IMG/VR virus record: IMGVR_UViG_3300013094_000017
Span: 186,001 to 250,000 of that record
Length of the DNA stretch: 64,000 nucleotides
Direction: 5' to 3' (one strand)
The position numbers and the translations under genes were made by a program. This document shows positions 1-64,000 of the stretch, piece by piece. The notes beneath the pieces were generated by a model. That model worked only from the letters and a program-made list of their open reading frames with translations, was not told where the DNA came from and did no database searches. Every line of letters starts with the position of its first letter. Position 1 is the stretch's first letter.

Positions 1-1368
1 AACATTAGCAGAATCGAATAATACCCACCAACGGAAACCATCCCATTGTATGATATCATTTGCGTGAGCTATGGTTGCAACCACTGAATTATCATTAGGT
101 GGAGGTGTTCCTACTCCAGTCCACGCTTCGGTAACACCCTCGCCTTGATTAAGCACAACATCTTCTAAGATAAGATATCTAAGATCGACGTTTTCGCCTT
201 CTGTAGTGTGAGGATTAAATGTCTGAGGATTAATAATAGCATCAATGGTGCCTCGGCTTACCAAGTGAATGTGATCAGTTAAGATTGTGTTAGCAGGTAC
301 AGTATCTTGATCAAAGTTCAGTGCCATCAATGCTTCATTGGTTGGATTAAGACTAATGTAAGCAACTATCTCATTACCGTCTGGTTTGGTCAAGCGTATT
401 TGACTTAGCCCCGCATTAAATTTACCAGGATATAGATCCAATAAATTCATCCAACTTGGACGATCTGGCACTAGATTAGGATCAATCCAGCCCTCGCTGA
501 CATTCATATAATCGTGCGGAACTAATACCGCGGTATTGTTTAATACTAATAATCCGTAATCACCTGATGTAACAACAATCTTACTATCCGGAGTTAGTCC
601 GCCAAATATATTTCCACCATAGAACGCATCATCGTATCCGCCTGCATCGCCTGTGCCGGTTGGTTCAGCAAATACATTTGAAATAATTTTAGTAATGATA
701 CCGAGTTTCTTTACCTTGGCCGGTGGACTGATCCACGCAGGTGCTGTAAATTGTAAAGAAGCAATGCTAAGATCATTATTAAGGCCCTGAGGAATTGCAC
801 GTGATTCAAATGTAGATGTGTCCATCAGTTCAAGATAGCTCAGACTTGTCCAGTCAACATAGTTGTCTGTGGTCTGTAATTCAATTGCTGGATTAAACAA
901 TACAGTAATTTGTTCCCATAGTTGTAATTTTTGATCAAAATTTGATGTCCATATATCAGCCGTAAACGATATCATATAAGGAGTTGGCATCAATCTTTCA
1001 ATGGTATAATTGCCGCCTTGTATGTTTGCGTATTCATTGATAGTTTGTCCGTATGTTGGACTATTAGGATCTTCATCTTCGTATCCGTACTGTCTTTCAC
1101 GTATATTAAGTTTGCTTATATAAGTAGGATCCTGCATGCGCTCGCGATCAAATTTTAGTTCTTTAATATAGCAGGCAATAAACGGTGCGCTGGGCATTAC
1201 GTTTTCAGTATTTTTGTTTAAGATAGCACTAGCTTGTCTAGAAGCATCGCCGTAGCGCACAGGCACTCGAATTACATTGCCGCTTGCGTCTTTATAGGAA
1301 AAATTACTCATTAATCGCATAAACTGCGTTAGATAACGTCTTATTTGACCATCATAGAACCATTCGAT
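1..1368 (-). CDS. T4 gp15-like tail terminator/sheath stabiliser with C-terminal extension (runs off window start; probable non-AUG start)
   Basis: Manual translation: (I)EWFYDGQIRRYLTQFMRLMSNFSYKDASGNVIRVPVRYGDASRQ..., a gp15-like N-terminus next to gp14/gp13-like genes. In-frame TAA at 1384-1386 with no ATG/GTG/TTG between it and this motif. Confidence 0.6.
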   Translation of the reverse strand, partial: MEWFYDGQIRRYLTQFMRLMSNFSYKDASGNVIRVPVRYGDASRQASAILNKNTENVMPSAPFIACYIKELKFDRERMQDPTYISKLNIRERQYGYEDEDPNSPTYGQTINEYANIQGGNYTIERLMPTPYMISFTADIWTSNFDQKLQLWEQITVLFNPAIELQTTDNYVDWTSLSYLELMDTSTFESRAIPQGLNNDLSIASLQFTAPAWISPPAKVKKLGIITKIISNVFAEPTGTGDAGGYDDAFYGGNIFGGLTPDSKIVVTSGDYGLLVLNNTAVLVPHDYMNVSEGWIDPNLVPDRPSWMNLLDLYPGKFNAGLSQIRLTKPDGNEIVAYISLNPTNEALMALNFDQDTVPANTILTDHIHLVSRGTIDAIINPQTFNPHTTEGENVDLRYLILEDVVLNQGEGVTEAWTGVGTPPPNDNSVVATIAHANDIIQWDGFRWWVLFDSANV

Positions 1369-1420
1369 AATAGTACATCGGCGTTAAACCGAAGCTCCTT
1401 GTGTTTTCTGTATACGCATC

Positions 1421-2620
1421 TTAATTGTCTGCCTTAGGTTTCAATACTTGACTCAATGCTTGACGTTCCGGTACAACCTCGCCAGCGATTGTAGCAGTAT
1501 TATTATTATTGATAAAGCTAGTTTTTTGTGTTTGACGTGTTAGGCTATTGTCTGCCGGCAATCCGTCGACTGGTTTATTAGTCATTGTCATGCGCACATT
1601 ATCTTCAAATTTAATCCAATTTCTACCATTCCAACGGAACAGTCTGTTAGGGAAATAATCAGTGCGTAGATGGAATTGACCATCTACCACGCCATCTGGA
1701 AAACTAGCACCAAATGTATATGGAGCACCGTTAGGTGTTTTATTATCACCAGTTAAATATCCAACGTAGAAATCCTTATCTGGACTGCGTAATACCATGC
1801 TAGCATCAAGTGCAGCAGTTTCGCTGTCTACAGTATCAGTGTCATCGCTGGCATCTGCTGTGTTAACAATTCCGTTGTCACGGGTAGGAATAACATAGAA
1901 TTGATTTGTGTCGTAGCCACTTAACGGAGCATCTGCTTCTGCTTGGGCAATAATAGCATCATTGATAGCAATATTTTGATTGTATGTACTGATGATATCA
2001 CGTAGAGTTTTGTTGCCATCTCCTGCCGGAGCATTAAGAATCTCAGCAAACTCTTGGCTATCAACGAGTGGTTGACATTTAGCACGTAAGAGATGTGGAT
2101 ACCAAGTTTGACTGTAGCCTGTACTAGGACGGGTTACTTCTGTGATCACATAGTATCTGCGCAGGGCAACCATGGCATCATCTAATGCATATTCATCCTT
2201 TTGATGCGGCAATTCGATAACATCACCTGCCATTACCTTACGTCCCAAGGCTTCAAATGTGCTGCGTAAATGAAAGTGTACTAGGATCTCATCATTACTT
2301 AAGAATAGACCAAACTGTGCTAGATTAAACACGCTGTCCATCATTGTGTAAATACCGCGTAGTCTGTAGACATCTGGATCATAATGGCGATCACGGTTTT
2401 CCATAAACACTAGATCTTGTATGCCTAATTCTGGGATAGGATTGGTATTATTTGGAATACTTGGTGTAGCAGTTCCACCCACTTCGTCTGGATTTACGGG
2501 ACCTAAATATTTGTGTATCATACAGTCAGTACCGCCAACTTGAAACTGCTCGTTGATCACACGGTCTAATAATTTAAAGTCGTTGCCCTTCTCCGGGCGA
2601 TATAAGGAAAGTCTTGGCAT
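1421..2620 (-). CDS. Neck protein, T4 gp14-like, with C-terminal extension
   Basis: ENRDRHYD, FNLAQFGLFL, VMAGDVIELPH motifs; late TAAATA upstream at 2629-2634; divergent from gp13-like gene. Confidence 0.7.
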   Translation of the reverse strand: MPRLSLYRPEKGNDFKLLDRVINEQFQVGGTDCMIHKYLGPVNPDEVGGTATPSIPNNTNPIPELGIQDLVFMENRDRHYDPDVYRLRGIYTMMDSVFNLAQFGLFLSNDEILVHFHLRSTFEALGRKVMAGDVIELPHQKDEYALDDAMVALRRYYVITEVTRPSTGYSQTWYPHLLRAKCQPLVDSQEFAEILNAPAGDGNKTLRDIISTYNQNIAINDAIIAQAEADAPLSGYDTNQFYVIPTRDNGIVNTADASDDTDTVDSETAALDASMVLRSPDKDFYVGYLTGDNKTPNGAPYTFGASFPDGVVDGQFHLRTDYFPNRLFRWNGRNWIKFEDNVRMTMTNKPVDGLPADNSLTRQTQKTSFINNNNTATIAGEVVPERQALSQVLKPKADN

Positions 2621-2649
2621 AGTAATGTTATTTATGGCTAAATATCTGT

Positions 2650-3408
2650 ATGACTGAATTAGAAAACGAACGCCAGATAGTAATCGATTATATCAAAACC
2701 TTCTTAGGTGACGGAATCGTAGACGTAGAATTAGATCCTATCCACTATAATACTGCCATTGATCGAGCTCTTATGCGCTATCGCCAGCGCAGCCAAAACT
2801 CAACCGAAGAAAGTTTTGGATTTATAACCCTACAGGTAGACCAAAATGAATATTTCCTTCCTAAAGAAGTTATGGAAGTTCGTCAGTTATTCCGTCGTAG
2901 TATTGGTAGTCGTAGCGGAGGTGGCGATGGCGGTAGCTTGTTTGAACCGTTTAACCTAGCTTATTCAAATACTTACTTACTATCTAGCTCAAATATGGGC
3001 GGATTAGGCACATATTTTGCTTTTGCTAGTTATCAAAACCTAGTGGGCAAAATGTTTGGTAGCTTTATTAACTTTGATTTCAATCCAACAACAAAGAAAC
3101 TACGTATAGCACAACGTCCTAGAACAGAAGAAAGCGTGCTCATGTGGATGTATAACTATCGTCCAGATTTCAATTTATTCCAAGACAACTACGCAGGTAT
3201 TTGGATCAAGGATTATGCACTGGCCAATGCCAAGATTATGCTAGGCGAAGCACGTGAAAAATTCGCAACTATTGCAGGTCCACAGGGTGGTACTAGCCTA
3301 AATGGTGCGGCAATTAAAGCAGAAGGTACTGCAATGATTGAAAAACTTGACCTAGAATTAACCAATAACTTTGACGGACAAAAACCAATGACATTTGTTA
3401 TTGGCTAA
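2650..3408 (+). CDS. Neck protein, T4 gp13-like
   Basis: LGDGIVDVELD, WIKDYALANAKIMLGEAREKF, PQGGTSLNG motifs; late promoter upstream. Confidence 0.75.
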   Translation: MTELENERQIVIDYIKTFLGDGIVDVELDPIHYNTAIDRALMRYRQRSQNSTEESFGFITLQVDQNEYFLPKEVMEVRQLFRRSIGSRSGGGDGGSLFEPFNLAYSNTYLLSSSNMGGLGTYFAFASYQNLVGKMFGSFINFDFNPTTKKLRIAQRPRTEESVLMWMYNYRPDFNLFQDNYAGIWIKDYALANAKIMLGEAREKFATIAGPQGGTSLNGAAIKAEGTAMIEKLDLELTNNFDGQKPMTFVIG

Positions 3409-3414
3409 AATTAT

Positions 3415-3443
3415 TTGACATTGTAATCTAATTGTATTATAAT
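3415..3443 (+). promoter_or_regulatory. sigma70-type promoter for dNMP kinase
   Basis: TTGACA (3415-20), 17-nt spacer, TATAAT (3438-43); GGAG RBS downstream. Confidence 0.8.
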
Positions 3444-3461
3444 TGTGCATAGGAGACAATT

Positions 3462-4130
3462 ATGATCATTGGTATTTGCGGTTTCATTGGCGCGGGAAAA
3501 GACACTGCCGCCGACTACTTACAAAACTTCCACGAATTTAGACGCGAATCATTTGCCTGCACACTCAAAGATGCAGTTGCGGCTGTGTTCGGTTGGGATC
3601 GAACCTTGCTTGAAGGGCGGACAAAAGAAGCTCGCGAATGGCGAGAACAGGTAGATCCGTGGTGGGCCGAACGCTTAGGTATGCCAGATCTTACCCCACG
3701 TTGGGTATTACAATACTGGGGCACTGAAGTGTGCCGTCGAGGATTCCATGATGACATTTGGATCTCTAGCTTAGAAAACAAACTTCGCAATAGTAAAGAT
3801 AATGTGGTCATCAGTGACTGCCGTTTTCCAAATGAGATTAACGCAATCAAACGTGCAGGTGGTAAGATTATTTGGGTTACTAGAGGGCCGTTACCTGAAT
3901 GGTACGATGCTGCTGTTAGTATGAACCTAGGGCCAAAACGCAATATGAGTTGGGCTATTAGCACTCATAAGATTGAACAGTTAGGTATTCATGCCAGTGA
4001 AACTGCGTGGGTTGGTACTAAATTTGATGCGGTAATCGACAACGATGGCAGCATTCAAGACCTGTATGATCAGTTACAAGAGATTATTAATGATCAGGAG
4101 TTAGATCTCCCTGTCTCCAAGAAACATTAG
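3462..4130 (+). CDS. Deoxynucleoside monophosphate kinase (T4 gp1-like)
   Basis: IIGICGFIGAGKDT P-loop, TPRWVLQYWGTE, VISDCRFPNE. Confidence 0.9.
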   Translation: MIIGICGFIGAGKDTAADYLQNFHEFRRESFACTLKDAVAAVFGWDRTLLEGRTKEAREWREQVDPWWAERLGMPDLTPRWVLQYWGTEVCRRGFHDDIWISSLENKLRNSKDNVVISDCRFPNEINAIKRAGGKIIWVTRGPLPEWYDAAVSMNLGPKRNMSWAISTHKIEQLGIHASETAWVGTKFDAVIDNDGSIQDLYDQLQEIINDQELDLPVSKKH

Positions 4131-4422
4131 TAGAATGTAGTACTCGCTGGCAATTTGCGCAGACTGTCTTTAGATTATCATATCGGCAGTTACGTAAATT
4201 GCCATCAACATGATAGACATTAAACTGTTGTGGAAATTTACTAATATATCCACAGCGATCACATTTAAGTTTTTTCCTATATCCTGCCTTAAACCAACTA
4301 GGCATCCCTTCCTTAGATACTCGAGCACAATGGTCACACTGTGACCTATAATGTGGTTTACCCTCTTTATGGTAGTTAATTGCCACTGGTCTTTGCCCGC
4401 AGGTCTTACATAATTTTCGCAT
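4087..4422 (-). CDS. Small HNH endonuclease-like protein with Zn ribbons
   Basis: CDRCG...VYHVDGNLRNCRYDNLKTVCANC; start ATG 4422 preceded by GTAAATA. Confidence 0.65.
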   Translation of the reverse strand: MRKLCKTCGQRPVAINYHKEGKPHYRSQCDHCARVSKEGMPSWFKAGYRKKLKCDRCGYISKFPQQFNVYHVDGNLRNCRYDNLKTVCANCQRVLHSTNVSWRQGDLTPDH

Positions 4423-4537
4423 ATTGTATTTACACGCCCTTTGTCGCGCCCTTTGATCATGCATTTAACCGTGTATTTTTTCCACTTGCCACTAAATATA
4501 ACAAAGTAATATAGTAATCCATTAAGGAGATCAAGAA

Positions 4538-7500
4538 ATGGCAACATTACAATCACCAGGCGTACAGGTTCAAGTTATTGACGAAAGTTTCTACACCCCT
4601 GCTGCTCCAGGAACAGTTCCTCTAATATTTGTGGCAAGTGCTTCAAATAAAGAAAATGCTAGCGGCACAGGTACAGCAGCTGGTACATTAGCAGCTAACG
4701 CTGGTCAAGTTTGGACAATTACAAGTCAACGTGATTTAACAGATACATTCGGTACCCCAATTTTCTACACAGATTCAAACAGCAATCCACTTAACGGTGA
4801 CGAGCTAAACGAGTACGGTCTACAAGCTGCTTACAGTTTGTTAGGTGTAAGCTCAAAAGCCTATGTTGTTCGTGCTGATTTAGATCTAGGTCAATTAGTT
4901 CCACAGGCTAGTGTTCCGGAAGGTTCAGCAGTAAGTGGTACATATTGGGTAGATACCAGCAACACATTATACGGTGTTAACGAGTGGGATGCAGTTAACA
5001 AAGTATTTGTTACTAAAACTCCATTAGTTATTGACGACAGCAATGCTAGTACCGCAGCTGATTTAGTTAGCGAAACATATTTCCCTAAAGCAAGTTTTGG
5101 TGTTAAAGGCGATTACGCAGCCGTAGTTACTAAACAAGACACTAACCAAATTTGGTTTAAAAATAGCGATAACGTTTGGGTAGTAGTTGGTTCTAACGAA
5201 GAAACTAATTTCTCTTCAAGTGGCTTTACAAGTGCTTGCTGGCAAACCAGCTGGCCTGTTGCTACAAGCTCAGGATTCGGTGCTGTTACTACAGCTACAA
5301 CATTCTATGTAAACAGTATTCTTGTAACACTAGGTGGCGATGTAACTCCAACAGGAGTAGCAGCAAGTATTAATGCTGCAATGCACACATACGGAGTTGG
5401 CGCAAGAGTAAATTCATCAGGATACTTAGCTTTATATGCAGATGCTACTGCTAAATCAAATGGCACAGCAGTAGATGGTAAAATCTTATTAACACCTGGT
5501 ACATTAACAGATATTACCAAACTTGGACTAGCAACTACAACATACGGTGCTGTTACATTAACTGTAGCTTCGCACACACAAGTTCCACAATACGGTACAG
5601 GTAATAATCCTTCAGGAAGTGTTTACGTTAAAACAACAAGTCCTAATCTAGGTGCTAACTGGGCAATCAAGTATTACAATGGTGCTACACAAACATGGGG
5701 TACAGTAAGTGCTCCAATTTACGCATCATCAGAAGCAGCAATCTACGGTATCGATCAAGCAGGTGGCAAAAATATTGCTACAGGTACATTGTTTATTGAA
5801 AGCAATTATGATCACGGTGATGGTTCTACTGTTGATTCTCCTAAACTAGCAGAATTCAAAGTGTATCGTCGTTCAGCAGTTAGTCCTACAACTGTAAGCA
5901 CTGTGGCAACTACTTCAACATTTGGTAGCACATCAACATTTACAATTCAAGAAACACTAGCAGGTAGTGCAACATATTCTAATGCTGCTACTGTACATAT
6001 TGCTGCTGGCGCAAGTTTAGCAGATTTTGTTACTGCGGTTAGTGCAGCAGGATTAGTAAACGTTTCGGCTTCATACAACGCACTATCAGGCACAGTAAGT
6101 TTAAGCCATAAATTAGGCGGTGACTTTAAATTAGTAGATGGCACACATACTCCATTGGCAACAACATTAGGGTTTACTGCGTATGATTTAACCACACGTA
6201 CAGGTACTGCTAATCTTTATGGTCCTGCTGCGTTTGATACATTTACATTCAAAGCAAGTAACTGGAAACCATTAGCATACGAATCAAAATCAACTGCTCC
6301 GTACACTAATCCAGCAGATGGCCAATTATGGTACAGTTCAATCGTTGACGAAGTTGACGTATTATACCACAATGGTACAACATGGGTAGGTTACCAAGAT
6401 GCTACAGCGTTCCCAACAAGTGATCCAATGGGTCCACAAGTTGTTGCGCTAGCACCAACTACACAAAGCGATGGCACAGACCTAGTAGACGGCGATATCT
6501 GGATTAGCACAGCTGATACAGAAACATATGGCCAAAACATCTACGTTTGGAATGCTACTACATTAAAATGGATCAAACAAGATCCAGCAGATCAAACAAC
6601 ACCAAATGGTTGGTTGTTTGCAGATGCACGTTGGGCTACAAGTGGCCAAGCGTCAGATCCTGCTACAATCGTAGCATTGTTAGGTAGCAACTATTTAGAT
6701 CCAGATGCTCCAGATCCTGCACTATACCCACAAGGTATGCGTTTATGGAACACTCGTCGTAGTGGTTACAATGTTAAGAAATATGTTCAAAACTACATTA
6801 ACATCTATGCTAACAACGGTGAAAATGCTCGCTACGGTAATGATCCAATGGATGGTTCAAATATGACAGTCCCATACTTTGCTGATCGTTGGGTAACAGC
6901 AAGTCCAAATGCAGCAGACGGTTCAGGTTCATTCGGTCGTCACGCACAACGTAGTTTTGTTGTAGAAGGATTCAAAGCATTGATTGATACTAATCAAGCT
7001 ATCCGTGACACAGACACATTAGTGTTTAACTTAATTGCTTGCCCTGGTTATCCAGAAGCTATTCAAAACATGATCGCATTTAACACTGATCGCGGAATTA
7101 CAGCGTTCGTAGTTGGCGATACACCGTTCCGTTTAGCATCAGATGGCACTTCATTAGCTACTTGGGGTAATAACCTAAATAGCGCATTAGATAATAATGA
7201 TACCGGCGCAGTAAGTTACGATGACTTTATGGCTATGTTCTACCCAAGTGGTTACACAAATGACAACACAGGCAACTACATTGTTGTTCCACCAAGCCAT
7301 ATGATGTTACGTACAATTGCTAACAGTGATGCTAAATCATATCCATGGTTTGCTCCAGCAGGCCTACGTCGCGGTGGTGTTGACAATGCTACAGCAGTTG
7401 GTTACTTACTAAATGGTGAGTTCCAAGCAGCTCCACTACCGGAAGCAATTCGTGATGTATTAGCAGGTGTTAAAATTAATCCAATTGCTACATTCCCAGG

Positions 7501-7876
7501 TTCAGGTATTGTTAACTTTGGTAACTACACTCGTGCTAACGCAGCCAGCGCATTAGATCGTATTAACGTGGCTCGTTTAGTTTGCTACCTACGTAGACAA
7601 TTAGAAATCCTTGCTCGTCCGTTCTTATTTGAACCAAACGACAAGATTACACGTAACGAAATCAAATCAGCAACCGAAAGCCTATTGTTAGAATTAGTAG
7701 GACAACGTGCATTGTATGACTTCGTTGTAGTATGCGATGAGTCAAACAATACAAATGCTAGAATTGACCGTAGCGAATTATGGTTAGATATCGCTATAGA
7801 ACCAGTTAAGGCTGTAGAATTTATCTACATCCCACTACGTTTGAAAAATACTGGCGCTATCGCAGCTGGTCTATAA
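4538..7876 (+). CDS. Contractile tail sheath protein (gp18-like) with large inserted domains
   Basis: N-terminal SPGVQVQVIDES; C-terminal PWFAPAG, RINVARL, LFEPND, PVKAVEFIYI. Confidence 0.92.
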   Translation: MATLQSPGVQVQVIDESFYTPAAPGTVPLIFVASASNKENASGTGTAAGTLAANAGQVWTITSQRDLTDTFGTPIFYTDSNSNPLNGDELNEYGLQAAYSLLGVSSKAYVVRADLDLGQLVPQASVPEGSAVSGTYWVDTSNTLYGVNEWDAVNKVFVTKTPLVIDDSNASTAADLVSETYFPKASFGVKGDYAAVVTKQDTNQIWFKNSDNVWVVVGSNEETNFSSSGFTSACWQTSWPVATSSGFGAVTTATTFYVNSILVTLGGDVTPTGVAASINAAMHTYGVGARVNSSGYLALYADATAKSNGTAVDGKILLTPGTLTDITKLGLATTTYGAVTLTVASHTQVPQYGTGNNPSGSVYVKTTSPNLGANWAIKYYNGATQTWGTVSAPIYASSEAAIYGIDQAGGKNIATGTLFIESNYDHGDGSTVDSPKLAEFKVYRRSAVSPTTVSTVATTSTFGSTSTFTIQETLAGSATYSNAATVHIAAGASLADFVTAVSAAGLVNVSASYNALSGTVSLSHKLGGDFKLVDGTHTPLATTLGFTAYDLTTRTGTANLYGPAAFDTFTFKASNWKPLAYESKSTAPYTNPADGQLWYSSIVDEVDVLYHNGTTWVGYQDATAFPTSDPMGPQVVALAPTTQSDGTDLVDGDIWISTADTETYGQNIYVWNATTLKWIKQDPADQTTPNGWLFADARWATSGQASDPATIVALLGSNYLDPDAPDPALYPQGMRLWNTRRSGYNVKKYVQNYINIYANNGENARYGNDPMDGSNMTVPYFADRWVTASPNAADGSGSFGRHAQRSFVVEGFKALIDTNQAIRDTDTLVFNLIACPGYPEAIQNMIAFNTDRGITAFVVGDTPFRLASDGTSLATWGNNLNSALDNNDTGAVSYDDFMAMFYPSGYTNDNTGNYIVVPPSHMMLRTIANSDAKSYPWFAPAGLRRGGVDNATAVGYLLNGEFQAAPLPEAIRDVLAGVKINPIATFPGSGIVNFGNYTRANAASALDRINVARLVCYLRRQLEILARPFLFEPNDKITRNEIKSATESLLLELVGQRALYDFVVVCDESNNTNARIDRSELWLDIAIEPVKAVEFIYIPLRLKNTGAIAAGL

Positions 7877-7899
7877 TTAAAGGATAAGGAGCACTTACA

Positions 7900-8526
7900 A
7901 TGGCAATTTCAAGTTTAAGCAAGTTAGGGGTACCGTTAAGCGGTTCCCAAAGTGCTAGCAATCAAGGGTTGTTAATGCCGAAGCTGCAATATCGCTTCCG
8001 TGTATTATTTCAAAACTTCGGAGTTAGCAAACCAACAACAGAATTAACTAAACAGGTTATCTCTTCATCACGTCCGTCACCGGAATTTGAAGAAATCACT
8101 CTAGATGTTTACAACAGCAAGGTTAAACTAGCTGGTAAACCAAAATGGAATGATATCTCAGTAGTAGTACGTGATGATGCAGGTGGTGCAGTTAGCAAGT
8201 TAGTTGGCGAACAATTACAGAAACAATTCGACTTCTTTGAACAAAGTTCTGCATCTTCTGGTATTGATTACAAATTTACTACAGTTATTGAATTATTAGA
8301 CGGTGGTAATGGCGCATACGATCCAGTGGTATTAGAAACATTTGAATTGTATGGCTGCTATGTTAAGAAAGCAGAATACAAACAAGCTGAATACAAAACA
8401 AGTGAAGCAATGGATATCACATTAAGCATTGCTTACGATAACGCTTTACAAGTTAACTCAGCAGGTCAAGCAGTTGGTATTGGTGCAGCAGTTGGTCGTA
8501 CAGTACGTACACTAGCTACAGGCTAA
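7900..8526 (+). CDS. Tail tube protein (gp19-like)
   Basis: Follows sheath; MPKLQYRFRV, KLAGKPKWNDISV.VRDD, ITLSIAYDNA. Confidence 0.85.
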   Translation: MAISSLSKLGVPLSGSQSASNQGLLMPKLQYRFRVLFQNFGVSKPTTELTKQVISSSRPSPEFEEITLDVYNSKVKLAGKPKWNDISVVVRDDAGGAVSKLVGEQLQKQFDFFEQSSASSGIDYKFTTVIELLDGGNGAYDPVVLETFELYGCYVKKAEYKQAEYKTSEAMDITLSIAYDNALQVNSAGQAVGIGAAVGRTVRTLATG

Positions 8527-8541
8527 TAACAGAAACACAAG

Positions 8542-8570
8542 AAAGGGCGTATACTATACGCTCTTTTTTT
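8542..8570 (+). terminator. Rho-independent terminator
   Basis: GGGCGTAT/ATACGCTC stem followed by T7. Confidence 0.7.
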
Positions 8571-8586
8571 GCGACTAAATAATTGC

Positions 8587-9786
8587 ATGGCCAATGCTTT
8601 CGTAAATTTTCTTAGTGAAGCTGTAAATGCTTCCGGTAATCTTAGAGACTATCAACATGCTAGTAGATTGTATGTTAATAATTTCTACGACCTTGCTCCG
8701 AAGGCAGGGTGGATTTACTATGTGGTAATGAATGTTAATCCTGCAATAGCTGGGACAATCACTGATCCAGCAGTATCAGCAGCCTTTCAAACTTGGTATG
8801 CTAGATATCACGGTAGTGTGGGATTACTGGCTAAACAAGCAGATCTACCAAAGTTCACAATAGAAACAGAAGTATTAAATCAATACAACAGAAAGACAGT
8901 AATTCAAAAAAAGATTAATTACAATCCATTAAGTTTCACATTCCATGATGATATGGCTAATGCTACAACTAACCTATGGAAGAGTTATTATCAATATTAC
9001 TTTTCAGATAGTCTAGGTGCTAGCAATTCGGGAATCTCTACTTCAATTGTTCCAAAATATGTAGATACCAAGTACCAAGATACAAATGTAAATCAATACG
9101 GTTTAAACAACGGACAGACAGTTCCTTTCTTTATTTCAATTGACATGTATCAGTTAAATCGACAACAATTTACATCATTCAAAATTGTCAATCCGATAGT
9201 TAAAGAATGGGCGCATGATCAATTAGATCAAACACAAGGTAATAGAGTAATGTCAAGTAAGATGACTGTGGAATATGAAACAGTTATATATAATACCGAT
9301 CCTACTAATTTCAGCAGTTTACAAAATCCAGGATTCGCTGCCAGTCATTACGATAATACACCTAGTCCGTTAAGTATTGGCGGAGTAGGCACTAACAGTA
9401 TATTAGGCCCAGGCGGCATTATGGCAGGTGCTAGCGATGTATTTGGATCATTAGCCAACATCGGATCAGCAAGTCCATTAGACATATTAAATACCGCTAT
9501 CAAAGGCGCAAACCTAGTGAGAAATGCTAAGAGTATTTCCAGTGCAGGGATATCACAAGAAGCTAGCGGATTGGTAACAGGAGTGCTAGGTAACATCAGT
9601 GCAACTCCAGCAGGAGTAGTAAACTTAGATGGGACTATTTCACAGGTACCTGCTAGTAATAGAATATCTCAAGGTGTATCGCAATCAGCAGCCGGAATAC
9701 AGCAGGTAATAAGCCCAGCTGGAGTAAATCTACCGTCAATCGGCGGATCTACTAACATAGTGTCTGCTATCGCTAAAATATTATAG
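8587..9786 (+). CDS. Tube-fold baseplate/tube initiator protein (gp54/gp48-like)
   Basis: LAKQADLPKFTIETEVLNQYNRK, LSFTFHDD (gp19-like fold); start after late promoter at 8576. Confidence 0.5.
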   Translation: MANAFVNFLSEAVNASGNLRDYQHASRLYVNNFYDLAPKAGWIYYVVMNVNPAIAGTITDPAVSAAFQTWYARYHGSVGLLAKQADLPKFTIETEVLNQYNRKTVIQKKINYNPLSFTFHDDMANATTNLWKSYYQYYFSDSLGASNSGISTSIVPKYVDTKYQDTNVNQYGLNNGQTVPFFISIDMYQLNRQQFTSFKIVNPIVKEWAHDQLDQTQGNRVMSSKMTVEYETVIYNTDPTNFSSLQNPGFAASHYDNTPSPLSIGGVGTNSILGPGGIMAGASDVFGSLANIGSASPLDILNTAIKGANLVRNAKSISSAGISQEASGLVTGVLGNISATPAGVVNLDGTISQVPASNRISQGVSQSAAGIQQVISPAGVNLPSIGGSTNIVSAIAKIL

Positions 9787-9794
9787 GATATAAC

Positions 9795-10178
9795 ATGGCT
9801 GTAACATATAACAACGTACCTAAAGCACCTGCATCGTCGGCATCTAGTTCAGACCAAACCGTACAGGCATTTGATCAATATTATCAAACTCCTATCGCAT
9901 TAAACAATAATGACCTAGTAGCAATGACTGGATTCTTTGAGAAGCGAGGATTTGGAGTAGATTCAGCAGAGTCAACTGCATTGGTAATCCTACAACAGGC
10001 CAAGAAAGATGGGTTTAGTGCCATGCAGGTGATGGATACGTTATCTGGGTTGAACCCTGTAGAAATTAGTGCCCTAGTTGCTGAGATCTTAAATTACAAT
10101 AGATTTAAAACCAGCAGTCTTGGTACATCGCAGAATTATGCACCGTCATCGGAAGTTACAAGAAATATTATAGCATGA
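9795..10178 (+). CDS. Hypothetical virion-cluster protein
   Basis: 127-aa ORF with RBS in structural operon. Confidence 0.6.
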   Translation: MAVTYNNVPKAPASSASSSDQTVQAFDQYYQTPIALNNNDLVAMTGFFEKRGFGVDSAESTALVILQQAKKDGFSAMQVMDTLSGLNPVEISALVAEILNYNRFKTSSLGTSQNYAPSSEVTRNIIA

Positions 10179-10615
10179 GTTTAAAGTTTAGCCAAGGTGT
10201 TTATAAGGTAAAGAATCCTGAAAAATATGTAGGGTTAGGAAATCCTCGCTATCGCAGTTCGTGGGAAATATCCGTTATGAAGATGTGCGATGAAAATCCT
10301 GCCATCGTACAATGGGCCAGTGAAAGTGTTAAGATACCTTATAGAGATCCACTAACAGGCAAGGCAACAGTGTATGTACCAGACTTCCTTGTGGTGTTCG
10401 TGGACAACAAGAATAAGAAACGTGCTGAACTTTGGGAAGTAAAACCAATCAACCAAACTTTACTCGAGAAGGTAGGAAAGAATAAGTACAATCAAGCACA
10501 GTTCGTTAAGAACCAAGTGAAATGGGCAGCAGCTAAGAACTGGTGCAAACAGAATGGCCTAACATTTAGGATCATTACAGAACACGATTTATATCATCAA
10601 GGTAAAAAACTATGA
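10175..10615 (+). CDS. Head completion nuclease (T4 gp4-like, TnsA-like)
   Basis: YRSSWE, WASE...IPY, YVPDF, EVKP, N..KW.AA motifs. Confidence 0.85.
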   Translation: MSLKFSQGVYKVKNPEKYVGLGNPRYRSSWEISVMKMCDENPAIVQWASESVKIPYRDPLTGKATVYVPDFLVVFVDNKNKKRAELWEVKPINQTLLEKVGKNKYNQAQFVKNQVKWAAAKNWCKQNGLTFRIITEHDLYHQGKKL

Positions 10616-11088
10616 CTAAGAAATTAGAAGAGATCTTAGATATCAACCAAAAAGAAGAAACAGTAATTCCTTTATCAGAAGCACCAAAGGCACAGCCGAT
10701 CTTAGATCTACAAGAAAAGCTAGAAGAATTTGATAAGATTTCAGCAGCCTTGCCTAGAGTTAAAGGCCTCGGCGATATGGCAGATGATGAACTAGATGCT
10801 CTGGCTAATAAAGCAGAACAAGCATACGATGATCTAATGGATCTAGGCATGAATGTTGATGCACGCTATGGTTCAAAAATGTTTGAAGTAGCGGCAAATA
10901 TGCTTAATGCGGCTATTACAGCAAAGACAAATAAGATTGAAAAGAAACTTAAAATGGTTGATTTGCAGTTAAAGAAATACAATATTGACAAGAAAACTGC
11001 ACAAGATAACGGTACTGAAGTGCAGGGCGAAGGGTATATACTTACCGATCGTAACAGCATATTAGAGAAACTTAAGAATCTTAAATAA
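10612..11088 (+). CDS. Putative small terminase subunit (gp16-like)
   Basis: Helical 158-aa protein with a YDDLMDLG...SKMFEVAANML pattern reminiscent of gp16; near TerL. Confidence 0.45.
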   Translation: MTKKLEEILDINQKEETVIPLSEAPKAQPILDLQEKLEEFDKISAALPRVKGLGDMADDELDALANKAEQAYDDLMDLGMNVDARYGSKMFEVAANMLNAAITAKTNKIEKKLKMVDLQLKKYNIDKKTAQDNGTEVQGEGYILTDRNSILEKLKNLK

Positions 11089-11111
11089 ATAAAGCATAGG
11101 AACAAACAACC

Positions 11112-11726
11112 ATGACTAAACAATTTAAAGACTATCTAGCAGAAAGCACACGCAAATACGATTTCCGAATCAAAATTGCAGGTGAAGTATCTGCTGATAA
11201 AGAAGCACTTATTAAAGCATTGCTTGGAAAATTTCAATTAGCAGAATTTAAGAAAGCAGGAGTTACTCCAATTCAGGAGTTGCCATTAGACTTTCCTAAG
11301 ATTAAAAATGCTAGTGTGAATATCTATGAAGTAACATTAGATTATCCGGCTACACAGTGGGAACTATCAGAATACATTTGCGCCAATGCAAATATTGTTC
11401 CAGAATCAATTGTAGTGCGTCGCCCACACGAAGCATTAGAAGAATATCAACAACCGCAAGAAGCTCGCACAGAAGCACTATTAACAGATAGTGAATATAA
11501 AGAATCACCAAATGCTAACTTTGATGACTACTATGGCGACAAATACAACACAGGCTTCGTTAAAGAACTTAACGATATCTTAAAATTACAACGCAAAGAA
11601 CGCGGTGAAGAAATCCCAGAATCTAAAGCAGACGATGTTATTAAGAATCCAGGCAAAACTTCAAATGAAATTCCACAATACAAAAATAGTCCAATCAAAC
11701 AAACAGACTATGATCCAAGGAAATAA
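11112..11726 (+). CDS. Hypothetical late protein (possible internal head protein)
   Basis: Late promoter; N-terminal MTKQFKDYLAES resembles T4 capsid-targeting/processing sequences. Confidence 0.55.
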   Translation: MTKQFKDYLAESTRKYDFRIKIAGEVSADKEALIKALLGKFQLAEFKKAGVTPIQELPLDFPKIKNASVNIYEVTLDYPATQWELSEYICANANIVPESIVVRRPHEALEEYQQPQEARTEALLTDSEYKESPNANFDDYYGDKYNTGFVKELNDILKLQRKERGEEIPESKADDVIKNPGKTSNEIPQYKNSPIKQTDYDPRK

Positions 11727-11728
11727 TT

Positions 11729-13312
11729 ATGAACATGAACGATTTATTAAAAAAACTAGCCGGCTTAGATACTAAGAAAACTTCAGTATTGAAAGAAAGC
11801 GTTAACGAACGCGGTATGTCTATGAATGTAGATGAATGGGAAACAGATCCTGCTGCACACGATCAAGAGTTAATTGACTCATGGCATGATCAGGTAGTTG
11901 ATGCTTTAAATCAATACGAAATTGATGGCCCGCTATCGGATAAAGAATTAGAAGAACTTTGTCGCGCAGTGTCTAGTGATCTAAACGATGAAGTAGATCA
12001 CAAAACTGTTCATAAAATTATTGCAGGTGAATTAGACCAACGTGAACACGATCATGCTAATGATGGGTCATATGACAGCAGTGATGATGCAGCGGCATTG
12101 GCATCAGCAGGTCACGGCAGTGATGAAGATTACGGCACTTATGAAGAAGGTGCAGAGTTTGGCGCATACGATTACGAACAACTAGCACAAGCAGTATACG
12201 ATAAGATCCCACACTTAGATACCAGTGGAAGAGCTGCTGAACTTATCAGCACAGGACACATCTTTGCTAAAAAAATGTTTGGTGATAAAGAAGCCAACTA
12301 TTTGTTTAGACACGAAGACTTCCCTGCAGACTTCGTAAGTTCATATTCATATCTACAAAAACAACACGCAGGAAAAGAAAGCGCAGGTGCTCAAGGTGAC
12401 GTCGGTGGCGCACACGGTGAAGAAACAATCAGCCCAGTACATGGAGAAAGTATGGAAAAAGATCTATCAATGGAAAGTTTAAGAGTACTTTCTGGCTTGA
12501 ACAAAGCAATCAATGAATGTGGTATCCCATCTGCAATGGGCGCAAGCACACCGGCAAGTATTAATATTACCGCTGCCAATGGTTCAGAACTAACTGGAAT
12601 GTTAAAAGACATTATGAATTTAGCTGGCGTACAACAAGTTACTCCGCAACACATGCCGATTGATGTAATAGCATCTCCGGCAGAAGTTGATCATATGCCA
12701 GTAGCACAACACGAACCAGATATGGCCACGCTTATCAAAGCAGTCGACCAACCAGAAGCAAATACTGATAGCATGAATGATCATGAAGAAGAAACAGACG
12801 AATCAAGTGGCGAGAAAGAAGAGAATCGTCCTTGGGATTCTAGCCCACACGAAAAGATTCGTCAAGACGGTGTTCGTAAATTTGGTGATTCAAATTCAGG
12901 AGATGGTAAAGGACGTATTGGTACACAACCAAACGCACGTACAACAGAATCAGTTGCAGAACGTTTATACTCTGAATATAAAAAATTCGTAGCAGAAGCC
13001 GCAGCAGACGAACCAGCAGCTCCGGATGCAGATGCTATTGCTAAACGTAAACGTCTACAAGCAATTAAAGATCGTCAAGAAGATGCAGCAGCAGAAAAAT
13101 CATATAAGAAAGATAGCAATGTTCGCGTGCATCATGCTAAACACGATGATGCTGATATGGACGAAGGATACGATAGCCGTGATGCATATCAAAAGTCTGA
13201 TCCTAAACATCCAGATTTCAAAAAGAACTTTGAAAAGTATCATGCAGCAAATTCTCATAAATCAAGATCAGATGCACTAGCTGATTTTGTTAAGAAGATG
13301 AAATCAAGATAA
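11729..13312 (+). CDS. Acidic low-complexity protein, probably prohead core/internal protein
   Basis: 527 aa, very D/E-rich; repeated L-[AS]-G-[LV] motifs. Confidence 0.55.
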   Translation: MNMNDLLKKLAGLDTKKTSVLKESVNERGMSMNVDEWETDPAAHDQELIDSWHDQVVDALNQYEIDGPLSDKELEELCRAVSSDLNDEVDHKTVHKIIAGELDQREHDHANDGSYDSSDDAAALASAGHGSDEDYGTYEEGAEFGAYDYEQLAQAVYDKIPHLDTSGRAAELISTGHIFAKKMFGDKEANYLFRHEDFPADFVSSYSYLQKQHAGKESAGAQGDVGGAHGEETISPVHGESMEKDLSMESLRVLSGLNKAINECGIPSAMGASTPASINITAANGSELTGMLKDIMNLAGVQQVTPQHMPIDVIASPAEVDHMPVAQHEPDMATLIKAVDQPEANTDSMNDHEEETDESSGEKEENRPWDSSPHEKIRQDGVRKFGDSNSGDGKGRIGTQPNARTTESVAERLYSEYKKFVAEAAADEPAAPDADAIAKRKRLQAIKDRQEDAAAEKSYKKDSNVRVHHAKHDDADMDEGYDSRDAYQKSDPKHPDFKKNFEKYHAANSHKSRSDALADFVKKMKSR

Positions 13313-13332
13313 TACCTTAGACATAGTCAACC

Positions 13333-13360
13333 AAATAGCCTCTACGGAGGCTATTTTTTT
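13333..13360 (+). terminator. Rho-independent terminator
   Basis: AAATAGCCTC-TACG-GAGGCTATTT plus T tract. Confidence 0.85.
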
Positions 13361-13374
13361 CATTAAATAAACAT

Positions 13375-14964
13375 ATGGCAAGTAAATCATTAGACGGTAA
13401 CCTAGTAAAGAAAGCACACTCTACTCAGAAGTATACCAATCAACAAATTGAAGACCTTCTAAAGTGTAGCGATCCTAGTACGGGTCCGGCATATTTTCTA
13501 GCAAACTTTTTCTTTATACAGCATCCTACTAAAGGTAAGATCTCGTATAAAGCATTCCAATATCAGGAAGAATTATTAGAAAGCTATCACTCACATAGAT
13601 TCAGTGTAAACATGCTAGGTCGTCAGATGGGTAAAACGACCACTGCCGTGGGATATCTCTTATGGTATGCTATGTTTGTTGACAACAGCACTATCTTAAT
13701 TGCCGCACACAAATACACAGGTGCTAAAGAAATTATGCAACGCTTACGCTACGCATATGAAACTTGCCCAGATCATATTCGATGCGGTGTTACAAGTTAC
13801 AATAAAGAATCAATTGAATTTGACAACGGTAGCCGCATAGTAGCACAGACAACAACAGAAACAACAGGTCGTGGTATGTCACTATCACTACTATACTGTG
13901 ATGAGTTTGCGTTCGTTCCACCTAACGTAGCTTCTGAGTTTTGGACTTCAATATCTCCTACACTAGCCACAGGTGGTAAGGCTATTATTACAAGTACTCC
14001 AAACAGTGATGAAGATCAATTTGCACAGATTTGGAATGAAGCTAATAAGCGATTTGACGAATACGGTAACGAAACTGAAGTAGGACGTAACGGCTTTGCT
14101 CCTTACATGGCTATTTGGAATCAGCATCCAGATCGCGATGAAAAATGGAAAGCAGAAGAAATGTCGCGTGTGGGCGAAGAACGTTTCCGCCGTGAACATA
14201 ATTGCGAATTCTTAATCTTCGACGAAACCTTGGTTAACGCTATTAGCCTTTCTGATATGGAAGGCAGAGAACCTATTATGAAAATGGGGCAAGCACGTTG
14301 GTACAAGAAAATCAATCCTGCTAGCACATACATTGTATCATTAGATCCTAGCCTGGGCACAGGTGGAGATTATGCTGCTATTGAGATCTTAGAAGTACCT
14401 AGTATGGAACAAGTAGGTGAGTGGCATCATAATATGACACCCGTACAAGCACAAGCCCGTATACTACGAGACCTATTAAAGTATATCGAAGATCAATGTT
14501 CCTTACAGGGTGTTACCCCGAGCATTTATTATTCTATCGAAAACAATACAGTAGGCGAAGCTGCCTTGGTTGCTATTAATGAATTAGGTGAAGAATCATA
14601 CCCCGGCATGTTCTTAAGCGAGCCGATTAAGAAAGGACACGTTCGTCGTTTTCGTAAAGGATTTAACACAACACATTCGGCTAAAATCAATGCCTGTGCC
14701 AAACTAAAACAACTAATCGAATCACGCCAGCTTAAGGTGTACAGTAAGACCTTAATTAGCGAACTCAAAACATTTGTGGCTGCAGGTATTACCTACAAAG
14801 CCAAAACAGGACAGCACGACGACTTAGTTTCAAGCCTGTTGCTGGCCATGCGTATGATATTAATACTGCAAGATTGGGATCCAAGCATCTATGAAAAGAT
14901 GCGAGATCATACAGGGTTAGAGGAACACGATCTTCCTATGCCTATCTATATCAGCTCTTACTAA
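13375..14964 (+). CDS. terL: Terminase large subunit (gp17-like)
   Basis: GRQMGKTT Walker A, LLYCDEFAF Walker B, IITSTPN, RNase H-like SLDPSLG..GDY, HDDLV. Confidence 0.95.
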   Translation: MASKSLDGNLVKKAHSTQKYTNQQIEDLLKCSDPSTGPAYFLANFFFIQHPTKGKISYKAFQYQEELLESYHSHRFSVNMLGRQMGKTTTAVGYLLWYAMFVDNSTILIAAHKYTGAKEIMQRLRYAYETCPDHIRCGVTSYNKESIEFDNGSRIVAQTTTETTGRGMSLSLLYCDEFAFVPPNVASEFWTSISPTLATGGKAIITSTPNSDEDQFAQIWNEANKRFDEYGNETEVGRNGFAPYMAIWNQHPDRDEKWKAEEMSRVGEERFRREHNCEFLIFDETLVNAISLSDMEGREPIMKMGQARWYKKINPASTYIVSLDPSLGTGGDYAAIEILEVPSMEQVGEWHHNMTPVQAQARILRDLLKYIEDQCSLQGVTPSIYYSIENNTVGEAALVAINELGEESYPGMFLSEPIKKGHVRRFRKGFNTTHSAKINACAKLKQLIESRQLKVYSKTLISELKTFVAAGITYKAKTGQHDDLVSSLLLAMRMILILQDWDPSIYEKMRDHTGLEEHDLPMPIYISSY

Positions 14965-14973
14965 ATATACATT

Positions 14974-16944
14974 ATGGACGCTATCAATTTAATATCACAA
15001 GATTTATTCGACAAGGTGCGTAGCCGCTATTCTAACCTAGAAATGGGTGACGAAGATGGCAACGTAACGTCAGATCCTCGCGAAGCACGCTTTTTTGACT
15101 TTGATTACACTGTTGAAGGTAACAATATAGGCCGTGTTAGTATTTCAATCAACGAGCGCGGATCACTTAAAGTATTCTACGGACAAGGTATCTTAGAAGG
15201 TACTGATCCAATAACACAAGAAATGTGGTTTGATTTCTTAAGAGAAATGCGATTATTTGCCAAACGTAGATTAATGCGTTTTGATACACGCGATATTACC
15301 AAGTCCAATTTAGATAAAAACGATTTTCAATACCTAGCAAACACAGGGTCAAAGGAAGAGAACATGTCAGAAAGCAAAATGTACGGTAGCTCAAAAAGCA
15401 GTTACCTCCCACTAGAAAAAACACGCCTAATTATCCGTCACAACAAAGCAGTTGACGAAGAACAACGTGGATCACGTAGCCGCAACATCAACGCATTATA
15501 CGTTGAAAATGCCGAAGGCGAGCGTTTCAAATATCCATATATTCATCTAGCAGGTGCCAAAGCCATGCAACGCCATGTGGCCAACGGCGGTCGTCCGTAC
15601 GATGAGTGTGGCAATGCTATTATTAAAATGAGTGAACAGATTGCTCAGTTAAATGCTTTCAAACGTCACGTTGGTAAACATGATAGCATGCACAATGAAG
15701 CAAACGATATCATGGAAAAAGCCAGCATGAAGCTAGAACACCTACGTGGGCAGATCAATGCTTTATGCAAACAAGGACACTACGAAAGTTGGAAAGAAAG
15801 TTATATTCCAGAAGAAGGTGGCGAGATTGGCAACATTGATCAAGCAACTATGGAAAACTACAAGAGCAAATTTACAGTTAGTACATTTGCTGAAGACCTA
15901 GCACAGTACTTCCCACTTATACACTCTATTATGCAAGAAGCAGGTACAGTTGATTTAGATGACTATGTAGGCGAAGCTAAAGAAGAATATTGCGATAGTT
16001 GCGATAAAGTTATTAGCAAATGCACCTGCGATGAAGACGACCTAGACGAGCATGTAGGATTTGATGCATTTGAATCATGGGCTAACGCAGTAACTGAAGG
16101 CAAACTAACAGATGACGAAATTGCTAATTTGAAAGATTTGATCAGTGGCCAAGACTTTACTCTAGGAGTAGACGGTACTAATGCTATTGAATCATTACAG
16201 GATATCGGTATTGATGATCCTGATCTACTCGCAGCATTGGCAGAATTAGCCAACGTAAATTCAGAAGCAGATCCAAAACCAACTATTGGCGCATGGTTAA
16301 GTAAATTCGATCCAGATGCTGCTCACGCATTAGGATTAGAACATGAACAGTCTGCTGCCCCTGCTCCGGAAGAAGCACCAGCTGAAGAAGAAGGCTATGA
16401 AGATCATATGGCCACAAACAAATTTGCACATTATAATAAAATGAAAACAGCAGGTGCAAAACCAAAAGAGCCAAATTTAAGTGTGGGTCAAAAACTTAAG
16501 AGTATTGTTAAAGGTGCTCAAGCATGGGTTAACAATAAACCAGATAGCGACAGTGATTTGGATCTTGGTGAAGAAGATGAAATCGGTGGCGAAATGCCAC
16601 AAGAAGAAGTTACTCTACAAGATATTGCCGAAATGGTTAAGAGCTTCTATGATAGAGAAACTAAGAAGTTTCCACTAGGCAAAACCGGTGTTGTTACTAA
16701 AGTACGTAAAGAGATGGGCGACAATGCTGCCGAATTAGCAGAACGTTTAGTGGACCATTTAGAAGATACCTGCGATGAAGAGCAACAAAACGATATGGCA
16801 CTTGAACCAAACGATAGTCAAAGCCCAATACACGGCGGAGAACCACGCAGCCCAGAAACAGATGACAGAGGTTGGTTTGGTCACGACGAGGTAGAACAAG
16901 AAGCATTTGAAGATATTCTACGTTTATCAGGCATCAAAAAATAA
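14974..16944 (+). CDS. Conserved hypothetical late protein, acidic C-terminus
   Basis: 656-aa ORF under late promoter 14962; ends EDILRLSGIKK. Confidence 0.6.
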   Translation: MDAINLISQDLFDKVRSRYSNLEMGDEDGNVTSDPREARFFDFDYTVEGNNIGRVSISINERGSLKVFYGQGILEGTDPITQEMWFDFLREMRLFAKRRLMRFDTRDITKSNLDKNDFQYLANTGSKEENMSESKMYGSSKSSYLPLEKTRLIIRHNKAVDEEQRGSRSRNINALYVENAEGERFKYPYIHLAGAKAMQRHVANGGRPYDECGNAIIKMSEQIAQLNAFKRHVGKHDSMHNEANDIMEKASMKLEHLRGQINALCKQGHYESWKESYIPEEGGEIGNIDQATMENYKSKFTVSTFAEDLAQYFPLIHSIMQEAGTVDLDDYVGEAKEEYCDSCDKVISKCTCDEDDLDEHVGFDAFESWANAVTEGKLTDDEIANLKDLISGQDFTLGVDGTNAIESLQDIGIDDPDLLAALAELANVNSEADPKPTIGAWLSKFDPDAAHALGLEHEQSAAPAPEEAPAEEEGYEDHMATNKFAHYNKMKTAGAKPKEPNLSVGQKLKSIVKGAQAWVNNKPDSDSDLDLGEEDEIGGEMPQEEVTLQDIAEMVKSFYDRETKKFPLGKTGVVTKVRKEMGDNAAELAERLVDHLEDTCDEEQQNDMALEPNDSQSPIHGGEPRSPETDDRGWFGHDEVEQEAFEDILRLSGIKK

Positions 16945-16968
16945 CCGAAAATAATTGTCAATTAACCA

Positions 16969-16998
16969 TTGACATGATAAATAAAGCTGTGTTATAGT
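16969..16998 (+). promoter_or_regulatory. Nested sigma70 and late promoter for gene 32
   Basis: TTGACA 16969-74, extended -10 TGnTATAGT 16990-98, TAAATA 16978-83 inside the spacer. Confidence 0.7.
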
Positions 16999-17079
16999 TA
17001 ACGCTATGCACAGTTTTTTCTTTTAGTCAGTTGGCTTTAAGAGAATGGCACATTAAATTTTATAATAAGGAAAATCATT

Positions 17080-18102
17080 ATGGCAACACTCGCAGAAATC
17101 AGAGCAAAACTTCAAGCATCAAGTCAACAAAACGGCGACCGTCAAGGTGGCGGTGACAACGCAATTTACCCACATTGGAATATCGCAGAAGGAACAAACG
17201 CAACCGTACGTTTCTTACCTGACGCAGATCCAAACAACACTTTCTTCTGGATCGAACGAGCAATGATCAAATTGCCTTTCGCAGGAGTTAAAGGTGAAAC
17301 AAATAGTAAACCAGTAACTGTACAAGTACCTTGTATGGAAATGTGGGGCGAAACTTGTCCAATCTTAACTGAAGTACGTCCTTGGTTTAAGGATAAGAGT
17401 TTAGAAGAACAAGGTCGTAAGTACTGGAAAAAGAAATCATATCTATTCCAAGGCTTTGTGGTAGATAGTAGCTATCAAGAAACTGGTACACCACCAGCAA
17501 ATCCAATCCGTCGATTCATTATCGGAAGTCAAATCTTTAATATCGTTAAGGCAGCATTGCTTGACCCAGATATGGAAGAATTGCCAACAGATTATGTACG
17601 TGGCGTTGATTTCAAAATCACTAAGACATCGAAAGGTGGCTATGCAGATTACTCAACTTCAAATTGGGCTCGTCGTGAACGTGCGTTAAGCGAAGAAGAA
17701 TTGTCAGCAATTAAGACAAACAACTTGTTTAATCTCAAGGACTTCTTACCTAAGAAACCAGGTGATGTAGAACTTCAAGTTATGAAAGAAATGTTTGAAG
17801 CATCAGTAGATGGTGAAGCATATGACGCAGATCGTTGGGGTCAATACTTTAAACCTAGTGGTTACAATGCTCCAGCAGGCTCAGCAGCAGCGGCTCCAGT
17901 AGCTGAAAGTGCACCGGCAGCAGTGGCAGCACCTGTAGTTAAGGCAGCACCAATTCCTGAAATCAATGAAGATGAAGATTTACCATTTGACGCAGATGCT
18001 CCAGTAGCAACAGCCAGCGCACCTACTCCAACAGGTAGTGACAGTGCTAGCTCACGTGCTCAAGACATCTTAGCAGCAATCCGCAATCGCTCACAAGCGT
18101 AA
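17080..18102 (+). CDS. Single-stranded DNA-binding protein (T4 gp32-like)
   Basis: VRFLPD, PC.E.WG..CP, YWKKKSY, ADYSTS; acidic/Ala-rich tail. Confidence 0.9.
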   Translation: MATLAEIRAKLQASSQQNGDRQGGGDNAIYPHWNIAEGTNATVRFLPDADPNNTFFWIERAMIKLPFAGVKGETNSKPVTVQVPCMEMWGETCPILTEVRPWFKDKSLEEQGRKYWKKKSYLFQGFVVDSSYQETGTPPANPIRRFIIGSQIFNIVKAALLDPDMEELPTDYVRGVDFKITKTSKGGYADYSTSNWARRERALSEEELSAIKTNNLFNLKDFLPKKPGDVELQVMKEMFEASVDGEAYDADRWGQYFKPSGYNAPAGSAAAAPVAESAPAAVAAPVVKAAPIPEINEDEDLPFDADAPVATASAPTPTGSDSASSRAQDILAAIRNRSQA

Positions 18103-18112
18103 GGGGTGCTAA

Positions 18113-19174
18113 ATGAAATCATTTGATATCTCAAAATTCCGCAAGGGATTGACTAAAAGTATTGATGGTCTTGGTATTGGATTTAACGATCCAACCGATT
18201 GGATTTCAACTGGCAACTATGCACTAAACTATCTTATCTCAGGGGACTTCTTTAAGGGAGTTCCCCTTGGTAAGGTAACAGTGTTTGCTGGTGAATCTGG
18301 TGCAGGAAAATCATACATCTGTTCAGGTAACATTATCAAGGCAGCACAAGAGCAAGGCATTTACGTTATCTTAGTTGATAGCGAAAACGCACTTGACGAA
18401 GCATGGTTACATGCTTTAGGTGTTGATACTACAGAAGATAAACTTCTTAAGTTAAACATGGCTATGATTGATGATGTGGCAAAAACTATCAGTGAGTTTA
18501 TGAAAGAATATAAAGGTATGCCTGCAGAAGAGCGTCCAAAAGTATTATTTGTAATTGACTCATTAGGCATGTTATTAACTCCAACTGATGTAAATCAATT
18601 TGAAGCAGGTGAAATGAAAGGTGATATGGGTCGTAAACCTAAAGCACTTACAGCACTTGTACGTAATTGTGTAAATCAGTTTGGTACATATAATGTAGGT
18701 ATGGTGTGTACTAATCACACATACGCAAGTCAAGATATGTTTGATCCAGATGACAAAATTTCCGGCGGTCAGGGCTTTATCTATGCAAGTTCAATTGTAG
18801 TAGCAATGCGTAAATTGAAACTTAAAGTAGATGCAGACGGTAACAAAACTTCAGAAGTGCATGGCATTCGTTCGGCATGTAAGATCATGAAAACACGTTA
18901 TGCTAAACCTTTTGAAGCTGTTCAAGTTGAAATTCCTTACACAACAGGTATGGCACCAACTAGTGGACTAGTTGACCTATTTGAAGCAAAAGGTGTATTA
19001 ACTAAGAGCGGTAATAAGTTACAATATGTAAACAAAGCAACAGGTGAAATTACATCAGAGTTTCGTAAGAATTGGTCAGAAGAAAAACTAATGGCCATTA
19101 TGAAAGAATGGGATGATACTGCTACAACTGTTAGTAGCGAAGCATTAGTAGATACAGAAGGCGAGGACGCATAA
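18113..19174 (+). CDS. uvsX: RecA-like recombinase UvsX
   Basis: STGNYALNYLISG, GESGAGKS, FVIDSLGML, NHTY, ISGGQG. Confidence 0.95.
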   Translation: MKSFDISKFRKGLTKSIDGLGIGFNDPTDWISTGNYALNYLISGDFFKGVPLGKVTVFAGESGAGKSYICSGNIIKAAQEQGIYVILVDSENALDEAWLHALGVDTTEDKLLKLNMAMIDDVAKTISEFMKEYKGMPAEERPKVLFVIDSLGMLLTPTDVNQFEAGEMKGDMGRKPKALTALVRNCVNQFGTYNVGMVCTNHTYASQDMFDPDDKISGGQGFIYASSIVVAMRKLKLKVDADGNKTSEVHGIRSACKIMKTRYAKPFEAVQVEIPYTTGMAPTSGLVDLFEAKGVLTKSGNKLQYVNKATGEITSEFRKNWSEEKLMAIMKEWDDTATTVSSEALVDTEGEDA

Positions 19175-19175
19175 A

Positions 19176-19424
19176 ATGGATGACAGTTTAATTATGGAAA
19201 TATGGGATACATTCAAAGAGTATATCCCGGAAAAAAATAAAGACACAGCGGCAAATCATTATGTCGATTATCTGTTAGGTAAGGATGTAGAACCAAGTGT
19301 CTTAGAAACTTTCGTAGGTTACGATTCACATCTTGACGATGCTATTAAGGCAGTAGTTGAAGAAGAAAAAGGCTACGAGGAAGAAGAAAGTGATTGGAGT
19401 GATGACTCGGACGAGGATTACTAA
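19176..19424 (+). CDS. Hypothetical acidic protein
   Basis: Coupled ORF between uvsX and uvsY. Confidence 0.6.
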   Translation: MDDSLIMEIWDTFKEYIPEKNKDTAANHYVDYLLGKDVEPSVLETFVGYDSHLDDAIKAVVEEEKGYEEEESDWSDDSDEDY

Positions 19425-19882
19425 TGGCACACTGGTACGCAAAGGTTAGTAAGGACATTACTCACCTACCAGAGTGTATCGATCACTTCTATAAAGAACT
19501 GGAAGATGCTAAACGCGAAGTTAAGATCTATGGTAACATAGAAAAGGCCAGCGCGGCACTTCCAGGCATTGTAGAGCAACGTTTCAATCAGCTTCAAGAA
19601 ATTGAAGCTGTATTGGAATACCTAAACATTGAACTACGTCGGGTTAGATCTAAGACATTTAAGAAATATCTTGAGAACTATCAACGTGCGTTAAGTTCGC
19701 GTGATGTTGAAAAATATGTTGATGGAGAAGCAGACGTAGTTGATATGGAAAAGATCATTAACGAGTTTGCCCTACTACGCAACCAATGGATCGGCATTAT
19801 CAAAGCCGTTGACCAAAAGCAATGGCAAATTACTAATATTGTTAAACTGCGAGCAGCAGGCCTAGAAGACGCGAGTCTATAA
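19424..19882 (+). CDS. uvsY: Recombination mediator UvsY
   Basis: YQRALSSRDVEKYVDGEADV...KQWQITNIVKLRAAG. Confidence 0.85.
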   Translation: MAHWYAKVSKDITHLPECIDHFYKELEDAKREVKIYGNIEKASAALPGIVEQRFNQLQEIEAVLEYLNIELRRVRSKTFKKYLENYQRALSSRDVEKYVDGEADVVDMEKIINEFALLRNQWIGIIKAVDQKQWQITNIVKLRAAGLEDASL

Positions 19883-21081
19883 TGTACATTGAAGATTTGA
19901 TTGACCGTTTAGCCTGTTACGGGAATTACCTATTTCATTCTCCGTTGACTATTGCTTATGTCGATATTACTATCGTAACTAGTTTATCTGACCAGATACA
20001 ACGAGGCAACGCATACACTGAGAAGCAGCGTGGTTTGGCCTTACGGATAGTATCAAAGTATGTTGGAGTATTATCTGCCGATCTAGGATTTGATGTTGGC
20101 ACATTGTTAAAGAATCCACAGTTTAGTAATCCCATACGAGTAATATCTGGTATTAAATCTATCAGCATTGTAGACCGCGGGACTGGTCCAGTTCTAGCAG
20201 TACAGTTTCCGTATAATCAAGAGCTAGTTGATAATATTAAGAAATATAAAGACAGCTTAACAAATTTTCAAGCAATTAATATCAATTGGAATTCTGAAGA
20301 GAAATATTGGGAATTTGGTTTCACTGAACCTAATATTCAATTCTTATGTTCATTTATTGACATAGGGTTTGTTGCAGACGAGCAATTTCTAAAATACAGA
20401 ACTGAAATACAAGAAATAGAACATCGCATAGATGAATATGTTCCTATCGTAGAATATGTCAATGGACACTTTAGATATCGTAATGTAGTAGATCATATTC
20501 CACAACCTACTTCACTGAATCTTGTAGAAGTATTATTACATGCAAGGCGGCACGGTATTAATTGTTGGGACGAATCTATAGACATCGCATTAGAATCAGT
20601 TGATCCGGTAATATATAAATTTCTAAAGAATTCATCAGGTGAAGTTTCATTTCCGCCCGGTGAAACAGAATTAGATCAAATAAGTGATATACTTACCTTC
20701 TCAGAGAATGTATTATTTGTAATACCCGGCGGCACAGAGATAGATCACTTAAAGTATGTACATGAGTATCTAAACTCATCTAAGTATCAAAACGAACAAA
20801 TGACTGTGATGTTTAGATTAGACAGTAGCTCAGGTAGAATGTGTAATGAATATATTAAAGAACATAAACTAAACACACCACTGTCTGATAAGATTAAATT
20901 TGTTTTTGTTAGTGGTAAGATTCCTAAACCACTAATCGAATCGGGCAAGACCTTTGATGTCATTGTTCACTTTGGTACGAACAGTGCTCATTATACATTA
21001 AAGAATTTTGTTAAGAATCATCACAATGTTATTAGTATGAACCTACCTAACAGAAAAAATAGGGAAATAAATTTTGGCTAG
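19882..21081 (+). CDS. Hypothetical protein
   Basis: 399-aa ORF coupled to uvsY and uvsW. Confidence 0.6.
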   Translation: MYIEDLIDRLACYGNYLFHSPLTIAYVDITIVTSLSDQIQRGNAYTEKQRGLALRIVSKYVGVLSADLGFDVGTLLKNPQFSNPIRVISGIKSISIVDRGTGPVLAVQFPYNQELVDNIKKYKDSLTNFQAININWNSEEKYWEFGFTEPNIQFLCSFIDIGFVADEQFLKYRTEIQEIEHRIDEYVPIVEYVNGHFRYRNVVDHIPQPTSLNLVEVLLHARRHGINCWDESIDIALESVDPVIYKFLKNSSGEVSFPPGETELDQISDILTFSENVLFVIPGGTEIDHLKYVHEYLNSSKYQNEQMTVMFRLDSSSGRMCNEYIKEHKLNTPLSDKIKFVFVSGKIPKPLIESGKTFDVIVHFGTNSAHYTLKNFVKNHHNVISMNLPNRKNREINFG

Positions 21082-22528
21082 TTGTAAAATAGTAATTAAA
21101 GACGAAGTGAATATTAAGATTGAAAATCTCGATCTTGATACTCGCAAGGCCTTGGTTAGAAAATTCAAGTACGAAGATCCAACTGCACGCTATCGTCCTA
21201 GCTATAAATTAGGCAGATGGGATGGTGCGGTTAGTTTCTTTGGCCTAGGTGGTACAACATATCTGTATATGCTACCACAGGTACTTGAGGAACTTGAGAA
21301 ACGAAATTACTATATCGAAGTAGAAGATCTGCGCACTAGTCCGTTACTTGAATTTGATCTAGTAGATGAAGAATATTGGGGTGATTTATGCTGGCCCGAA
21401 GGACACAGATTTGCTGGTGAACCTATTAGACTGCGTGACGATCAGGTTGAAGTTGTAAACAAATTCTTGGAAAATCCGCAGTGTATCCAAGAAATCGCAA
21501 CGGGCTTTGGTAAGACAATTACTACTGCTACACTTGCTAAGATATGCGAAAAGTATGGACGTACTATTACTATTGTTCCAAACAAAAGTTTAGTTGAGCA
21601 AACAGAAGAAGACTTTATTAACTGTAGATTAGATGTAGGAGTGTACTATGGAGATCGTAAAGATTTAAACAAGACACATACTATCTGTACTTGGCAAAGT
21701 TTAAACATACTTGATAAGAAAAATCAAGATGATAACGAACTATTAAGTATTGCAGAATTCCTAGAAGGGGTTAGTACAGTAATGGTCGATGAAGTACATA
21801 TGGCCAAAGCAGAAGTCCTAAAGAAATTGTTAACACACAATATTTCTCATGCACCAATACGTTGGGGCCTGACTGGTACTGTGCCTAAAGCAGAAATTGA
21901 TCAACTAAACATCAAGGTGTCATTGGGCGAAGTTGTACACGAAGTCAAAGCTCACGAGTTACAAGAGAAGGGCGTGCTAAGTAATTGTCACGTTAACATC
22001 GTTCAAACCGCAGAATGGAAAGAGTTTGGAGGGTACGCTGAGGAACTAAAATACCTCGTAACTAATAAAGAGCGAATGGATTTTGTTACTAGATTAGTAC
22101 AGTCAATAGGTGATACAGGTAATACATTAGTTCTGGTTGACAGAATTGAAACAGGACGTATAATAACAGATGCTATCGAAGATTCAGTCTTCATCAGCGG
22201 CAACGTGAAAACTACTAAGAGAAAAGAAGAATATAATGAAGTGGCAATTAATGATAACAAGATTATTGTGGCGACTTACGGTGTGGCCGCTGTGGGTATT
22301 AATATCCCTCGTATTTTTAATATGGTTCTTTTGGAGCCCGGAAAGAGCTTTGTTCGAGTTATCCAAAGTATTGGACGAGGCATTAGAAAAGCCGACGACA
22401 AAGACTTCGTTCAAATATGGGACATCACTGCTAGCACAAAATACGCTAAACGACATTTAACAGAAAGAAAACGGTTCTATAAAGAAGCAAAGTATCCGTT
22501 TACAATTGACAAGGTAAAGTACCAATAA
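21074..22528 (+). CDS. uvsW: SF2 helicase UvsW
   Basis: TGFGKT, DEVH, GLTGT, QSIGRGIR; TTG start. Confidence 0.92.
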   Translation: MASCKIVIKDEVNIKIENLDLDTRKALVRKFKYEDPTARYRPSYKLGRWDGAVSFFGLGGTTYLYMLPQVLEELEKRNYYIEVEDLRTSPLLEFDLVDEEYWGDLCWPEGHRFAGEPIRLRDDQVEVVNKFLENPQCIQEIATGFGKTITTATLAKICEKYGRTITIVPNKSLVEQTEEDFINCRLDVGVYYGDRKDLNKTHTICTWQSLNILDKKNQDDNELLSIAEFLEGVSTVMVDEVHMAKAEVLKKLLTHNISHAPIRWGLTGTVPKAEIDQLNIKVSLGEVVHEVKAHELQEKGVLSNCHVNIVQTAEWKEFGGYAEELKYLVTNKERMDFVTRLVQSIGDTGNTLVLVDRIETGRIITDAIEDSVFISGNVKTTKRKEEYNEVAINDNKIIVATYGVAAVGINIPRIFNMVLLEPGKSFVRVIQSIGRGIRKADDKDFVQIWDITASTKYAKRHLTERKRFYKEAKYPFTIDKVKYQ

Positions 22529-23245
22529 TTAAGTGGCTCGTTTAGAATCCCAATATGCTTTCCGTGCTGCTGACATTCGTTGTTTAGTTTCGTTAGACAT
22601 TACTCTGCCTTTCATTTTATTAGACATGTCTTTTTTCTGAGCATCTGTTTTAGCAGGCATAGATTTACCCTTGTTACCTTTTGATATTTTTTGTTTAGTT
22701 TCTTCAGAGTGTTTATACCCTTTTCTTGATTCTAATATTTTATCAACTGTTGATTGGGCAACAACCTTTCCTTTATGTGATTCTGATAATTTTAGTTTTT
22801 GTTTATCGGACATTGATTTGCCTTTATTTGGACTAGGTTTGCCTTTACGGGCTGCTGACATTTTTTGTCGTGTTTCTGCTGAAACGATTTTACCTGCGTG
22901 ACGTATAGACATTGCCTGGGAAAAGTTTAATTTTGCTATTTCGTAGAATTTACCTTTAGATACATGCCTTATTTGATTGGAATTTTCTACCCGTAGTACC
23001 ATCCACGCAGCGTACCACATCTTGTTAATGTGATCTATATCCTCTAACATTTTTGGCAATAGTATGTGAACTAATCGATGTTCTTGTGCTGTGAGAGAAA
23101 CTAAATTATTTTTATTATTCCCTCCACCTAGACATTTTGGAATAATGTGATGAATTTCTTTATATGTTTCTTTTGATAATTCTCTTGATCTTGCTCGATC
23201 AATGATGCTATAATAACACTTAGTATACTTGTTATCTAAATACAT
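22529..23245 (-). mobile_element. Free-standing HNH homing endonuclease with NUMOD3 repeats
   Basis: EIHHIIPKCLGGGNNKNNLVSLTAQEHRLVH; repeated xSxETxxKMS; own TAAATA and RBS. Confidence 0.85.
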
Positions 23246-23295
23246 AGGTAATGTCCTTTTGTAAAATATAGTATACGTATTTACGGAGATTTAAA

Positions 23296-23799
23296 ATTCA
23301 AATCCTAACTTTAGAAAATAAAACGTACTACCTAAATGATCTACCAGATGAAGTAGATGATGATCTCAGATTTAGTGTATTAGATAATAGTGATTCGAAT
23401 AATCCAGATTACTTTTTCATTCCACTGATCTTCTTAGAATCATTTACCGCGCCGGCAGCAGTATTGAAAGTTGGTCCTTACGAAATTACTATGCCATTAG
23501 ATTGGTGTACTATTGTAGGTGATGCAGACGGTCCTGAGATGGAAGTATTACCATTGACCAGTTTAAATGATAGAGGATTCAAAACATTTTGTTTCAATCC
23601 ATTAGAATCATTTCGCCCGGAACTACTAGAGATTGATATCATTAATGTCTATCAAGATGTCAAATGGTATTTTCCAAAGATGAAACCCGGACAATTATTA
23701 TGCACTCCCTTACACAGCGGTGAGAATCCAACGTGTGCTTATTTTGTTAAAGAAGTAAGTCGTCAGAGTGAAATAGTAGATTACACCAAGTGTTGGTAA
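23296..23799 (+). CDS. Conserved hypothetical protein downstream of uvsW; ATT start
   Basis: Frame is open 56 codons upstream of the track's TTG (IQILTLENKTYYLNDLPDEVDDD...); GGAG RBS 7 nt before ATT; in-frame TAG at 23269. Confidence 0.7.
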   Translation: MQILTLENKTYYLNDLPDEVDDDLRFSVLDNSDSNNPDYFFIPLIFLESFTAPAAVLKVGPYEITMPLDWCTIVGDADGPEMEVLPLTSLNDRGFKTFCFNPLESFRPELLEIDIINVYQDVKWYFPKMKPGQLLCTPLHSGENPTCAYFVKEVSRQSEIVDYTKCW

Positions 23800-23800
23800 T

Positions 23801-24019
23801 ATGATATTTAATAATACAACTGGTCACTATAACACAGTAGTCGGAAATCATGCCTTATCTAACAACAACACAGGAAATTATAATGTTGCATTTGGATATC
23901 AGGCAATGGGATATGTTACTCCTGCAGAACCGTTTACTGAATGGTATAAAGCCGCAGTTAAAGAAAAAGGATTAACTCCACATAAGGTAGATGAAGATGG
24001 CAGAACATTTGGATATTAA
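23801..24019 (+). CDS. Small protein with NTTGxxNxxxG repeats
   Basis: NTTGHYNTVVG / NNTGNYNVAFG. Confidence 0.5.
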   Translation: MIFNNTTGHYNTVVGNHALSNNNTGNYNVAFGYQAMGYVTPAEPFTEWYKAAVKEKGLTPHKVDEDGRTFGY

Positions 24020-24458
24020 ACGAGAACTAGCAGGGGTAGATCTTAGGAACTACAATTTCTACGACAACCTAACTGAAGGTGAAAAGAAATCATTTAGTCC
24101 TTATATCCTGATGCGATACGTTAGTAATTCGGACGGGGACAGAGAAATACAAGAATGGTTTATTGAGATGACCAATGAGCTAGTGAATAAAGATCACTGG
24201 AATCTTAGTAAGAATCATAAAGCTCTACTATGGAAACTATTTGCAGGTGTAGGAGTTGGTGCTCATATGCGCCATCAATATCTTAAAGCTGGCGCAAAAG
24301 AAAAAGCAAATAAGATTGAAAAACTACTATGCGAACTCTATCCAGCGATGAAAATGAGTGATATTAAATTGCTTGCTAGTATGATGACCAAAGAAGATAA
24401 ACAAGAGTTATTTGACAAAATGGGCTTTGATAAGAAGCAAAGAAAGGAGTATGAATAA
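23997..24458 (+). CDS. Putative clamp-loader small subunit (gp62-like)
   Basis: KKSFSPYILMRYVS...EMTNELVN pattern; replication cluster. Confidence 0.5.
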   Translation: MAEHLDIKRELAGVDLRNYNFYDNLTEGEKKSFSPYILMRYVSNSDGDREIQEWFIEMTNELVNKDHWNLSKNHKALLWKLFAGVGVGAHMRHQYLKAGAKEKANKIEKLLCELYPAMKMSDIKLLASMMTKEDKQELFDKMGFDKKQRKEYE

Positions 24459-24763
24459 TGGAAAATCCAAATCGTTGGGTTATTGTAGAAATTAAGACAC
24501 CTAAGGAAACTATCCAAAAAGTATTTGCTGGATGGAGTGGTGGATACTTAGATGGTGACAGTTGGAAACTTAATAGCGGTATTGTAGAAGCCAAAGAAGA
24601 TGGCGACTATTGGTTATTCACTGGCCACAGTGGCAATGTATATCGCTGTTTCAAATATGGTTACGGCATGACCAATTATATGGGCAGTATTTACAGCAGT
24701 TGGATTAACCAACTGCCTGAAGACACAACTATGACTATATTAGACAATTATCCTGCAGCCTAA
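24458..24763 (+). CDS. Hypothetical phage protein
   Basis: RWVIVEI...WSGGYLDGDSWKLNSGI; coupled ORF. Confidence 0.65.
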   Translation: MENPNRWVIVEIKTPKETIQKVFAGWSGGYLDGDSWKLNSGIVEAKEDGDYWLFTGHSGNVYRCFKYGYGMTNYMGSIYSSWINQLPEDTTMTILDNYPAA

Positions 24764-25458
24764 TGATTAAACTAGAAGAGCAACCATTCGGATGTGTGCA
24801 TTGTGGCAAGAGTTTTATGAAAGAAAAAACTCTGATTGCTCACATGTGCGAGCAAAAAAGACGAGCTCTTCAAAAAGATGAGAAGCGGGTACTAACAGGT
24901 ATGATTACCTATAACCGATTCTATCAATTGACTCAAAATGCCAAGAAGAACAAGACCTATGAAGAATTCTGTAAGAGTTCTTATTACAATGCGTTTGTTA
25001 AATTTGGCAGCTTTGTTAACAATGTAAATCCATTGTATCCAGATAAGTTTATCGACTTTGTGATCAAAAGCGGAGTTAAACTAGATCACTGGTGTCGTGA
25101 CGAACTGTACGAAACATACTTGTACGAGATGTTGAAAGTAGAACCAGTTGAGGCAGCAGTACAGCGCACACTTACAACCATGATGGAATGGGGTGATATC
25201 AGCCAAGCGCAGTTCAATCATTACTTTAACTATGTTAATCATAATCGAGCAGTTAGTGATATACGCAATGGCAAGATTAGTCCGTGGGTTATGTTAAATT
25301 GTAAGAGTGGCAAAGATATGGTCAGTGGGTTTAATGATGAGCAGTTAGAAATGATAGCACCTGCGTTTGATGTACCATTTTGGTTAAAGAAGTTCAAGAC
25401 AACACCAGCAGACGTTACCCTAGTTAAAGAGATATGCAAGGAAGCAGGCATAGCATGA
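24763..25458 (+). CDS. C2H2 Zn-finger-containing hypothetical protein
   Basis: FGCVHCGKSF....L..HMC at N-terminus. Confidence 0.65.
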   Translation: MIKLEEQPFGCVHCGKSFMKEKTLIAHMCEQKRRALQKDEKRVLTGMITYNRFYQLTQNAKKNKTYEEFCKSSYYNAFVKFGSFVNNVNPLYPDKFIDFVIKSGVKLDHWCRDELYETYLYEMLKVEPVEAAVQRTLTTMMEWGDISQAQFNHYFNYVNHNRAVSDIRNGKISPWVMLNCKSGKDMVSGFNDEQLEMIAPAFDVPFWLKKFKTTPADVTLVKEICKEAGIA

Positions 25459-26051
25459 GAGTACAATGCGACATTGATATAGACTTTGCCAATAGAGAAG
25501 ATATCCTGGCCAAAATACCTCATGTGATTGCCACTCGCAACGACAAGGGTGAAATTAAGAAACACAACACAGGTGTATATCTACAAAAGATTCCTGTAGA
25601 TCCCATGACCAATATGGCCACTATTGATTACGAGACTGCAGAAGCTCGAGGATACTTTAAGATAGATTTCTTAAATGTTAATGTCTATCAGGGTGTTAAG
25701 AACGAAGAGCATATTAACCAATTGATGAGTGTTGAGCCGCTTTGGGATTTACTATATGAAAAAGAAGTATGTGATCAACTATTTCATGTCAACGGATATG
25801 ATAGATTACTAGCAGGACTCAAACCTACAAGTATATTAGAGCTTGCCACAGTGTTGGCACTTATACGTCCAGGTAAGAAACATCTAGTGGTTAAATGTGC
25901 GGCTGAAGGATTTGATAGTATACAAGATGAGGTATGGGCCAAGACTGATGAAGGGTACAGCTTTAAACGTTCTCACGGAGTAGCCTACGCACATGTGATT
26001 GTAATGCAGTTAAATCTTATCTGTGAAAGAGTTAGTTACGGTTTTTCTTAA
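25455..26051 (+). CDS. Miniature DnaE (C-family polymerase) catalytic-core-like protein
   Basis: DIDIDF, KHNTGVY, GYFKIDFL, LALIRPG, FKRSHGVAY motifs in about 198 aa. Confidence 0.75.
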   Translation: MRVQCDIDIDFANREDILAKIPHVIATRNDKGEIKKHNTGVYLQKIPVDPMTNMATIDYETAEARGYFKIDFLNVNVYQGVKNEEHINQLMSVEPLWDLLYEKEVCDQLFHVNGYDRLLAGLKPTSILELATVLALIRPGKKHLVVKCAAEGFDSIQDEVWAKTDEGYSFKRSHGVAYAHVIVMQLNLICERVSYGFS

Positions 26052-26415
26052 CGCTACGAATTAACTGAATTGATTTACGTTTAACTCTTTTCTCAGCTAG
26101 CTCGCTTAAATTAACAATCGGCCCAAATACTATTTCAATATCTTTGCTGTTGAATGTTTTGATGTATTCACGATAAGGAATCATATCCTGCTTTAAGAAT
26201 ATGTTAATTGGAATTTTTCTATTAGACTCCCACCACCATACTTCGCCGGATTCTAAGAATGCTTTCTTTTCTTCTTCAGTTCGTATAATAGCAAAATCGT
26301 ATATGCTAGTTACATTTGAATCGAAGTTGATTAGTATGCCTATGTATTCTAGATCATTTGATCTAACACAGGTCATAAAAGGATAATTGGTTTTGAACTC
26401 GTTTCTAGTTGTCAT
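26032..26415 (-). CDS. Hypothetical protein
   Basis: Start ATG 26415; WWWESNRKIPINIFL. Confidence 0.6.
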   Translation of the reverse strand: MTTRNEFKTNYPFMTCVRSNDLEYIGILINFDSNVTSIYDFAIIRTEEEKKAFLESGEVWWWESNRKIPINIFLKQDMIPYREYIKTFNSKDIEIVFGPIVNLSELAEKRVKRKSIQLIRSVKKNRN

Positions 26416-26435
26416 TGATCGCCATAAATACACAT

Positions 26436-27272
26436 ATGAAATTACCAGTCTATTTATATACCAACCTATTCGAAGTAATACTAGATTTGGACAACAACAA
26501 TAGGATTAACAACGTTATGTATCAACGCGAGCTAAAATTACAAAAAGGACTGAAGAATACAGTACAGCTCCAGTTCAAAAATAGTGACCAAAAACTGTTA
26601 AATATCTCCTCAAATCAATTCGTTTTCACTCTATTTGACACCGTAAATCAACGAAATCTGATCGAAAAGGATGTAGAAATTTTAGACGATGGTACTACCC
26701 TAGCTTTGCGTGGATTAGGTCAAGTTACATTAACGGAAAGTGATTTAGAAGGTTGCGAAAGTGTATATTATAGTGCTGCTATTAAAGCATTAGACAGTGA
26801 CGGAAGTTATGTTCCTACGTATGCTAACACCTATTACGGCGTTGGTGCTACTGTAGAAGTGCGTCACGATATATTTCCTGTGCTACTACCTAGCCAAGAA
26901 GTTAATAACTTCGATGTGTATTTCAACGCAGATCAAAATGCACAGCGGTACGAATACTACAGTGGCAACCTAAACGGGCATCCAGAGTTCAAATCAAACG
27001 TAGCATTGCACACAGTGGCCACATACATGACCAAATATAAAGGACAGGTCATTATCGAAGGTACCTTAGAAAACGATCCAGCTACATTTGGTAATTATGC
27101 TGTTATCAGCACCAAAACATATAATGGCGCTTCGGGTATCGATTACACAAACTTTAACGGATTATTTTCAAAGATACGTATCCGTTACATACCAGCAAAG
27201 AATCCAGTAACACAATTAAACAATGATACCGTATATGCAGGAACGGTTGACAGAGTGCTCTATAGAAGTTAA
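26436..27272 (+). CDS. Hypothetical late (likely structural, beta-rich) protein
   Basis: Late promoter at 26425; ATG 26436. Confidence 0.6.
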   Translation: MKLPVYLYTNLFEVILDLDNNNRINNVMYQRELKLQKGLKNTVQLQFKNSDQKLLNISSNQFVFTLFDTVNQRNLIEKDVEILDDGTTLALRGLGQVTLTESDLEGCESVYYSAAIKALDSDGSYVPTYANTYYGVGATVEVRHDIFPVLLPSQEVNNFDVYFNADQNAQRYEYYSGNLNGHPEFKSNVALHTVATYMTKYKGQVIIEGTLENDPATFGNYAVISTKTYNGASGIDYTNFNGLFSKIRIRYIPAKNPVTQLNNDTVYAGTVDRVLYRS

Positions 27273-27298
27273 AATATTTGTTTTAACTGTGAGTTGAC

Positions 27299-27357
27299 TA
27301 AATAAGAATGTAGTTCGCGGGCGTCGGAACCCCAACTACTTTAACATTATTAAGGAA
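27299..27357 (+). promoter_or_regulatory. Late promoter plus conserved structured leader of homing endonuclease
   Basis: TAAATA, then GTAGTT-CGC-GGG-N8-CCCC-AACTAC hairpin, TAACA, AAGGAA RBS; near-identical copy at 60248-60307. Confidence 0.7.
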
Positions 27358-27364
27358 TGTCAAC

Positions 27365-28123
27365 GTGATTATTTACCCTTCATCAAGAGTATTACCGTAT
27401 GTTTACATCGGAATACATAAAATAACTGGTCATATCTATATCGGATCAAGAACTGCAGAGAATTTAAAATTACCGTCTCATTTAGATTTATTTAGATACC
27501 GAACTTCTTCTAAAACAGTTAGACCCGAGTTTGATCAATATAATTGGACGATTGTAGCAGAGTTTTTCAATGGGAACGACGCATATGATTTCGAACAAGA
27601 ATTAATTTATTGTAATTGGCACAACCTATTACTTATGAACAAAAATTGTCATTACAATAGCAAAAAAAGATTTAAAGCCGTTAAAGGAATACCTAAACCG
27701 GAAGGATTTGGACAAATAGTTCGTGATAGAATGATAGGTAAATGCAAAGGCCCACAATCTAAAGATCATATAGAGAAAAGAGCAAATTCTCGCAGAGGGA
27801 AAACCGCGACCGATGAACAAAAACAAAAATATAGTTTAGCCCAACAAAAGAGGTACAGTACAACAGCAGATTCTGAAATAACTAGAAAAAGAAAAAGCGA
27901 TTCACATAACGGGGTCTATGAAATAAAATCCCCAGATGGTAGAGTTTGGATAACTGATGTTGGATTAAAAGAGTTTGCTACGATACATCAGGATGAATTA
28001 AAGATTTCATATTGGCAGTTGTTCAATGCTTATAGAAAGTGCTATAATAATACTAGCACCATCCGTAAAAGAAAAGATAACAACAATTGGCAGGTAACTA
28101 GAATTGACAAATTTGATAACTGA
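27365..28123 (+). mobile_element. GIY-YIG (Seg-like) homing endonuclease with NUMOD3
   Basis: YVYIGIHKITGHIYIGSR, AYDFEQELI, QSKDHIEKR; overlaps primase start. Confidence 0.8.
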
Positions 28124-29108
28124 TACAGTACTCCTACTCTGGAAAACAGGAAGAAAAACAAAACAGACTTCTAGCGGATGGATTTCCGGAAATGCTCCTT
28201 GTTGTGTACATCGAGGAGAAAAACCAGATCGAAGAGGTCGTGGCGGAATCTTGACTGCAAGTGGAGGGTTCCAGTGGCACTGTTTCAATTGCGGATTTAA
28301 AGCAGGATGGCAACCAGGTAAGCTACTCAGCAAGAACACTAAAGATTTACTCACATGGATGGGTCTACCCGACACCGAGCTCAACAAACTAAACTTAGAA
28401 GCCCTACGTGAAAAAGACGCAATACCCGCACCTACTAAGACATTTTCATTTGAACTACTAGATGTAGCCTTGCCTGAAGAGTGCAAGCCCATACTTGAGT
28501 GGGCTGCCGAGGGGTGTACCGAGTCCGACCTAGCAGATGTTATAGAGTACATACTAAGTAGAGGACTAACACTAGAAGACTATACGTGGCATTGGAGTGC
28601 GGCTGCTGGCTATCGTGATAGGGTCATTATACCCTTCTATGCTGGTAAAGGACAGATAGTAGGCTACACTGGTCGTAAGATTAAAGATGGCAAGCCCAAA
28701 TACCTTACCCATGCTCAAAATGGGTATGTGTTTAATCTAGATGCCCAAACCAACGATAGGAAGTATTGCATAGTAGTAGAAGGTCAATTTGACGCCATAG
28801 CTATAAGCGGTGTTGCTATTATGCATAACGATCCTAACGACATACAGGTAGCACGCATTAACGCATTAGCACGTGAAGTAATAGTGGTACCAGACAGAGA
28901 CAGAGCTGGCGCTAAGATGTTAAATGCCGCAATAGCTAATGGGTGGAGCATGAGTCTACCACCGTGGGGTGATGATGTTAAGGATGTAGCGGACGCAGTG
29001 AAGAAATATGGCAAGGTCTATACCCTAGCCACAATCTTACACTATCGAGAATCAAATAAGATTAAATTAGAGATACAAAAGAAAAAACTAGAGAGCCTAC
29101 ATGACTAA
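28104..29108 (+). CDS. DNA primase (gp61-like; Zn finger plus TOPRIM)
   Basis: NAPCCVH...HCFNCG, VVEGQFDA, VPDRDRAG, DVKDVAD. Confidence 0.85.
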   Translation: MTNLITDTVLLLWKTGRKTKQTSSGWISGNAPCCVHRGEKPDRRGRGGILTASGGFQWHCFNCGFKAGWQPGKLLSKNTKDLLTWMGLPDTELNKLNLEALREKDAIPAPTKTFSFELLDVALPEECKPILEWAAEGCTESDLADVIEYILSRGLTLEDYTWHWSAAAGYRDRVIIPFYAGKGQIVGYTGRKIKDGKPKYLTHAQNGYVFNLDAQTNDRKYCIVVEGQFDAIAISGVAIMHNDPNDIQVARINALAREVIVVPDRDRAGAKMLNAAIANGWSMSLPPWGDDVKDVADAVKKYGKVYTLATILHYRESNKIKLEIQKKKLESLHD

Positions 29109-30555
29109 TACAGATTACAGCTATGATATACAGAAACTATACTTGGAGATGTTCTTAAGCGACGCAGAAACGTTTGTTCGCTGTCAAAGCATCTTTGAGC
29201 CCGAAAACTTTGATCAAAAGTTACGTGAGACAGCCAAGTTTATGACTGAGTATGTAGATCAATACAAAGTTATGCCAGAGGCAAGTATTATCAATGCTAG
29301 CTGTAAGATGACATTAGAACCAGCAGTATTACCTAAACAAAACTACGAGTGGTTACTAACAGAGTTTGAAAACTTTAGTCGTCACAAGGGACTTGAGCGT
29401 GCTATTCTTAAATCAGCTGACCTGCTTGAAAAGGGCGATTACGGTCCTGTAGAAAAGCTAGTTAAGGATGCTATACAGATTAGCCTAACCAAAGACATGG
29501 GCACAGACTACTGGCATGACCCTAGAGCACGCCTAATGAAGCTCAAAGACAATGCAGGACAGGTCAGTACAGGTTGGCCCACTGTAGATCGTAAACTATA
29601 CGGCGGCTTTAAACGCGGCGAATTAAACATTTGGTGTGCAGGTTCAGGGGGTGGTAAGAGTTTATTCCTTGCTAACTTGGGCGTTAACTTTGCACTTGCT
29701 GGACTCAATGTCATTTACTTTACATTCGAGTTGAGCGAAGAACTAGTGGGCATGCGTGTGGACAGTATGGTTACAGGTGTAGCCACACGTGATGTATTCA
29801 AGAGCTTAGATGATGTGGAAATGAAGGTTAAATTGACGGGTCGGAAGGCAGGAGGAATGCAGATAAAATACATGCCTTCTGGGAAGAATTGTAATGATTT
29901 GAGGTCGTATTTGAAGGAATATGAAGTCAAAACAGGCAAAAAACCTGACATATTATTAGTGGACTACTTAGACCTTATGATGCCTCTATCGGTGAAGGTT
30001 AGTCCAAGTGATTTATTTGTTAAAGACAAGTATGTAAGTGAAGAACTACGTAACCTTGCCATGGAAAGTCAAACAGTGGTTGTAACTGCGGCACAGTTGA
30101 ATCGTGCGGCTGTAGAAGAGATTGAGTTTGATCACAGTCATATTAGTGGCGGGTTAAGTAAGATTCAAACAGCAGATAACGTAATTGGTATCTTTACTAG
30201 CCGTGCTATGAAAGAACGCGGTCGCTATCAAATACAGTTTATGAAAACACGTAGTTCAAGCGGTGTTGGACAGAAAGTAGATCTAGAGTTTAATGTAGAC
30301 AGTCTACGCATCAGCGACCTAGGTGAAGAAGAAGGTGAGCAATCCTTTAATCAACAACGTACTGGCACTACAGCTAATATTGTAAATCAGTTTAAAAAGA
30401 CCAGCACAGTAACAGCCAACAACGTAGATACCGAAACAGGTGAGATACGCAGTGCTGATCCAGCAGATGGTGTAGCAGTGGGCAAGGTACGAGGATCAGC
30501 TGGTAGTAGCAAGATTCGCGAGATGCTGGCTAATCTAAACTCAGAAAAAGATTAA
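29101..30555 (+). CDS. Replicative helicase (gp41/DnaB-like)
   Basis: STGWPTVD, AGSGGGKSL, LVDYLDLM, AAQLNR, KTRSS. Confidence 0.92.
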   Translation: MTNTDYSYDIQKLYLEMFLSDAETFVRCQSIFEPENFDQKLRETAKFMTEYVDQYKVMPEASIINASCKMTLEPAVLPKQNYEWLLTEFENFSRHKGLERAILKSADLLEKGDYGPVEKLVKDAIQISLTKDMGTDYWHDPRARLMKLKDNAGQVSTGWPTVDRKLYGGFKRGELNIWCAGSGGGKSLFLANLGVNFALAGLNVIYFTFELSEELVGMRVDSMVTGVATRDVFKSLDDVEMKVKLTGRKAGGMQIKYMPSGKNCNDLRSYLKEYEVKTGKKPDILLVDYLDLMMPLSVKVSPSDLFVKDKYVSEELRNLAMESQTVVVTAAQLNRAAVEEIEFDHSHISGGLSKIQTADNVIGIFTSRAMKERGRYQIQFMKTRSSSGVGQKVDLEFNVDSLRISDLGEEEGEQSFNQQRTGTTANIVNQFKKTSTVTANNVDTETGEIRSADPADGVAVGKVRGSAGSSKIREMLANLNSEKD

Positions 30556-30563
30556 ATAGTCAT

Positions 30564-31247
30564 ATGACTAAGTTTGCCCCACCTATTGAACCACATAAAG
30601 AACTAAATCCTGCTCTATGGGATGGTAACACCATTAAACCCGAAGTACAGGTTGCACTGCTACGCATTGCCAAGGAGTTCTTTAAGTTCCTTGAGATCAA
30701 TACCAAGATCAACGATATAGTTATTTCGGGCAGCCAAGCAAACTATAACTACACCAGTCATAGTGATATTGACCTACACTTAATAGTTCCAATGGAAAAT
30801 ATCCAATGTGACGAACCAATTGAAGCACTGTTTGATACCAAACGCAAACTATGGAAGGCCAAACATACTATTGATATCTACGGTATTCCAGTAGAGTGTT
30901 ACGCAGAAGATCGTGCCAAACCGGCTGTTAGCTCCAGCTACAGTCTAATACATAATAAGTGGATTAAAGAACCAGACAGCAGTCGTGTAGAATATAACAG
31001 ATCACAAGTAGAACACTCTGTCAAGGTGTGGACTACATTGATCGATCACGCAGTTGGTACTCAAGACCTAACAGAGCTACAACGACTAACAGAACTACTA
31101 ATGACCTATCGTAAAGTTGGACTGGCCCAGCAGGGTGAGTTTGGTCCAGCTAATCTTACGTTTAAGAGCCTACGTAATGCAGGCACCCTTGAGCGCCTAC
31201 ATACTGCATTGAATCAAACTCGAGACAACGACCTTAGCTTGGATTAG
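30564..31247 (+). CDS. Pol-beta superfamily nucleotidyltransferase
   Basis: ISGSQANYNYTSHSDIDLH (GS...DxD); late promoter 30553. Confidence 0.75.
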   Translation: MTKFAPPIEPHKELNPALWDGNTIKPEVQVALLRIAKEFFKFLEINTKINDIVISGSQANYNYTSHSDIDLHLIVPMENIQCDEPIEALFDTKRKLWKAKHTIDIYGIPVECYAEDRAKPAVSSSYSLIHNKWIKEPDSSRVEYNRSQVEHSVKVWTTLIDHAVGTQDLTELQRLTELLMTYRKVGLAQQGEFGPANLTFKSLRNAGTLERLHTALNQTRDNDLSLD

Positions 31248-31896
31248 CGGGAACTACCTGCGGGATATATTTCATAGCTAGATTTACACGCATCTGCGGA
31301 CTTTGTCCGGGCCAGTGCATGATCCAATCGCCCGGCTGCCATTGACCACTGGTGCCTAATTTATCCAACTGACTATCAGCATCGGTATGACAGCCATCGG
31401 AAAAGCAGGCCGCATTAAGTGTACGCTGCGGCACAATCTTAACAATATCCTTGTATTCTTCTAGAGTATCAATCATAACCTGCTGTTCTTTCCAATCATG
31501 GTGTTGATATTGAGGCATCTTGCTCATGATCATTTCTAACCAGCCGCGCCCTTGTTCTGTATTACGAACCATGAGCATGCCCGCATTGATACCGTTCCAA
31601 TAGGTGGCCAGCATCACATGATAGTTGTTATCAGCTACATCTTCTATCTTGGTGCTGAAGTTTGTGATCAGTGCATCGCAGTCTTTCCATAGAATCCATT
31701 CTACCTCGGGATTCATGCGACAAATAGCCAGTAGGCCGTCTATCTTGGCAAAGCCCGGAGGCATGCCGTAGTTGCTGTCCAGCACAGCAAATGGATAGCC
31801 ATGTGCTTCACAGTACTTTAATCCATTTTGATCCCAGGTCAAAGGACTGAGATAAGCGTATCCTTGATCGTGCATAGTTGCCACTGCCATTACCAT
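31234..31896 (-). CDS. Glycosyltransferase, GT34 (GMA12/MNN10)-like
   Basis: YCEAHGY, FAKI, WILWKDCDALITN, INAGMLMVRN, EQQVM. Confidence 0.75.
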   Translation of the reverse strand: MVMAVATMHDQGYAYLSPLTWDQNGLKYCEAHGYPFAVLDSNYGMPPGFAKIDGLLAICRMNPEVEWILWKDCDALITNFSTKIEDVADNNYHVMLATYWNGINAGMLMVRNTEQGRGWLEMIMSKMPQYQHHDWKEQQVMIDTLEEYKDIVKIVPQRTLNAACFSDGCHTDADSQLDKLGTSGQWQPGDWIMHWPGQSPQMRVNLAMKYIPQVVPANPS

Positions 31897-31906
31897 ATTA
31901 GGTTCC

Positions 31907-32683
31907 TTAAAAGTAAAATATATTTGGACGCCATGGATAGTTAACTTCCAAGCGTTCTAGTGTTTCGTTCTTGCGTGTTTCTATCCACATGGTCTTGCCC
32001 AGAGCCAGCCCCACAGCGCAGGGGCTACTCATACTGGTGATCAGCATTTCGCTGCCCTGTATGACCTGTGCCATGTTATAGAATGTGGGCGTAACATGGT
32101 GAGGTACAGAAACATTCATAGTGGAGCAGAACCAATCGTGATCCTCTTTGAGTCCAATGAACACTGCTTGATCAGCTAGCCCCCAATCCAACCAACTGCG
32201 CCATTGAGGGCTTTCCACTGCATTGCCTTCTTGATAGCGAGGGCCCCGGAAGATCACATAGGGACGGCCGGGAATCTTAATGGGCTCGCGACATTCCATG
32301 TAGGGTTCAACCTGTAGGGGTATGCGATACTGATCTAGGTCCATGCCCAGAGCTCGAGCATATTGATTGGCAAAGTTACGGGGAAATACACCAGTTTCAT
32401 GATGTCGAGCCGCTTCGTCTAGATCATAGTCCACTGGTTCACCCTGCCAGACGGTAAAGCCCGAGATATAAGGTTGATGCAGAATAAAATCCCGCATGCT
32501 GTCAAAGTCCTCAATACGCATGCGACCTCGATGCACACCAACATCACCCCAACCTAGTTTTTCTCGCACCATCTGCTCTAGATTGTGTAGTTTAAGATAT
32601 AAGTGTCCCCCACCTAGAGCTCGCACCACGCTCAGAGAGTTGAACACATCCCCTGTAGTACCTGAATGGCTGAATGTTTTCAT
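31907..32683 (-). CDS. GT9-like glycosyltransferase-related protein
   Basis: SHSGTTGDVFNSL; paralogue of 59448-60233; late promoter upstream. Confidence 0.55.
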   Translation of the reverse strand: MKTFSHSGTTGDVFNSLSVVRALGGGHLYLKLHNLEQMVREKLGWGDVGVHRGRMRIEDFDSMRDFILHQPYISGFTVWQGEPVDYDLDEAARHHETGVFPRNFANQYARALGMDLDQYRIPLQVEPYMECREPIKIPGRPYVIFRGPRYQEGNAVESPQWRSWLDWGLADQAVFIGLKEDHDWFCSTMNVSVPHHVTPTFYNMAQVIQGSEMLITSMSSPCAVGLALGKTMWIETRKNETLERLEVNYPWRPNIFYF

Positions 32684-32796
32684 ATAGACTATTTAAACGG
32701 GGGTCAGGACAGGCTGCCAAGATCCGAGCGCGAAGCGCCTAGCGCGAAAAAATTCTAGGTCTTTAACTGCGCAGTTAACTCCAGCTGGATCAGTCT

Positions 32797-33009
32797 CTAG
32801 CCCAGGTCCTGTCCCTGGTTTAACAGCTCTATAGCATCAACTACCTGATCGTGGTCCACATAGTAACGTATATGCTGCTGTCCTCGGGGATCCTGCCAAC
32901 GTAAGAGCCACGTGGTGCCAATCTCAGCCACAGCAAATACATAGCCTAATTGATTACGTATGGGTCCTATACGCCAGTGTGTGACAGCGTGAAAATCGTG
33001 ATCGAACAT
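32797..33009 (-). CDS. Hypothetical protein
   Basis: TTAAATA immediately upstream. Confidence 0.5.
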   Translation of the reverse strand: MFDHDFHAVTHWRIGPIRNQLGYVFAVAEIGTTWLLRWQDPRGQQHIRYYVDHDQVVDAIELLNQGQDLG

Positions 33010-33086
33010 ATGGTTATTTAACTCGAGTTGACAGCAGGACTAAGATAGTGTATAATATAAGCTCACAATCTGATATAAGGTGTTAT

Positions 33087-33275
33087 ATGAGCAATCCCTG
33101 TCAACACTGCCGTAAGGACATGCCATTCGGAGCCATGATATGTCCATGGTGTAGAAGTAGAGTAGATACATTAGATACTGGTATCATTGGATGGTTTCTA
33201 TTGGTCATAGCCTTGGCTTGGATTTGGGTCAACTGGTTACTGCCCTTATGGCATTGGCTCACACACATATTCTGA
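33087..33275 (+). CDS. Double Zn-ribbon plus TM small protein
   Basis: CQHC...CPWC then hydrophobic helix; sigma70 promoter upstream; paralogue at 49488. Confidence 0.65.
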   Translation: MSNPCQHCRKDMPFGAMICPWCRSRVDTLDTGIIGWFLLVIALAWIWVNWLLPLWHWLTHIF

Positions 33276-33346
33276 TCTATATATAGACCAAAAAAAATTG
33301 TGCAAAAAAATTTTAAACCATGAAATCTATTCCTTAAGGACTAATC

Positions 33347-33589
33347 TTGTACATACAACTGACCAACAGTCATCCAGACTACCTAAATGAACCTATTATA
33401 ATTAACACACATAACATAGTGACTGTCTACACACAAGAAGTGGCACCTAACCTTAGAGTAACATGTATACACTGTCCTCCCTACGGTACTTGGAATGTGC
33501 AGGAAAGCATAAGTGAAGTAAGAGCCAGGTTAGACCGGGTAACGCCTAGTGAAAGGCAAAAGGCTGTACCTGAGGTTAAGAGTGCATAA
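33347..33589 (+). CDS. Hypothetical (FlbD-like small beta protein)
   Basis: YIQLTN...IIINTHNI...VQESISEV; TTG start with AAGGA RBS. Confidence 0.55.
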   Translation: MYIQLTNSHPDYLNEPIIINTHNIVTVYTQEVAPNLRVTCIHCPPYGTWNVQESISEVRARLDRVTPSERQKAVPEVKSA

Positions 33590-33884
33590 GCATAGAGTCA
33601 CCCTGTATAGTGAGAACATATACGTATGGGATGCTTTGAGCCTATACGATACTTACTCGAATATGCCTACTCCTAGAGCTAACCTGCCCGTAGATGATCT
33701 AACTGTGATCGAATACTTTAGTCATACCCGAGAAGCAGCATGGGCAGAGCAGCAGGCTGATATTCAGCTAATACTGGTCAAAGATGAAGTCAAGCATGCT
33801 TATACTTGTGAAGTTAGTATATGTGCGGACCTAACTGATAGACAGTATGCGGACTATATACTCCGAGGCCTACGTATAGAGTAA
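33582..33884 (+). CDS. Hypothetical protein
   Basis: GTG start coupled to previous gene; ends ADLTDRQYADYILR, a possible distant LKW-family member. Confidence 0.55.
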   Translation: MHKHRVTLYSENIYVWDALSLYDTYSNMPTPRANLPVDDLTVIEYFSHTREAAWAEQQADIQLILVKDEVKHAYTCEVSICADLTDRQYADYILRGLRIE

Positions 33885-34059
33885 AAAAATTGCCGCGCAA
33901 AAATTTAAATGGTTGGAGAACCATGGCCATGGTGATTGCGCTCCACTGATGGAAGATTTGGCAAGCTAGCTGCTGCTGCAAGCATGCTTGTAGCATGTAT
34001 ACCGGTCCACCCCACCTGGCCCCACCATCCCCCACCACCCCCCACCTGGTGCCTCAAGC

Positions 34060-34085
34060 CAAAAAAAAGGGCACCTAAGTGCCCC
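34060..34085 (-). terminator. Rho-independent terminator closing the early cassette array
   Basis: - strand GGGGCAC-TTAG-GTGCCC plus T9. Confidence 0.85.
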
Positions 34086-34100
34086 CTAATGACCTCAGCT

Positions 34101-34451
34101 CTAATCTAATCTACTGCCACCATAGGCCTTCAAGCCTAGCTCGTTAACTAATACTTCAGCGTAGGCATACGCACCCGCTTCCTTAACGCTAACGCTCTGC
34201 GTAGGATAGCCTGCTGGATCCCACAACTGTAAGCCTCCATTGTATGCTTTACGGAAGCCTACACTGGCTAACCACTTGCCCAACTTGCTGTTCGTGCGCA
34301 CATCGTATACAGTGACCCAACCAAAGCCACATGCATCACGCTCGCCTACCTTGCTGTACATGTCAGCAGCCGCTAGCTTGCTTACTGCTAGAGCCTTGGC
34401 TAATACTTGTTCTACGAAGTCTTGCTTTAGTTCAGTTGCTTTTAGTTCCAT
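34101..34451 (-). CDS. Early hypothetical protein
   Basis: Cassette leader; CGFGWV...TQSVSVKEAGAYAYA. Confidence 0.7.
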   Translation of the reverse strand: MELKATELKQDFVEQVLAKALAVSKLAAADMYSKVGERDACGFGWVTVYDVRTNSKLGKWLASVGFRKAYNGGLQLWDPAGYPTQSVSVKEAGAYAYAEVLVNELGLKAYGGSRLD

Positions 34452-34515
34452 TTTGTTTCTCCGTTGTGTTAGTGTATACGTAGTATAATATCAAACCTGC
34501 CAGCTGTCAACTACT

Positions 34516-34830
34516 TTATGCCAACTCCTTAAGCTCACGCTGTAGCTTCTTCAATTGCTTCTGTAAGTCCTTAAGCTTCACAGCCGCGCTAATATCAATC
34601 GCATGCTTAAACTTCTTATTCTCCCAATCTCTGTCACTAACAATAGCATCCACATACATGTCAACAATAGTCTTTAGTGTAGCGTTCCACTTAGCACCGT
34701 CTAAGCACGTGTCCCAACATTCAATCTCATACTTGTCTGCAATGTAGTCATCAAGCTCACTTAAGCGTTCAATCACTTCTGTTTCAATGTCGTTAGCTAC
34801 ATCGTCAATTGTTTTAATTTTCTTAGCCAT
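34516..34830 (-). CDS. Early hypothetical protein
   Basis: Cassette leader. Confidence 0.65.
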   Translation of the reverse strand: MAKKIKTIDDVANDIETEVIERLSELDDYIADKYEIECWDTCLDGAKWNATLKTIVDMYVDAIVSDRDWENKKFKHAIDISAAVKLKDLQKQLKKLQRELKELA

Positions 34831-34891
34831 TTTGTTTACCTCGTTGCGTTAGTGTCTGTGTAGTATACTATCGATTAAACCCTAAGTCAAC

Positions 34892-35086
34892 CTATTTCTT
34901 TACTCGAACAGTGAATAGACTGCCTAGTAGGGCTGTGGCTAACCAAGTGTTGAATGTGTAGGGAATAGCCAATGCGGGGAATAAAGTATCCAATGACCAT
35001 ATGGTTAAGATAGGTCCTAGAATGACTGCTAAGATACCTAATACTACTAGGCCTAGTACGCCAAAGGCTTTGGTGGATGATTTCAT
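34892..35086 (-). CDS. Early small membrane protein
   Basis: Two hydrophobic segments. Confidence 0.6.
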   Translation of the reverse strand: MKSSTKAFGVLGLVVLGILAVILGPILTIWSLDTLFPALAIPYTFNTWLATALLGSLFTVRVKK

Positions 35087-35385
35087 TAGTTTAGATCCTT
35101 ATGATAGAATTGGTCCATTTGGTATAGGCTCACACAGGTTAGTACGAGGATACCTAATAGTCCCAATGTTGAGGGTGTGTTAACTTCATATGCTATAAGA
35201 GCAAGTAGCAAGGCCTTGCTGGTATATATCTTAATCATTTAATTTCTCCTAGTGTTGTAATGCATGAGTGCATTATATAGTCTAAGCGGCCTTATGTCAA
35301 CTTCGGATGGCACGGATGCCTAGGGTGAGGATGAGGCCAAACACTAGGATCACTGCTATAGGTATTAGGGCTACTAGGTTGTACA

Positions 35386-35649
35386 TTATAATACTCCTTC
35401 TGATTCTAGTTCAGCTACTGCTTCGTTGAATAGGCTTTCTAGGTCGCGGACTTGGTTGGCCACTCTAATGTCTTTCCGACGCTTACGGAGTGCTGTGCCT
35501 TTCTGATACATTAAAGGGTGATGCAGTTTACAGTATACTGCACCATCCACTAGGTCCTTTGATCCACACTCGGTTGGATTATCGCCAAGCCATTGACATC
35601 CGAGTGCTCTAACCAGGGCTAGATCAAGTACCGGATTATTTGTTTTCAT
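35386..35649 (-). CDS. Early Zn-finger protein
   Basis: CQWLG...CG......YC..H (GcrA C-terminal-like finger). Confidence 0.6.
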   Translation of the reverse strand: MKTNNPVLDLALVRALGCQWLGDNPTECGSKDLVDGAVYCKLHHPLMYQKGTALRKRRKDIRVANQVRDLESLFNEAVAELESEGVL

Positions 35650-35872
35650 TGTTAACCATCTTCTTTACTAGTTTTTCAGTATCGATGCCCATATCTTTTA
35701 ATATGATCAGCATGACTGTTGATGTTTCTACTCGGCCGGCAGTGCGTTCCTGGTGTGCAATGATCACCAAGAGGGCAATCAAACTCCACCACTGCCAACC
35801 CCAACCTAAGTTGAGGGTGGCCAGTACTAGACCGTAGGTTAGATATAATGCTACGTTTAATATCTTATCCAT
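35636..35872 (-). CDS. Early small membrane protein
   Basis: Hydrophobic N-half; coupled. Confidence 0.55.
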   Translation of the reverse strand: MDKILNVALYLTYGLVLATLNLGWGWQWWSLIALLVIIAHQERTAGRVETSTVMLIILKDMGIDTEKLVKKMVNNENK

Positions 35873-36732
35873 TAGGCACGACGCATACAGGTTGTTGAAG
35901 CCATAGCCTGCCAGTTGCTGGGAAAGCTCTTGCGCAGGTCAGCTACCTTAAGTACCATGCGTAGGCTTAGCTCTCTGAGCTTGGCCGCGTTCACAGTGAT
36001 GAAGTTAACGATCTCATCTTTGGTCACCTGTTCAAACTCATAGTCATCTAACATACCTTCATTAACAATCTGCTTGATGCGCAGGATCTTCTCGCGGTCT
36101 GTGTCCATCTCTAAGTCGATGTAATGGCAACGACTTTCGAGCGCATCTAAGTGGTCCTTCAATCGTTTGCTTTTCACATGATGGAATTTAATATTAGTGA
36201 TAAAGATCGCCGCACCTTTGAACTCAAACCTGTCTGGAATGCCTTCACTGCGTAGCATACGGCTGTCAGTGTTCCAAGCAATGTATCGCTTCTTGCTACT
36301 ATCTAATGCGCCCTTGAGGATGTTAAGGCTAAGGTCTTCCATAAGAATACTGTCGCAGTCATCGAACACTATAACGTTGCCTTCGTCTGCGAATTCGTAT
36401 AACTTAGCATATAGTCCGAGGCTACTCATCGCACCTTTGACCACTTCGTATTTAGGTTTCTTATTACCTAACGTGTTGAATAGATCGTCCTTGCTGAGTA
36501 CTGCCTCAACACCAAAGCTCTTACCTACACCTGGGGGACCACTTACGATCATAGCACGTACATCGCCATGCTTGACTGCTTTGGTCATGTCAGTTAAGAT
36601 ACTGAAGCGAGCACTTAGGCGTTCAATGATCTCTTCGTCAGTCTCTAAAGCCACTGATAGTTCTAAGGCCTTAATCGCATCGGTATCAAACTCTAGTACT
36701 GATACGCCACCACTCTTATTTGCTTTTGCCAT
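35872..36732 (-). CDS. AAA+ ATPase
   Basis: SGPPGVGKS Walker A, IVFDDCD Walker B, IFITN, LESRC. Confidence 0.85.
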   Translation of the reverse strand: MAKANKSGGVSVLEFDTDAIKALELSVALETDEEIIERLSARFSILTDMTKAVKHGDVRAMIVSGPPGVGKSFGVEAVLSKDDLFNTLGNKKPKYEVVKGAMSSLGLYAKLYEFADEGNVIVFDDCDSILMEDLSLNILKGALDSSKKRYIAWNTDSRMLRSEGIPDRFEFKGAAIFITNIKFHHVKSKRLKDHLDALESRCHYIDLEMDTDREKILRIKQIVNEGMLDDYEFEQVTKDEIVNFITVNAAKLRELSLRMVLKVADLRKSFPSNWQAMASTTCMRRA

Positions 36733-36994
36733 TTGCTTTCCTTGTTTTGTTAGTGTAAGTGTGTATTATAACACCTAGCCTAGGCCTTGTCAACCACTTC
36801 TTTTTCAACAGTGGCGCCTGTATACTTCTGGCCTGCCTTGTGAATCAATCCCCAAGGATAGTATGTAATAGTTCCGCCCGAAGCAGAAGTTTTTGTAGTG
36901 CCTGGTGTGTTCATGTTATACTCCGAATACCAATTTGCCTAATAAGAACCCTGCAAAAAACAGGGCCACCCAACCTACTAAACGATCTCCCCAG

Positions 36995-37201
36995 TTAGGC
37001 TCCATAGTATTCTGCTCCTTCATCATACTCGTCGGCAGTGTCTTCGTCTTCTTCAAAGAAGCCTTCCAACTCAGTAGCGCAGAAGTCCTCGACAGCCGCT
37101 TCGCTCATTGTGGTCATTAAGCTGGTTGCCAACCACATTGGGTCAACGATGCCTTCTACCATTAGATCATAAAGCCTGTTAGTGTATTTGCGTGTTGCCA
37201 T
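36995..37201 (-). CDS. Early acidic hypothetical protein
   Basis: Cassette leader. Confidence 0.65.
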   Translation of the reverse strand: MATRKYTNRLYDLMVEGIVDPMWLATSLMTTMSEAAVEDFCATELEGFFEEDEDTADEYDEGAEYYGA

Positions 37202-37261
37202 TTTGTTTCTCCGTTGTGTTAGTGTAAGTGCATTATAGCAGGAGTTAGCCCAAATGTCAAC

Positions 37262-37417
37262 CTATGTTCTTGCTATGATAGCCTGTGAGTAGATGATAGA
37301 TCCCAGAACCTCTGCGGAGGAGGTCACTCCACCTTGTAGCTCCCAACCATTGGCCAAGGCTGCACGTATTTCCTTTTCAACCTCTGCTAAGGTACCTGTG
37401 ACAATCTTGTATCGCAT
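37262..37417 (-). CDS. DUF1737-like small protein
   Basis: Manual translation MRYKIVTGTLAEVEKEIRAALANGWELQGGV...YSQAII. Confidence 0.6.
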   Translation of the reverse strand: MRYKIVTGTLAEVEKEIRAALANGWELQGGVTSSAEVLGSIIYSQAIIART

Positions 37418-37418
37418 A

Positions 37419-37676
37419 TTAACCTTTCTCTGCTAGTTCCTGACACCAGACGCATCGTGTGCAGCCTAGGATGGCCTGTCTGCGAGGTTCCGGAATGGCC
37501 TCACCACAGTCCTCACACTCGGTTAGACTTGGTTGTGCCGCTTGCTCTGCTAGTCGACGCTGAACATCAGCTACCGCGTTCATGTTTAGGTGGATGGCGT
37601 GAATCTGGCCTAACTCTTCTTCGGCTCTGTTATCCATGAAGTTATCTTCTTGGTGCAATACATCTTTAGTTGTCAT
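37419..37676 (-). CDS. DksA/TraR-family C4 Zn-finger protein
   Basis: CEDCGEAIPEPRRQAILGCTRCVWCQ. Confidence 0.85.
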   Translation of the reverse strand: MTTKDVLHQEDNFMDNRAEEELGQIHAIHLNMNAVADVQRRLAEQAAQPSLTECEDCGEAIPEPRRQAILGCTRCVWCQELAEKG

Positions 37677-37812
37677 TAGATTTGCCTTTGTGTTTGGTCT
37701 TGCGGGTGAACTTGGTACGGTCCTTCTCTACCTTTGCTTTGAAAGGAAGATCCTTGTTGAATAGTGCATAGTGTCTGCGTACTGTCATTTTAATCTTTCT
37801 GCTCGTTTTCAT
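37666..37812 (-). CDS. Basic 48-aa protein, ArfA-like
   Basis: Manual translation ...LFNKDLPFKAKVEKDRTKFTRKTKHK; own promoter. Confidence 0.5.
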   Translation of the reverse strand: MKTSRKIKMTVRRHYALFNKDLPFKAKVEKDRTKFTRKTKHKGKSNDN

Positions 37813-37996
37813 AGTGTAAGTATTATACTACCTTAAACCTCTGATGTCAACCCCTAAATGAGGTCAAGAGAAAGCCCGCAACATGCAGGCTTTTTCTTAG
37901 GTCTAGCTATATGTTAGGTTTAGTAACTTTACATACCATGCCCTTTCTTCAAAATTGATTTAAGTGTTATCTCTTACTAAACTACATTATACTATC

Positions 37997-38440
37997 TTAA
38001 ACGAATCCTGTCAATGCTCGTTGGTATCGTTCCTCTTGGTGTCGTGCCCAACTCATCTCTAGGCCATGCTGTATACGCTCCCTATCAAACCATTCAGCTA
38101 GGGCAGGAAACTCGATTAACGGTAGTTCTATACCATAGTCATCTTCGAACCAATCTGTTCTGATCTTCCAGGTCTCTGGTACCAAGTTTCGATGCACACC
38201 GATGTTGGTTTCGATCATTAATCGTTTCCATTTGCGAACCAATGTGTTTATGGTATTGGTCCAATAGGTATTGGCCCATGTGTTTGGTTGTGTCCTGGAC
38301 AATGCTTCTCGAGCTTGGTCTAATCGAATGCCCAAGGCATCCAACTCATACTCAGTGGGGAATAGGTTCTTAGGTTCCCAATCGCCTAGATCTAAGGGCA
38401 ATACCACTGCCTCTGGCTCTTTAGGTTTAAACCAACGCAT
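37997..38440 (-). CDS. Early hypothetical protein
   Basis: 147-aa ORF. Confidence 0.6.
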   Translation of the reverse strand: MRWFKPKEPEAVVLPLDLGDWEPKNLFPTEYELDALGIRLDQAREALSRTQPNTWANTYWTNTINTLVRKWKRLMIETNIGVHRNLVPETWKIRTDWFEDDYGIELPLIEFPALAEWFDRERIQHGLEMSWARHQEERYQRALTGFV

Positions 38441-38711
38441 CTTCTAACTCCTCGGGAATGTCATTTAGGACCTTGCGCTTCTTAGTCTCTGCTATCAAGC
38501 AGGCCTGCACTTCTGCATTGCCGTTGGCAAAGCCTATGGCGAATAGGAATGCCAGTGCATCCTCTTTGGTGCTGGGATACTTAAGTTCCACTAGGTCGAT
38601 GTCCTTGTGTCCGCATTTGATTAGGATCTTTACTCGGTGATAACTGTTGGCATATCGAACTTTGAGTTTACCGTCGAGTCTACTAACGCCTGCGTGTGTG
38701 TATGATTTCAT
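38427..38711 (-). CDS. Early hypothetical protein
   Basis: YTHAGVSRLDGKLKVRYAN...IDLVEL. Confidence 0.65.
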   Translation of the reverse strand: MKSYTHAGVSRLDGKLKVRYANSYHRVKILIKCGHKDIDLVELKYPSTKEDALAFLFAIGFANGNAEVQACLIAETKKRKVLNDIPEELEDALV

Positions 38712-38766
38712 AGGTCTTTCCTGTTCTATCAGTGTATAGCTAGTATACTACCATTAGCCCAAAATG

Positions 38767-38940
38767 TCAATAGACTTCTTTGGTGATATAGAATACTTCC
38801 GCGGGATACTTCTCTTTGAACTCATCCGTGCCTGTGAACTTGTTCAGTTCAGTAGCATTGAAGAATACCTTATGCAATGCTGTCTTATGTGTCTTACGAT
38901 CACTGACCGTTAGATAAACTGATGTGGCGCGTCCTGCCAT
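38767..38940 (-). CDS. Early hypothetical protein (57 aa)
   Basis: Manual translation MAGRATSVYLTV...; its TGA stop lies inside the next -35 box. Confidence 0.6.
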   Translation of the reverse strand: MAGRATSVYLTVSDRKTHKTALHKVFFNATELNKFTGTDEFKEKYPAEVFYITKEVY

Positions 38941-38941
38941 G

Positions 38942-39139
38942 TTAGACCTCTTCTATTGAATGTGGAGGAAAGCTGAACTTCAAACTGTTCCTGCCTGTGT
39001 TGGCTGCCTCTGCACGTTTGAATGCTTCAAGTGCGCCTTCTTTAGTATCTGCTTCTACGACGATGTGATCAGTCTCAGTGTGGTTAAATTCATCCCATCC
39101 CGGCATCTCATATTCGTAGCGTACAATGTATCTTGCCAT
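38942..39139 (-). CDS. Early hypothetical protein
   Basis: Start at cassette ATG 39139. Confidence 0.65.
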   Translation of the reverse strand: MARYIVRYEYEMPGWDEFNHTETDHIVVEADTKEGALEAFKRAEAANTGRNSLKFSFPPHSIEEV

Positions 39140-39199
39140 TTTGTTTCTCCGTTGCGCTAGTGTATGTGTTATTATAGCATACACTAGCCCAAAAGTCAA

Positions 39200-39457
39200 C
39201 TAGTATTGCACCACACGCACAATCTGCGTTAAGTAAGCCCAACGCGGCTCACCTTTAGTGTCTGTGTAGTCACAACCTGCACGTCCATTCTTAATGTCTG
39301 CTTCTACGTTTTCTAACGTAACAGTTTCTGCAGGCTCACTGCCAAACCCACTGCGTATAACTACCACGCTACCTGCACGTACATCATCAATGTCAACGCC
39401 AGTGCCAGCAATGCCACTGCGTCTAATTGCGCTAATTAAATCTAATGTGTTGCTCAT
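39200..39457 (-). CDS. Early hypothetical (SH3-like) protein
   Basis: Start at cassette ATG 39457. Confidence 0.65.
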   Translation of the reverse strand: MSNTLDLISAIRRSGIAGTGVDIDDVRAGSVVVIRSGFGSEPAETVTLENVEADIKNGRAGCDYTDTKGEPRWAYLTQIVRVVQY

Positions 39458-39519
39458 TTTGTTTCTCCGTTTTGTTAGTGTAAGTGCATTATAGCGCATT
39501 TCTGCGCTATTGTCAACCA

Positions 39520-39729
39520 TTATTTTTCTTGCATTACAATGTTGTTAGTGCGTAATTGTTCTGCAGCCTGCGCAAATGCACGCACAACATCTTCTTCGTT
39601 GTTATAATCGCTACTAATAAAGCTAGCGTTACGTTGTGTTAGCGTGTCGTATGTAAAGCCTACAATAAGTCTAAACAGACCCTTGTTTGTTTTTAATACT
39701 TTTGCGTGTGCTAGTGTGTTTGTTTGCAT
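39520..39729 (-). CDS. Early hypothetical protein
   Basis: Cassette leader. Confidence 0.65.
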   Translation of the reverse strand: MQTNTLAHAKVLKTNKGLFRLIVGFTYDTLTQRNASFISSDYNNEEDVVRAFAQAAEQLRTNNIVMQEK

Positions 39730-39794
39730 TTGTGTTGCTCCGTTTTGTTAGTGTAAGTGCATTATAGCACCCACACTAACATTTGTCAACCTCT

Positions 39795-40064
39795 TTATGC
39801 CTGTACGCAGGTACCTCTGACCATGTGAAGGCTTCTGCGCCCAGTGCGTGTGCTGGCAGTTAACCCATGTGCATTTAACAATGCTTCCGTCCTTCCTGCT
39901 ACCTTCTCGCCTAGCCCGTGATATACCACCATGCCCACATAGCGTTTACTTTCCCAGGTGCGGTGGTTTGCGCTGTCAGTCCATGCCATGCCTAGCTCTG
40001 CGCCCAATTGTTTGGCCGCGGTTCTTACTGCATTACGGAATTCTAATGTGTTTGCTGTTTGCAT
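39795..40064 (-). CDS. Early hypothetical protein
   Basis: Cassette leader. Confidence 0.65.
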   Translation of the reverse strand: MQTANTLEFRNAVRTAAKQLGAELGMAWTDSANHRTWESKRYVGMVVYHGLGEKVAGRTEALLNAHGLTASTRTGRRSLHMVRGTCVQA

Positions 40065-40122
40065 TTGTTTCTCCATTTGTTTAGTGTAAGTGTATTATAA
40101 CACAGGTATTACCAAAAGTCAA

Positions 40123-40377
40123 CTATCTTTTGGGCCATATGGCGTCTAGAGTCTCTACCTTCTGGCGATTCATTTCCTGGGTGATCTGTTCGTCCTTACC
40201 ATATACTCGTTCGCGGTACATGCGTTCGAAGCAACGACCCAGACCTTCTGCACTCTTATTACCCCAGGAGGTTTCGTAGCGACCATCGTCATTGGTCTTT
40301 AGATCTAACATCTGGGCTATCTCTAGCCCAAATGCTTCTGCTTCTGCGGATGTAGAAAATTTACTTACGATCATCAC
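40123..40377 (-). CDS. Early hypothetical protein
   Basis: AGGAG RBS; GRYETSWGNKS. Confidence 0.6.
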   Translation of the reverse strand: MMIVSKFSTSAEAEAFGLEIAQMLDLKTNDDGRYETSWGNKSAEGLGRCFERMYRERVYGKDEQITQEMNRQKVETLDAIWPKR

Positions 40378-40382
40378 TGCTC

Positions 40383-40706
40383 CTATGCTAGGTTATAACG
40401 ATAGATGATGCCCTGTGGAGTAACCTTCTTAACAAAGCCCAGCTCTGTCCAGTCCTCTTCCAACCAAGCCAATGTCTTAGGATTCTTAAGCCATCCTCCA
40501 TCAATCTTAATGCTCACACCCTTCTTACCATATGCTTCATAAATTTTGCCAGTGGTAATCTCGCCTAATGCCACCATCATCGCATCAACTTGACGGCGTA
40601 GAGAAAATGGATAGTGACTCTTGTTGTTTAGATTGCGTTGACGAGCGTCTTGTGATGCCCACCATTTGTTTGGTGCTTCTTCAGTGTTGAGTAATAGTGT
40701 TTTCAT
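40383..40706 (-). CDS. Early hypothetical protein
   Basis: Cassette leader. Confidence 0.65.
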   Translation of the reverse strand: MKTLLLNTEEAPNKWWASQDARQRNLNNKSHYPFSLRRQVDAMMVALGEITTGKIYEAYGKKGVSIKIDGGWLKNPKTLAWLEEDWTELGFVKKVTPQGIIYRYNLA

Positions 40707-40878
40707 TTTGTTGCTCCGTTGTGTTAGTGTAAGTGCATTATAGCATAGGTATTACCTGTTGTCAACCCCTATCTTATGCCAAGAGAAAGGGCTGTGAACA
40801 ACATTATGTCCACAGCCCTTATGATAGGGTGGGCTTACCGTAAGCCACTACCTCACAAACCACACCCCACGGAGCAAC

Positions 40879-41319
40879 CTATGCAAAGTCTTTGTTATAT
40901 TGATTACGCTTTGCCTCACACTTGTCTTTAAACTCTGCCCAAGTGCCTGAAAAAATTACGTTGTCGTTGTTAGTGCCAACAGTGACAACCTCAACCTTGT
41001 TCTTGTAAACATGGTACTCATATTCCTGCCAATTGTCCACACCTGGCTTAGGTGGATACAAGTAGAACTGCCCTGGACCATCTTTAAAGTGTGCTACCAA
41101 CTGCGCGGCCAAACATCCCATACCATTGGCAACCTTTTCTGTCTTAGCACCCAAACCATTTACAATTGCAATTGGGCTAAGGAATTCAGCAAGCTCTAAA
41201 CCATGTCCTTCCATGTAGCCATCATATTGGCGATATAACTTAATGATTGGCGTGTGCTTCTCTTTGCCATTCTTTTGAGTGTAAGTGTCATAAACCCATG
41301 TTAAACTGCGTGTACCCAT
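40879..41319 (-). CDS. Early conserved phage protein (MGTRS... type)
   Basis: MGTRSLT..YRQYDGY..GHG..L, NGMGCLAAQLVAHFK. Confidence 0.7.
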   Translation of the reverse strand: MGTRSLTWVYDTYTQKNGKEKHTPIIKLYRQYDGYMEGHGLELAEFLSPIAIVNGLGAKTEKVANGMGCLAAQLVAHFKDGPGQFYLYPPKPGVDNWQEYEYHVYKNKVEVVTVGTNNDNVIFSGTWAEFKDKCEAKRNQYNKDFA

Positions 41320-41400
41320 TTTGCTTCTCCGTGTTGTTAGTGTAAGTGCATTATAGCACCCCCTAGGGGTTTTGTCAACCCCTTTAAGCGGGGTCTTACT

Positions 41401-41835
41401 CTAGGAGTCTTGTTCTTCTTCCTCGTACTCAGGTTCATCGTACGGTGGGTCAGTGTCAATAACAACCTTACCGAATGTAAGCTCAGCACCATCACTGCCT
41501 ACTGCAAACTGCTCTTCGAAGTCTACTACGTTGCCACCTTCCATCCATAGGCTGTCCGAAGTATCGTTGATGTCACTAAGTAGGATACACCCAATGCCAC
41601 CTGCATCCACAGGATACTCACGGCCTTGCTCATCCTCATAGTTACCATCACCGTGGGCGGTACTGAAGTAAGCAAAGCGAACACCATTGGCTAATTTGAA
41701 TACACCTTGTGCACCGCGCCAGTTGTCTTGTCCCTTAGGAAAGAACAGCTCACACGCTTCTTGCCACTGTGGGTGCATTACATAGCACAAGTCACCGATC
41801 CAATACTTTCCTGCTGGCATAGTTCCGTAATTCAT
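41401..41835 (-). CDS. Early hypothetical protein
   Basis: YWIGDLCYV...TAHGDG.Y...VDAGGIG. Confidence 0.7.
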   Translation of the reverse strand: MNYGTMPAGKYWIGDLCYVMHPQWQEACELFFPKGQDNWRGAQGVFKLANGVRFAYFSTAHGDGNYEDEQGREYPVDAGGIGCILLSDINDTSDSLWMEGGNVVDFEEQFAVGSDGAELTFGKVVIDTDPPYDEPEYEEEEQDS

Positions 41836-41897
41836 TTTGTTTCTCCGTTGTGTTAGTGTAAGTACATTATAACATCGGTATTACCACTTGTCAACCC

Positions 41898-42113
41898 CTA
41901 GATAGCATCAGCCTCTTCAACGTTATACTGCGTGATGTCGTCCTCAAGGATCTCAATAGCCGTCACACGCACTTCGTTATCAGTGGTCATACCGCCGAGG
42001 ACATTCTTGTAGTCCAAGAGTTCTTGTGCATACTCAAGAGCCTGGTCTCGGTTATCGAACGGTTCGTCGTGTGTGATCTCAGCACGCACTGTGGTGTAGA
42101 TGACTGTCTTCAT
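41898..42113 (-). CDS. Early hypothetical protein
   Basis: Coupled ORF. Confidence 0.6.
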   Translation of the reverse strand: MKTVIYTTVRAEITHDEPFDNRDQALEYAQELLDYKNVLGGMTTDNEVRVTAIEILEDDITQYNVEEADAI

Positions 42114-42316
42114 TCTGCTGTCTCCATTGACATCTCTTGCAAGCGGTCATACGCATTAACAAAGTCCTCGCAAAGCAGACGCATACGATGCATAGCCTGC
42201 TCTTCGCTGTCGCTTAGGCCAATGTCTTCAAAGTCGTAACCGTCTTCTAGAACATTAACGCAATCGCGCAAATCACCTAAGGTGTTTTCGAACCTGCAAT
42301 AACTCATATTAGCCAT
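42110..42316 (-). CDS. Early hypothetical protein
   Basis: MANMSYCRFENT..DL; cassette leader. Confidence 0.7.
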   Translation of the reverse strand: MANMSYCRFENTLGDLRDCVNVLEDGYDFEDIGLSDSEEQAMHRMRLLCEDFVNAYDRLQEMSMETAE

Positions 42317-42378
42317 TTTGTTTCTCCGTTGTGTTAGTGTAAGTGCATTATAGCAGGTAAAACCTGCTATGTCAACCC

Positions 42379-42579
42379 CTAATTAGCAAACTCTTCTATG
42401 CAATCTAATACTTCTTCTAACTGCATAATAACATCTTCGATGTTGTTGTGGATAGTGTAGCAGACATCCTCGTCTTCAGGAAGTGCATCTTTGTAGACTG
42501 CAAATGCTTTCTGTTGCAAGCGGTTTGCAGTGTGAAGTGCTTCGATAGCGGCTTCTAGGTGTTGTTTGGCTAGTGACAT
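42379..42579 (-). CDS. Early hypothetical protein
   Basis: Cassette leader. Confidence 0.65.
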   Translation of the reverse strand: MSLAKQHLEAAIEALHTANRLQQKAFAVYKDALPEDEDVCYTIHNNIEDVIMQLEEVLDCIEEFAN

Positions 42580-42634
42580 AATGTTTCTCCGTTGTGTTAG
42601 TGTAAAGCTATTATAGCACCAATGGTAAAACCTG

Positions 42635-42856
42635 TCAACCGATATAGTGAACTATTAATCCAACTACGCCTGTGAGCAGCATCACACCGTTCACAACGAT
42701 TAAGCTGGCCTTGCGCCATTCTATAGCTATAGCAAACCATATAGCACCGCCTACGCACAGCAACAGGGGCCCTTGTGGGTAGTATCCTAAGCTGTTAACT
42801 GCTGTGCCAACGATTAAGATCGTTGTAGCTATCCATTCTAATATTAAGATTCTCAT
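42635..42856 (-). CDS. Small 3-TM membrane protein
   Basis: Start ATG 42856; three hydrophobic helices. Confidence 0.6.
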   Translation of the reverse strand: MRILILEWIATTILIVGTAVNSLGYYPQGPLLLCVGGAIWFAIAIEWRKASLIVVNGVMLLTGVVGLIVHYIG

Positions 42857-43437
42857 ATGTCTAAAGTACTTCCTAATCCTTTGTGATAGAACAAATGTTG
42901 TCCCACCTTGGTTATATACTGCGTACGGTCTGCCCAAGCCGGCGATACATATGATGCATGATACATTAAAGCCTGCTGTAGGGGTCTTACACGTACCTTA
43001 TCCACCAGCACGCTATGCGCAATCATTTGACTCTCAGCCCACAACACACCCTTGGGCTTGTCCAACTTCTTCTTAAGTGTCCACGAGAACTGTGCCTTTG
43101 CGTGGACTACCTTGCACACACTGTTACCCCAATGGCCCGTCTTGAGTCTGTTTAAGGTTACCTGTGCAACTGCGTATTTGCCCTGCACCGGCTCCACCCC
43201 AGCTTCGTAGTATACATTCTCTGCTAGACAAGTCAAGTCATTTTTTGTGTAATGGACATTCTCATCTGTCTGCACAAGAAAAGCCTTGATCTCACGGACC
43301 TCATTGTGGACCTCAGTGATCTCACGTTGCTGGAACGACAGCAATGCTACCACTGCCGTTCCAGTTGCCGCTATGAGTAAATTACTCTTCGTCAACACTG
43401 TCTGCTTCCCACATCTCTTGGTTTTCGGAGATGGCAA
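42853..43437 (-). CDS. Cell wall hydrolase SleB/Hydrolase_2
   Basis: CLAENVYYEAG, AVAQVTLNR, QFSWT, ALMYHA, VGQHLFY; exact start uncertain. Confidence 0.85.
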   Translation of the reverse strand: MPSPKTKRCGKQTVLTKSNLLIAATGTAVVALLSFQQREITEVHNEVREIKAFLVQTDENVHYTKNDLTCLAENVYYEAGVEPVQGKYAVAQVTLNRLKTGHWGNSVCKVVHAKAQFSWTLKKKLDKPKGVLWAESQMIAHSVLVDKVRVRPLQQALMYHASYVSPAWADRTQYITKVGQHLFYHKGLGSTLDI

Positions 43438-43954
43438 AAGTATCGTCTAACTCTTGCGGTAGTTGATCACGAGCGCCTTGTGCATCACCCCAGTCTTGGT
43501 AGTAGTCATCATTGCCGTCTTGATAGATGCCAGCGAACTGCATACCACCTTCATAGTAGTAGCCAAGCACATCAAAGCCCGCTTCTTCCAAGAACGCATA
43601 AGCGCCTACTGGCGGAGCCCAAGCACTGTCAAAGTGCAGGGTGATGCTGTGGAAGCCGTCAATGGTCTCATTGATCTCGTAGTATTCATCCTCACTGCCA
43701 ACATCCCACTTGGTTCCCCAATTGCTCACGCACCAGTCATACCAAGTGCTGTAGCCATATTTCTCAAGGTTGGCTTCATATAGGGCCTGTAGTTCAGCAT
43801 CATCAGTACCTGGAGCACTGGTGATCATCAAAGCCTCGGGCACAGGAGCGAACTCCTGTAGCAATACCCCACGCTTAAAGGCCTCTTCGACACGCTGGAT
43901 CTGACCAGCATCTTTGTGAGTAAGTGTTACGATATTCTGGCACCAGTTTGGAAT
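43382..43954 (-). CDS. YubB/DUF1281-like ferredoxin-fold protein; ATT start
   Basis: (I)PNWCQNIV...WYDWCVSNWGTKWD...FDSAWAPP; in-frame TAG 4 codons upstream of ATT. Confidence 0.75.
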   Translation of the reverse strand: MPNWCQNIVTLTHKDAGQIQRVEEAFKRGVLLQEFAPVPEALMITSAPGTDDAELQALYEANLEKYGYSTWYDWCVSNWGTKWDVGSEDEYYEINETIDGFHSITLHFDSAWAPPVGAYAFLEEAGFDVLGYYYEGGMQFAGIYQDGNDDYYQDWGDAQGARDQLPQELDDTFAISENQEMWEADSVDEE

Positions 43955-44022
43955 TTTGGGTTCCTACCTTTCTTAATTTGTTAGTGTAAGTGCATTATAG
44001 CACCTTTCGGTGCTATGGTCAA

Positions 44023-44277
44023 CTAGCATTCGTAAAGTTTAACTCCAGGATCTAACTGCTTCAACTCATTCGCCGCCTGTGTTAGAAACTTAAAATTCCT
44101 ACGAACAGTGGCCGCATCTAGCTCGCCATCACAGGTCAAGTTCTCTGGTGATAGTTTGCCATCGATGATATCTGCAATGTGTTGTCGGTCTTGGGCAGTG
44201 GCCAACGACAGAGGTTTATTCCCCCATATGGCACGCCATTGGTTTTCTGCTTGGATAAAGGACTTTAGTGTTTTCAT
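44023..44277 (-). CDS. Early hypothetical protein
   Basis: LSPENLTCDGE motif; cassette leader. Confidence 0.7.
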   Translation of the reverse strand: MKTLKSFIQAENQWRAIWGNKPLSLATAQDRQHIADIIDGKLSPENLTCDGELDAATVRRNFKFLTQAANELKQLDPGVKLYEC

Positions 44278-44343
44278 TACGTTTCTCCGTGTTGTTAGTG
44301 TAAGTGCATTATAGCACCTACACTAATCTCTGTCAACCTCTAT

Positions 44344-44616
44344 CTAGGCCATCTCTACCATGTTAGCAGGCACACGCCAAGCACCTTGTGGTGTATCGAT
44401 AACGATGTTCTTAATAGCGATCTTCTTAACGGTGCCTCGAATGGTTTGACGGCTACGGCTTGAAGTAAACTGGACAGCGTCACCTACACGGAATGTTCTT
44501 AGGTTCAATCGAGCGTTACGGCTTCGGACATACTTGATTGACTCTACGATTGAGTTGATATCCGCATCAGTCAATTCTGAAGTTAGGATTAGTTCATTGA
44601 TTTTGGCTACTGACAT
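44344..44616 (-). CDS. Early SH3-like protein
   Basis: FRVGDAVQF...GTVKKI...WRVP. Confidence 0.65.
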   Translation of the reverse strand: MSVAKINELILTSELTDADINSIVESIKYVRSRNARLNLRTFRVGDAVQFTSSRSRQTIRGTVKKIAIKNIVIDTPQGAWRVPANMVEMA

Positions 44617-44669
44617 AGTCTGCTCCTTAAGTGTTTAAGTGTGTAGTATAACATCGGTATTACCAAATG

Positions 44670-44951
44670 TCAACCTAAAAAGAATTCAATCTCTTTAATA
44701 AGATCTTCCTTCACTGGCTTGTCTTCGTCGCCATGCACATACGCGGCGAACTCCTCTTCATGCCAGCGTTCAAATGTGCTAGTCATTAGCCAATTGAATA
44801 TCTTTTCTGCTGACTCCTGCTTAACCTTAGCGCGGAACGCTTCCAATGCCTTAGCACTGTCGCCTTCTGTCCAGTAGGTAAGTCCGTCTTGCTCAACTAG
44901 CAGGCCTGCTTCGATTGCTAGTTGTTCTGTTGCGGAAAAGGTTGTGCTCAT
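44670..44951 (-). CDS. Early hypothetical protein
   Basis: AAGGAG RBS. Confidence 0.6.
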   Translation of the reverse strand: MSTTFSATEQLAIEAGLLVEQDGLTYWTEGDSAKALEAFRAKVKQESAEKIFNWLMTSTFERWHEEEFAAYVHGDEDKPVKEDLIKEIEFFLG

Positions 44952-45075
44952 GCCATTACTCCTTGTTTAACCTTGCGCCAATCCCAACGTGCCTGTGTGT
45001 ATGCACGACGGCTAAGTGTAAAGCCTGGGCAGTTCTTGCAGGCCCAAGCTACGAAGTGAACTTGCTCTACGTTAC

Positions 45076-45231
45076 TCATAAGCCACAAGCCTCGTAGAAG
45101 CGTCCATAGTCAAAGCGACTGTTCATTGCCTTAGCAACATCTGCAAAAGCCTTAGCCGCTTGCTTGCGTGCATCCAAGTCTGCGATACCTGCTAGTTCTT
45201 TTGCCATTGCAATAAAGTGTTTACGTGACAT
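45076..45231 (-). CDS. Early 51-aa protein
   Basis: Manual translation MSRKHFIAMA...NSRFDYGRFYEACGL; cassette leader. Confidence 0.65.
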   Translation of the reverse strand: MSRKHFIAMAKELAGIADLDARKQAAKAFADVAKAMNSRFDYGRFYEACGL

Positions 45232-45284
45232 CTTGTGTTTCTCCGTTTTGTTAGTGTGTAGCTATTATAACACCGGTTTTACCT

Positions 45285-45530
45285 TTAGTCAACCTCAATT
45301 AACTTTAATTCGTAGAACATATCCTGCGCCAAGTCTACGCTGACAAAGTCAATAGCATACTCTTCGCCACTCTCTTCACCTGTACCGTAGAAGCGACCTG
45401 TACTGAGATCCTCTCCCAGATCTAATAAGTCCTGGTCAGTATCCCAATAGTCAATGCGGATGCCCTCGCAATTGAATGGAACATACACTGCGGCACGGCC
45501 TACGATCTCTTTAACCTTATCTAAGCTCAT
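45285..45530 (-). CDS. Early acidic hypothetical protein
   Basis: Coupled ORF. Confidence 0.6.
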   Translation of the reverse strand: MSLDKVKEIVGRAAVYVPFNCEGIRIDYWDTDQDLLDLGEDLSTGRFYGTGEESGEEYAIDFVSVDLAQDMFYELKLIEVD

Positions 45531-45913
45531 ACCTTCTCCTTTGCAACAATCTTAGGTTCACGTCCACTGCCATCGCTGATGTAGCCTAACACTAAGGTCT
45601 CCATAGCCCGCTTAGCCTCTTGCACGGCTTCCCAAGCAAGGTCTTCTGCGGTGCCGTCTTTGAATACTTCCATGGCATCCTCGTACAAGAAGCCACCTAC
45701 ATAAGCATCACCTAGCTCGATGTCCTTGTAGTAGGCCACAGCGCGAAGCATGAACCAATCTAATTCATACGCATCAATCTTGCGACAAAGGTCTTCAACG
45801 TCTGTTACAGTGTCATCAAAGCAGTCTCTGGGGCTAATATCTTCCCAGGACTTTTCGATCTTAACAGTAAAGCCATCCATTTCAAGCTGGCCTAGTGTTT
45901 CCCAATGGCGCAT
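45527..45913 (-). CDS. Early hypothetical protein
   Basis: Cassette leader. Confidence 0.65.
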   Translation of the reverse strand: MRHWETLGQLEMDGFTVKIEKSWEDISPRDCFDDTVTDVEDLCRKIDAYELDWFMLRAVAYYKDIELGDAYVGGFLYEDAMEVFKDGTAEDLAWEAVQEAKRAMETLVLGYISDGSGREPKIVAKEKV

Positions 45914-45967
45914 ATCATTCTCCGTTTGTTTAGTTTAAGTGCATTATAGCACAGGTATTACCAAAGG

Positions 45968-46129
45968 TCAATCCCAAAATTTATTAATAATCTCTTCTGC
46001 TTCCCTCATAGCACCATCAAAGTCACCAGCACCTAAGCAGAAGATCTCTCCGCTGTAGTGTAAGCACCAGCAGTTCAAGTGTAGATCAAATTCTACATCG
46101 TAACCAGTTTCTAATACATGTACAGCCAT
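45968..46129 (-). CDS. Early small protein
   Basis: AAGGAG RBS before ATG 46129. Confidence 0.55.
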   Translation of the reverse strand: MAVHVLETGYDVEFDLHLNCWCLHYSGEIFCLGAGDFDGAMREAEEIINKFWD

Positions 46130-46139
46130 AATATTCTCC

Positions 46140-46307
46140 TTATAAACTTGCGGTATCAATTTCTACGTCCGCTAGGACAATAGTAACATCCCACGGCTTC
46201 TTAGCACCTAGTAGGCCTGCTGCGAGTCTTTGTGCGGCAAAGCTAGACTCTGCTTTCACTTCAATCTTCTTGCTCTTGTAGAACGCTATATACATATATG
46301 TTCGCAT
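46140..46307 (-). CDS. Early 55-aa protein
   Basis: Manual translation MRTYVYIAFYKSKKIEVKAESSFAAQ...; cassette leader. Confidence 0.6.
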   Translation of the reverse strand: MRTYMYIAFYKSKKIEVKAESSFAAQRLAAGLLGAKKPWDVTIVLADVEIDTASL

Positions 46308-46447
46308 AGTGTACTCCTTGTTGTTAGTGTGTAAACATTATAGCGTAGGTTTTTCCATTTGTCAAGCATTATATTGGTAATATTTTGGTTGACAGGTATT
46401 ACCAGCGATGCTATACTACGTATACACTAACAACACGGAGAACTAAA

Positions 46448-46642
46448 ATGGGTACACCACTAATTGGAATGACGCTTGCAGATGCCTGCAGTATTGTTAA
46501 GGCCTATGCTGATCTACAAGGCTTACCGTTCTTAGAAGGTTTGATGGAAATGGATGCAGGCTATGATGACTTGGACCTTGAGGATCAAAGGGCCTGCAAC
46601 ATGGTATTGAAAGCTGGTCGAGAGATGTTTGCCCCAGTGTAG
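46448..46642 (+). CDS. Early hypothetical protein (inverted cassette)
   Basis: TTGACA-17-TATACT plus ACACTAACAACACGGAGAACTAAAATG. Confidence 0.65.
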   Translation: MGTPLIGMTLADACSIVKAYADLQGLPFLEGLMEMDAGYDDLDLEDQRACNMVLKAGREMFAPV

Positions 46643-46647
46643 TATAG

Positions 46648-46856
46648 TGGGAGTAGGTACGCAGGACACATCCTACTCCCCCGTCCTGCTTGTTTTGGGC
46701 TAACATAGGCCACTACCTAACCACTGATCAGAACGTGGTCGCAGGTTAACACAGGCGCGGCATCACTATGTATAGCCTCATAGGGTTTCCTATAGGAGCA
46801 ATCGATCAGCATCCTCCTAACTCTCTCCCTCTTTATGCCTGACGTTCACGGTTTAC
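46648..46856 (-). ncRNA. Candidate structured ncRNA downstream of tRNA
   Basis: No credible ORF; multiple stems and a 9-bp + 7-bp H-type pseudoknot. Confidence 0.45.
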
Positions 46857-46933
46857 TGGTGCTCCGTCAGGGATTCGAACCCTGCCTCCCACGTTATGAG
46901 CATGGTACTCTCTACCTAGTGAGTTACCAGAGC
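46857..46933 (-). tRNA. tRNA with CAU anticodon (elongator Met or Ile2)
   Basis: GCTCTGG acceptor, ACTC/GAGT D stem, CCATG-CTCATAA-CGTGG, CAGGG-TTCGAAT-CCCTG, encoded ACCA. G1-C72 pair and no 3GC anticodon stem, so not initiator-type. sigma70 promoter upstream. Confidence 0.9.
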
Positions 46934-46985
46934 AAAAACTTATACATTAATAATACTATATCTATTCAGTTTTGTCAACTGTTAG

Positions 46986-47706
46986 TGGGCCTACCTTGAC
47001 TCGAACTAAATACTATTATGAAACTAGAACTTACTCCGCAGCGTATTGCAGCTAACAAAAAGAACTGCCTACTAGGAGGAGCAGCATTTGCCGCTAAAAT
47101 GTCATCAGCATATAATGCTAATCCCAGCTATTGTAATCAATGCAGCACTATATTACCTCAGAGCAAGAAAAACAATAAATTCTGTAATTCCTCTTGTTCT
47201 GCAAAATATAGCAATGCACGCAAGGACTATTCAAAGTTCACACCAGGACCTGTTCCTAAACCTAAAGATCCTACAGCGGGGTCAGCACCCTATAGTACAT
47301 TATTCCGTTGTGAGTGTAAACATTGCGGAGTAATTAAGCTGTATCGATCTCAAACCAAGTATTGTCCTGAACACAGGGATCTTTATAGCCACGCAGGCCG
47401 AGCTAAGTATTGGTTCACATTTAACGTGTTTCATTACCCTGATCTGTTTGATCTAAACTGGGTTAACTCTGTGGGATTTCGAAGCTCTTCTAATCCCAAT
47501 GGAGTTACTAGGGATCATAAAGTAAGTGTCAATGACGCCATTCGAAACAACTATGATCCCTATTACATAAAGCACGTACTCAACTGTGAGCTAATGCTAT
47601 TCGCTGAAAATAATAAAAAGAAAACCAAGTCCTCTATCACCTATGCAGAGCTAGTCATACAAGTTAACCTGTATGATCAGTCTCTGACCAACTGAGCTAC
47701 AGGCCC
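46986..47706 (-). pseudogene. tRNA (Ile-like) split by HNH endonuclease insertion
   Basis: 5' half GGGCCTGTAGCTCAGTTGGTCAGAG (47706-47682); 3' half GTTCGAGTCAAGGTAGGCCCA (47006-46986); anticodon arm absent. Confidence 0.75.
47018..47695 (+). mobile_element. HNH homing endonuclease with N-terminal Zn fingers
   Basis: CNQC...FCNSSC, CKHC...YCPEH, TRDHKVSV...NCELMLFAENNKK; TAAATA 4 nt before ATG. Confidence 0.75.
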
Positions 47707-47716
47707 TAAAACTACA

Positions 47717-47794
47717 GTGTGAGATCCCAAAGTATCCTTATGGGACGATTTATCTATCCGCTGCGCAGTACTATGTACATCGCCAATCTCACAC
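47717..47794 (-). ncRNA. Candidate 78-nt three-way-junction RNA under perfect late promoter
   Basis: 9-bp terminal stem GTGTGAGAT/ATCTCACAC; TATAAATA 5 nt upstream. Confidence 0.5.
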
Positions 47795-47846
47795 TTCTTT
47801 ATTTATAACTCAAATGATGTTATACTACACTATATGACTTATAGTA

Positions 47847-48125
47847 TTACCTAGAATAAGTTAACTTGTTCAACAGTTCCTGCCCACAGACTCCCTCAGC
47901 AATGTCCATGAGTGCAGCCACAGTAGGTTGATGAGCATGTACTTGAGTGGGATCATTTCGCCCAGAGATTAATCTAGCAGTCTGAATCTCACGAGCTCGA
48001 ACACTGGCACCTAGAATCAAATAGAATGATTCATTGGCGAACCGCTCCATGGCAGGAGTATTATCATATACCTGCTGAACTTTTCTCACTATCTTCTTTG
48101 GTTTATATACTTTAACTTCACTCAT
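47847..48125 (-). CDS. Hypothetical protein
   Basis: AAGGA RBS. Confidence 0.6.
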   Translation of the reverse strand: MSEVKVYKPKKIVRKVQQVYDNTPAMERFANESFYLILGASVRAREIQTARLISGRNDPTQVHAHQPTVAALMDIAEGVCGQELLNKLTYSR

Positions 48126-48144
48126 ATCATTTCCTTAAGGTTAT

Positions 48145-48680
48145 GCAGCGGGGTCACTACATATATAGTGTTATACTATAAGATACATTATACACTATAT
48201 ACACTAGTAAGTCAATGTATACTGTATATAGTATAGAATATAAGCTATTAAGATATAGTGAGTATAGTATATAGTATAAGAGATCTATATATACTATACA
48301 GCGGGGTCACTACATATACAGTAATATAGTATACAGTAATACAGTATACTGTATATACGGTGGGACCTATCGATATATAAGAGGGTATTAGGCAAGGTCA
48401 GAACCGCTAGGCCAAGGTCTAAATATGGTCAAGAATGGTGGCCAAATGGTGGATTCATGGGAGGTTTTTCTGTGAGATTATGGTAAAATCACTATAGAAA
48501 CTGTGGGAAAATTGCTGCAAAATTTTTTGAAGGTGGGTGGGGAGAGAGGCTATGCTAGAATACTTCCCCAATGGTTCACCTATTTTCTCATACCTTGTTC
48601 ACCTATTTTCTCATACCTTGTTCACCTATTTTCTCATACCCTGTTCTTACTATTCTCACAGTTCTCATGCAGCGGGGTCA
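48145..48680. repeat. Dispersed (G)CAGCGGGGTCA(CTACATATA) repeat x3
   Basis: Copies at 48145-48165, 48299-48318, 48669-48680. Confidence 0.85.
48574..48642. repeat. 23-bp tandem repeat x3 (GTTCACCTATTTTCTCATACCTT)
   Basis: Read directly; third copy has one substitution. Confidence 0.9.
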
Positions 48681-49215
48681 TACTGTATATAGTATATATA
48701 GTAATAAGTTCCCACTATAGCAAAAGCTCTTTAACTAGGTGTATAGTTCTAGCATACTCTCTTATACTGTATATAGTGTGTATACACTGCATGTATTAGA
48801 TATACTGCATATAAGGTTATATGTATTAGATATAGTGTATATAGTGTATAGTATTGACTTCTAGTAGTATATAGTGTATACTGACTGTATGTATAGATTA
48901 TGAGTAGCAGAGTATATATAGATACCAGCACTTATACATAGTCTATTAATATTGTCCTCACCCACTCAAGGATCTACTATGTTTGCCATATGGTCAGCTA
49001 TTATACTATTATTGCTTAATGGTTCTATACTCAGTGCAGTATTTGTTTTAACCATATACATGATCAAGTGCGGTTAATGAACCTATTAGATTTCGTATAG
49101 TTTAATTTATTCACTGTATATAAACTCATAGTTTAGTTATACGTATATATTTAAACTCTCAAGATCTTCCTCTAACTCCTAGAGTATCTAGTAAATATCC
49201 ATTTGGATCCTGCCT

Positions 49216-49425
49216 ATGTTATTATTCTTTAGTTTATACATTATCTTTGGTCTAGCCCTGGCTGCTCTTGCACACTACCTACTGGATCAGGACCTGATCA
49301 CTGAACAGCATATGGTTCTGCACTTTGGTCTAATTGTTCTAGTCAGTTTGATCTTTAGTCTTCCATTTATAGTCTATGTGTTGGTCAATGCGTTATGGAA
49401 CTGCTTTAGTGAGTCTAAGCTCTAG
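49216..49425 (+). CDS. Small 2-TM membrane protein
   Basis: Hydrophobic; TAAATA upstream. Confidence 0.5.
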   Translation: MLLFFSLYIIFGLALAALAHYLLDQDLITEQHMVLHFGLIVLVSLIFSLPFIVYVLVNALWNCFSESKL

Positions 49426-49487
49426 CCTCTTGACCCCGTGAGTCATTTAGTCTATACTATAAGTGACTTCACTTAAGGAAAATTCTC

Positions 49488-49643
49488 ATGCGCCCATGTC
49501 CCCACTGCACCCGAAGGGTTGATGACTCAGCTAATCGGTGTCCCTACTGCACCAGTTGGATCACTCCCGTACCCAATACTGAGGTCAGGGATCTAATTGG
49601 TCTGGTCATAGTCATATGGCTCATATATAAGTTTTGGGGCTAA
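49488..49643 (+). CDS. Double Zn-ribbon plus TM small protein
   Basis: Manual translation MRPCPHC...CPYCTSW...LIGLVIVIWLIYKFWG; promoter and RBS upstream. Confidence 0.65.
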   Translation: MRPCPHCTRRVDDSANRCPYCTSWITPVPNTEVRDLIGLVIVIWLIYKFWG

Positions 49644-49644
49644 C

Positions 49645-49893
49645 ATGACTTGGCGTAGGGATCTTGATGTACTGCAAAAGAACTTCACCAATTGGATCTT
49701 CACCAATTGGATGCTGATACCTCTTGTTAATAAGGCCAGTGGACTAGCTGATGTTAATCAAAGGATGCAGGCCCTGTACCCTGGTCCCTATAGTGTAATA
49801 GAAAAATTTGATCCCCGTCGAGGGTTGTTTGTTCTAGACCTAGAGTTTGCTAGCCCTCAAGCTCGTACTTTATGGCTACTCAAGTGGAGTTAA
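49645..49893 (+). CDS. LKW-motif family protein
   Basis: Ends FASPQARTLWLLKWS. Confidence 0.65.
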   Translation: MTWRRDLDVLQKNFTNWIFTNWMLIPLVNKASGLADVNQRMQALYPGPYSVIEKFDPRRGLFVLDLEFASPQARTLWLLKWS

Positions 49894-49894
49894 T

Positions 49895-50137
49895 ATGAAA
49901 TACTTTTGGCCCGGACCCGGTGCAGATCCTGTACTCACCCACAGATTTAAAGTTAGCCTAGTCACTGATGAAATGTGGCTGTGGTGCGAACAATATGATA
50001 GTGGTCTGAGTGTAGACCGTGACTTTAGACGTTGGAATATTGAGTTTGGCCAGAACCGAGGCCGTGACCATGATGTCATACAGTTTGAATGGGAGCAGGC
50101 GGCAATTATGTTTGCTCTAAAGTTTGAGACCCTATAA
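49895..50137 (+). CDS. LKW-motif family protein
   Basis: Ends FEWEQAAIMFALKFETL. Confidence 0.65.
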   Translation: MKYFWPGPGADPVLTHRFKVSLVTDEMWLWCEQYDSGLSVDRDFRRWNIEFGQNRGRDHDVIQFEWEQAAIMFALKFETL

Positions 50138-50523
50138 TGTGGGATAAGATTCAGGACTGGTATCTAACCTGGCGCACTGGCCGACCTCGCCAGGTACGTG
50201 AGTTTGAAGCATGGGCAGAAGTTACAATAGTCAAGCGTGCTAACACAGCCGAGGCTATGTTTAGGAACTTCAAGTATGTGTTTACAGTTGACTACAACAA
50301 GTTCTTTTTTGATGCTGGCATGTTTATGGAGTTAGACCCAGGAACTAAACCATATATGTTTCCACAGCGTGAGTTAGGTGATAACTTAGTCTATGCTCAC
50401 CTGCGTGGAGAGGAAATGCCAATTGGCCTGTTTCTTATAACTGACTTAGGTGATGAAGATAGACTTTATGTTGCCACAAACAACGGCAAGGATGCTACTA
50501 TGATAGCACTATTATACGGTTGA
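50137..50523 (+). CDS. LKW-motif family protein (divergent)
   Basis: Ends TNNGKDATMIALLYG. Confidence 0.6.
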   Translation: MWDKIQDWYLTWRTGRPRQVREFEAWAEVTIVKRANTAEAMFRNFKYVFTVDYNKFFFDAGMFMELDPGTKPYMFPQRELGDNLVYAHLRGEEMPIGLFLITDLGDEDRLYVATNNGKDATMIALLYG

Positions 50524-50815
50524 CTTTTTTGGTAATACCGTGTATACTTAATTTTTGTTAATAGAAAGCTCTATATGAAAAAGATCTCTCGACTAAGTGA
50601 TTTCCCTTATTCGATTCTTAAAACGAGAAAAGGACCTAACATGGTTCAGATTATGGCAAGGAAACTAACATGCGAGAAATATTTGCACTAACAGTATTGT
50701 TTATGGTGTTTATTGGAATTCCATTGATCTTATACTGGCACTACATTACCCTAGCCTCTAAAGCAGAATCCGATATTGAACAGTTTACTCGTCAACTACG
50801 TGAAGAAAGAAACAA

Positions 50816-51001
50816 ATGAAAATCTACTTTGAAAAATTAAATTGGGCCCGTGCGATTGCAATCGCATTTACTATTTGGGGCAGTGTATGCAACTATCCAG
50901 AACGCGGCCTATGGGGCATTGTTGATGCTGTAGTTCTTGTTTGGCTATTATACGCTTTAGGCTATTGGGCCGCGGAGACCGATCGTGCGTCACAAGATTA
51001 A
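50816..51001 (+). CDS. Small membrane protein
   Basis: Hydrophobic ORF. Confidence 0.5.
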   Translation: MKIYFEKLNWARAIAIAFTIWGSVCNYPERGLWGIVDAVVLVWLLYALGYWAAETDRASQD

Positions 51002-51138
51002 CACACCAACTGTGTACACTTTACCTTCGGCGGGCGAAGCACATGCTTTCGTTAAAGGAGTTAACGTTGGATCAAAAAGTAAGGATAAAACTATAGTTGT
51101 TTACCCTTGGGGTCGAGAGGAAGTTGAGGTAATAGTAT

Positions 51139-51396
51139 ATGCGTCATAGAACTAAAACCTTACGCGAAGGCCGTTGGTACAAACTATTCAAAAGTACTAA
51201 TCCTAAAACTGGTCGATCCAGCTATACCATACAGGTTGATGTGTATAATTTACGAGCGTGGGATAATGATGTGATACGCAAGCATTTTGACCCAGCAGGC
51301 AATCGTGGTAGTAAACACGGCACACGTTGGAAGTACGGTAATAAAGAAACGGCAGAAAAAGTATTGCTAATGGCAATGATAAAATTTGGAGAATAA
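51139..51396 (+). CDS. Hypothetical protein
   Basis: GAGGT RBS. Confidence 0.6.
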   Translation: MRHRTKTLREGRWYKLFKSTNPKTGRSSYTIQVDVYNLRAWDNDVIRKHFDPAGNRGSKHGTRWKYGNKETAEKVLLMAMIKFGE

Positions 51397-51397
51397 T

Positions 51398-51661
51398 ATG
51401 GATTACAAAAGATTTCGATTTTGGTTTATGCTGTCATTCTGTGTAAATTTTCTAATAGGATTCTCCCAACTGATCTTTGGCTACAATCATTACATTGATC
51501 ACAAATGGTTACTGTTAAGAGTTAGTCTAATTCTTAGTACCTGTAATTTTGTCTGTGCCAAAGTAATGTACACTAGATATAAGCAGGTCATCCAAGATGA
51601 AAAGGATGAAGTGTGGAGAATCTTATCAACTAACTATGAACATCAAATGGAGACCTTCTAA
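51398..51661 (+). CDS. 2-TM membrane protein
   Basis: GGAG RBS; two hydrophobic helices. Confidence 0.55.
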   Translation: MDYKRFRFWFMLSFCVNFLIGFSQLIFGYNHYIDHKWLLLRVSLILSTCNFVCAKVMYTRYKQVIQDEKDEVWRILSTNYEHQMETF

Positions 51662-51823
51662 TGGAAATGTTTTTTGGATTTGCCATGGGCCTGGGAACAG
51701 GGGTATGGGCAATGAATTATCTTTGGGAAGAAAAAATCCGAGAGATTATTCGTACAGGCGAGTATACCAGTCTGGTCAACCCTCCAGTTGACAAACCCTA
51801 ACATCTAGTATATACTATACAAT

Positions 51824-52027
51824 ATGAATGTACAAAGATTAAGCGAATTAATTAATAACGCACATATTCTAGCTCGGGTATGCGTGGCCAACCCTCGATT
51901 GACCAAAGATGAACAGGATATATGTGAGAGTAATCTACGCACCTTAATTGCAGGGCTGTATGCAGAACTAAACGAATCAGCCCCGAATCATGAACGGCTA
52001 CCGGACTCTATAAAGAGTGATTACTAA
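51824..52027 (+). CDS. Hypothetical protein, probably leaderless transcript
   Basis: TTGACA-17-TATACT-7 nt-ATG, no RBS. Confidence 0.6.
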   Translation: MNVQRLSELINNAHILARVCVANPRLTKDEQDICESNLRTLIAGLYAELNESAPNHERLPDSIKSDY

Positions 52028-52214
52028 TATGCATGAACTATCTCCTTGGATTGCTAGCCTACTTGCTGCCGTGGTAGCAGTGAATATATTTGCTTTGGTA
52101 TTCCTTATCATATATGGGCTAGCACACCTATGGGAACGTAAATACAAGGAAGAGGATCAATGAGATATAAGAAAATCTACATAGCGGTTATGGCCGCACT
52201 TCACGGGCATAAGC

Positions 52215-52448
52215 GTGATCCACTTGCGTCCTCACACTGGTACTAATATCATGCTAGATCCTATTCGTCAACAAGTATTAACTATTGCTAATAATAACTC
52301 GATGATGTATGTTCACGAAACATATCTTGTTCGTTACACCCGTGATATTGTATTAGCCACTATTGCAGATTTAGAGCTCAACGGCTATGACGATGCAGCC
52401 AATCAACTCAGAGTTACATGGAAAGGACTCCTAGATGACCCCCAATAA
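52215..52448 (+). CDS. Hypothetical protein
   Basis: ORF in coupled operon; start uncertain. Confidence 0.5.
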   Translation: MIHLRPHTGTNIMLDPIRQQVLTIANNNSMMYVHETYLVRYTRDIVLATIADLELNGYDDAANQLRVTWKGLLDDPQ

Positions 52449-52671
52449 ACTTCATGCATTAAAGGGTATTGCTTTTCTTTTGGTAGTAGTAATATCAGTA
52501 CTGATCCTAGTATGTCACCTAGGAGTAACACCTAGACTGTCAGATGATCAGCGGGCTAAGAATGCCGCAGAAGATCTGGGCTGTGAGTACCTGGGTCGCA
52601 CCCATGATGTACCTCGTGTGGGCTTTATGGACTGCGGTGACGGTGACATTCAAATGATGAGGGTATACTAA
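52435..52671 (+). CDS. Membrane-anchored small protein
   Basis: N-terminal TM; Cys pair. Confidence 0.55.
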   Translation: MTPNKLHALKGIAFLLVVVISVLILVCHLGVTPRLSDDQRAKNAAEDLGCEYLGRTHDVPRVGFMDCGDGDIQMMRVY

Positions 52672-52898
52672 TGAAACCTGTAATTAAACAAATGTGGCAG
52701 GATGCATTTGATTATGCATTTGATGTCAGTGAACGAGGTCCTAACCTCAGCATGGCCCATATGAATGAAGTGGCATTAGAAAAGTTTGCTGAACTGGTTG
52801 TTCGAGATTGTGCTGATCATATACTCAACTGTACTGATAGATATCGTAAAGAGTATTTTGCACACTTAATTTTAGACCAATATGGGATTAAAGAATAA
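52671..52898 (+). CDS. Hypothetical protein
   Basis: LEKFAELVVRDCA motif common in phage small proteins. Confidence 0.65.
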   Translation: MKPVIKQMWQDAFDYAFDVSERGPNLSMAHMNEVALEKFAELVVRDCADHILNCTDRYRKEYFAHLILDQYGIKE

Positions 52899-53086
52899 TG
52901 GAATGTGTATATAGTTTAGGGCCTTTTTGTTGGCATACTGCTCTCAAGTTTTATATTTGGTTGGCTGGTATTATAATGATTTGGACCATGGTGGGTGTTA
53001 ACTGGTATGTGAGTTACAAAAATAATCAACGCATTAAAGAACTACGTGCTCGTATTAGAGCTCGTGAAGGAAAGGATAGCATATGA
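52898..53086 (+). CDS. Small membrane protein
   Basis: Coupled ORF. Confidence 0.5.
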   Translation: MECVYSLGPFCWHTALKFYIWLAGIIMIWTMVGVNWYVSYKNNQRIKELRARIRAREGKDSI

Positions 53087-53274
53087 ATCGTAGCGCATGG
53101 TGGTTGTATTGGGTATCGATGATTTATCTAACAGTGGGTATGTTTGATATATTCATCTACAGGTTTTGTCGTACAGGGTATATCCAAGCAGTATGGGTAG
53201 TGGTATTAAGTTTGCCATTATGGATTAGACCATTGGCACGCAAGTTAAACATGAAATGTGTCTGGGAGGCATGA
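53083..53274 (+). CDS. Small membrane protein
   Basis: Coupled ORF. Confidence 0.5.
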   Translation: MNRSAWWLYWVSMIYLTVGMFDIFIYRFCRTGYIQAVWVVVLSLPLWIRPLARKLNMKCVWEA

Positions 53275-53441
53275 TGAGTCATTTTAGAGATTGGTATCAA
53301 GAAAACGATGTAGAGATTACTTGGGCCTTAATTGGTTCTTTAACTGCATTTGGTATTACAGAACTAGGTCAAGGTGATTACCTGTGGGCTACTTTTGATT
53401 TTGCCTTTGCCTGTATTAATTTTATGTTTAGAAAGGCATAA
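53271..53441 (+). CDS. Small membrane protein
   Basis: GGAGG RBS. Confidence 0.5.
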   Translation: MMSHFRDWYQENDVEITWALIGSLTAFGITELGQGDYLWATFDFAFACINFMFRKA

Positions 53442-53442
53442 T

Positions 53443-53664
53443 ATGGCTTATGTTGACGTTGAAGTAGAAGTAGAGTTAGATATGTTCAGTGATAAGGAAC
53501 TTATCGAAGAATGTAAATTACGTGGAATGTCTGTTGATGGGGGTGTAGAACATTACTCTGCTCATGATGTCATCCGTGACATCTATAATGCCAAGGCCCG
53601 TGGACAAGACTACGAGCCTTTGTTACGTGATCTATTCTATCGCACACTTGGACGGGTATGCTAA
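53443..53664 (+). CDS. Hypothetical protein
   Basis: VEVELDMFSDKELIEECKLRG...LFYRTLGR. Confidence 0.65.
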   Translation: MAYVDVEVEVELDMFSDKELIEECKLRGMSVDGGVEHYSAHDVIRDIYNAKARGQDYEPLLRDLFYRTLGRVC

Positions 53665-55265
53665 CTGATATAGAAATTAATCAAGGGTACAAGCCCTTAA
53701 AGCTCTCAAAGCTGGCCTCTGGGCTAGGCATTGGGGGTAGCGTACAAGAGTGGGGGCCAAATAAGGCCAAGATAGCATTTGATGAAGTTAAGAGCCTTAC
53801 CCAGGGTAAATTGATCTTAGTCACAGCCATCACCCCCACCCCCGCAGGTGAGGGTAAGACCACAACCACCATAGGCCTAGCTGATGGGCTACGCAAATTA
53901 AACTACTCAAGCATAGTATGCCTACGTGAGCCAGCCCTGGGCCCGGTGTTTGGTATGAAGGGTGGGGCTACCGGGGGTGGTCATGCCCAGGTCTACCCTA
54001 TGGAGGATATCAACTTACACTTTACAGGTGACTTCCACGCAGTTGCCTGCGCACACAACTTACTCAGCAGTATGATTGATAATCACTTACATTGGGGCAA
54101 TGCGCTACGGTTAGACACTAGCAAGATCACATGGCGCAGAGTCAGCGAAATGAATGACCGTAGCTTACGCAGTACAGTAGTAGGGTTAGGAGCTCATAAC
54201 AGCATCACCCGTGAAGAGGGCTTTGATATAGTAGTAGCCTCTGAGGTAATGGCTATATTGTGTCTAGCTGAAGATTTCAAAGACCTAAAGAAACGTCTGG
54301 GTAAGATCACAGTTGGGTATACCTTAGATGGTAAGCCCGTTACAGCTAAACAGTTAAAGGCGCATGGGGCTATGGCAGCCTTACTTAAAGATGCTGTCAA
54401 CCCTAACCTAGTACAGACTTTAGAAGGTACCCCAGCACTAGTTCATGGCGGCCCATTTGCTAACATAGCACACGGATGTAATAGTGTTATTGCTACCAAG
54501 TTAGGTTTGAAACTTGCTGACTATGTGGTAACAGAAGCAGGCTTTGGTGCTGACCTAGGTGCTGAGAAGTTTATTAATATTAAGTGTCGTAAGAGTGGAT
54601 TACGGCCAGATGCAGTAGTCCTTGTGGCCACTGTTAGAGCAATTAAGTACTGGGGTAATTATGATAATTTGGACAAACATATGGCTAACATCAAAGGTTG
54701 GTATAACTTACCTTGTATCGTGGCTATTAATCGTTTTGCAGACGATTCTGATGAAGATATTGCTGAACTAATAGAACATTGTCGAGAAAGAGATGTTGAA
54801 GCAGTAGAGTGTACACATTTTGCAGATGGCGGGGTAGGTGCTCAAGAACTAGCACACGAAGTTGTCTTGGCCATTGACCAATCAAGCAAGCAGATGGAAT
54901 TGACCTATGCTGATGAAGATACATTATGGACTAAGATAAATCATATTGCCAAGAGAATATACGGTGCCGAAGGTGTTCATATGGATGCTAAAGTATCAGC
55001 ACAGTTAGATCTACTACAGAAACATTATGGAAAGTATCCAATCTGTATTGCCAAAACACAGAGCAGTTTCAGTGATGATCCTACAGATAAGAACTCAGCA
55101 ACAGACATACACACACTAACTGTGCGTGAGCTACGCCTGTGTACCGGAGCAGAGTTTATTGTGGCAGTATGCGGTAACATCATGACCATGCCAGGACTAC
55201 CAGAACGGCCAAACGCTGAACGTATTGGTATTGACCGACAAGGGCGTATTGAGGGATTAGACTAA
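53658..55265 (+). CDS. fhs: Formate--tetrahydrofolate ligase
   Basis: TAITPTPAGEGKTTT, LREPALGPVFGMKGGATGGG, INLHFTGDFHA, GPFANIAHGCNSV, EAGFGADLGAEKF, IMTMPGLP. Confidence 0.97.
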   Translation: MLTDIEINQGYKPLKLSKLASGLGIGGSVQEWGPNKAKIAFDEVKSLTQGKLILVTAITPTPAGEGKTTTTIGLADGLRKLNYSSIVCLREPALGPVFGMKGGATGGGHAQVYPMEDINLHFTGDFHAVACAHNLLSSMIDNHLHWGNALRLDTSKITWRRVSEMNDRSLRSTVVGLGAHNSITREEGFDIVVASEVMAILCLAEDFKDLKKRLGKITVGYTLDGKPVTAKQLKAHGAMAALLKDAVNPNLVQTLEGTPALVHGGPFANIAHGCNSVIATKLGLKLADYVVTEAGFGADLGAEKFINIKCRKSGLRPDAVVLVATVRAIKYWGNYDNLDKHMANIKGWYNLPCIVAINRFADDSDEDIAELIEHCRERDVEAVECTHFADGGVGAQELAHEVVLAIDQSSKQMELTYADEDTLWTKINHIAKRIYGAEGVHMDAKVSAQLDLLQKHYGKYPICIAKTQSSFSDDPTDKNSATDIHTLTVRELRLCTGAEFIVAVCGNIMTMPGLPERPNAERIGIDRQGRIEGLD

Positions 55266-55507
55266 TGGCAGTTGTTTGGGAAAATAGAGAAAAGAGTAGA
55301 TTCTTAGTATCAGGACCTTTCGATGAAAGTATGCCTAATCTATATGTTATTATTGCTGATTTTGGTTGGTATATCGAGCATACTGACGAAATAGAATATT
55401 GGATGGATCAGCATTTGCCTCAAGGAAGACATCATCGAGAGGGGATGGTTATATCGTTTGATAATCCCAAAGACTGTTCGCATTTCTTATTAAGGTGGAT
55501 GGTTTGA
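55265..55507 (+). CDS. LKW-motif family protein
   Basis: Ends FDNPKDCSHFLLRWMV. Confidence 0.65.
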   Translation: MAVVWENREKSRFLVSGPFDESMPNLYVIIADFGWYIEHTDEIEYWMDQHLPQGRHHREGMVISFDNPKDCSHFLLRWMV

Positions 55508-55812
55508 GTCATTCTGCCTATAGAGAAATTACAAAACCTTATTGGGATCATCATGACGATGTATATGCCGATGAAGTAGAAAATGGTTGGGAGCCAAAGT
55601 TTACATCTTGGTATCAACACACTATTGTAAACGACATTGCCCGTGGTGGATTTGATTGGCATTTTGATACCTACGAACAGATTGCCAAATGGATTCCTGA
55701 GAACGTGGAAGATTGGGCTAACAATGCACAATGGCTCAAGGTCAGTGATTGCATCTATGTTAGATTTAAGCGTGAAAAAGATTATGTTTGGTTTATGTTG
55801 AAGTGGGGCTAA
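55495..55812 (+). CDS. LKW-motif family protein
   Basis: Ends FKREKDYVWFMLKWG. Confidence 0.65.
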   Translation: MDGLSHSAYREITKPYWDHHDDVYADEVENGWEPKFTSWYQHTIVNDIARGGFDWHFDTYEQIAKWIPENVEDWANNAQWLKVSDCIYVRFKREKDYVWFMLKWG

Positions 55813-55813
55813 T

Positions 55814-56029
55814 ATGCCAAGAAACGGCGAATACGAATTGTTTACCTATAAAGGTACAATTGTCTGCATGGATGACCCGGATATCCCGAGAATAGAATTC
55901 TCTGAAGAAATTGCCGAGTGGATACGTGAGCAAGACCATTTAATGTGGCGTTCATTATCACCGCCCAATCAAGATATATTCTACCTAAAACCTAAACTAT
56001 ATATGATGTGGAAGTTAAAGTGGGTATGA
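55814..56029 (+). CDS. LKW-motif family protein
   Basis: Ends LKPKLYMMWKLKWV. Confidence 0.65.
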   Translation: MPRNGEYELFTYKGTIVCMDDPDIPRIEFSEEIAEWIREQDHLMWRSLSPPNQDIFYLKPKLYMMWKLKWV

Positions 56030-56229
56030 ATGGTTTCCAACAATCAGTACAATCAATAAAGGAAAATTTTGCTTGGTCTACAATCTGTAGCAGCCGAGAC
56101 TTTAGACATCAAGCTCAATGGGTTATTGATAATCTAGGCCCGCAAGGTATTAGATGGGAATATTCTCAAACAAAATACTACTTAAAAACAGAACAAGACA
56201 AATTATTATTTCTATTGAGGTGGAGTTAA
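56026..56229 (+). CDS. LKW-motif family protein
   Basis: Ends LKTEQDKLLFLLRWS. Confidence 0.65.
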   Translation: MNGFQQSVQSIKENFAWSTICSSRDFRHQAQWVIDNLGPQGIRWEYSQTKYYLKTEQDKLLFLLRWS

Positions 56230-56414
56230 TGCTAATACCTGTTGAAACTGTACATAAGGCTGTTAGGGATCTCGAATCTCACGGGGATATAACCCAAACT
56301 ATGTTTGAAGATCGTTATCGCTGTAGTCTTTGTCCCAGCGATAGTCTAGAGCATTATGATGTTATTTTTGATACACCTCAAGCTGCTATTATGTTTATAA
56401 TGAAATGGTCATGA
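56229..56414 (+). CDS. LKW-motif family protein
   Basis: Ends FDTPQAAIMFIMKWS. Confidence 0.65.
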   Translation: MLIPVETVHKAVRDLESHGDITQTMFEDRYRCSLCPSDSLEHYDVIFDTPQAAIMFIMKWS

Positions 56415-56415
56415 G

Positions 56416-56739
56416 ATGAAAACAATTTGGTTAAAGAGTCCTATTGCAGAACTATGGTGGAAGTTCTGGCCTGGGAAGATCATTGACCTACCGATGCCAG
56501 ATGGCTTTATGTCTGAAATTGTATGGGGTGTTGTAACAGTAGGAACAAATATGTCTGAGCAGTATTACAATATGCTGGTCTGGATGGAAGAACATGTAGG
56601 AGTAAAAGGACGTGATTGGAATTGGCAAATTCATACAACTACTGAATTATTACACTATAAATCTGAAACTAGATTAGCTATTAAACTTCGACGTGGTAAA
56701 GAAAAACAAGCAAGTATAATAGCATTAAAATTCTCATGA
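56416..56739 (+). CDS. LKW-motif family protein
   Basis: WMEEHVGVKGRDWNW...KQASIIALKFS. Confidence 0.65.
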   Translation: MKTIWLKSPIAELWWKFWPGKIIDLPMPDGFMSEIVWGVVTVGTNMSEQYYNMLVWMEEHVGVKGRDWNWQIHTTTELLHYKSETRLAIKLRRGKEKQASIIALKFS

Positions 56740-57038
56740 TATTAAATCGTACACAATTTGCCATACACTTTAACAATCTGCAACCTGGACTAGGTAATCG
56801 CAGTAGTGCCTTATGGAGTCCCGAAGAATATCTTAGAGTAAACAAATCTGTGGCATTTGTTTGTGTTAAACCTATTAACGTATCGGCGATAGGAAAAATA
56901 GTATATTGGAACTGGTGCAAGAAACACTTACAAGGAAAAGTAGCCTGCTACAGCAGCGATGATATTAACGAAGAAGAATGGTGGGGATTTACTAATCCCG
57001 ATGATATTGTATTTTGGATGCTAAGATGGGCGAACTAA
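56736..57038 (+). CDS. LKW-motif family protein
   Basis: Ends FTNPDDIVFWMLRWAN. Confidence 0.65.
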   Translation: MILNRTQFAIHFNNLQPGLGNRSSALWSPEEYLRVNKSVAFVCVKPINVSAIGKIVYWNWCKKHLQGKVACYSSDDINEEEWWGFTNPDDIVFWMLRWAN

Positions 57039-57316
57039 TAAACTCAAATACATTCGCTGATAATACAGAGAACTCTAAAGACAGAGAAGATTGGTTACTT
57101 AGACGTAACAGATACTGGATGAGATTGCGTGCAGTCCATCGTGAGTTTAATGCTCTTAAAGGTGGGAATTACTCAGCAGGTGACGAACTTTTTGTCAAAT
57201 ACCTGCAAGATACCTACGGAGTTCAAATGCATGTTGAAAACACCCATATTACTGCCCTCTACAATGTAGTAGACAAATCAAAATATCTGTTATTCTTAAT
57301 GAAATTTGATGTATGA
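57026..57316 (+). CDS. LKW-motif family protein
   Basis: Ends VVDKSKYLLFLMKFDV. Confidence 0.65.
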   Translation: MGELINSNTFADNTENSKDREDWLLRRNRYWMRLRAVHREFNALKGGNYSAGDELFVKYLQDTYGVQMHVENTHITALYNVVDKSKYLLFLMKFDV

Positions 57317-57705
57317 GTTTTGGCGGCTTTTCGTTACCGTTTATAGGCACTAAAGAGGAATATCAAGAGCTAATGGCCAAACAAGAAATAGCAAAACGTA
57401 CACTCAATCTGTATAAGAATCTATTATGGCGGTATCGTCTTAGGACTGAGATCTCTATCAAGTGGCCCATTGGGTGGACACCACAGGATCATTTGGGCAA
57501 TAGTGCTGAAAGCTCAGACCCTAATGTTTGGTACCGTGATTGGTTTGAACAGCATGCTGGTCGTCAAGGATGGGCATGGGATTGGCGTATTGGTCAAACG
57601 CATACTTACGAACTTGATCCATTAGTTGAGGTGCATGATACATTACGCATTAAGTTTCGTGACCCAAAAATAGCAACCTTGTTTATATTAACTTGGGTAA
57701 GATAA
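57313..57705 (+). CDS. LKW-motif family protein
   Basis: WFEQHAGRQGWAWDW...FRDPKIATLFILTWVR. Confidence 0.65.
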   Translation: MSFGGFSLPFIGTKEEYQELMAKQEIAKRTLNLYKNLLWRYRLRTEISIKWPIGWTPQDHLGNSAESSDPNVWYRDWFEQHAGRQGWAWDWRIGQTHTYELDPLVEVHDTLRIKFRDPKIATLFILTWVR

Positions 57706-58017
57706 ATGGCAAAAAGTAGTTTTGAAGAGAGTCTTGAGGATATGATAATTCAGGAATGGTCTGAAAGTTGGGATCATGCCGTCTTAGATGAGCTATGGGG
57801 AAATACACCTAAGACCTACAGCATAAAAAAATCTTGGCGTGATCGCAGAGGCAGACAGATGCATCGCATTTCGGTCAGCGGTCGTGTGCTGGAATGGTTA
57901 GAAACTACACAGTCACAATACGGTAAATCAAATCCAGAATGGTGGAAGTTCCAAAATGAGATCAACATCACAGATAAGATGTTAAGTATGTTGATACTAA
58001 GATGGGGTAAGGAATGA
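57706..58017 (+). CDS. LKW-motif family protein
   Basis: Ends ITDKMLSMLILRWGKE. Confidence 0.65.
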   Translation: MAKSSFEESLEDMIIQEWSESWDHAVLDELWGNTPKTYSIKKSWRDRRGRQMHRISVSGRVLEWLETTQSQYGKSNPEWWKFQNEINITDKMLSMLILRWGKE

Positions 58018-58283
58018 TGTATAAAGTAACAAAATTAGATGGTAGATTTGCTGGATCAGATCGATACAAGTATTACATCAGCCCTAAGGGAAGAACTCCG
58101 TTTAATATAGTTAAACCTTTGTTCAACGATTGGCGCACATGGTGTTGGGCCACATGGGGACCAGCTAGCGAACGTGATTGGTATGCAAATGTTGACTGGG
58201 CATGGGATACTGAACACAATCATCTACGCATCTATCTGCGCAGTGATAAACAATTATCTATGTTCCACCTCAAGTGGGGTTAA
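58014..58283 (+). CDS. LKW-motif family protein
   Basis: WCWATWGP...LRSDKQLSMFHLKWG. Confidence 0.65.
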   Translation: MMYKVTKLDGRFAGSDRYKYYISPKGRTPFNIVKPLFNDWRTWCWATWGPASERDWYANVDWAWDTEHNHLRIYLRSDKQLSMFHLKWG

Positions 58284-58291
58284 ATAGTCGT

Positions 58292-58480
58292 ATGAGCAAC
58301 TACAACAAAGTACAGAATCAGATCAAACTGTTAGAAATCAAATTGAATAAATTTAGATTATACGAGCAAGAGATAAGATCAACAGATCAATGGAATACGA
58401 GACGTATTGATGATTGTGTTAAATCTCAGGAGAAATTAGTTGAGATGATCAAGTACTGGCGTGGTAAATTGCCTAGCTAG
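58292..58480 (+). CDS. Small late coiled-coil protein
   Basis: TTAAATA at 58280-58286. Confidence 0.5.
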   Translation: MSNYNKVQNQIKLLEIKLNKFRLYEQEIRSTDQWNTRRIDDCVKSQEKLVEMIKYWRGKLPS

Positions 58481-59234
58481 CAGCAAATATTACCTGTGCC
58501 GCGCCACTACCTGCTGGCGCATCTAAGATAGTCCAATCCATGCCCAAGACTGGTGTTTGGTGTATATGGCTACGTGGTATCCAATACTTATCTACATCAA
58601 TCTTAAGTTGATCAACGATATTGCTAAACACACTGTCCAAACAGATAACTGCCTGAGCGCCTTCGATTACCTTAAGCCAATCAAACACACAATCAGTAAT
58701 ACCTTCTGTGATATTAATCACTTGCCAGTCAGCGGGAACATTACTTAGATCTGGTTCACATTTAAACGAACTACCTTCTGTATGAGTTACAATGTAGTTT
58801 TTGTTCTTAACTACTCGATCATATAGAGCTGTTTCACGTGCAGGATTGCGGGTAATACATTCATCTAATTTCCATTTGTTTAGGAATGGAACACCTGCTT
58901 TGGTATATTTGAATTCATCAAAGTGTTGTATTTGAAAATAAGGAACTTGAGCAAGTTCCGGAACTGCATTAAGACTTTGGTACAAGCAAATAGTTTCTGT
59001 TACGCCCAATGCTTTGAGTCGTTTCATTGGTTCAGAATAAAAGAAATCACCTCGACTATCGACTGGGATTGGAATCCAGTTGACCCAGGGCGCCACATCG
59101 CGCACACTGGACCAAAAGGGTTCACAAATTGGCCAATAAATTTCATTTCCTTGATCTGCATAGTATTTGGCAATAGGAAGACCTATAACTAAATCCCCCA
59201 GCCCTCTCGATTGTAGTATTCCTAATTTACTCAT
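58473..59234 (-). CDS. GT9 (heptosyltransferase)-like glycosyltransferase
   Basis: QSRGLGDLVIGLPIAKYY, VICLDSVFSNI. Confidence 0.7.
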   Translation of the reverse strand: MSKLGILQSRGLGDLVIGLPIAKYYADQGNEIYWPICEPFWSSVRDVAPWVNWIPIPVDSRGDFFYSEPMKRLKALGVTETICLYQSLNAVPELAQVPYFQIQHFDEFKYTKAGVPFLNKWKLDECITRNPARETALYDRVVKNKNYIVTHTEGSSFKCEPDLSNVPADWQVINITEGITDCVFDWLKVIEGAQAVICLDSVFSNIVDQLKIDVDKYWIPRSHIHQTPVLGMDWTILDAPAGSGAAQVIFAAS

Positions 59235-59383
59235 TAATAATTGTCCATCCATACTGATAAAACATTAGCCTGTCCGTATATAGCATAGGCTTGTTGTGTT
59301 GCTTCGTAATTGTTACGGGCTGAAACTACAGTCTCACCCCAACCACCATTTGGAAAACGATAACGTACCTTAAAGCTAAACAT
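59234..59383 (-). CDS. 49-aa early-type protein
   Basis: Manual translation MFSFKVRYRFPNGGWGETVVSARNNYEATQQAYAIYG; own sigma70 promoter. Confidence 0.55.
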   Translation of the reverse strand: MFSFKVRYRFPNGGWGETVVSARNNYEATQQAYAIYGQANVLSVWMDNY

Positions 59384-59447
59384 AATATGCCCTTTCTAAG
59401 TTAACAGCATAAACATATTATAGTATCTATTACCGGTTTTGTCAACC

Positions 59448-60233
59448 TTAAAAGTAGTGTAATCCCGGGTGTTCTTTGAAGTAACATTCATTTCTAGTTA
59501 TCTCTAAATCTCTACGTGCTTCACACCAAATTTCCTGATGTCCTAGTCCAATTGCCACGCTGAGCGCCACGCTTTGATTGCCTATAAATGCATCAGCACC
59601 TGCGATGTATTCAGCTACTTCAAGTAGAGAGCCTGTAGGTTGATAAGGAATTTCCCAACCTGTTGCAGATTTAAATGCTTCGTACTCTTCTGGCAAGCCC
59701 AAAAAGAATGCTCGATCTTCAAAACCCTGTAAGGCCCAATCATTCCAAATAGGACTTAACTGAGGTGGTAACCATCGTGCAGTACGATTGATAGCAATGT
59801 TACGTCCTTCAACAGTCTTAATATCTGGTACTGTGAGCCAAGCATTATTTCGTAGTTCTGTTAACACTTCCGGATCTACAATACCAAACGCAGCCCCATA
59901 TACATCTACATAATTGCCCGGATGACGAATAAACAGTGGACGAAACTTATCTAGGTTATGTGTGATTTCGTCTACTGAAGGATTTAATTTAGCAAACTTT
60001 GTGATATAAGGTTGTGCTTCTAACAGACCTTTGATGAATTCGTAGTCCGTGTCGTTCATACGCCCTGCATGGAATGAGGGACTTTCTACACCATAATAAT
60101 GTCGACTAAGAAAGTCAATTTGGTCCATGTGTAGATAAAACGCACCACCACCAAAATGTTGTACTATGGGCAAACTGTAGATTAAGTCACCTGTTGTACC
60201 GCTATGGACGAAAGAGTTTGAAGTAATAATCAT
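59448..60233 (-). CDS. GT9-like glycosyltransferase-related protein
   Basis: HSGTTGDLIYSLP, LLEAQPYI, FIGNQS; paralogue of 31907-32683. Confidence 0.6.
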   Translation of the reverse strand: MIITSNSFVHSGTTGDLIYSLPIVQHFGGGAFYLHMDQIDFLSRHYYGVESPSFHAGRMNDTDYEFIKGLLEAQPYITKFAKLNPSVDEITHNLDKFRPLFIRHPGNYVDVYGAAFGIVDPEVLTELRNNAWLTVPDIKTVEGRNIAINRTARWLPPQLSPIWNDWALQGFEDRAFFLGLPEEYEAFKSATGWEIPYQPTGSLLEVAEYIAGADAFIGNQSVALSVAIGLGHQEIWCEARRDLEITRNECYFKEHPGLHYF

Positions 60234-60247
60234 AATATTCCTTAATA

Positions 60248-60307
60248 TATAAATATGTGTAGTTCGCGGGATTGGCGTCCCCAACTACTCTAACAGTTTA
60301 CAAGGAA
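60248..60307 (+). promoter_or_regulatory. Late promoter plus conserved structured leader of homing endonuclease
   Basis: TATAAATA; GTAGTT-CGC-GGGA-TTGGCG-TCCC-C-AACTAC; TAACA; AAGGAA. Confidence 0.7.
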
Positions 60308-60316
60308 CTATCAGCA

Positions 60317-61108
60317 ATGACTATTTACTACCTATATATCAAGACCCACAAAATAACTGGACTTAAATATCTCGGGCAAACATCTGCATCTGATCCGCAT
60401 AAGTATCCTGGCTCAGGAGTTGATTGGAAAAATCATCTTAAAGAACACGGATATAACTATACTACTGAAATTCTAAGAGAATGTCAATCAAAAGACGAAC
60501 GTAGAGAATGGGGATTATATTATAGTAATTTATGGAATGTAGTAGAAAGTGAAGAATGGGCTAATCGTATTCCAGAAACTGGCGGCGGTGGCAATATCAC
60601 CCCAGAAGGTTGTGCAAAAGCAGTTAATACTAGAAAACAAAAAGGAAGTTATAAACGAAATGAATCTGCTATTGCAAAAGGATTAGAAACAAGATTACTA
60701 AAATACGGAACAACAAATACCTCAACTCCTGCTGGTATAGTCAAAGGACTTGAAACTAAAAAACGAAATGGAACATCTGGTAATAATTTAACTCCTGAAC
60801 GTATTGCTAAATGTTTAGAGACTAAGAAGAAAAATGGTACAATGAATAGCAATACCCCTGAGTCAATTGCTAAAGGACTTAATACTAAAACAATTAACAG
60901 AAATACACCAAATTCACCCACGGTAATATCTAAGGCACTTGAAACTCGCCGTCGAAATGGCACCATGAATACATCAACTCCTGAATCGATTGCAAAACGA
61001 ACAGAAACTCGCAAAAAACGCATACAAGAAGGTACAGACGGAGTAATAATGAAGGTAGTTTGTCCACATTGTAATAAAGAAGGCGGGCAATCGATTATGG
61101 CACTTTGA
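60317..61108 (+). mobile_element. GIY-YIG (Seg-like) homing endonuclease with about 7 internal repeats; frameshifted C-terminus
   Basis: YYLYIKTHKITGLKYLGQT, YPGSG..W, WANRIPE; repeats TPExIAKxLETxxxNGT. Confidence 0.8.
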
Positions 61109-61246
61109 TAATTGCAAAAATCGCAATACTTGACAGATCTTGAGCAAGGTGTTATTATATATAAAGTTATCTCAGGGAGGTAAATGGGATAACTAAACTT
61201 GCGTCACCAAAATATCGGTGGTGCTAAACAAAGGGAGGTGCAAAGT

Positions 61247-61768
61247 ATGAGAGTATTTTTCTCAAAGATAGCGGCCTTGGTCGTAGCTCTAACAATATGT
61301 ATGACAGCTAGAGCGAATGAAGTAACCGACGTGCAGTTAACACGTCAGCTAACATGTTTAGCACAAAACATTTACCATGAAGCAGGCAGTGAAAGTATTC
61401 AAGGTAAAGTGGCTGTAGCACAAGTGACAATTAACCGTGCCAACAGTGGTAGATTTCCTAGTACCATATGTGGTGTAGTAAATCAAAAGACAGTCGTAGC
61501 AGATAAAACAATCTGCCAGTTCGATTGGGCCTGTGACCCTATTGCTCTAAACCGCAGAATATATAATGCGGCCTATCAAGAGAGTTACAGGGTAGCAGAG
61601 TTAGTTCTACTAGGTGGTAAGAGAGTAGAAGAGCTAGGCGAAAAGACCATGTATTTTCATAATACACAATCTAATCCACACTGGCCATTGCAACGTATTG
61701 CCCGCATAGGCAACCACGTATTCTATACCAGTGATACAGAAACAAGAAAGGTAGCATATAATAAATAA
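61247..61768 (+). CDS. Cell wall hydrolase SleB/Hydrolase_2
   Basis: CLAQNIYHEAGSE, AVAQVTINR, CQFDW, MYFHN, IGNHVFY; GGGAGGT RBS before ATG 61247. Confidence 0.9.
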   Translation: MRVFFSKIAALVVALTICMTARANEVTDVQLTRQLTCLAQNIYHEAGSESIQGKVAVAQVTINRANSGRFPSTICGVVNQKTVVADKTICQFDWACDPIALNRRIYNAAYQESYRVAELVLLGGKRVEELGEKTMYFHNTQSNPHWPLQRIARIGNHVFYTSDTETRKVAYNK

Positions 61769-61772
61769 GACT

Positions 61773-62453
61773 ATGAGAGCTAGAGAATTTATTATTGAAA
61801 ACAAGCGAGGTACACCAGAGGTTTTCCTAGATATGGATGGTGTCCTTGCTGACTTTTTTGCAGAGTATGCTAACCTAGCAGGAGTGAAAAGCGGTAGCTA
61901 TCGTGACATTCCTCCAGCTAAAGCAGATCCAACGCTACAAAAAATGGTGGGCACTGATTTCTTTGCCCGCCTTCCTAAATTTCCAAGTACTGACAGTCTA
62001 GTCAGTATGACAGTAAAGATGTTTGGACACTATCATATTTGCAGTAGCCCATTACGTGGCGACTTTGAAGGTAGTGAAAAATACAAAAAGATTTGGATCA
62101 AACAACATTTGAATCCACAACCAGTAGACATCCTTATTACACCAAACAAAGCCAAATATGCAGTACAAGCAGATGGTACTCCAAACATCTTAATTGATGA
62201 CCGTGGTAGTAACATCAGTGCTTGGGAAGCCGCAGGCGGAGTTGGTATTAAATATCAAGCAGATGAAGATGGTCTTGATGTAGTATTAGCAGGCTTCAAG
62301 CGTGCAGTAGATATCGTCAAAGGTCGTATGAAACACGAGCCACAGCAACTGACCAGCAAAGATAGATCAAGTGGCAAACTAATTGCCAAGAGTGGCGATG
62401 AAGAAGAACATCCAAGTTCGCCAGCAGATCTAAAGAATAAAGAAGTAGCATAA
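61773..62453 (+). CDS. HAD-family 5'(3')-deoxyribonucleotidase (NT5C-like)
   Basis: FLDMDGVLADF, K..WI..HL, ILIDDRGSNISAWEAAGG.GI. Confidence 0.85.
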   Translation: MRAREFIIENKRGTPEVFLDMDGVLADFFAEYANLAGVKSGSYRDIPPAKADPTLQKMVGTDFFARLPKFPSTDSLVSMTVKMFGHYHICSSPLRGDFEGSEKYKKIWIKQHLNPQPVDILITPNKAKYAVQADGTPNILIDDRGSNISAWEAAGGVGIKYQADEDGLDVVLAGFKRAVDIVKGRMKHEPQQLTSKDRSSGKLIAKSGDEEEHPSSPADLKNKEVA

Positions 62454-62466
62454 GGTAAATACTTGT

Positions 62467-63174
62467 ATGAGAGCAAATGAATTAATATCAGAAATGGGTT
62501 GGGGCGCAGACAGCCAAAAAGCAGGCACTGAACAAAATGCCCGTGATTGGGAACATGTTATGGCCAAACATACTAACAGTAGCCCAGAGGTCAAAACAAT
62601 CTTAAAGATGCTACGCCAAGGCAATTGGAAAGCAGCCTACGCTGAGAAAGAAGCCCTAGGTAACGGTGGCAAGAGTGTTGACTTTTGGCTAGCACATGCC
62701 AAGAAACAAGGCTATACAGAATCACTTGAAAAACGTCTTGCAGAAGAAATCGATCAAGACGAGTATACCAACGAAGCAGACATGGTGCAGAGTAATTTAC
62801 ACACTATTATCCGTATGGCAGAAGAATTAAGCAAGATCCTAGAAGTTAACGAAGATATGGCAGAATGGGCTCAAGAAAAGATTGCCGTGGTTAAATCTAT
62901 GATTGTTACTGTTGGAGATTATATCATCAGCCAACATGAACAGGGTAATGTACAACATACAGACGAAGAATTTGAACTAGATGAAAAGACATCACCTAAA
63001 CTATGCCGCAGTGGTAAACGTCTAGGACGTAGCGACTATTCAAGTTGCGTATCACAAGGGTTAAGAGCCCACACATCAAAAGGTAAAGGCCATACAGATG
63101 GACATGGCAACTATCTAAAAGGTAAGAAAGCCAAAAGTACTAGATACGGTGGCGATGTACCTGACTACAGCTAA
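62467..63174 (+). CDS. Probable internal head protein
   Basis: Late promoter; MRANELISE N-terminus; modular acidic/basic composition. Confidence 0.55.
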   Translation: MRANELISEMGWGADSQKAGTEQNARDWEHVMAKHTNSSPEVKTILKMLRQGNWKAAYAEKEALGNGGKSVDFWLAHAKKQGYTESLEKRLAEEIDQDEYTNEADMVQSNLHTIIRMAEELSKILEVNEDMAEWAQEKIAVVKSMIVTVGDYIISQHEQGNVQHTDEEFELDEKTSPKLCRSGKRLGRSDYSSCVSQGLRAHTSKGKGHTDGHGNYLKGKKAKSTRYGGDVPDYS

Positions 63175-63273
63175 CACAAATAATCAAGCCCATTTAGGGC
63201 TTGACTTATATCTGCATCTATGCTACTATTATGTTATAAATATCTTTAGTAAACCTTTTCAAGGAGTAAGATA

Positions 63274-63612
63274 ATGAAAAAACTATTAGTAGCTCTAGTA
63301 TTAACAATGTTCGCAACATCAGCAATGGCACATGGATACGGTCGCGGAGGATATTATGGCGGGTACCACGGTGGATACGGTGGCGGTTATGGTTGGGTCG
63401 CACCATTAGCAATCGGCGGGTTGATTGGATATGAATTATCACAACCACGAACAGTCGTAGTTACACCTCCTCCTGTGGTATATCAACAACAACCTATTAT
63501 CGTACAACAAGCCCCTAGTGTGTTGCCTCCAGCACCGTACGGTTATCACTACGAAAATATGTTAGATGCTAATTGTAACTGCTATAAAACTGTGTTAGTA
63601 GTCAATCAATAA
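63274..63612 (+). CDS. Secreted Gly/Pro-rich protein (PXPV-like)
   Basis: Signal peptide ending SAMA; GY-rich and P/V-rich tracts. Confidence 0.7.
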
Positions 63613-63944
63613 TGGTACCTACAATAACAGTAACTGAATCAGCAGTTAATAAAGTAAGCAAACTATTAGCCGACGAAGGTAATCCCAATCTTAAACTACG
63701 CATCTTTGTCGAAGGTGGCGGATGCACAGGATTCCAATATGGATTTACCTTTGAAGAAAATCAAAACGATGATGACTTTGTTATCACTCAAAATGAAGTT
63801 ACATTCTTAGTTGATACTATGAGCTATCAGTATATGGTTGGTTCGGAAATAGATTATACAGAAAGTCTAATGGGTAGCCAATTCCAAATACGTAATCCTA
63901 ATAGTATCGGAACTTGCGGTTGCGGAAGTAGTTTCGCAGTATAA
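63612..63944 (+). CDS. erpA: Fe-S cluster insertion protein ErpA/IscA family
   Basis: [23 protein letters not shown]...TCGCGSSF. Confidence 0.92.
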
Positions 63945-64000
63945 TGCTATATCAAGCACTGAAACCATATTCTATCCTATTGCAACATGACGAAACTCGC

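Follow-up and report, generated by a model that had tools for sequence, protein, structure and literature searches.

The 209 nucleotides directly behind the tRNA-Met(CAU) gene of an uncultivated freshwater jumbo phage encode a conserved, intricately folded noncoding RNA that matches no described RNA family. Six other versions of the element, 80 to 99% identical, were found in lake-metagenome contigs of related phages, and in every one conservation starts at the base after a tRNA's CCA and stops at ...CUCCCA. A nested ten-helix fold is kept in 99.2% of pair cells, and 14 pairs show compensatory double changes. In context, the RNA resembles the unexplained small RNAs RNAC and RNAD that T4 encodes behind a tRNA, but it has no detectable homology with them.

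Genomic context of the element

The window, the whole 64,000-nt stretch that was analyzed, comprises bases 186001 to 250000 of the 259-kb IMG/VR record IMGVR_UViG_3300013094_000017, which is from lake water and is 73% complete by CheckV. The record carries a T4-type Gp23 capsid gene (E 4e-80) whose product is 70 to 76% identical to the capsid proteins of 350- to 470-kb jumbo phages such as Serratia phage BF, Vibrio phage 2.275.O, and Sinorhizobium phage Phosso. ARAGORN and Rfam (47.6 bits) placed a single tRNA in the window. It lies on the minus strand, and therefore the element downstream of it is at lower coordinates and the RNA is the reverse complement of the window. The features of the locus are as follows.

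46950 to 46978, minus strand: sigma-70-type promoter (TTGACA, 17 nt, TATTAT; 11 of 12 consensus matches), about 10 nt upstream of the tRNA
46857 to 46933, minus strand: tRNA-Met(CAU) with encoded CCA, isolated and far from the genome's main cluster of about 20 tRNAs
46648 to 46856, minus strand: the conserved 209-nt structured RNA module
46852 to 46856, minus strand: unpaired 5' linker RUAAA directly after CCA, a proposed RNase E-type cut region (the cleavage is inferred)
46681 to 46851, minus strand: helix 1 (CCGU 46851-48 with ACGG 46684-81), which encloses both domains
46748 to 46846, minus strand: domain 1, closed by helix 2 (46846-46837 with 46756-46748) and containing helix 3 (46830-27/46785-82), helix 4 (46819-14/46798-93), a conserved purine-rich 7x7 internal loop, and hairpin helices 5 and 6 (46779-75/46761-57 and 46772-70/46766-64)
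46685 to 46745, minus strand: domain 2, closed by helix 7 (CCUGC 46745-41 with GCAGG 46689-85) and containing helix 8 (46740-35/46724-19), the invariant linker AGGUAGU, the small variable hairpin helix 9 (46711-09/46700-698), and the invariant AAAACAAG
46649 to 46680, minus strand: 3'-terminal hairpin (helix 10), a 9-bp stem plus four inner pairs and a GUCCU loop, followed by an invariant A, with no U-tract on this strand
46661 to 46689, minus strand: possible second pseudoknot stem, GCAGGAC (46689-83) with GUCCUGC (46667-61), an alternative to helices 1 and 7
46725 to 46808, minus strand: possible loop-loop (kissing) contact of UGAUC (46808-04, loop of helix 4) with GAUCA (46729-25, loop of helix 8)
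46689 to 46844, strand not determined: stretch present as a contig in a lake-water metatranscriptome
46717 to 46812, minus strand: 31-aa open reading frame (ORF) within the RNA, rejected as a gene
46448 to 46642, plus strand: convergent 64-aa gene of unknown function
47847 to 48125: RNA polymerase omega (Rpb6)-like gene

The original prediction described 46648 to 46856 as an ORF-free multi-pseudoknot RNA of about 210 nt, and the observation on which it rested was confirmed. All six of its complementary segments are present: GGGAGTAGG 46649-57 with CCTACTCCC 46672-80 and GCAGGAC 46661-67 with GTCCTGC 46683-89, which together were proposed to form a perfect H-type pseudoknot, as well as 46842-47/46731-36, 46835-39/46759-63, 46814-18/46794-98, and 46720-24/46735-39. 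The description as ORF free is nearly right, because the 31-aa ORF is the only one inside the stretch.

Taken alone, the sequence of this one genome exceeds chance only weakly. Interleaved perfect 9- plus 7-bp stems occur at four loci in the genome, compared with a mean of about 1.5 (maximum of 5) in shuffled sequences, and the other three loci are AT-rich repeats or coding sequence. Complementarities of 5 to 6 nt are expected by the dozen in any 200-nt sequence. The folding z-score is -2.6 for the whole stretch but only -1.2 for the 156-nt core, which therefore does not fold better than shuffles. The terminal hairpin has a local fold of -20.8 kcal/mol (z of -2.8). G+C content is 50 to 53%, compared with 33 to 36% in neighboring intergenic DNA. 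It is the comparison with homologs that lifts the element above chance.

Homologs and borders of the conserved element

Direct DNA similarity did not reveal divergent homologs. A blastn search of 46300 to 47100 against 50,697 GenBank phages found only the tRNA, and nhmmer and blastn searches of the first 36 loci collected found only identical copies. Synteny through a 225-aa neighbor in IMG/VR and JGI metagenomes was uninformative because that gene is mobile and sits in unrelated contexts. Exact-pattern scans of IMG/VR and of 185,579 prokaryote genomes with conserved blocks found nothing beyond this phage, and all extra hits failed the covariance model. DNA runs and a second strain (locus L016) showed no change inside the module, so that no within-species covariation was available; the only strain polymorphism, at 46876, is a purine-to-purine change at T-loop position 57 of the tRNA.

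Homologs were instead found with protein searches for the 64-aa convergent gene and the omega-like gene, followed by retrieval of the corresponding contigs from ENA, JGI, and Logan assemblies. A covariance model built from the window sequence alone (R1) then hit six further distinct versions at 101 to 194 bits. These are designated by their loci: L039, L044 (identical to L045), L057, L058, L071 (identical to L072), and L077. A family model built subsequently (R2) scored 235 to 251 bits in all versions. Neither R1 nor R2 found anything in the 358,663-bp relative, in the T4 tRNA region, or in the genome's own tRNA cluster or the rest of the genome, and R2 found no further copy in any other locus retrieved. 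There are therefore no paralogs.

Seven-sequence alignments that included the flanks demonstrated that the conserved block runs exactly from 46856 to 46648, as originally predicted. Identity to the window is 80 to 99% inside the block and 21 to 50% in the next 24 columns of the 3' flank, with unalignable flanks beginning on both sides. The tRNA in front differs: the window's tRNA-Met precedes the module in L057 and L058, an unrelated tRNA-Met sequence in L044, tRNA-Leu(UAA) in L039, and tRNA-Arg(UCU) in L071 and L077. In the last three versions a tRNA-Met lies further upstream. The same promoter sequence stands upstream of tRNA-Met in L071 and in L075. Relatives L075 and L076 have the identical tRNA-Met and promoter but no module, and 59 unrelated bases lead to the next gene there. 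Comparison with L071 showed that tRNA-Arg plus the module is the inserted or deleted unit. The RNA is therefore dispensable for the phage core and for tRNA maturation.

Consensus fold and strand

RNAalifold analysis of the seven sequences yielded 57 pairs in ten helices. Counted on the trimmed alignment, 99.2% of 397 cells are standard pairs and 14 pairs carry compensatory double changes. None of 500 column shuffles reached the observed values, and sliding the partners by 1 to 3 columns gave 0 to 2 such pairs. However, the seven versions come from one narrow phage clade, and some changes are shared or were probably exchanged by recombination, so that independent events are fewer than cells. 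Forty-two G-U cells would be A.C mismatches on the plus strand (99.2% versus 88.7% paired), which assigns the RNA to the tRNA strand.

Double changes support helix 2 (3 pairs), helix 3 (2 pairs), helix 4 (3 pairs), helix 6 (2 pairs), helix 8 (1 pair, plus 1 one-sided change), helix 9 (1 pair), and helix 10 (2 pairs, A-U to G-C and G-C to A-U, in L044 and L071). Helix 4 occurs in three versions, UAGGAG/CUCCUA, UCGGGG/CCCCGA, and UGUGAG/CUCACA. Helix 9 is only 90.5% paired and its alignment is uncertain. Helix 1 is 100% paired with one U-A to U-G change, whereas helix 7 never varies and is thus neither supported nor contradicted.

The originally predicted interpretation was partly supported. It was correct that this is a structured noncoding RNA, with exactly the borders given, tied to the 3' end of a tRNA. 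Three of the proposed helices were confirmed: the 9-bp stem (in helix 10, 100% paired), AGGAG/CUCCU (in helix 4), and ACCAC/GUGGU (in helix 8). The multi-pseudoknot architecture was not supported. The pairings 46842-47/46731-36 and 46835-39/46759-63 are broken in several homologs without compensatory change and are replaced by the covarying helix 2. The proposed second pseudoknot stem, GCAGGAC/GUCCUGC, is 98% paired, with six invariant pairs, one G-U (L044), one A.G mismatch (L077), and no compensatory change. It is mutually exclusive with the equally conserved nested helices 1 and 7, which never break but also never covary, so that the 3' third of the fold is not settled. The nested version explains both observed substitutions without a mismatch, and the pseudoknot's connecting loops of 2 and 3 nt look too short to span 9- and 7-bp stems, an inference from pseudoknot geometry.

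The proposed kissing contact of the UGAUC and GAUCA loops is plausible, because both pentamers are invariant in all seven versions while neighboring loop bases vary, although this same invariance precludes support from covariation. GATC is common in this genome, and its rarity was therefore rejected as a signal. Other invariant unpaired elements are the UAAA of the 5' linker, the purine-rich internal loop, AGGUAGU, and AAAACAAG.

Presence in a metatranscriptome

One lake-water metatranscriptome (run X24) contains part of the element as a single 156-nt contig, 100% identical to 46689 to 46844, and nothing else from window positions 45300 to 48300, whereas DNA runs cover the whole 3 kb. As a control, X24 was compared with 6 kb around the capsid gene of this phage. 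The capsid gene itself collected many contigs, but mostly at 90 to 95% identity, indicating that they come from related phages. The 3.6 kb flanking it had zero depth in X24, although DNA run X2 covers them at about 10x. X24 is therefore not generally contaminated with this phage's DNA, and the module is the piece of the phage that shows up as RNA. These results are only suggestive of expression, because depth is 2.8 (a few fragments), contigs carry neither strand nor transcript ends, the contig lacks the first 12 and last 41 nt of the module, and the run was identified because it contains this stretch.

Relation to known RNAs

No Rfam 15 family matched the module. At gathering scores across the window, and at E values of up to 10 on 46300 to 47100 and on four other versions, only the tRNAs matched and nothing overlapped the module. 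As far as covariance models can detect, this excludes RNase P and tmRNA, whose signatures the original prediction also had not recognized, as well as GOLLD, ROOL, raiA, 6S, SRP, Y-RNA-like RNAs, and the known self-cleaving ribozymes. A degenerate tRNA and a tmRNA remnant were likewise rejected. A literature search for described tRNA-adjacent jumbo-phage RNAs found nothing relevant.

The closest precedent in context is bacteriophage T4, in which tRNA-Arg is followed after 1 nt by rnaD and then by rnaC, with the homing endonuclease gene segB beside the tRNA. RNAC (species 1, 139 nt) and RNAD (species 2, 119 nt) are stable RNAs whose function is unknown after 50 years (PMC3014915, PMC9697503). 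Like them, the module is encoded directly 3' of a tRNA in the same orientation in a phage with a T4-type capsid gene. However, T4 RNAC carries a canonical T-arm (GGGUUCGAAUCCC) and an acceptor-like stem and RNAD ends in ...CACC, and the present RNA has neither. No T-arm motif was found in the module, and the Rfam tRNA model does not touch it at E values of up to 10. The module is also longer and has two multi-helix domains.

Theta ribozymes, minimal HDV-like ribozymes behind tRNAs of gut Caudoviricetes (Kienbeck et al. 2024, PMC10879173), lie within 5 nt of phage tRNA 3' ends and are mostly linked to tRNA-Met, suppressor tRNAs, and tRNA-Leu. The module likewise starts at the tRNA end, at CCA+1 in seven of seven versions, and the tRNAs that precede it likewise include tRNA-Met and tRNA-Leu. 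Theta ribozymes are compact double pseudoknots. They occur in gut phages of Bacteroidota and Bacillota, and the linked tRNAs mostly lack an encoded CCA (4.5% have one), whereas CCA is always encoded in front of the present 209-nt element, which comes from freshwater jumbo phages. GOLLD and ROOL, which the original prediction offered as precedents, are also complex structured RNAs of unknown function, often in phages or prophages and often adjacent to tRNA genes, but they are several hundred nucleotides long.

Structured RNAs of about 200 nt with ten helices and invariant loops are rare, and most turn out to be ribozymes, riboswitches, or RNP cores. This family, so far confined to a narrow clade of freshwater jumbo phages, combines clean borders and strong covariation from only seven sequences with a strict physical link to tRNA 3' ends and natural presence/absence variants, which makes it amenable to experiment, and a covariance model for it now exists. 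It extends the old phenomenon of T4 RNAC and RNAD to uncultivated phages and suggests that small RNAs riding on tRNA operons are a recurrent phage strategy rather than a T4 oddity.

Proposed production and alternative explanations

The explanation that we favor, with moderate confidence, is that the module is the last member of a small tRNA operon in which the sigma-70-type promoter is followed by tRNA-Met, in some relatives by a second tRNA, and then by the RNA. The operon would be transcribed by the host polymerase. The promoter, the absence of a U-tract terminator between the tRNA and the end of the module, and the invariant junction argue for a single transcript. In bacteria, polycistronic tRNA transcripts are first cut by RNase E in A/U-rich single-stranded trailers just after CCA, and the unpaired RUAAA may be such a site. 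The released RNA would then persist because its 3' end is a 13-bp G+C-rich hairpin that would block 3' exonucleases and define the 3' end. Its two domains, held together by a short outer helix, carry invariant loops and linkers that we take to be contact surfaces for a protein or for RNA tertiary structure, so that it would act in trans as a stable RNA or RNP, as RNAC and RNAD are thought to.

The analysis itself establishes conservation with exact borders, the fold with covariation, the strand, noncoding status, and linkage to the tRNA 3' end, whereas co-transcription, the cutting enzyme, stability, and action in trans are inferred. We are highly confident that this is a structured functional RNA and consider co-transcription and release at the tRNA 3' end likely, but a trans-acting, protein-binding role is tentative. 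An RNA polymerase omega-like gene precedes the tRNA in every version whose contig reaches far enough upstream (the window, L044/L045, L057, L071/L072, and L077; L039 and L058 end before that point). This is a lead for a partner, not evidence.

The main alternative, which we consider unlikely but not excluded, is that the module is a cis-acting tRNA 3'-maturation device, either a self-cleaving ribozyme of a new class or a structure that directs a host nuclease, that cuts at its own 5' end to release the tRNA with a finished CCA, functionally resembling theta ribozymes. The start of the conserved block at CCA+1 whichever tRNA precedes it, and the near invariance of the first 14 nt, are the signature of an element whose 5' edge is functionally defined, and tRNA-Arg and the module are present or absent together in L071 compared with L075. 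However, no HDV-like, hatchet, twister, pistol, hammerhead, or glmS model matched even at an E value of 10, and nucleotides 1 to 7 (RUAAACC) have no conserved complement in the module that could form an HDV-type P1 helix. Furthermore, 209 nt and ten helices are far more than such a task needs, all of the preceding tRNAs encode CCA, and the identical tRNA-Met does without the module in L075 and L076. It is also possible, though again unlikely, that the module represents a new class of catalytic or tRNA-directed RNA, either such a ribozyme or an RNA that works on or with tRNAs or the transcription machinery. Either would give a first functional handle on the tRNA-operon small RNAs of T4-like phages, whose role has been unknown since the 1970s.

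A cis-regulatory leader, riboswitch-like or protein binding, for the following gene is very unlikely. In L057 and L058 a 175-aa gene (with a weak, below-cutoff Pfam methyltransferase-domain hit) starts 29 nt after the terminal hairpin on the same strand with no terminator between. However, in the window, L039, L044/L045, L071/L072, and L077 the next gene is convergent, leaving nothing to regulate, and the 175-aa gene also occurs without the module in L075 and L076.

Conservation acting on DNA, for example as a recombination or homing site that moves tRNA cassettes, would fit the presence/absence polymorphism, the different tRNAs in front, and the mobile HNH-like gene next to the tRNA in the window. 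This reading is largely contradicted, because strand-asymmetric G-U pairing and compensatory changes are RNA signatures and the HNH-like gene is absent from all six other versions.

The possibility that only the hairpin matters, as a terminator of the convergent 64-aa gene with the remainder a nonfunctional tRNA trailer or decayed DNA, had been named in advance as the outcome that would overturn the prediction if covariation were absent. On the plus strand GCAGGAC...GTCCTGC is indeed a 7-bp stem followed directly by TTGTTTT, and a double use as a terminator in this genome remains possible. However, this reading is contradicted, because the whole 209 nt is conserved, 14 covarying pairs are spread over its whole length, the 15 to 20% divergence of the homologs excludes assembly copies of one sequence, and the hairpin and AAAACAAG are also kept in L057 and L058, where no convergent gene abuts them.

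A 31-aa microprotein is contradicted even though its ORF lies wholly inside the metatranscriptome contig and is preceded by purine-rich Shine-Dalgarno-like sequence: it has no relative among 1.84 billion proteins apart from one repetitive chance hit, AGGAGG abuts the AUG with no spacer, the AUG is lost in four of seven versions (AGG in L044, L057, and L058 and CAG in L077), and substitutions come as base-pair-preserving doubles rather than as synonymous changes.

Genes upstream of the tRNA-Met

Two genes lie upstream of the tRNA-Met in the window:
47018-47695, plus strand: 225-aa gene, probably a mobile gene of the homing-endonuclease type
47847-48125, minus strand: 92-aa protein with an RNA polymerase omega/Rpb6 domain

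The 225-aa gene, which is located between the omega-like gene and the tRNA, is an insertion peculiar to this phage, because it is lacking in the relatives L044, L057, L071, and L077, all contigs that carry the RNA module. Its more than 200 homologues are found in many unrelated contexts, often touching a tRNA-Met, as exemplified by loci L003, L005, L006, and L007. The gene has a weak hit to an HNH-endonuclease PHROG. Therefore, it is probably a mobile gene of the homing-endonuclease type, recalling segB beside the tRNA-Arg of T4.

The window copy of the omega/Rpb6-domain protein scored 21.4 bits, which is below the Pfam cut-off, whereas the L044 orthologue scored 26.9 bits, which is above it. 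The gene is upstream of the tRNA-Met/RNA unit in every version whose contig reaches that far, including the relatives L075 and L076, which lack the RNA module.

tRNAs and tmRNAs in this phage and its relatives

Two related viral contigs carry a genuine tmRNA of the betaproteobacterial type, located about 1.3 kb from their tRNA-Met (L006, positions 4289-4606, 176 bits; L007, positions 4978-5288, 96 bits). This result hints that the hosts of this phage group are Betaproteobacteria. The genome from which the window is derived has no tmRNA. The 358,663-bp related phage record (L005) carries, at positions 5013-5085 on the minus strand, a tRNA with a CUA anticodon (amber-suppressor type; designated 'Pyl' by ARAGORN) in the row of tRNAs next to its tRNA-Met.

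The main tRNA cluster of the phage genome (L014, genome bases 1-12500) comprises 20 tRNAs in 7 kb, with gaps of 600-1400 nt between tRNAs. There was one further, borderline tRNA-like hit at positions 435-502 (29.5 bits), and ARAGORN reported a 'tRNA-???' with a 2-base anticodon at positions 11895-11989.

Repeated promoter cassettes and strain variation

A sequence of 40-70 nt recurs between the small early-type genes at many intergenic sites in the region from about 34450 to 46450 of the window (for example, at 39454, 40061, 41317, 42314, 44283, 45918, and 46311-46443), with identities of 76-93%. The recurring sequence coincides with strong sigma-70-like promoters, including a divergent pair at 46337-46417 with a perfect 12/12 match. 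These are repeated promoter cassettes.

The only strain polymorphism near the RNA module is a C>T change at position 46876 of the window, which corresponds to G57 to A57 in the T-loop of the tRNA, a purine-to-purine change. It was seen both in DNA sequencing run X4 and in L016, a contig from Trout Bog that represents a second strain. The RNA module itself is invariant between strains. An AT-rich stretch full of TATA-type palindromes, at 48270-48330 and 48644-48652, is the hot spot for indels and substitutions between the two strains. This stretch also scored as an 'interleaved stem' locus.

One of the contigs that carry the RNA module, the ENA contig k141_73776 (L039), begins with a Nextera transposase adapter sequence at positions 1-42 (…AGATGTGTATAAGAGACAG), that is, with untrimmed adapter in a public assembly.

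What the first reader, a model, noticed from the sequence alone, without database searches (positions are those of the whole stretch)
46986..47706. HNH endonuclease gene has replaced the anticodon arm of a tRNA gene
Seen: on the - strand a tRNA 5' half (acceptor strand and D arm, 47706-47682) and 3' half (T loop and acceptor strand, 47006-46986) whose acceptor strands still pair (GGGCCTG/TAGGCCC). Between them is an antisense 225-aa HNH ORF whose TAAATA promoter abuts the T loop and whose stop codon lies inside the D arm. About 28 nt, including the anticodon arm, are missing. Inference: a homing endonuclease used a conserved tRNA as its target. The halves may still fold and be processed, as a tRNA-like decoy or a way to excise the antisense HNH RNA.
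Basis: partly seen in the sequence, partly recalled or inferred. Interest (0 to 1): 0.72.

Follow-up and report, generated by a model that had tools for sequence, protein, structure and literature searches.

The report
tRNA gene split by homing-endonuclease gene
A freshwater jumbo phage carries a dead tRNA gene whose middle was replaced by a selfish HNH-type nuclease gene from an unnamed family found almost only in phage tRNA clusters; this is a known kind of element in an unusual position, and the leftover tRNA pieces look like scars, not working parts.

Summary
On the minus strand, 47706-47682 is letter for letter the first 25 nt of intact tRNA(CAU) genes in other viral contigs. 47006-46986 is a T loop plus an acceptor 3' strand that pairs with it. 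Positions 25-52 (28 nt, including the anticodon arm) are missing. The antisense 225-aa ORF between them is real: 11 synonymous versus 1 non-synonymous change against a relative, and it has the phage's usual TAAATA-N5-ATG start signal. It has an HNH-like DH...N...N motif and a weak HNH fold match, but no Pfam hit.

Its family (over 200 proteins, PHROG 23051, function unknown) lies within 400 nt of a tRNA gene in 32 of 36 loci. It is usually antisense, with its stop abutting a tRNA and an orphan T-loop remnant beside its start.

The 850-bp block from tRNA-Met to the 5' remnant is 98% identical to that of a relative whose flanks are 74-85% identical. Erwinia phages supply alleles with and without a homologue. 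So the homing-endonuclease reading is supported, and it resembles T4 SegB.

The idea that the halves still function is not supported: they change at about the synonymous rate and decay or vanish in relatives. No allele lacking the gene was found for this lineage. Cleavage is untested.

The parts
47682..47706 (-). 5' remnant of a tRNA(CAU) gene, Ile2/Met type: acceptor 5' strand, D arm to position 24.
   Evidence: The exact 25-mer is shared with intact tRNA(CAT) genes in other viral contigs. The sequence was read.
47018..47695 (+). 225-aa ORF of an unannotated HNH-like endonuclease family. It has zinc-binding Cys clusters and a C-terminal DH...N...N motif. It is antisense to the tRNA remnants.
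   Evidence: ORF. PHROG 23051 at 4e-48. 208 homologues. Invariant C39, C42, C56, C60, C100, C103, C116, D166, H167, N189, N198. 11 synonymous versus 1 non-synonymous change against the relative. 16 of the 17 structural matches with Z of 2 or more are HNH nucleases.
47007..47012 (+). TAAATA motif 5 nt upstream of the ATG. It is the phage's own gene-start (probably promoter) signal.
   Evidence: TAAATA-N4-6-ATG occurs 25 times in the 259-kb genome. 20 of those sites open an ORF of at least 60 aa, against 21% of random ATGs. The motif is conserved before the ATG in most homologue loci.
46986..47006 (-). 3' remnant of the same tRNA: G53, T loop, T stem 3' strand, acceptor 3' strand and discriminator. 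No CCA.
   Evidence: Read. It pairs 7 of 7 with the 5' remnant. Homologous but diverged remnants sit at the same place in L030, L033, L036, L037 and L041.
46950..46978 (-). Sigma-70-type promoter (TTGACA, 17 nt, TATTAT) that serves the downstream tRNA-Met. It lies between the 3' remnant and that gene.
   Evidence: 11 of 12 match to consensus. It is conserved in L030 and L033.
46857..46933 (-). Intact tRNA-Met(CAU) with a canonical T loop. It is linked to the endonuclease gene in this subfamily.
   Evidence: ARAGORN. Rfam 47.6 bits. The same neighbour is present in L025-L034.
46857..47706 (.). 850-bp block (tRNA-Met, promoter, 3' remnant, ORF, 5' remnant) recently exchanged between phage lineages.
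   Evidence: 98% identical (17 differences) to L025-L029, whose flanks are 74-85% identical. The block ends at the tRNA-Met CCA on one side and about 8 nt before the 5' remnant on the other. The relative carries it in two different right-hand contexts.

Best explanation
The region is a tRNA(CAU) pseudogene interrupted by a free-standing homing-endonuclease gene.

Shown:
- The two tRNA pieces are real.
- 28 nt, including the anticodon arm, are missing.
- The ORF between them is a conserved protein under purifying selection, with an HNH-type motif.
- Its family lives in phage tRNA arrays.
- The whole block has recently moved between phage lineages.

Inferred:
- The protein is made from the TAAATA start signal, probably late in infection.
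- During co-infection it cuts a related genome that lacks the gene, at or near a tRNA gene. The T-loop region is the likeliest site, as for T4 SegB.
- Repair copies the endonuclease gene and its neighbours (here the linked tRNA-Met) into the cut genome.
- The tRNA pieces are scars carried along inside the mobile block and have no function of their own.

Which history produced the split is open. Either the gene was inserted directly, replacing positions 25-52, or the family's usual layout (full tRNA, gene, 3' remnant) later lost tRNA positions 25-76.
For: tRNA pieces and the missing part.

The gene is real:
- 11 synonymous versus 1 non-synonymous change.
- More than 200 homologues with invariant Cys, DH, N and N residues.
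- A genome-wide start signal.

HNH-like:
- Strand-DH, N-strand and helix-N layout in a confident model (pLDDT 88.9).
- 16 of the only 17 PDB chains with Z of 2 or more are HNH nucleases.
- Foldseek top hits are mostly HNH, although all have E above 1.
- The nearest language-model clusters carry PF01844.

tRNA association:
- 32 of 36 homologue loci have a tRNA within 400 nt.
- In 16 loci the stop abuts a tRNA.
- An orphan T-loop motif lies beside the start in 9 of 37 loci, against 3.9% of control windows (p = 1e-5).

Mobility:
- The block is 98% identical while the flanks are 74-85% identical, and it sits in two right-hand contexts.
- pEa_SNUABM_47 lacks the homologue that BF and pEa_SNUABM_19, 12, 44 and 49 have, within flanks about 97% identical.

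Precedent: SegB recognises the T-psi-C motif and cuts at the 3' ends of tRNA genes (PMC2330249).
Against: - No Pfam HNH model matches, and the structural Z scores are low (3.5 or less).
- No allele without the gene, and no intact copy of this tRNA at this site, was found for this lineage. I looked in viral contigs, metagenome contigs and four sequencing runs.
- Both tRNA pieces lie inside the exchanged block, so present-day spread need not involve cutting an intact copy of this tRNA.
- The genome has some 20 tRNA genes with canonical T loops, including the adjacent tRNA-Met. Recognition of the T loop alone would therefore cut the phage's own DNA.
- Nuclease activity and target are untested.
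Confidence: 0.8

Rival explanations
1. The two halves are still functional. They pair through the acceptor stem to form a tRNA-like structure that is processed (RNase P/Z). It could act as a decoy, or as a device to cut out or destabilise the antisense transcript of the nuclease gene.
For: - The minimum-energy fold of the 733-nt minus-strand RNA closes the acceptor stem.
- The 5' piece is 23 of 25 identical in the 70%-identity homologue locus L030, more than the 68% DNA identity of the gene.
- In L025 the changes at 7:66 and 6:67 keep pairing.
Against: - There is no anticodon arm, and the T stem has one mismatch and two G-T pairs.
- There is no Rfam or ARAGORN signal.
- L027 has a T-T mismatch at 7:66.
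- L030's 3' piece is 16 of 24 identical and has no T stem.
- L033 lacks the 5' piece, and remnants in BF, GAP32 and others are decayed.
- The halves change at about the synonymous rate.
- tRNA-Met has its own promoter downstream of the remnant.
Confidence: 0.06
2. The split did not arise by insertion into the tRNA. The ancestor had the family's usual layout: a full tRNA(CAU), the antisense nuclease gene abutting its 3' end, and a duplicated 3' remnant beyond the gene's start. A later deletion removed tRNA positions 25-76. This is a rival history, not a rival identity.
For: - Subfamily members L036 and L041 have exactly that layout, with GGGCC-type acceptor stems and matching ...GGCC(C/T)A remnants. 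L037 has a 5' remnant plus a full tRNA.
- The gene-side junction (just after the YD codons) is the same in the window as in loci where a full tRNA abuts the stop.
Against: - The deletion would have to end exactly at the tRNA/gene boundary.
- The window and L030 share the tRNA-side breakpoint (24/25) but differ by 27 nt on the gene side. That fits one old event plus later change under either history.
Confidence: 0.35
3. The insert is an intron (group I or II) in a tRNA gene, with an antisense endonuclease ORF. Splicing would restore a tRNA.
For: - tRNA(CAU) genes are known hosts of group I introns (my own knowledge, not checked here).
- The insert lies within a tRNA.
Against: - No intron family is found even at E up to 10.
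- The ORF fills nearly the whole insert on the opposite strand.
- Joining the flanks would give a tRNA lacking 28 nt.
Confidence: 0.01
4. The ORF is not a nuclease but a zinc-finger DNA- or RNA-binding regulator of the tRNA region. The block similarity reflects ordinary recombination.
For: - No Pfam HNH hit. The only domain-level sequence matches are zinc fingers.
- Fold scores are weak.
Against: - D166, H167, N189 and N198 are invariant in a strand-strand-helix arrangement.
- The structural matches are almost exclusively HNH nucleases.
- Patchy presence among near-identical phages and position at exchange boundaries are typical of homing endonuclease genes.
Confidence: 0.1

Closest known systems
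T4 SegB, a free-standing GIY-YIG homing endonuclease in the T4 tRNA cluster (PMC2330249)
   Same: - A selfish nuclease gene inside a phage tRNA array.
- SegB recognises the conserved T-psi-C motif GGTTCRANTCC and cuts at the 3' ends of tRNA genes.
- It carries neighbouring tRNA genes along with it.
- In the family studied here the stop abuts tRNA 3' ends, T-loop remnants flank the gene, and a linked tRNA-Met travels with it.
   Different: - A different nuclease fold: HNH-like with zinc fingers, and no GIY-YIG motif.
- Mostly antisense to the tRNAs.
- Here it sits inside a tRNA gene and destroys it.
- Its cleavage site is unknown.
T5 F-TflI/II/IV and CBB_420: HNH endonuclease genes in or beside phage tRNA genes (mentioned in PMC2330249 and PMC5259590)
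   Same: HNH-type genes located in tRNA regions. [quoted passage not shown]
   Different: - Those proteins match Pfam HNH models (HNH_3 for CBB_420). This family matches none.
- There was no detectable sequence relation in a profile comparison, apart from a zinc ribbon.
I-HmuI-type HNH nicking homing endonucleases
   Same: A DH...N...N catalytic pattern (from my own knowledge of I-HmuI). I-HmuI appears among weak Foldseek matches.
   Different: I-HmuI is intron-encoded, in a protein-coding gene. There is no significant sequence or fold score here.
Integrase-borne elements that insert into tRNA genes and duplicate the 3' end
   Same: In many family loci a tRNA 3' segment (T loop to CCA) is found on both sides of the inserted gene.
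   Different: There is no integrase. The element is a single small gene in a lytic-type jumbo phage. In the window the tRNA is not restored.
Group I introns in tRNA(CAU)/tRNA-Leu genes and archaeal split tRNA genes
   Same: A tRNA gene interrupted by a long insert, with two halves whose acceptor strands pair.
   Different: There is no ribozyme. 28 nt of tRNA are missing, and no complementary leader or trailer exists to join the halves.

Membership tests
HNH (beta-beta-alpha-metal) endonuclease superfamily | Conserved catalytic His (usually DH or HH) at the end of strand 1, Asn in strand 2, and Asn/His in the following helix. | tested here: met
   D166, H167, N189 and N198 are invariant in 28 homologues of 42-70% identity. 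They lie at strand 163-167, strand 190-194 and helix 195-201 of the model.
HNH (beta-beta-alpha-metal) endonuclease superfamily | Significant match to a curated HNH sequence model. | tested here: not met
   No Pfam HNH family at E up to 1 for the protein or for any of the 28 homologues. The PHROG hits annotated HNH align only to the zinc-finger part.
HNH (beta-beta-alpha-metal) endonuclease superfamily | Fold similarity to solved HNH domains. | tested here: inconclusive
   16 of the 17 chains with Z of 2 or more, out of 48,161, are HNH nucleases. But the best Z is 3.5 and Foldseek E values are above 1.
HNH (beta-beta-alpha-metal) endonuclease superfamily | Metal-dependent DNA cleavage. | not testable with these tools
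   Needs purified protein.
Free-standing homing endonuclease gene | Patchy presence or absence among closely related genomes at the same site. | tested here: met
   Met for the homologue in Eneladusvirus: present in BF and pEa_SNUABM_19, 12, 44 and 49, absent in pEa_SNUABM_47 and the Yersinia phage fHe-Yen9-04 (the Yen9-03 locus is shorter and was not fully resolved). For the window's own lineage no allele lacking the gene was found.
Free-standing homing endonuclease gene | The gene plus adjacent DNA is more similar between genomes than the surrounding genome is (recent transfer, co-conversion). | tested here: met
   46857-47706 is 98% identical to L025-L029, whose flanks are 74-85% identical.
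Free-standing homing endonuclease gene | Cleaves the allele that lacks it and is over-inherited in mixed infection. | not testable with these tools
   Needs enzyme assays and phage crosses.
Functional tRNA gene | Complete cloverleaf with an anticodon arm. | tested here: not met
   Not called by ARAGORN, even with introns allowed, or by Rfam. Positions 25-52 are absent compared with intact genes.
tRNA gene with a self-splicing intron | Ribozyme core in the insert, and exons that join to a whole tRNA. | tested here: not met
   No intron family at E up to 10. The joined flanks lack 28 nt.
SegB / GIY-YIG family | N-terminal GIY-YIG motif. | tested here: not met
   No such Pfam or PHROG match, and no such motif in alignment A1. 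It may work like SegB but is not a member.

The most novel reading that the evidence does not exclude
This unnamed HNH-like family uses the universally conserved tRNA T-loop region as a general homing site, and phage tRNAs answer with a compensating swap of T-loop positions 54 and 58 (TTCRA to ATCRT) that keeps the tRNA working but blocks cutting. That would be an arms race written into jumbo-phage tRNA sequences. Leads: 9 of 16 tRNAs abutting the gene's stop have non-canonical T loops, against 25 of 142 other tRNAs in the same loci (p = 0.0014, not corrected for relatedness). The abutting tRNA-Met reads ATCGTAG in four Erwinia/Serratia phages that carry the gene, and TTCAAGT in the sister phage that lacks it. 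Against: two phages with the gene keep the canonical loop, and one phage without it has the swap.
Probability: 0.25. Interest if true: 0.7.

Novelty: new variant of a known kind. Interest (0 to 1): 0.45.

Why it matters
Homing endonuclease genes in phage tRNA clusters are known (SegB in T4, the T5 enzymes). This work adds a large, unannotated nuclease family: more than 200 members, no Pfam model, PHROG 'unknown function'. Its members sit in the tRNA arrays of jumbo phages, from Lak phages to Erwinia, Serratia and Cronobacter phages, where they are annotated as hypothetical proteins.

The window shows the family's most destructive layout, a tRNA gene cut in two.

If the T-loop targeting and the 54/58 swap hold up, they would explain odd T loops and the rapid turnover of tRNA sets in large phages. 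The cultured Erwinia phages provide natural allele pairs with and without the gene, so the idea can be tested directly.

Tried and rejected
- Megablast of the region against GenBank phages found nothing.
- I searched for an allele lacking the gene, or an intact copy of the tRNA at this site. I used a neighbouring protein, the tRNA-Met sequence and the 3' remnant as probes in viral and metagenome contigs, and laid contigs of four runs on the window. Only the same phage, the 98% block in the relative, or unrelated matches turned up.
- The single RNA run covered only 46689-46844, so it says nothing about transcription of the halves.
- L077 has a similar 3' two-thirds of a tRNA(CAT) at a contig end. 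It could not be interpreted.
- Sequence and profile searches of the PDB returned only zinc-finger matches.
- Whole-protein fold searches were dominated by the N-terminal helix, so I re-modelled the C-terminal domain alone.
- A profile comparison with the HNH_3 protein CBB_420 matched only a zinc ribbon.
- The spacer of pEa_SNUABM_47 looked by eye like a tRNA-like gene that the nuclease gene replaced in BF. Rfam gives no tRNA there at E up to 10, so this stays a lead.
- I did not build a covariance model of the halves. The 5' piece was selected by exact match, so a score would be circular, and Infernal cannot bridge a 680-nt insert.
- I considered the intron and chance explanations and rejected both.

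Full report
**Setting.** The window is bases 186001-250000 of a 259-kb virus record, estimated 73% complete. Runs and contigs that hold it come from lake and pond metagenomes. Its proteins resemble those of 350-kb jumbo phages such as GAP32 and Serratia phage BF. The only near-identical record is another contig of the same phage, at 99.9%.

**The observation.** On the minus strand, 47706-47682 reads as a tRNA acceptor 5' strand plus D arm. The exact 25-mer occurs at the start of intact 74-77-nt tRNA genes with anticodon CAT in other viral contigs. Their anticodon arms and the C4-G69/C5-G68 pairs suggest the lysidine-type tRNA-Ile2, but that assignment rests on my own knowledge and was not tested.

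- The similarity stops after position 24.
- 47006-46986 reads G53, T loop TTCGAGT, T stem 3' strand, acceptor 3' strand and discriminator. The acceptor strands pair 7 of 7.
- Positions 25-52 (28 nt) are missing, and the remaining T stem pairs poorly.
- ARAGORN (with or without introns) and Rfam call nothing here. Rfam finds no intron family at E up to 10.

**The ORF.** 47018-47695 (+) encodes 225 aa. Its stop lies in the complement of the D arm.

- Pfam gives nothing. PHROG 23051 (function unknown) matches at 4e-48.
- The large protein collection holds 208 relatives with no Pfam domain on record, bar one with a zinc finger.
- An alignment of 28 relatives shows invariant Cys clusters (C39, C42, C56, C60; C100, C103, C116). 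The first cluster resembles an FCS/MYM zinc finger. Many homologues have an extra N-terminal C2H2 finger.
- The C-terminal block has invariant R165, D166, H167, N189 and N198.
- The model of the C-terminal domain is confident (pLDDT 88.9). It places DH at the end of a strand, N189 before the next strand and N198 in the following helix.
- Of 48,161 PDB representatives, only 17 reach Z of 2 or more, and 16 of those are HNH nucleases: Cas9, IscB and Cap5 HNH domains, BrxU, the Gme HNH nickase and T5 SciA. The best Z is only 3.5. Foldseek E values are above 1.
- I therefore call the protein HNH-like. The motif criterion is met, the sequence-model criterion is not met, and the fold criterion is inconclusive.

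The gene is functional. Against the relative described below it differs by 11 synonymous and 1 non-synonymous change.

TAAATA, 5 nt before the ATG, is a real signal of this phage. TAAATA-N4-6-ATG occurs 25 times in the genome, and 20 of those sites open an ORF of at least 60 aa, against 21% for random ATGs. The same motif precedes the ATG in most homologue loci.

**Family context.** I examined 36 homologue loci from GenBank phages and IMG/VR.

- 32 have a tRNA gene within 400 nt of the ORF.
- The commonest layout is antisense to the tRNA array. The ORF's stop abuts or runs into the 3' end of a complete tRNA in 16 loci. This is why many C-terminal tails read like antisense T arms.
- Just beyond the ORF's start lies an orphan T-loop-to-3'-end remnant. 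A strict T-loop motif occurs there in 9 of 37 loci, against 3.9% of control windows (p = 1e-5). Decayed versions are visible in several more.
- In the window's own subfamily the remnant is homologous across loci. L036 and L041 have a full GGGCC-type tRNA(CAT), the gene, then the remnant. L037 has a 5' remnant, a full tRNA-Met, the gene and the remnant. L033 has no 5' piece. L030 (protein 70% identical) has the same split as the window, with the same tRNA-side breakpoint (24/25) but 27 extra nt on the gene side.
- So the split is old and shared. Whether it began as an insertion replacing positions 25-52, or as a deletion from the full-tRNA layout, is open.

**Mobility.** A relative found in European assemblies (L025-L029) has flanks 74-85% identical to the window. 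The 850 bp from the CCA of tRNA-Met (46857) to the 5' end of the split tRNA (47706) are 98% identical, and the relative carries this block in two different right-hand contexts.

In cultured phages, BF and pEa_SNUABM_19, 12, 44 and 49 carry a homologue between two tRNA-Met genes. pEa_SNUABM_47, about 97% identical in the flanks, lacks it, and so do more distant relatives. At the corresponding GAP32 site, phage CBB carries an unrelated HNH gene.

These are the standard signatures of free-standing homing endonuclease genes. The closest studied case is T4 SegB, which recognises the T-psi-C motif, cuts at the 3' ends of tRNA genes and drags neighbouring tRNA genes along.

**Are the halves functional?** The evidence says no.

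- Between the window and the relative, the halves carry 3 changes in 46 nt. That is about the rate suggested by the ORF's 11 synonymous changes (roughly 7% on my estimate of about 160 synonymous sites). The intact tRNA-Met carries none.
- Position 7 is G, A or T in three variants, and one of these mismatches its partner.
- L030's 3' piece is 16 of 24 identical and forms no T stem. L033 has lost the 5' piece.
- tRNA-Met has its own strong promoter between the remnant and the gene.
- The predicted fold does close the acceptor stem, and the 5' piece is 23 of 25 identical in L030. I keep a small probability for a role.

**A lead beyond the finding.** tRNAs that abut the gene's stop often have unusual T loops: 9 of 16, against 25 of 142 other tRNAs in the same loci (Fisher p = 0.0014). 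Five have ATCRT, a swap of positions 54 and 58 that could preserve their pairing.

The abutting tRNA-Met reads ATCGTAG in BF and pEa_SNUABM_19, 12 and 49. It reads TTCAAGT in pEa_SNUABM_47, which lacks the gene. However, pEa_SNUABM_44 and GAP32 (both with the gene) are canonical, and CBB (without it) has the swap. The cases are related to one another, so this is a hypothesis and not a result.

**Verdict.** The homing-endonuclease reading is well supported in kind but untested in mechanism. The functional-halves idea is unsupported. This is a new variant of a known kind.

Noticed in passing
L018:122-749 (IMGVR_UViG_3300038299_000132): Another viral contig has the same 25-mer tRNA(CAT) start, broken in the anticodon loop after position 33. 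A codirectional 167-aa ORF with a GIY-YIG-like N terminus follows and runs into the next tRNA. No intron family was detected. This is a second kind of nuclease gene splitting the same type of tRNA.
   Followed up: partly
L015:363-520 (IMGVR_UViG_3300008116_001718): The same tRNA(CAT) start is intact through the anticodon arm and then breaks off at about position 44. No nuclease-like ORF is nearby.
   Followed up: partly
window 46857 boundary; L025:4726-4839: The relative has an extra tRNA-Arg(TCT) plus a 39-nt spacer directly after the CCA of tRNA-Met. Both versions resume with the same letters after a CCA, so a whole tRNA cassette has been gained or lost precisely at tRNA ends.
   Followed up: partly
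window 47717-47794 (- strand): A roughly 78-nt stretch just upstream of the 5' remnant is closed by a 9-bp stem (GTGTGAGAT / ATCTCACAC). It is 79% conserved in relatives L025 and L026 and absent from L027-L029. There is no Rfam match. Its function is unknown.
   Followed up: no
window 47655-47676: A 22-nt near-perfect palindrome centred on GTTAAC lies inside the last codons of the ORF. It is present in the window and its 98% relative but not in more distant homologues.
   Followed up: no
whole genome G000, e.g. window 2638-2652 and 8575-8589: TAAATA-N4-6-ATG marks about 20 gene starts, often ending in TATG. This suggests a promoter so close to the ATG that the transcripts would be nearly leaderless. 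Several of these genes look like other mobile nucleases, including one with a GIY-YIG-like and one with an HNH-like N terminus.
   Followed up: partly
G000:C1 218-291, 1162-1236, 1987-2061 (outside the window) and many loci: T loops beginning ATCG(T/A) instead of TTCRA occur in 3 of 22 tRNAs of this genome. The strict ATCRT form occurs in about 7% of the other tRNAs in the homologue loci.
   Followed up: partly
window about 34448-46375, many sites (e.g. 40693-40771, 41833-41905, 45229-45294, 46299-46375): A dispersed repeat of about 60-75 nt recurs between the small minus-strand genes and is shared with the relative's intergenic regions. It is probably a repeated promoter or terminator module.
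   Followed up: no
L040:1400-1500, L043, L097, L099 (upstream of the ORF start): One subgroup of the family has, instead of a plain T-loop remnant, a conserved leader of about 90 nt with two hairpins (GGGACAGCC...GGTTTC...ATTACCA on the antisense strand) and a normal ribosome-binding site. It could be a regulatory leader or another tRNA-derived remnant.
   Followed up: no
L085:675-845 (Erwinia phage pEa_SNUABM_47): The spacer that the nuclease gene replaces in BF ends in a T-arm-like hairpin, an acceptor-like strand and CCA, with a complementary 5' strand about 100 nt upstream. Neither ARAGORN nor Rfam calls it a tRNA.
   Followed up: partly

What the first reader, a model, noticed from the sequence alone, without database searches (positions are those of the whole stretch)
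47717..47807. 78-nt three-way-junction RNA with its own perfect TATAAATA promoter, heading the tRNA locus
Seen: TATAAATA (47807-47800), 5 nt, then a 9-bp closing stem GTGTGAGAT/ATCTCACAC. It encloses a CGAT/ATCG arm and a CCCA-AAG-GATA-CTT-TGGG-type arm. It is tRNA-sized but lacks the TTCRA loop, and lies 10 nt upstream of the split tRNA. Established: T4 encodes stable non-tRNA species in its tRNA cluster. Inference: a late-expressed tRNA mimic or decoy, for example against anticodon nucleases.
Basis: partly seen in the sequence, partly recalled or inferred. Interest (0 to 1): 0.62.

Follow-up and report, generated by a model that had tools for sequence, protein, structure and literature searches.

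The report
Conserved cloverleaf RNA heading phage tRNA operon
A 78-base stretch at the head of a giant phage's tRNA genes folds into a tRNA-shaped RNA that is not a tRNA; its fold is kept in related phages by matching mutations, it belongs to no described RNA family, and its job is unknown.

Summary
The window comes from a 259-kb freshwater jumbo myophage, distantly related to PA5oct and the Rak2-like phages.

Five further versions of the element were found in metagenome contigs of related phages. They show a four-helix cloverleaf, not a three-way junction. In the alignment 92.7% of pair cells are standard pairs and 13 of 25 pairs show compensatory double changes; slid controls give 33–46%.

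ARAGORN, the Rfam tRNA model and all other Rfam families miss every version.

In the relatives the element starts 6–8 nt after a near-consensus TTGACN-17-TATAAT promoter. In the window it starts 5 nt after TATAAATA. That is the same spacing that TAAATA keeps to 10 ORF start codons (1.7 expected). The RNA therefore probably begins at the first base of the closing stem.

Some relatives lack the element.

My best guess is a stable tRNA-shaped RNA released by tRNA processing. The decoy idea is untested and nothing here supports it.

The parts
47717..47794 (-). The 78-nt cloverleaf RNA element (whole)
   Evidence: sequence. (alignment of six versions, consensus fold, pair counts). Covariance model R1 scores it 99.6 bits, and it is the only copy in the window.
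47786..47794 (-). P1 5' strand (RNA positions 1-9), pairs with 47717-47725
   Evidence: helix 1: 9 pairs, 6 with changes on both sides, 96.3% of cells paired. The stem exists in five different sequences: GUGUGAGAU, GUGUGGGAU, GUCGGGGAU, GGGGGAU and AAGCUGGAGU.
47717..47725 (-). P1 3' strand (RNA positions 70-78)
   Evidence: helix 1.
47763..47783 (-). P2 arm (positions 12-32): GCG / 2-nt internal loop / 4-bp stem with a 3-nt loop / CGC; it sits where a tRNA's D-arm would
   Evidence: The inner stem is GUAC/GUAC, GUCU/AGAC or GCUU/AAGU (3 pairs with double changes). It is broken by A.G/G.A in the L025 type, which was recovered from five independent assemblies.
47745..47761 (-). P3 arm (positions 34-50): 3-4 bp stem closing an almost invariant 9-nt loop AUNGAUAAA; it sits where a tRNA's anticodon arm would
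   Evidence: Pair 37-47 is A-U in three versions, G.U in two and G-C in one. The loop and flanks are invariant except one position.
47726..47744 (-). P4 arm (positions 51-69): CCYA/URGG stem plus 0-2 further pairs, with loop core ARGRUAN; it directly abuts the P1 3' strand, as a tRNA T-arm does
   Evidence: Pair 53-67 is C-G or U-A. The two inner pairs are only partly kept.
47800..47807 (-). TATAAATA, a T4-late-type promoter candidate; it would place +1 at G47794, the first base of P1
   Evidence: ATAAATA is the predicted late promoter of Rak2-like jumbo phages (PMC5259590). Initiation was not shown.
47819..47824 (-). TATAAC, probable relic of the sigma-70 -10 box that relatives carry (…TATAGTGTATAAT…); there is no -35 box in the window
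   Evidence: Compared by eye with L005, L029 and L025. The promoter scan finds no sigma-70-like site here.
47682..47706 (-). 5' piece of a disrupted tRNA(CAU) gene of the GGGCC type, 10 nt after the element
   Evidence: The intact orthologue lies at L005 4710-4786. ARAGORN does not call the gene in the window, even when introns are allowed.

Best explanation
The element is a structured non-coding RNA, 78 nt long, made of four helices around a four-way junction in the same order as a tRNA cloverleaf. It forms the very 5' end of the primary transcript of the phage's tRNA operon.

Transcription starts at or within 1-2 nt of the first base of the closing stem. In relatives it starts from a host-type sigma-70 promoter; in this genome it starts from a T4-late-type TATAAATA box.

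In three of the five lineage types (this window, L029/L031 and L037) a tRNA gene follows after only about 10-20 nt. The element therefore sits where the first tRNA of a multi-tRNA precursor would sit.

I infer that it is released as a discrete, stable species of roughly 80-90 nt. RNase P would cut at the 5' end of the next tRNA, and 3' exonucleases would trim back to the stem.

I also infer that it acts in trans, through its nearly invariant loops (AUNGAUAAA and ARGRUAN), by binding a protein or RNA partner that is not yet known.

Shown: conservation, covariation, strand, promoter geometry, and that it is not a tRNA or any Rfam family. Inferred: the start site, the processing, the stability and action in trans.
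For: Structure:
- Six distinct versions align without gaps.
- RNAalifold predicts the cloverleaf without guidance; 12 of its 25 pairs show compensatory changes.
- My own structure gives 92.7% paired cells, 13 pairs and 24 cells with double changes, 0/500 shuffles as high, and slid controls of 33-46%.
- The consensus is the minimum-energy fold, or close to it, in five of the six versions.

Strand: 139/144 pair cells are standard on the minus strand, against 126/144 on the other strand.

Selection: the loops and junctions are invariant over 12-21-nt blocks, while all four helices carry compensatory changes. Element identity is 67-82%, against 57-73% for the 60-nt flanks.

Promoter:
- Relatives carry TTGACT/TTGACA-17-TATAAT ending 6-8 nt before P1.
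- The window carries TATAAATA, 5 nt, then G1.
- TAAATA-N5-ATG occurs 10 times against 1.7 expected.
- The promoter type changed while the start point stayed the same, which argues that the 5' end at P1 matters.

Independence from the neighbouring tRNA: in the window the adjacent tRNA gene is destroyed, yet the element keeps every pair and has the top model score, 99.6 bits.

Placement like a tRNA: the spacer to the next tRNA is 10 nt in the window and about 11-20 nt in L029 and L037. This compares with the 1-10 nt gaps within T4's tRNA runs.
Against: - No transcript data exist, so the start, the end and the stability are all inferred.
- There are only six versions from about five lineages, and they look mosaic. 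The window and L029 share a 95% identical upstream gene but only a 71% identical element. The number of independent compensatory events is therefore small.
- In L005 and L025 a conserved 29-codon ORF lies between the element and the tRNA, so there the element would be a 5' UTR.
- In the window the downstream tRNA is broken, so the proposed RNase P cut has no obvious substrate there.
- Two groups of relatives lack the element. L013 has nothing in its place. L008 and L022 have a short 5' hairpin instead. So the element is dispensable, and a simple 5' hairpin may do part of its job.
Confidence: 0.5

Rival explanations
1. It is a cis-acting 5'-terminal structure. A base-paired 5' end, with no single-stranded overhang, would shield the tRNA-operon transcript from 5'-end-dependent decay (RppH and RNase E), or would set how the leader is processed. 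On this view it is not a functional RNA in its own right.
For: In every version P1 starts at or within 1-2 nt of the predicted +1. Relatives without the cloverleaf (L008, L022) begin their leader at the same distance from TATAAT with a small hairpin, GGGC-NNNN-GCCC. In L005 and L025 the element is the 5' UTR of a small ORF. That a 5'-terminal stem-loop can stabilise E. coli mRNAs (ompA type) is from my own knowledge.
Against: A protective hairpin does not need 78 nt, four helices or invariant loops of 9 and 7 nt. The L013 type manages with no leader structure at all. In the window nothing useful follows the element for about 650 nt, only a broken tRNA and the antisense of an ORF, yet the element is intact.
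Confidence: 0.25
2. One reading: it is a tRNA mimic or decoy that soaks up host tRNA-directed defence nucleases (anticodon nucleases of the PrrC, RloC or VapC type, or PARIS or retron effectors) or other tRNA-binding factors.
For: The four-way junction has tRNA-like arm order and size. The last arm abuts the closing stem as a T-arm abuts the acceptor stem. It lies in a tRNA cluster. Model R1 gives its only weak outside matches to true tRNAs (T4 tRNA-Gln 11 bits, GAP32 tRNA-Leu 10.7 bits); these scores show a compatible shape, not homology.
Against: - There is no anticodon-like arm. The P3 stem is 3-4 bp, its loop is 9 nt, and the position matching U33 is the one variable base.
- There is no T-loop, no D-loop GG, and no conserved discriminator or CCA.
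- The Rfam tRNA model and ARAGORN miss all six versions.
- No defence or counter-defence gene was seen next to it.
- It is absent from close relatives.
Confidence: 0.08
3. It is a cis-regulatory sensor (a riboswitch or a protein-binding leader) that controls the downstream small ORF or the tRNAs.
For: It is a compact multi-helix junction with invariant unpaired nucleotides at the 5' end of a transcript, which is what an aptamer looks like. A small ORF follows it in L005 and L025.
Against: There is no conserved expression platform. What follows differs between versions: a tRNA after 10-20 nt in some, about 60 nt and an ORF in others. No terminator or Shine-Dalgarno-sequestering helix is shared. 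No Rfam riboswitch or ribozyme matches at E up to 1-10.
Confidence: 0.07
4. It is a decayed tRNA pseudogene or a chance inverted repeat with no function.
For: Phage tRNA clusters hold pseudogenes, and one lies 10 nt away. The element is missing from some relatives.
Against: All four helices keep pairing through changes on both sides, and long blocks are invariant. A decaying pseudogene loses pairs, as the neighbouring tRNA remnant has.
Confidence: 0.03

Closest known systems
T4 small stable RNAs, species 1 (rnaC) and species 2 (rnaD)
   Same: They are non-tRNA structured RNAs encoded in a phage tRNA gene cluster, on the tRNA strand, with no known function. A homing-endonuclease gene sits in the same cluster (segB in T4; a putative endonuclease ORF here).
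   Different: The T4 RNAs are 139 and 119 nt and lie at the 3' end of the cluster, after tRNA-Arg. This element is 78 nt and lies at the 5' end. Model R1 finds nothing at rnaC or rnaD. The positional counterpart of rnaC/rnaD here is the separate ~208-nt block at 46649-46856.
Transfer RNA, including the non-canonical 8/4 and 9/3 'allo-tRNAs' (PMC5389517)
   Same: Cloverleaf order of four helices, about 78 nt, a 2-nt link after the closing stem, and a last arm contiguous with the closing stem. The closing stem is long (9-10 bp) and the last stem short (4-6 bp), which recalls the lengthened acceptor and shortened T-stem of allo-tRNAs. Some allo-tRNAs occur in phage tRNA clusters.
   Different: It has no 7-nt anticodon loop, no T-loop or D-loop signature, no long variable arm and no conserved CCA or discriminator. 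ARAGORN and the Rfam tRNA and tRNA-Sec models do not detect it.
tRNA-like processing elements (plant mitochondrial t-elements, PMC1920247; mascRNA-type 3'-end signals)
   Same: They are tRNA-shaped but are not adaptors. They sit in a longer transcript whose ends are defined by tRNA-processing enzymes.
   Different: Those elements keep enough tRNA features to be RNase P or RNase Z substrates, and they act at internal or 3' positions. Here the element is at the transcript's 5' end, so RNase P has no leader to remove. Rfam's mascRNA model hits only the true tRNA.
5'-terminal stabiliser stem-loops (ompA-type leaders)
   Same: The helix begins at the transcript's first nucleotide.
   Different: Stabilisers are simple hairpins without sequence constraints. 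This element is a four-helix junction with invariant loops.

Membership tests
tRNA (Rfam RF00005 / ARAGORN) | Detected by the tRNA covariance model or by ARAGORN | tested here: not met
   E up to 10; ARAGORN down to -ps60, with introns and in mitochondrial mode; five related versions. The only calls are the true tRNAs nearby.
tRNA (Rfam RF00005 / ARAGORN) | Four-helix cloverleaf with the last arm contiguous with the 3' strand of the closing stem | tested here: met
tRNA (Rfam RF00005 / ARAGORN) | 5-bp anticodon stem with a 7-nt loop and U33; T-loop TTCRA; D-loop GG; discriminator plus CCA | tested here: not met
   Alignment. The P3 stem is 3-4 bp with the 9-nt loop AUNGAUAAA. The P4 loop is ARGRUAN. 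The P2 loop is 3 nt. The 3' flank is not conserved.
allo-tRNA (8/4, 9/3) | 12-bp acceptor branch, long variable arm, normal anticodon loop (PMC5389517) | tested here: not met
   P1 plus P4 total 13-16 bp. There is no variable arm and no 7-nt anticodon loop.
T4 rnaC / rnaD stable RNAs | Sequence or structure similarity to the T4 species | tested here: not met
   R1 was searched over T4 68.5-74.5 kb with filters off. There was no match at rnaC or rnaD; the best match, 11 bits, falls on tRNA-Gln.
T4 rnaC / rnaD stable RNAs | Accumulates as a discrete stable RNA cut from the tRNA precursor | not testable with these tools
   No RNA data are available for this uncultured phage.
T4-type late promoter | TATAAATA box with the start about 6 nt after its last A | tested here: met
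   TATAAATA, 5 nt, then G1. The same spacing to ATG occurs at 10 ORFs against 1.7 expected. ATAAATA is the most enriched 7-mer upstream of ORFs and is the predicted late motif of Rak2-like phages. This is a motif match only.
T4-type late promoter | A gp55-type late sigma in the genome, and late timing of the transcript | not tested
   Only 64 kb of the 259-kb genome was in hand. CBB, a distant relative, has a gp55-like gene (PMC5259590).
Any Rfam 15 family (riboswitches, ribozymes, sRNAs) | Match at the gathering score, or at least E up to 1-10 | tested here: not met
5'-terminal stabiliser hairpin | Helix starts within 0-2 nt of +1 | tested here: inconclusive
   The promoter geometry in all six versions predicts this, but no start site has been mapped.

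The most novel reading that the evidence does not exclude
The cloverleaf is the founding member of a new class of phage-encoded tRNA-shaped RNAs. On this reading it is made as the first 'gene' of a tRNA operon and released by the host's tRNA-processing enzymes. It then binds a specific host or phage factor through its two GAUA-containing loops. Candidate partners are a tRNA-handling enzyme, a tRNA-directed defence nuclease, or the RNA polymerase, given the omega-like gene next door. That would make it a trans-acting regulator or counter-defence RNA rather than an adaptor.
Probability: 0.15. Interest if true: 0.8.

Novelty: new variant of a known kind. Interest (0 to 1): 0.55.

Why it matters
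Stable non-tRNA RNAs in phage tRNA clusters have been known in T4 for decades, and their function is still unknown. This is a second, unrelated example. Its fold is clean and supported by covariation, its predicted 5' end is precise, and natural variants exist with it, without it, or with a simple hairpin in its place. That makes the question testable.

The locus also shows a promoter of one class replaced by another while the start point stays the same. And it adds a candidate family to the catalogue of structured RNAs of uncultured jumbo phages. If the RNA proves to bind a tRNA-handling or defence factor, it would tie into current work on phage tRNAs as counter-defence tools.

Tried and rejected
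- Rfam at gathering and E-value thresholds, on the window and on seven related loci: only tRNAs.
- ARAGORN at default and very low thresholds, with introns and in mitochondrial mode: nothing credible on the element.
- BLAST of the locus against 50,697 phage records, near and distant modes: no match to the element. The only matches were the tRNA-Met and part of the antisense ORF.
- tblastn of the upstream 92-aa protein against the same phage records: no match.
- Four IMG/VR pattern scans: they returned only the source contig and a 99.9% identical one, plus two chance hits in one scan.
- One JGI metagenome scan: the source contig and one other with an identical element.
- One GTDB genome scan with the 19-nt core pattern: 50 hits. 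I estimate about 70 by chance. All score 24 bits or less with model R1, against 86-100 bits for true members.
- R1 on the T4 tRNA region, PA5oct 6-24 kb (which holds its two abundant ncRNAs) and the GAP32 tRNA region: nothing.
- The minimum-energy pairing GAU/AUC for the third arm: rejected by eye on the alignment, because it is broken in L029 and L031, whereas the CGR/YCG register covaries.
- An intrinsic-terminator reading of P1 plus the U-rich trailer: rejected. The U-rich trailer is seen only in the window, and the scan calls no terminator there.
- Tertiary or trans pairing partners for the conserved loops: I looked only by eye and found nothing convincing.

Full report
**1. What the window is**

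The window is an exact piece of IMG/VR contig IMGVR_UViG_3300013094_000017, which is 259,419 bp long. A 99.9% identical contig and a Trout Bog Lake contig carry the same locus.

The window encodes a T4-type large terminase, a 1112-aa tail sheath, a DnaB-like helicase and a formate-tetrahydrofolate ligase. The terminase is 55% identical to that of the Pseudomonas jumbo phage PA5oct, and less to Atu_ph07 and other giants. This is therefore an uncultured freshwater jumbo myophage on the distant T4 / Rak2-like branch.

**2. The observation**

Read on the minus strand, the locus runs as follows:
- The stop codon of a 92-aa gene at 47847.
- TATAAATA at 47807-47800.
- AAGAA.
- GTGTGAGAT at 47794-47786.
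- 60 nt.
- ATCTCACAC at 47725-47717.
- A 10-nt spacer.
- GGGCCTGTAGCTCAGTTGGTCAGAG, the start of a tRNA gene, from 47706.

The 78-mer folds at -24.8 kcal/mol, with z = -2.7. ARAGORN and Rfam find only one tRNA in the region, tRNA-Met at 46857-46933. Lowering ARAGORN's thresholds or allowing introns gives nothing credible on the element.

**3. Finding relatives**

Neither the phage collection nor IMG/VR pattern scans gave diverged copies. The route that worked went through the upstream 92-aa protein, which is a weak match to RNA polymerase Rpb6/omega (21.4 bits, below Pfam's cut-off).

That protein has eight related clusters at 44-76% identity in the large protein collection. The contigs that encode these clusters and their members were fetched.

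Downstream of that gene, five further distinct versions of the element turned up:
- L005 type.
- L025 type, recovered identically from five assemblies.
- L029 type.
- L031 type.
- L037 type.

Two groups of relatives lack the element:
- The L013 type goes straight from the gene to a sigma-70 promoter and a tRNA-Met.
- The L008 and L022 types have, at the same spot, a short leader that begins with the hairpin GGGC-NNNN-GCCC.

**4. The fold**

The six versions align over the 78 nt without a single gap. RNAalifold, given no guidance, returns four helices:

| Helix | Positions | Features |
|---|---|---|
| P1 | 1-9 / 70-78, plus one more pair in some versions | closing stem |
| P2 | 12-14 / 30-32 and 17-20 / 24-27 | 3-nt loop |
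| P3 | 34-37 / 47-50 | 9-nt loop |
| P4 | 51-54 / 66-69 | two more pairs in some versions |

Counting pairs on my own version of this fold gave:
- 92.7% of 150 cells form standard pairs.
- 13 of 25 pairs, and 24 cells, show changes on both sides.
- No shuffle in 500 reaches these values.
- Sliding the 3' partners by 1-3 columns drops pairing to 33-46%, with 0-3 compensatory pairs.

Evidence helix by helix:
- P1 exists in five different sequences, all paired.
- The P2 inner stem is GUAC/GUAC, GUCU/AGAC or GCUU/AAGU.
- P3 pair 37-47 is A-U in three versions, G.U in two and G-C in one.
- P4 pair 53-67 is C-G or U-A.

The consensus is the minimum-energy fold, or nearly so, for five of the six versions. 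G.U pairs make the minus strand the better strand: 139/144 cells are standard there, against 126/144 on the other strand.

The unpaired parts are the most conserved. Positions 41-52 (GAUAAAYCGUCC) and 30-36 are nearly invariant.

The element as a whole is 67-82% identical between versions, about as conserved as the protein gene beside it. The 60-nt flanks align at 57-73%.

Caveats: there are only six versions from about five lineages, and the locus is mosaic. The window and L029 share a 95% identical gene but only a 71% identical element.

**5. Shape compared with tRNA**

The helix order resembles a tRNA cloverleaf: closing stem, 2 nt, arm, 1-2 nt, arm, 0-1 nt, then an arm that abuts the closing stem. 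The length is also right.

None of the tRNA signatures is present. There is no 7-nt anticodon loop and no U33 equivalent; the corresponding base is the one variable loop position. There is no T-loop, no D-loop GG, and no conserved discriminator or CCA.

The long closing stem with a short last stem recalls the 8/4 and 9/3 allo-tRNAs (PMC5389517). Those, however, have a long variable arm and normal loops.

A covariance model built from the six versions (R1) behaves as follows:
- It scores the six versions at 86-100 bits.
- It finds no second copy in the window.
- It finds nothing in T4's tRNA region, in PA5oct 6-24 kb, in GAP32's tRNA region, or in 50 chance pattern hits from GTDB genomes.
- Its only faint outside matches, about 11 bits, are true tRNAs. 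This reflects a shared outline, not kinship.

**6. Promoter and 5' end**

In every relative the element is preceded by TTGACT or TTGACA, 17 nt, then TATAAT, ending 6-8 nt before the first paired base (the scan of L037 scores 11/12). PA5oct, which relies on host RNA polymerase, uses the same TTGAC and TATAATA boxes (PMC7318152).

The window has lost the -35 box and keeps only a damaged -10 relic (TATAAC, 47824-47819). No sigma-70-like site is called there. Instead, TATAAATA sits 5 nt before G1.

Is TATAAATA a promoter in this phage? The evidence is mixed but mostly positive:
- The exact 8-mer is not enriched: 4 found, 6 expected.
- ATAAATA is the most enriched 7-mer within 100 nt upstream of ORFs, at 12.9-fold.
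- TAAATA followed by exactly 5 nt and ATG occurs 10 times against 1.7 expected, and no shuffle in 100 reaches 10. Many of these are at starts of long ORFs, including the terminase.
- In the Rak2-like phages CBB and GAP32, ATAAATA upstream of structural genes is the predicted late promoter, and CBB has a gp55-like sigma (PMC5259590).
- From my own knowledge, the T4 late box puts +1 six bases after its last A. Here that base is G47794.

Two different promoter classes therefore place the predicted start at the same base, the foot of P1. That is the strongest hint that the 5' end matters. No start site has been measured.

**7. Context**

The tRNA piece 10 nt downstream is the 5' 25 nt of a tRNA(CAU) of the GGGCC type. 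By my reading it resembles tRNA-Ile2. It is intact in L005, L022 and L037/L041.

In the window a 225-aa ORF on the opposite strand (47018-47695) replaces the body of that tRNA. A decayed 3' piece remains at about 47010-46986. About the ORF:
- It matches phrog_23051, which has no assigned function, and no Pfam family significantly.
- By eye it has CxxC pairs and an H-N-H-like motif.
- It has its own TAAATA-N5-ATG.
- Its GAP32 homologue also sits antisense against a tRNA-Met gene.
- CBB is reported to have an HNH homing endonuclease at the end of a tRNA gene.

Further downstream in the window lie:
- A sigma-70-type promoter, TTGACA-17-TATTAT, at 46978-46950.
- The intact tRNA-Met.
- A ~208-nt non-coding block (46856-46649), found in eight distinct versions with compensatory stems, ending in a GC-rich hairpin. 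No Rfam family matches it.

This block, not the 78-mer, sits where T4 has rnaD and rnaC, after the last tRNA.

In L005, L008, L022 and L025 a conserved 29-codon hydrophobic ORF (MDNYQLFW…) lies between the leader and the tRNA.

**8. What it most likely does**

Shown:
- It is a selected RNA structure on the tRNA strand.
- It lies at the predicted 5' end of the operon transcript.
- It is not a tRNA and not a member of any Rfam family.
- It is accessory, because some relatives lack it.

Inferred:
- In the window, L029/L031 and L037 types it occupies the slot of the first tRNA in a multi-tRNA precursor, with a 10- to about 20-nt spacer.
- The host enzymes that free the next tRNA would therefore also free it, as an RNA of about 80-90 nt with fully paired ends, which should be stable.
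- Its invariant loops, two of which share a GAUA/GRUA core, suggest a specific partner.

The main rival is a purely cis role as a 5' protective or processing structure. The hairpin that replaces it in L008 and L022 favours this rival. The element's size, its invariant loops and its survival next to a dead tRNA argue against it.

The decoy idea stays possible, but no feature examined here supports it.

**9. Novelty**

The general kind is known from T4: non-tRNA stable RNAs in phage tRNA clusters, of unknown function. This element differs in sequence, fold and position, and it has no family in Rfam 15. I rate it a new variant of a known kind and of moderate interest. The fold is solid; the function is open.

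Noticed in passing
window 46649-46856 (minus strand); also L005 4787-4995, L008 1439-1642, L022 1430-1639, L025 709-917, L030 815-1022, L045 2953-3162, L046 1595-1804: A ~208-nt conserved non-coding block starts right after the CCA of the last tRNA of the operon. It occurs in eight distinct versions with compensatory stems (for example UUAGGAGG/CUCCUAUA, UUCGGGGG/CCCCGAUA, UUGUGAGG/CUCACA). It ends in a GC-rich hairpin with no U tract. No Rfam match. It is the positional counterpart of T4 rnaD/rnaC, and it looks like a second new structured RNA.
   Followed up: partly
window 2639, 8576, 13364, 26425, 30553, 47007, 58281, 61762, 62456 (+) and 33020 (-): TAAATA, exactly 5 nt, then ATG occurs 10 times against 1.7 expected, many of them at starts of long ORFs (including the terminase), with no room for a Shine-Dalgarno sequence. 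If TAAATA is the late promoter with T4-like geometry, these late mRNAs would start at the AUG, that is, be leaderless.
   Followed up: partly
window 47018-47695 (+), with tRNA remnants at 47682-47706 and about 46986-47010 (-): A 225-aa ORF (phrog_23051; CxxC pairs and an H-N-H-like motif by eye; no significant Pfam hit) lies antisense inside a tRNA(CAU) gene that is intact in relatives. Its GAP32 homologue (GAP32_407) likewise overlaps the 3' end of a tRNA-Met gene on the opposite strand. It is probably a homing endonuclease that targets tRNA genes.
   Followed up: partly
window 47847-48125 (-): A 92-aa protein gives a weak match to RNA polymerase Rpb6/omega (Pfam 21.4 bits, below the cut-off; JGI names its relatives 'subunit K/omega'). 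It is conserved next to the RNA operon in all relatives and absent from the 50,697 deposited phage genomes by tblastn.
   Followed up: partly
L005 4618-4707, L008 1070-1159, L022 1147-1236, L025 532-621 (absent from the window): A conserved 29-codon hydrophobic ORF (MDNYQLFWL…) lies between the leader RNA and the tRNA. A hairpin that covaries precedes it, just before its ribosome-binding site.
   Followed up: no
window 46950-46978 (-): A near-consensus sigma-70-type promoter (TTGACA-17-TATTAT) lies directly upstream of the intact tRNA-Met. It is conserved in L008 and L013, so in the window this tRNA and the 208-nt RNA have a start independent of the cloverleaf.
   Followed up: partly
window 53658-55265 (+): A full-length formate-tetrahydrofolate ligase gene (Pfam FTHFS, 757 bits) is carried by the phage and conserved in relatives (L005 and others). 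It is an auxiliary one-carbon metabolism gene.
   Followed up: no
L025, L045-L048, element positions 19-20 / 24-25: In this lineage the inner P2 stem carries tandem A.G/G.A mismatches. Its 3' half is identical to the L037 type and its 5' half is close to the window type, which suggests a recombinant. The same sequence was recovered in five assemblies, so it is not an assembly error.
   Followed up: partly
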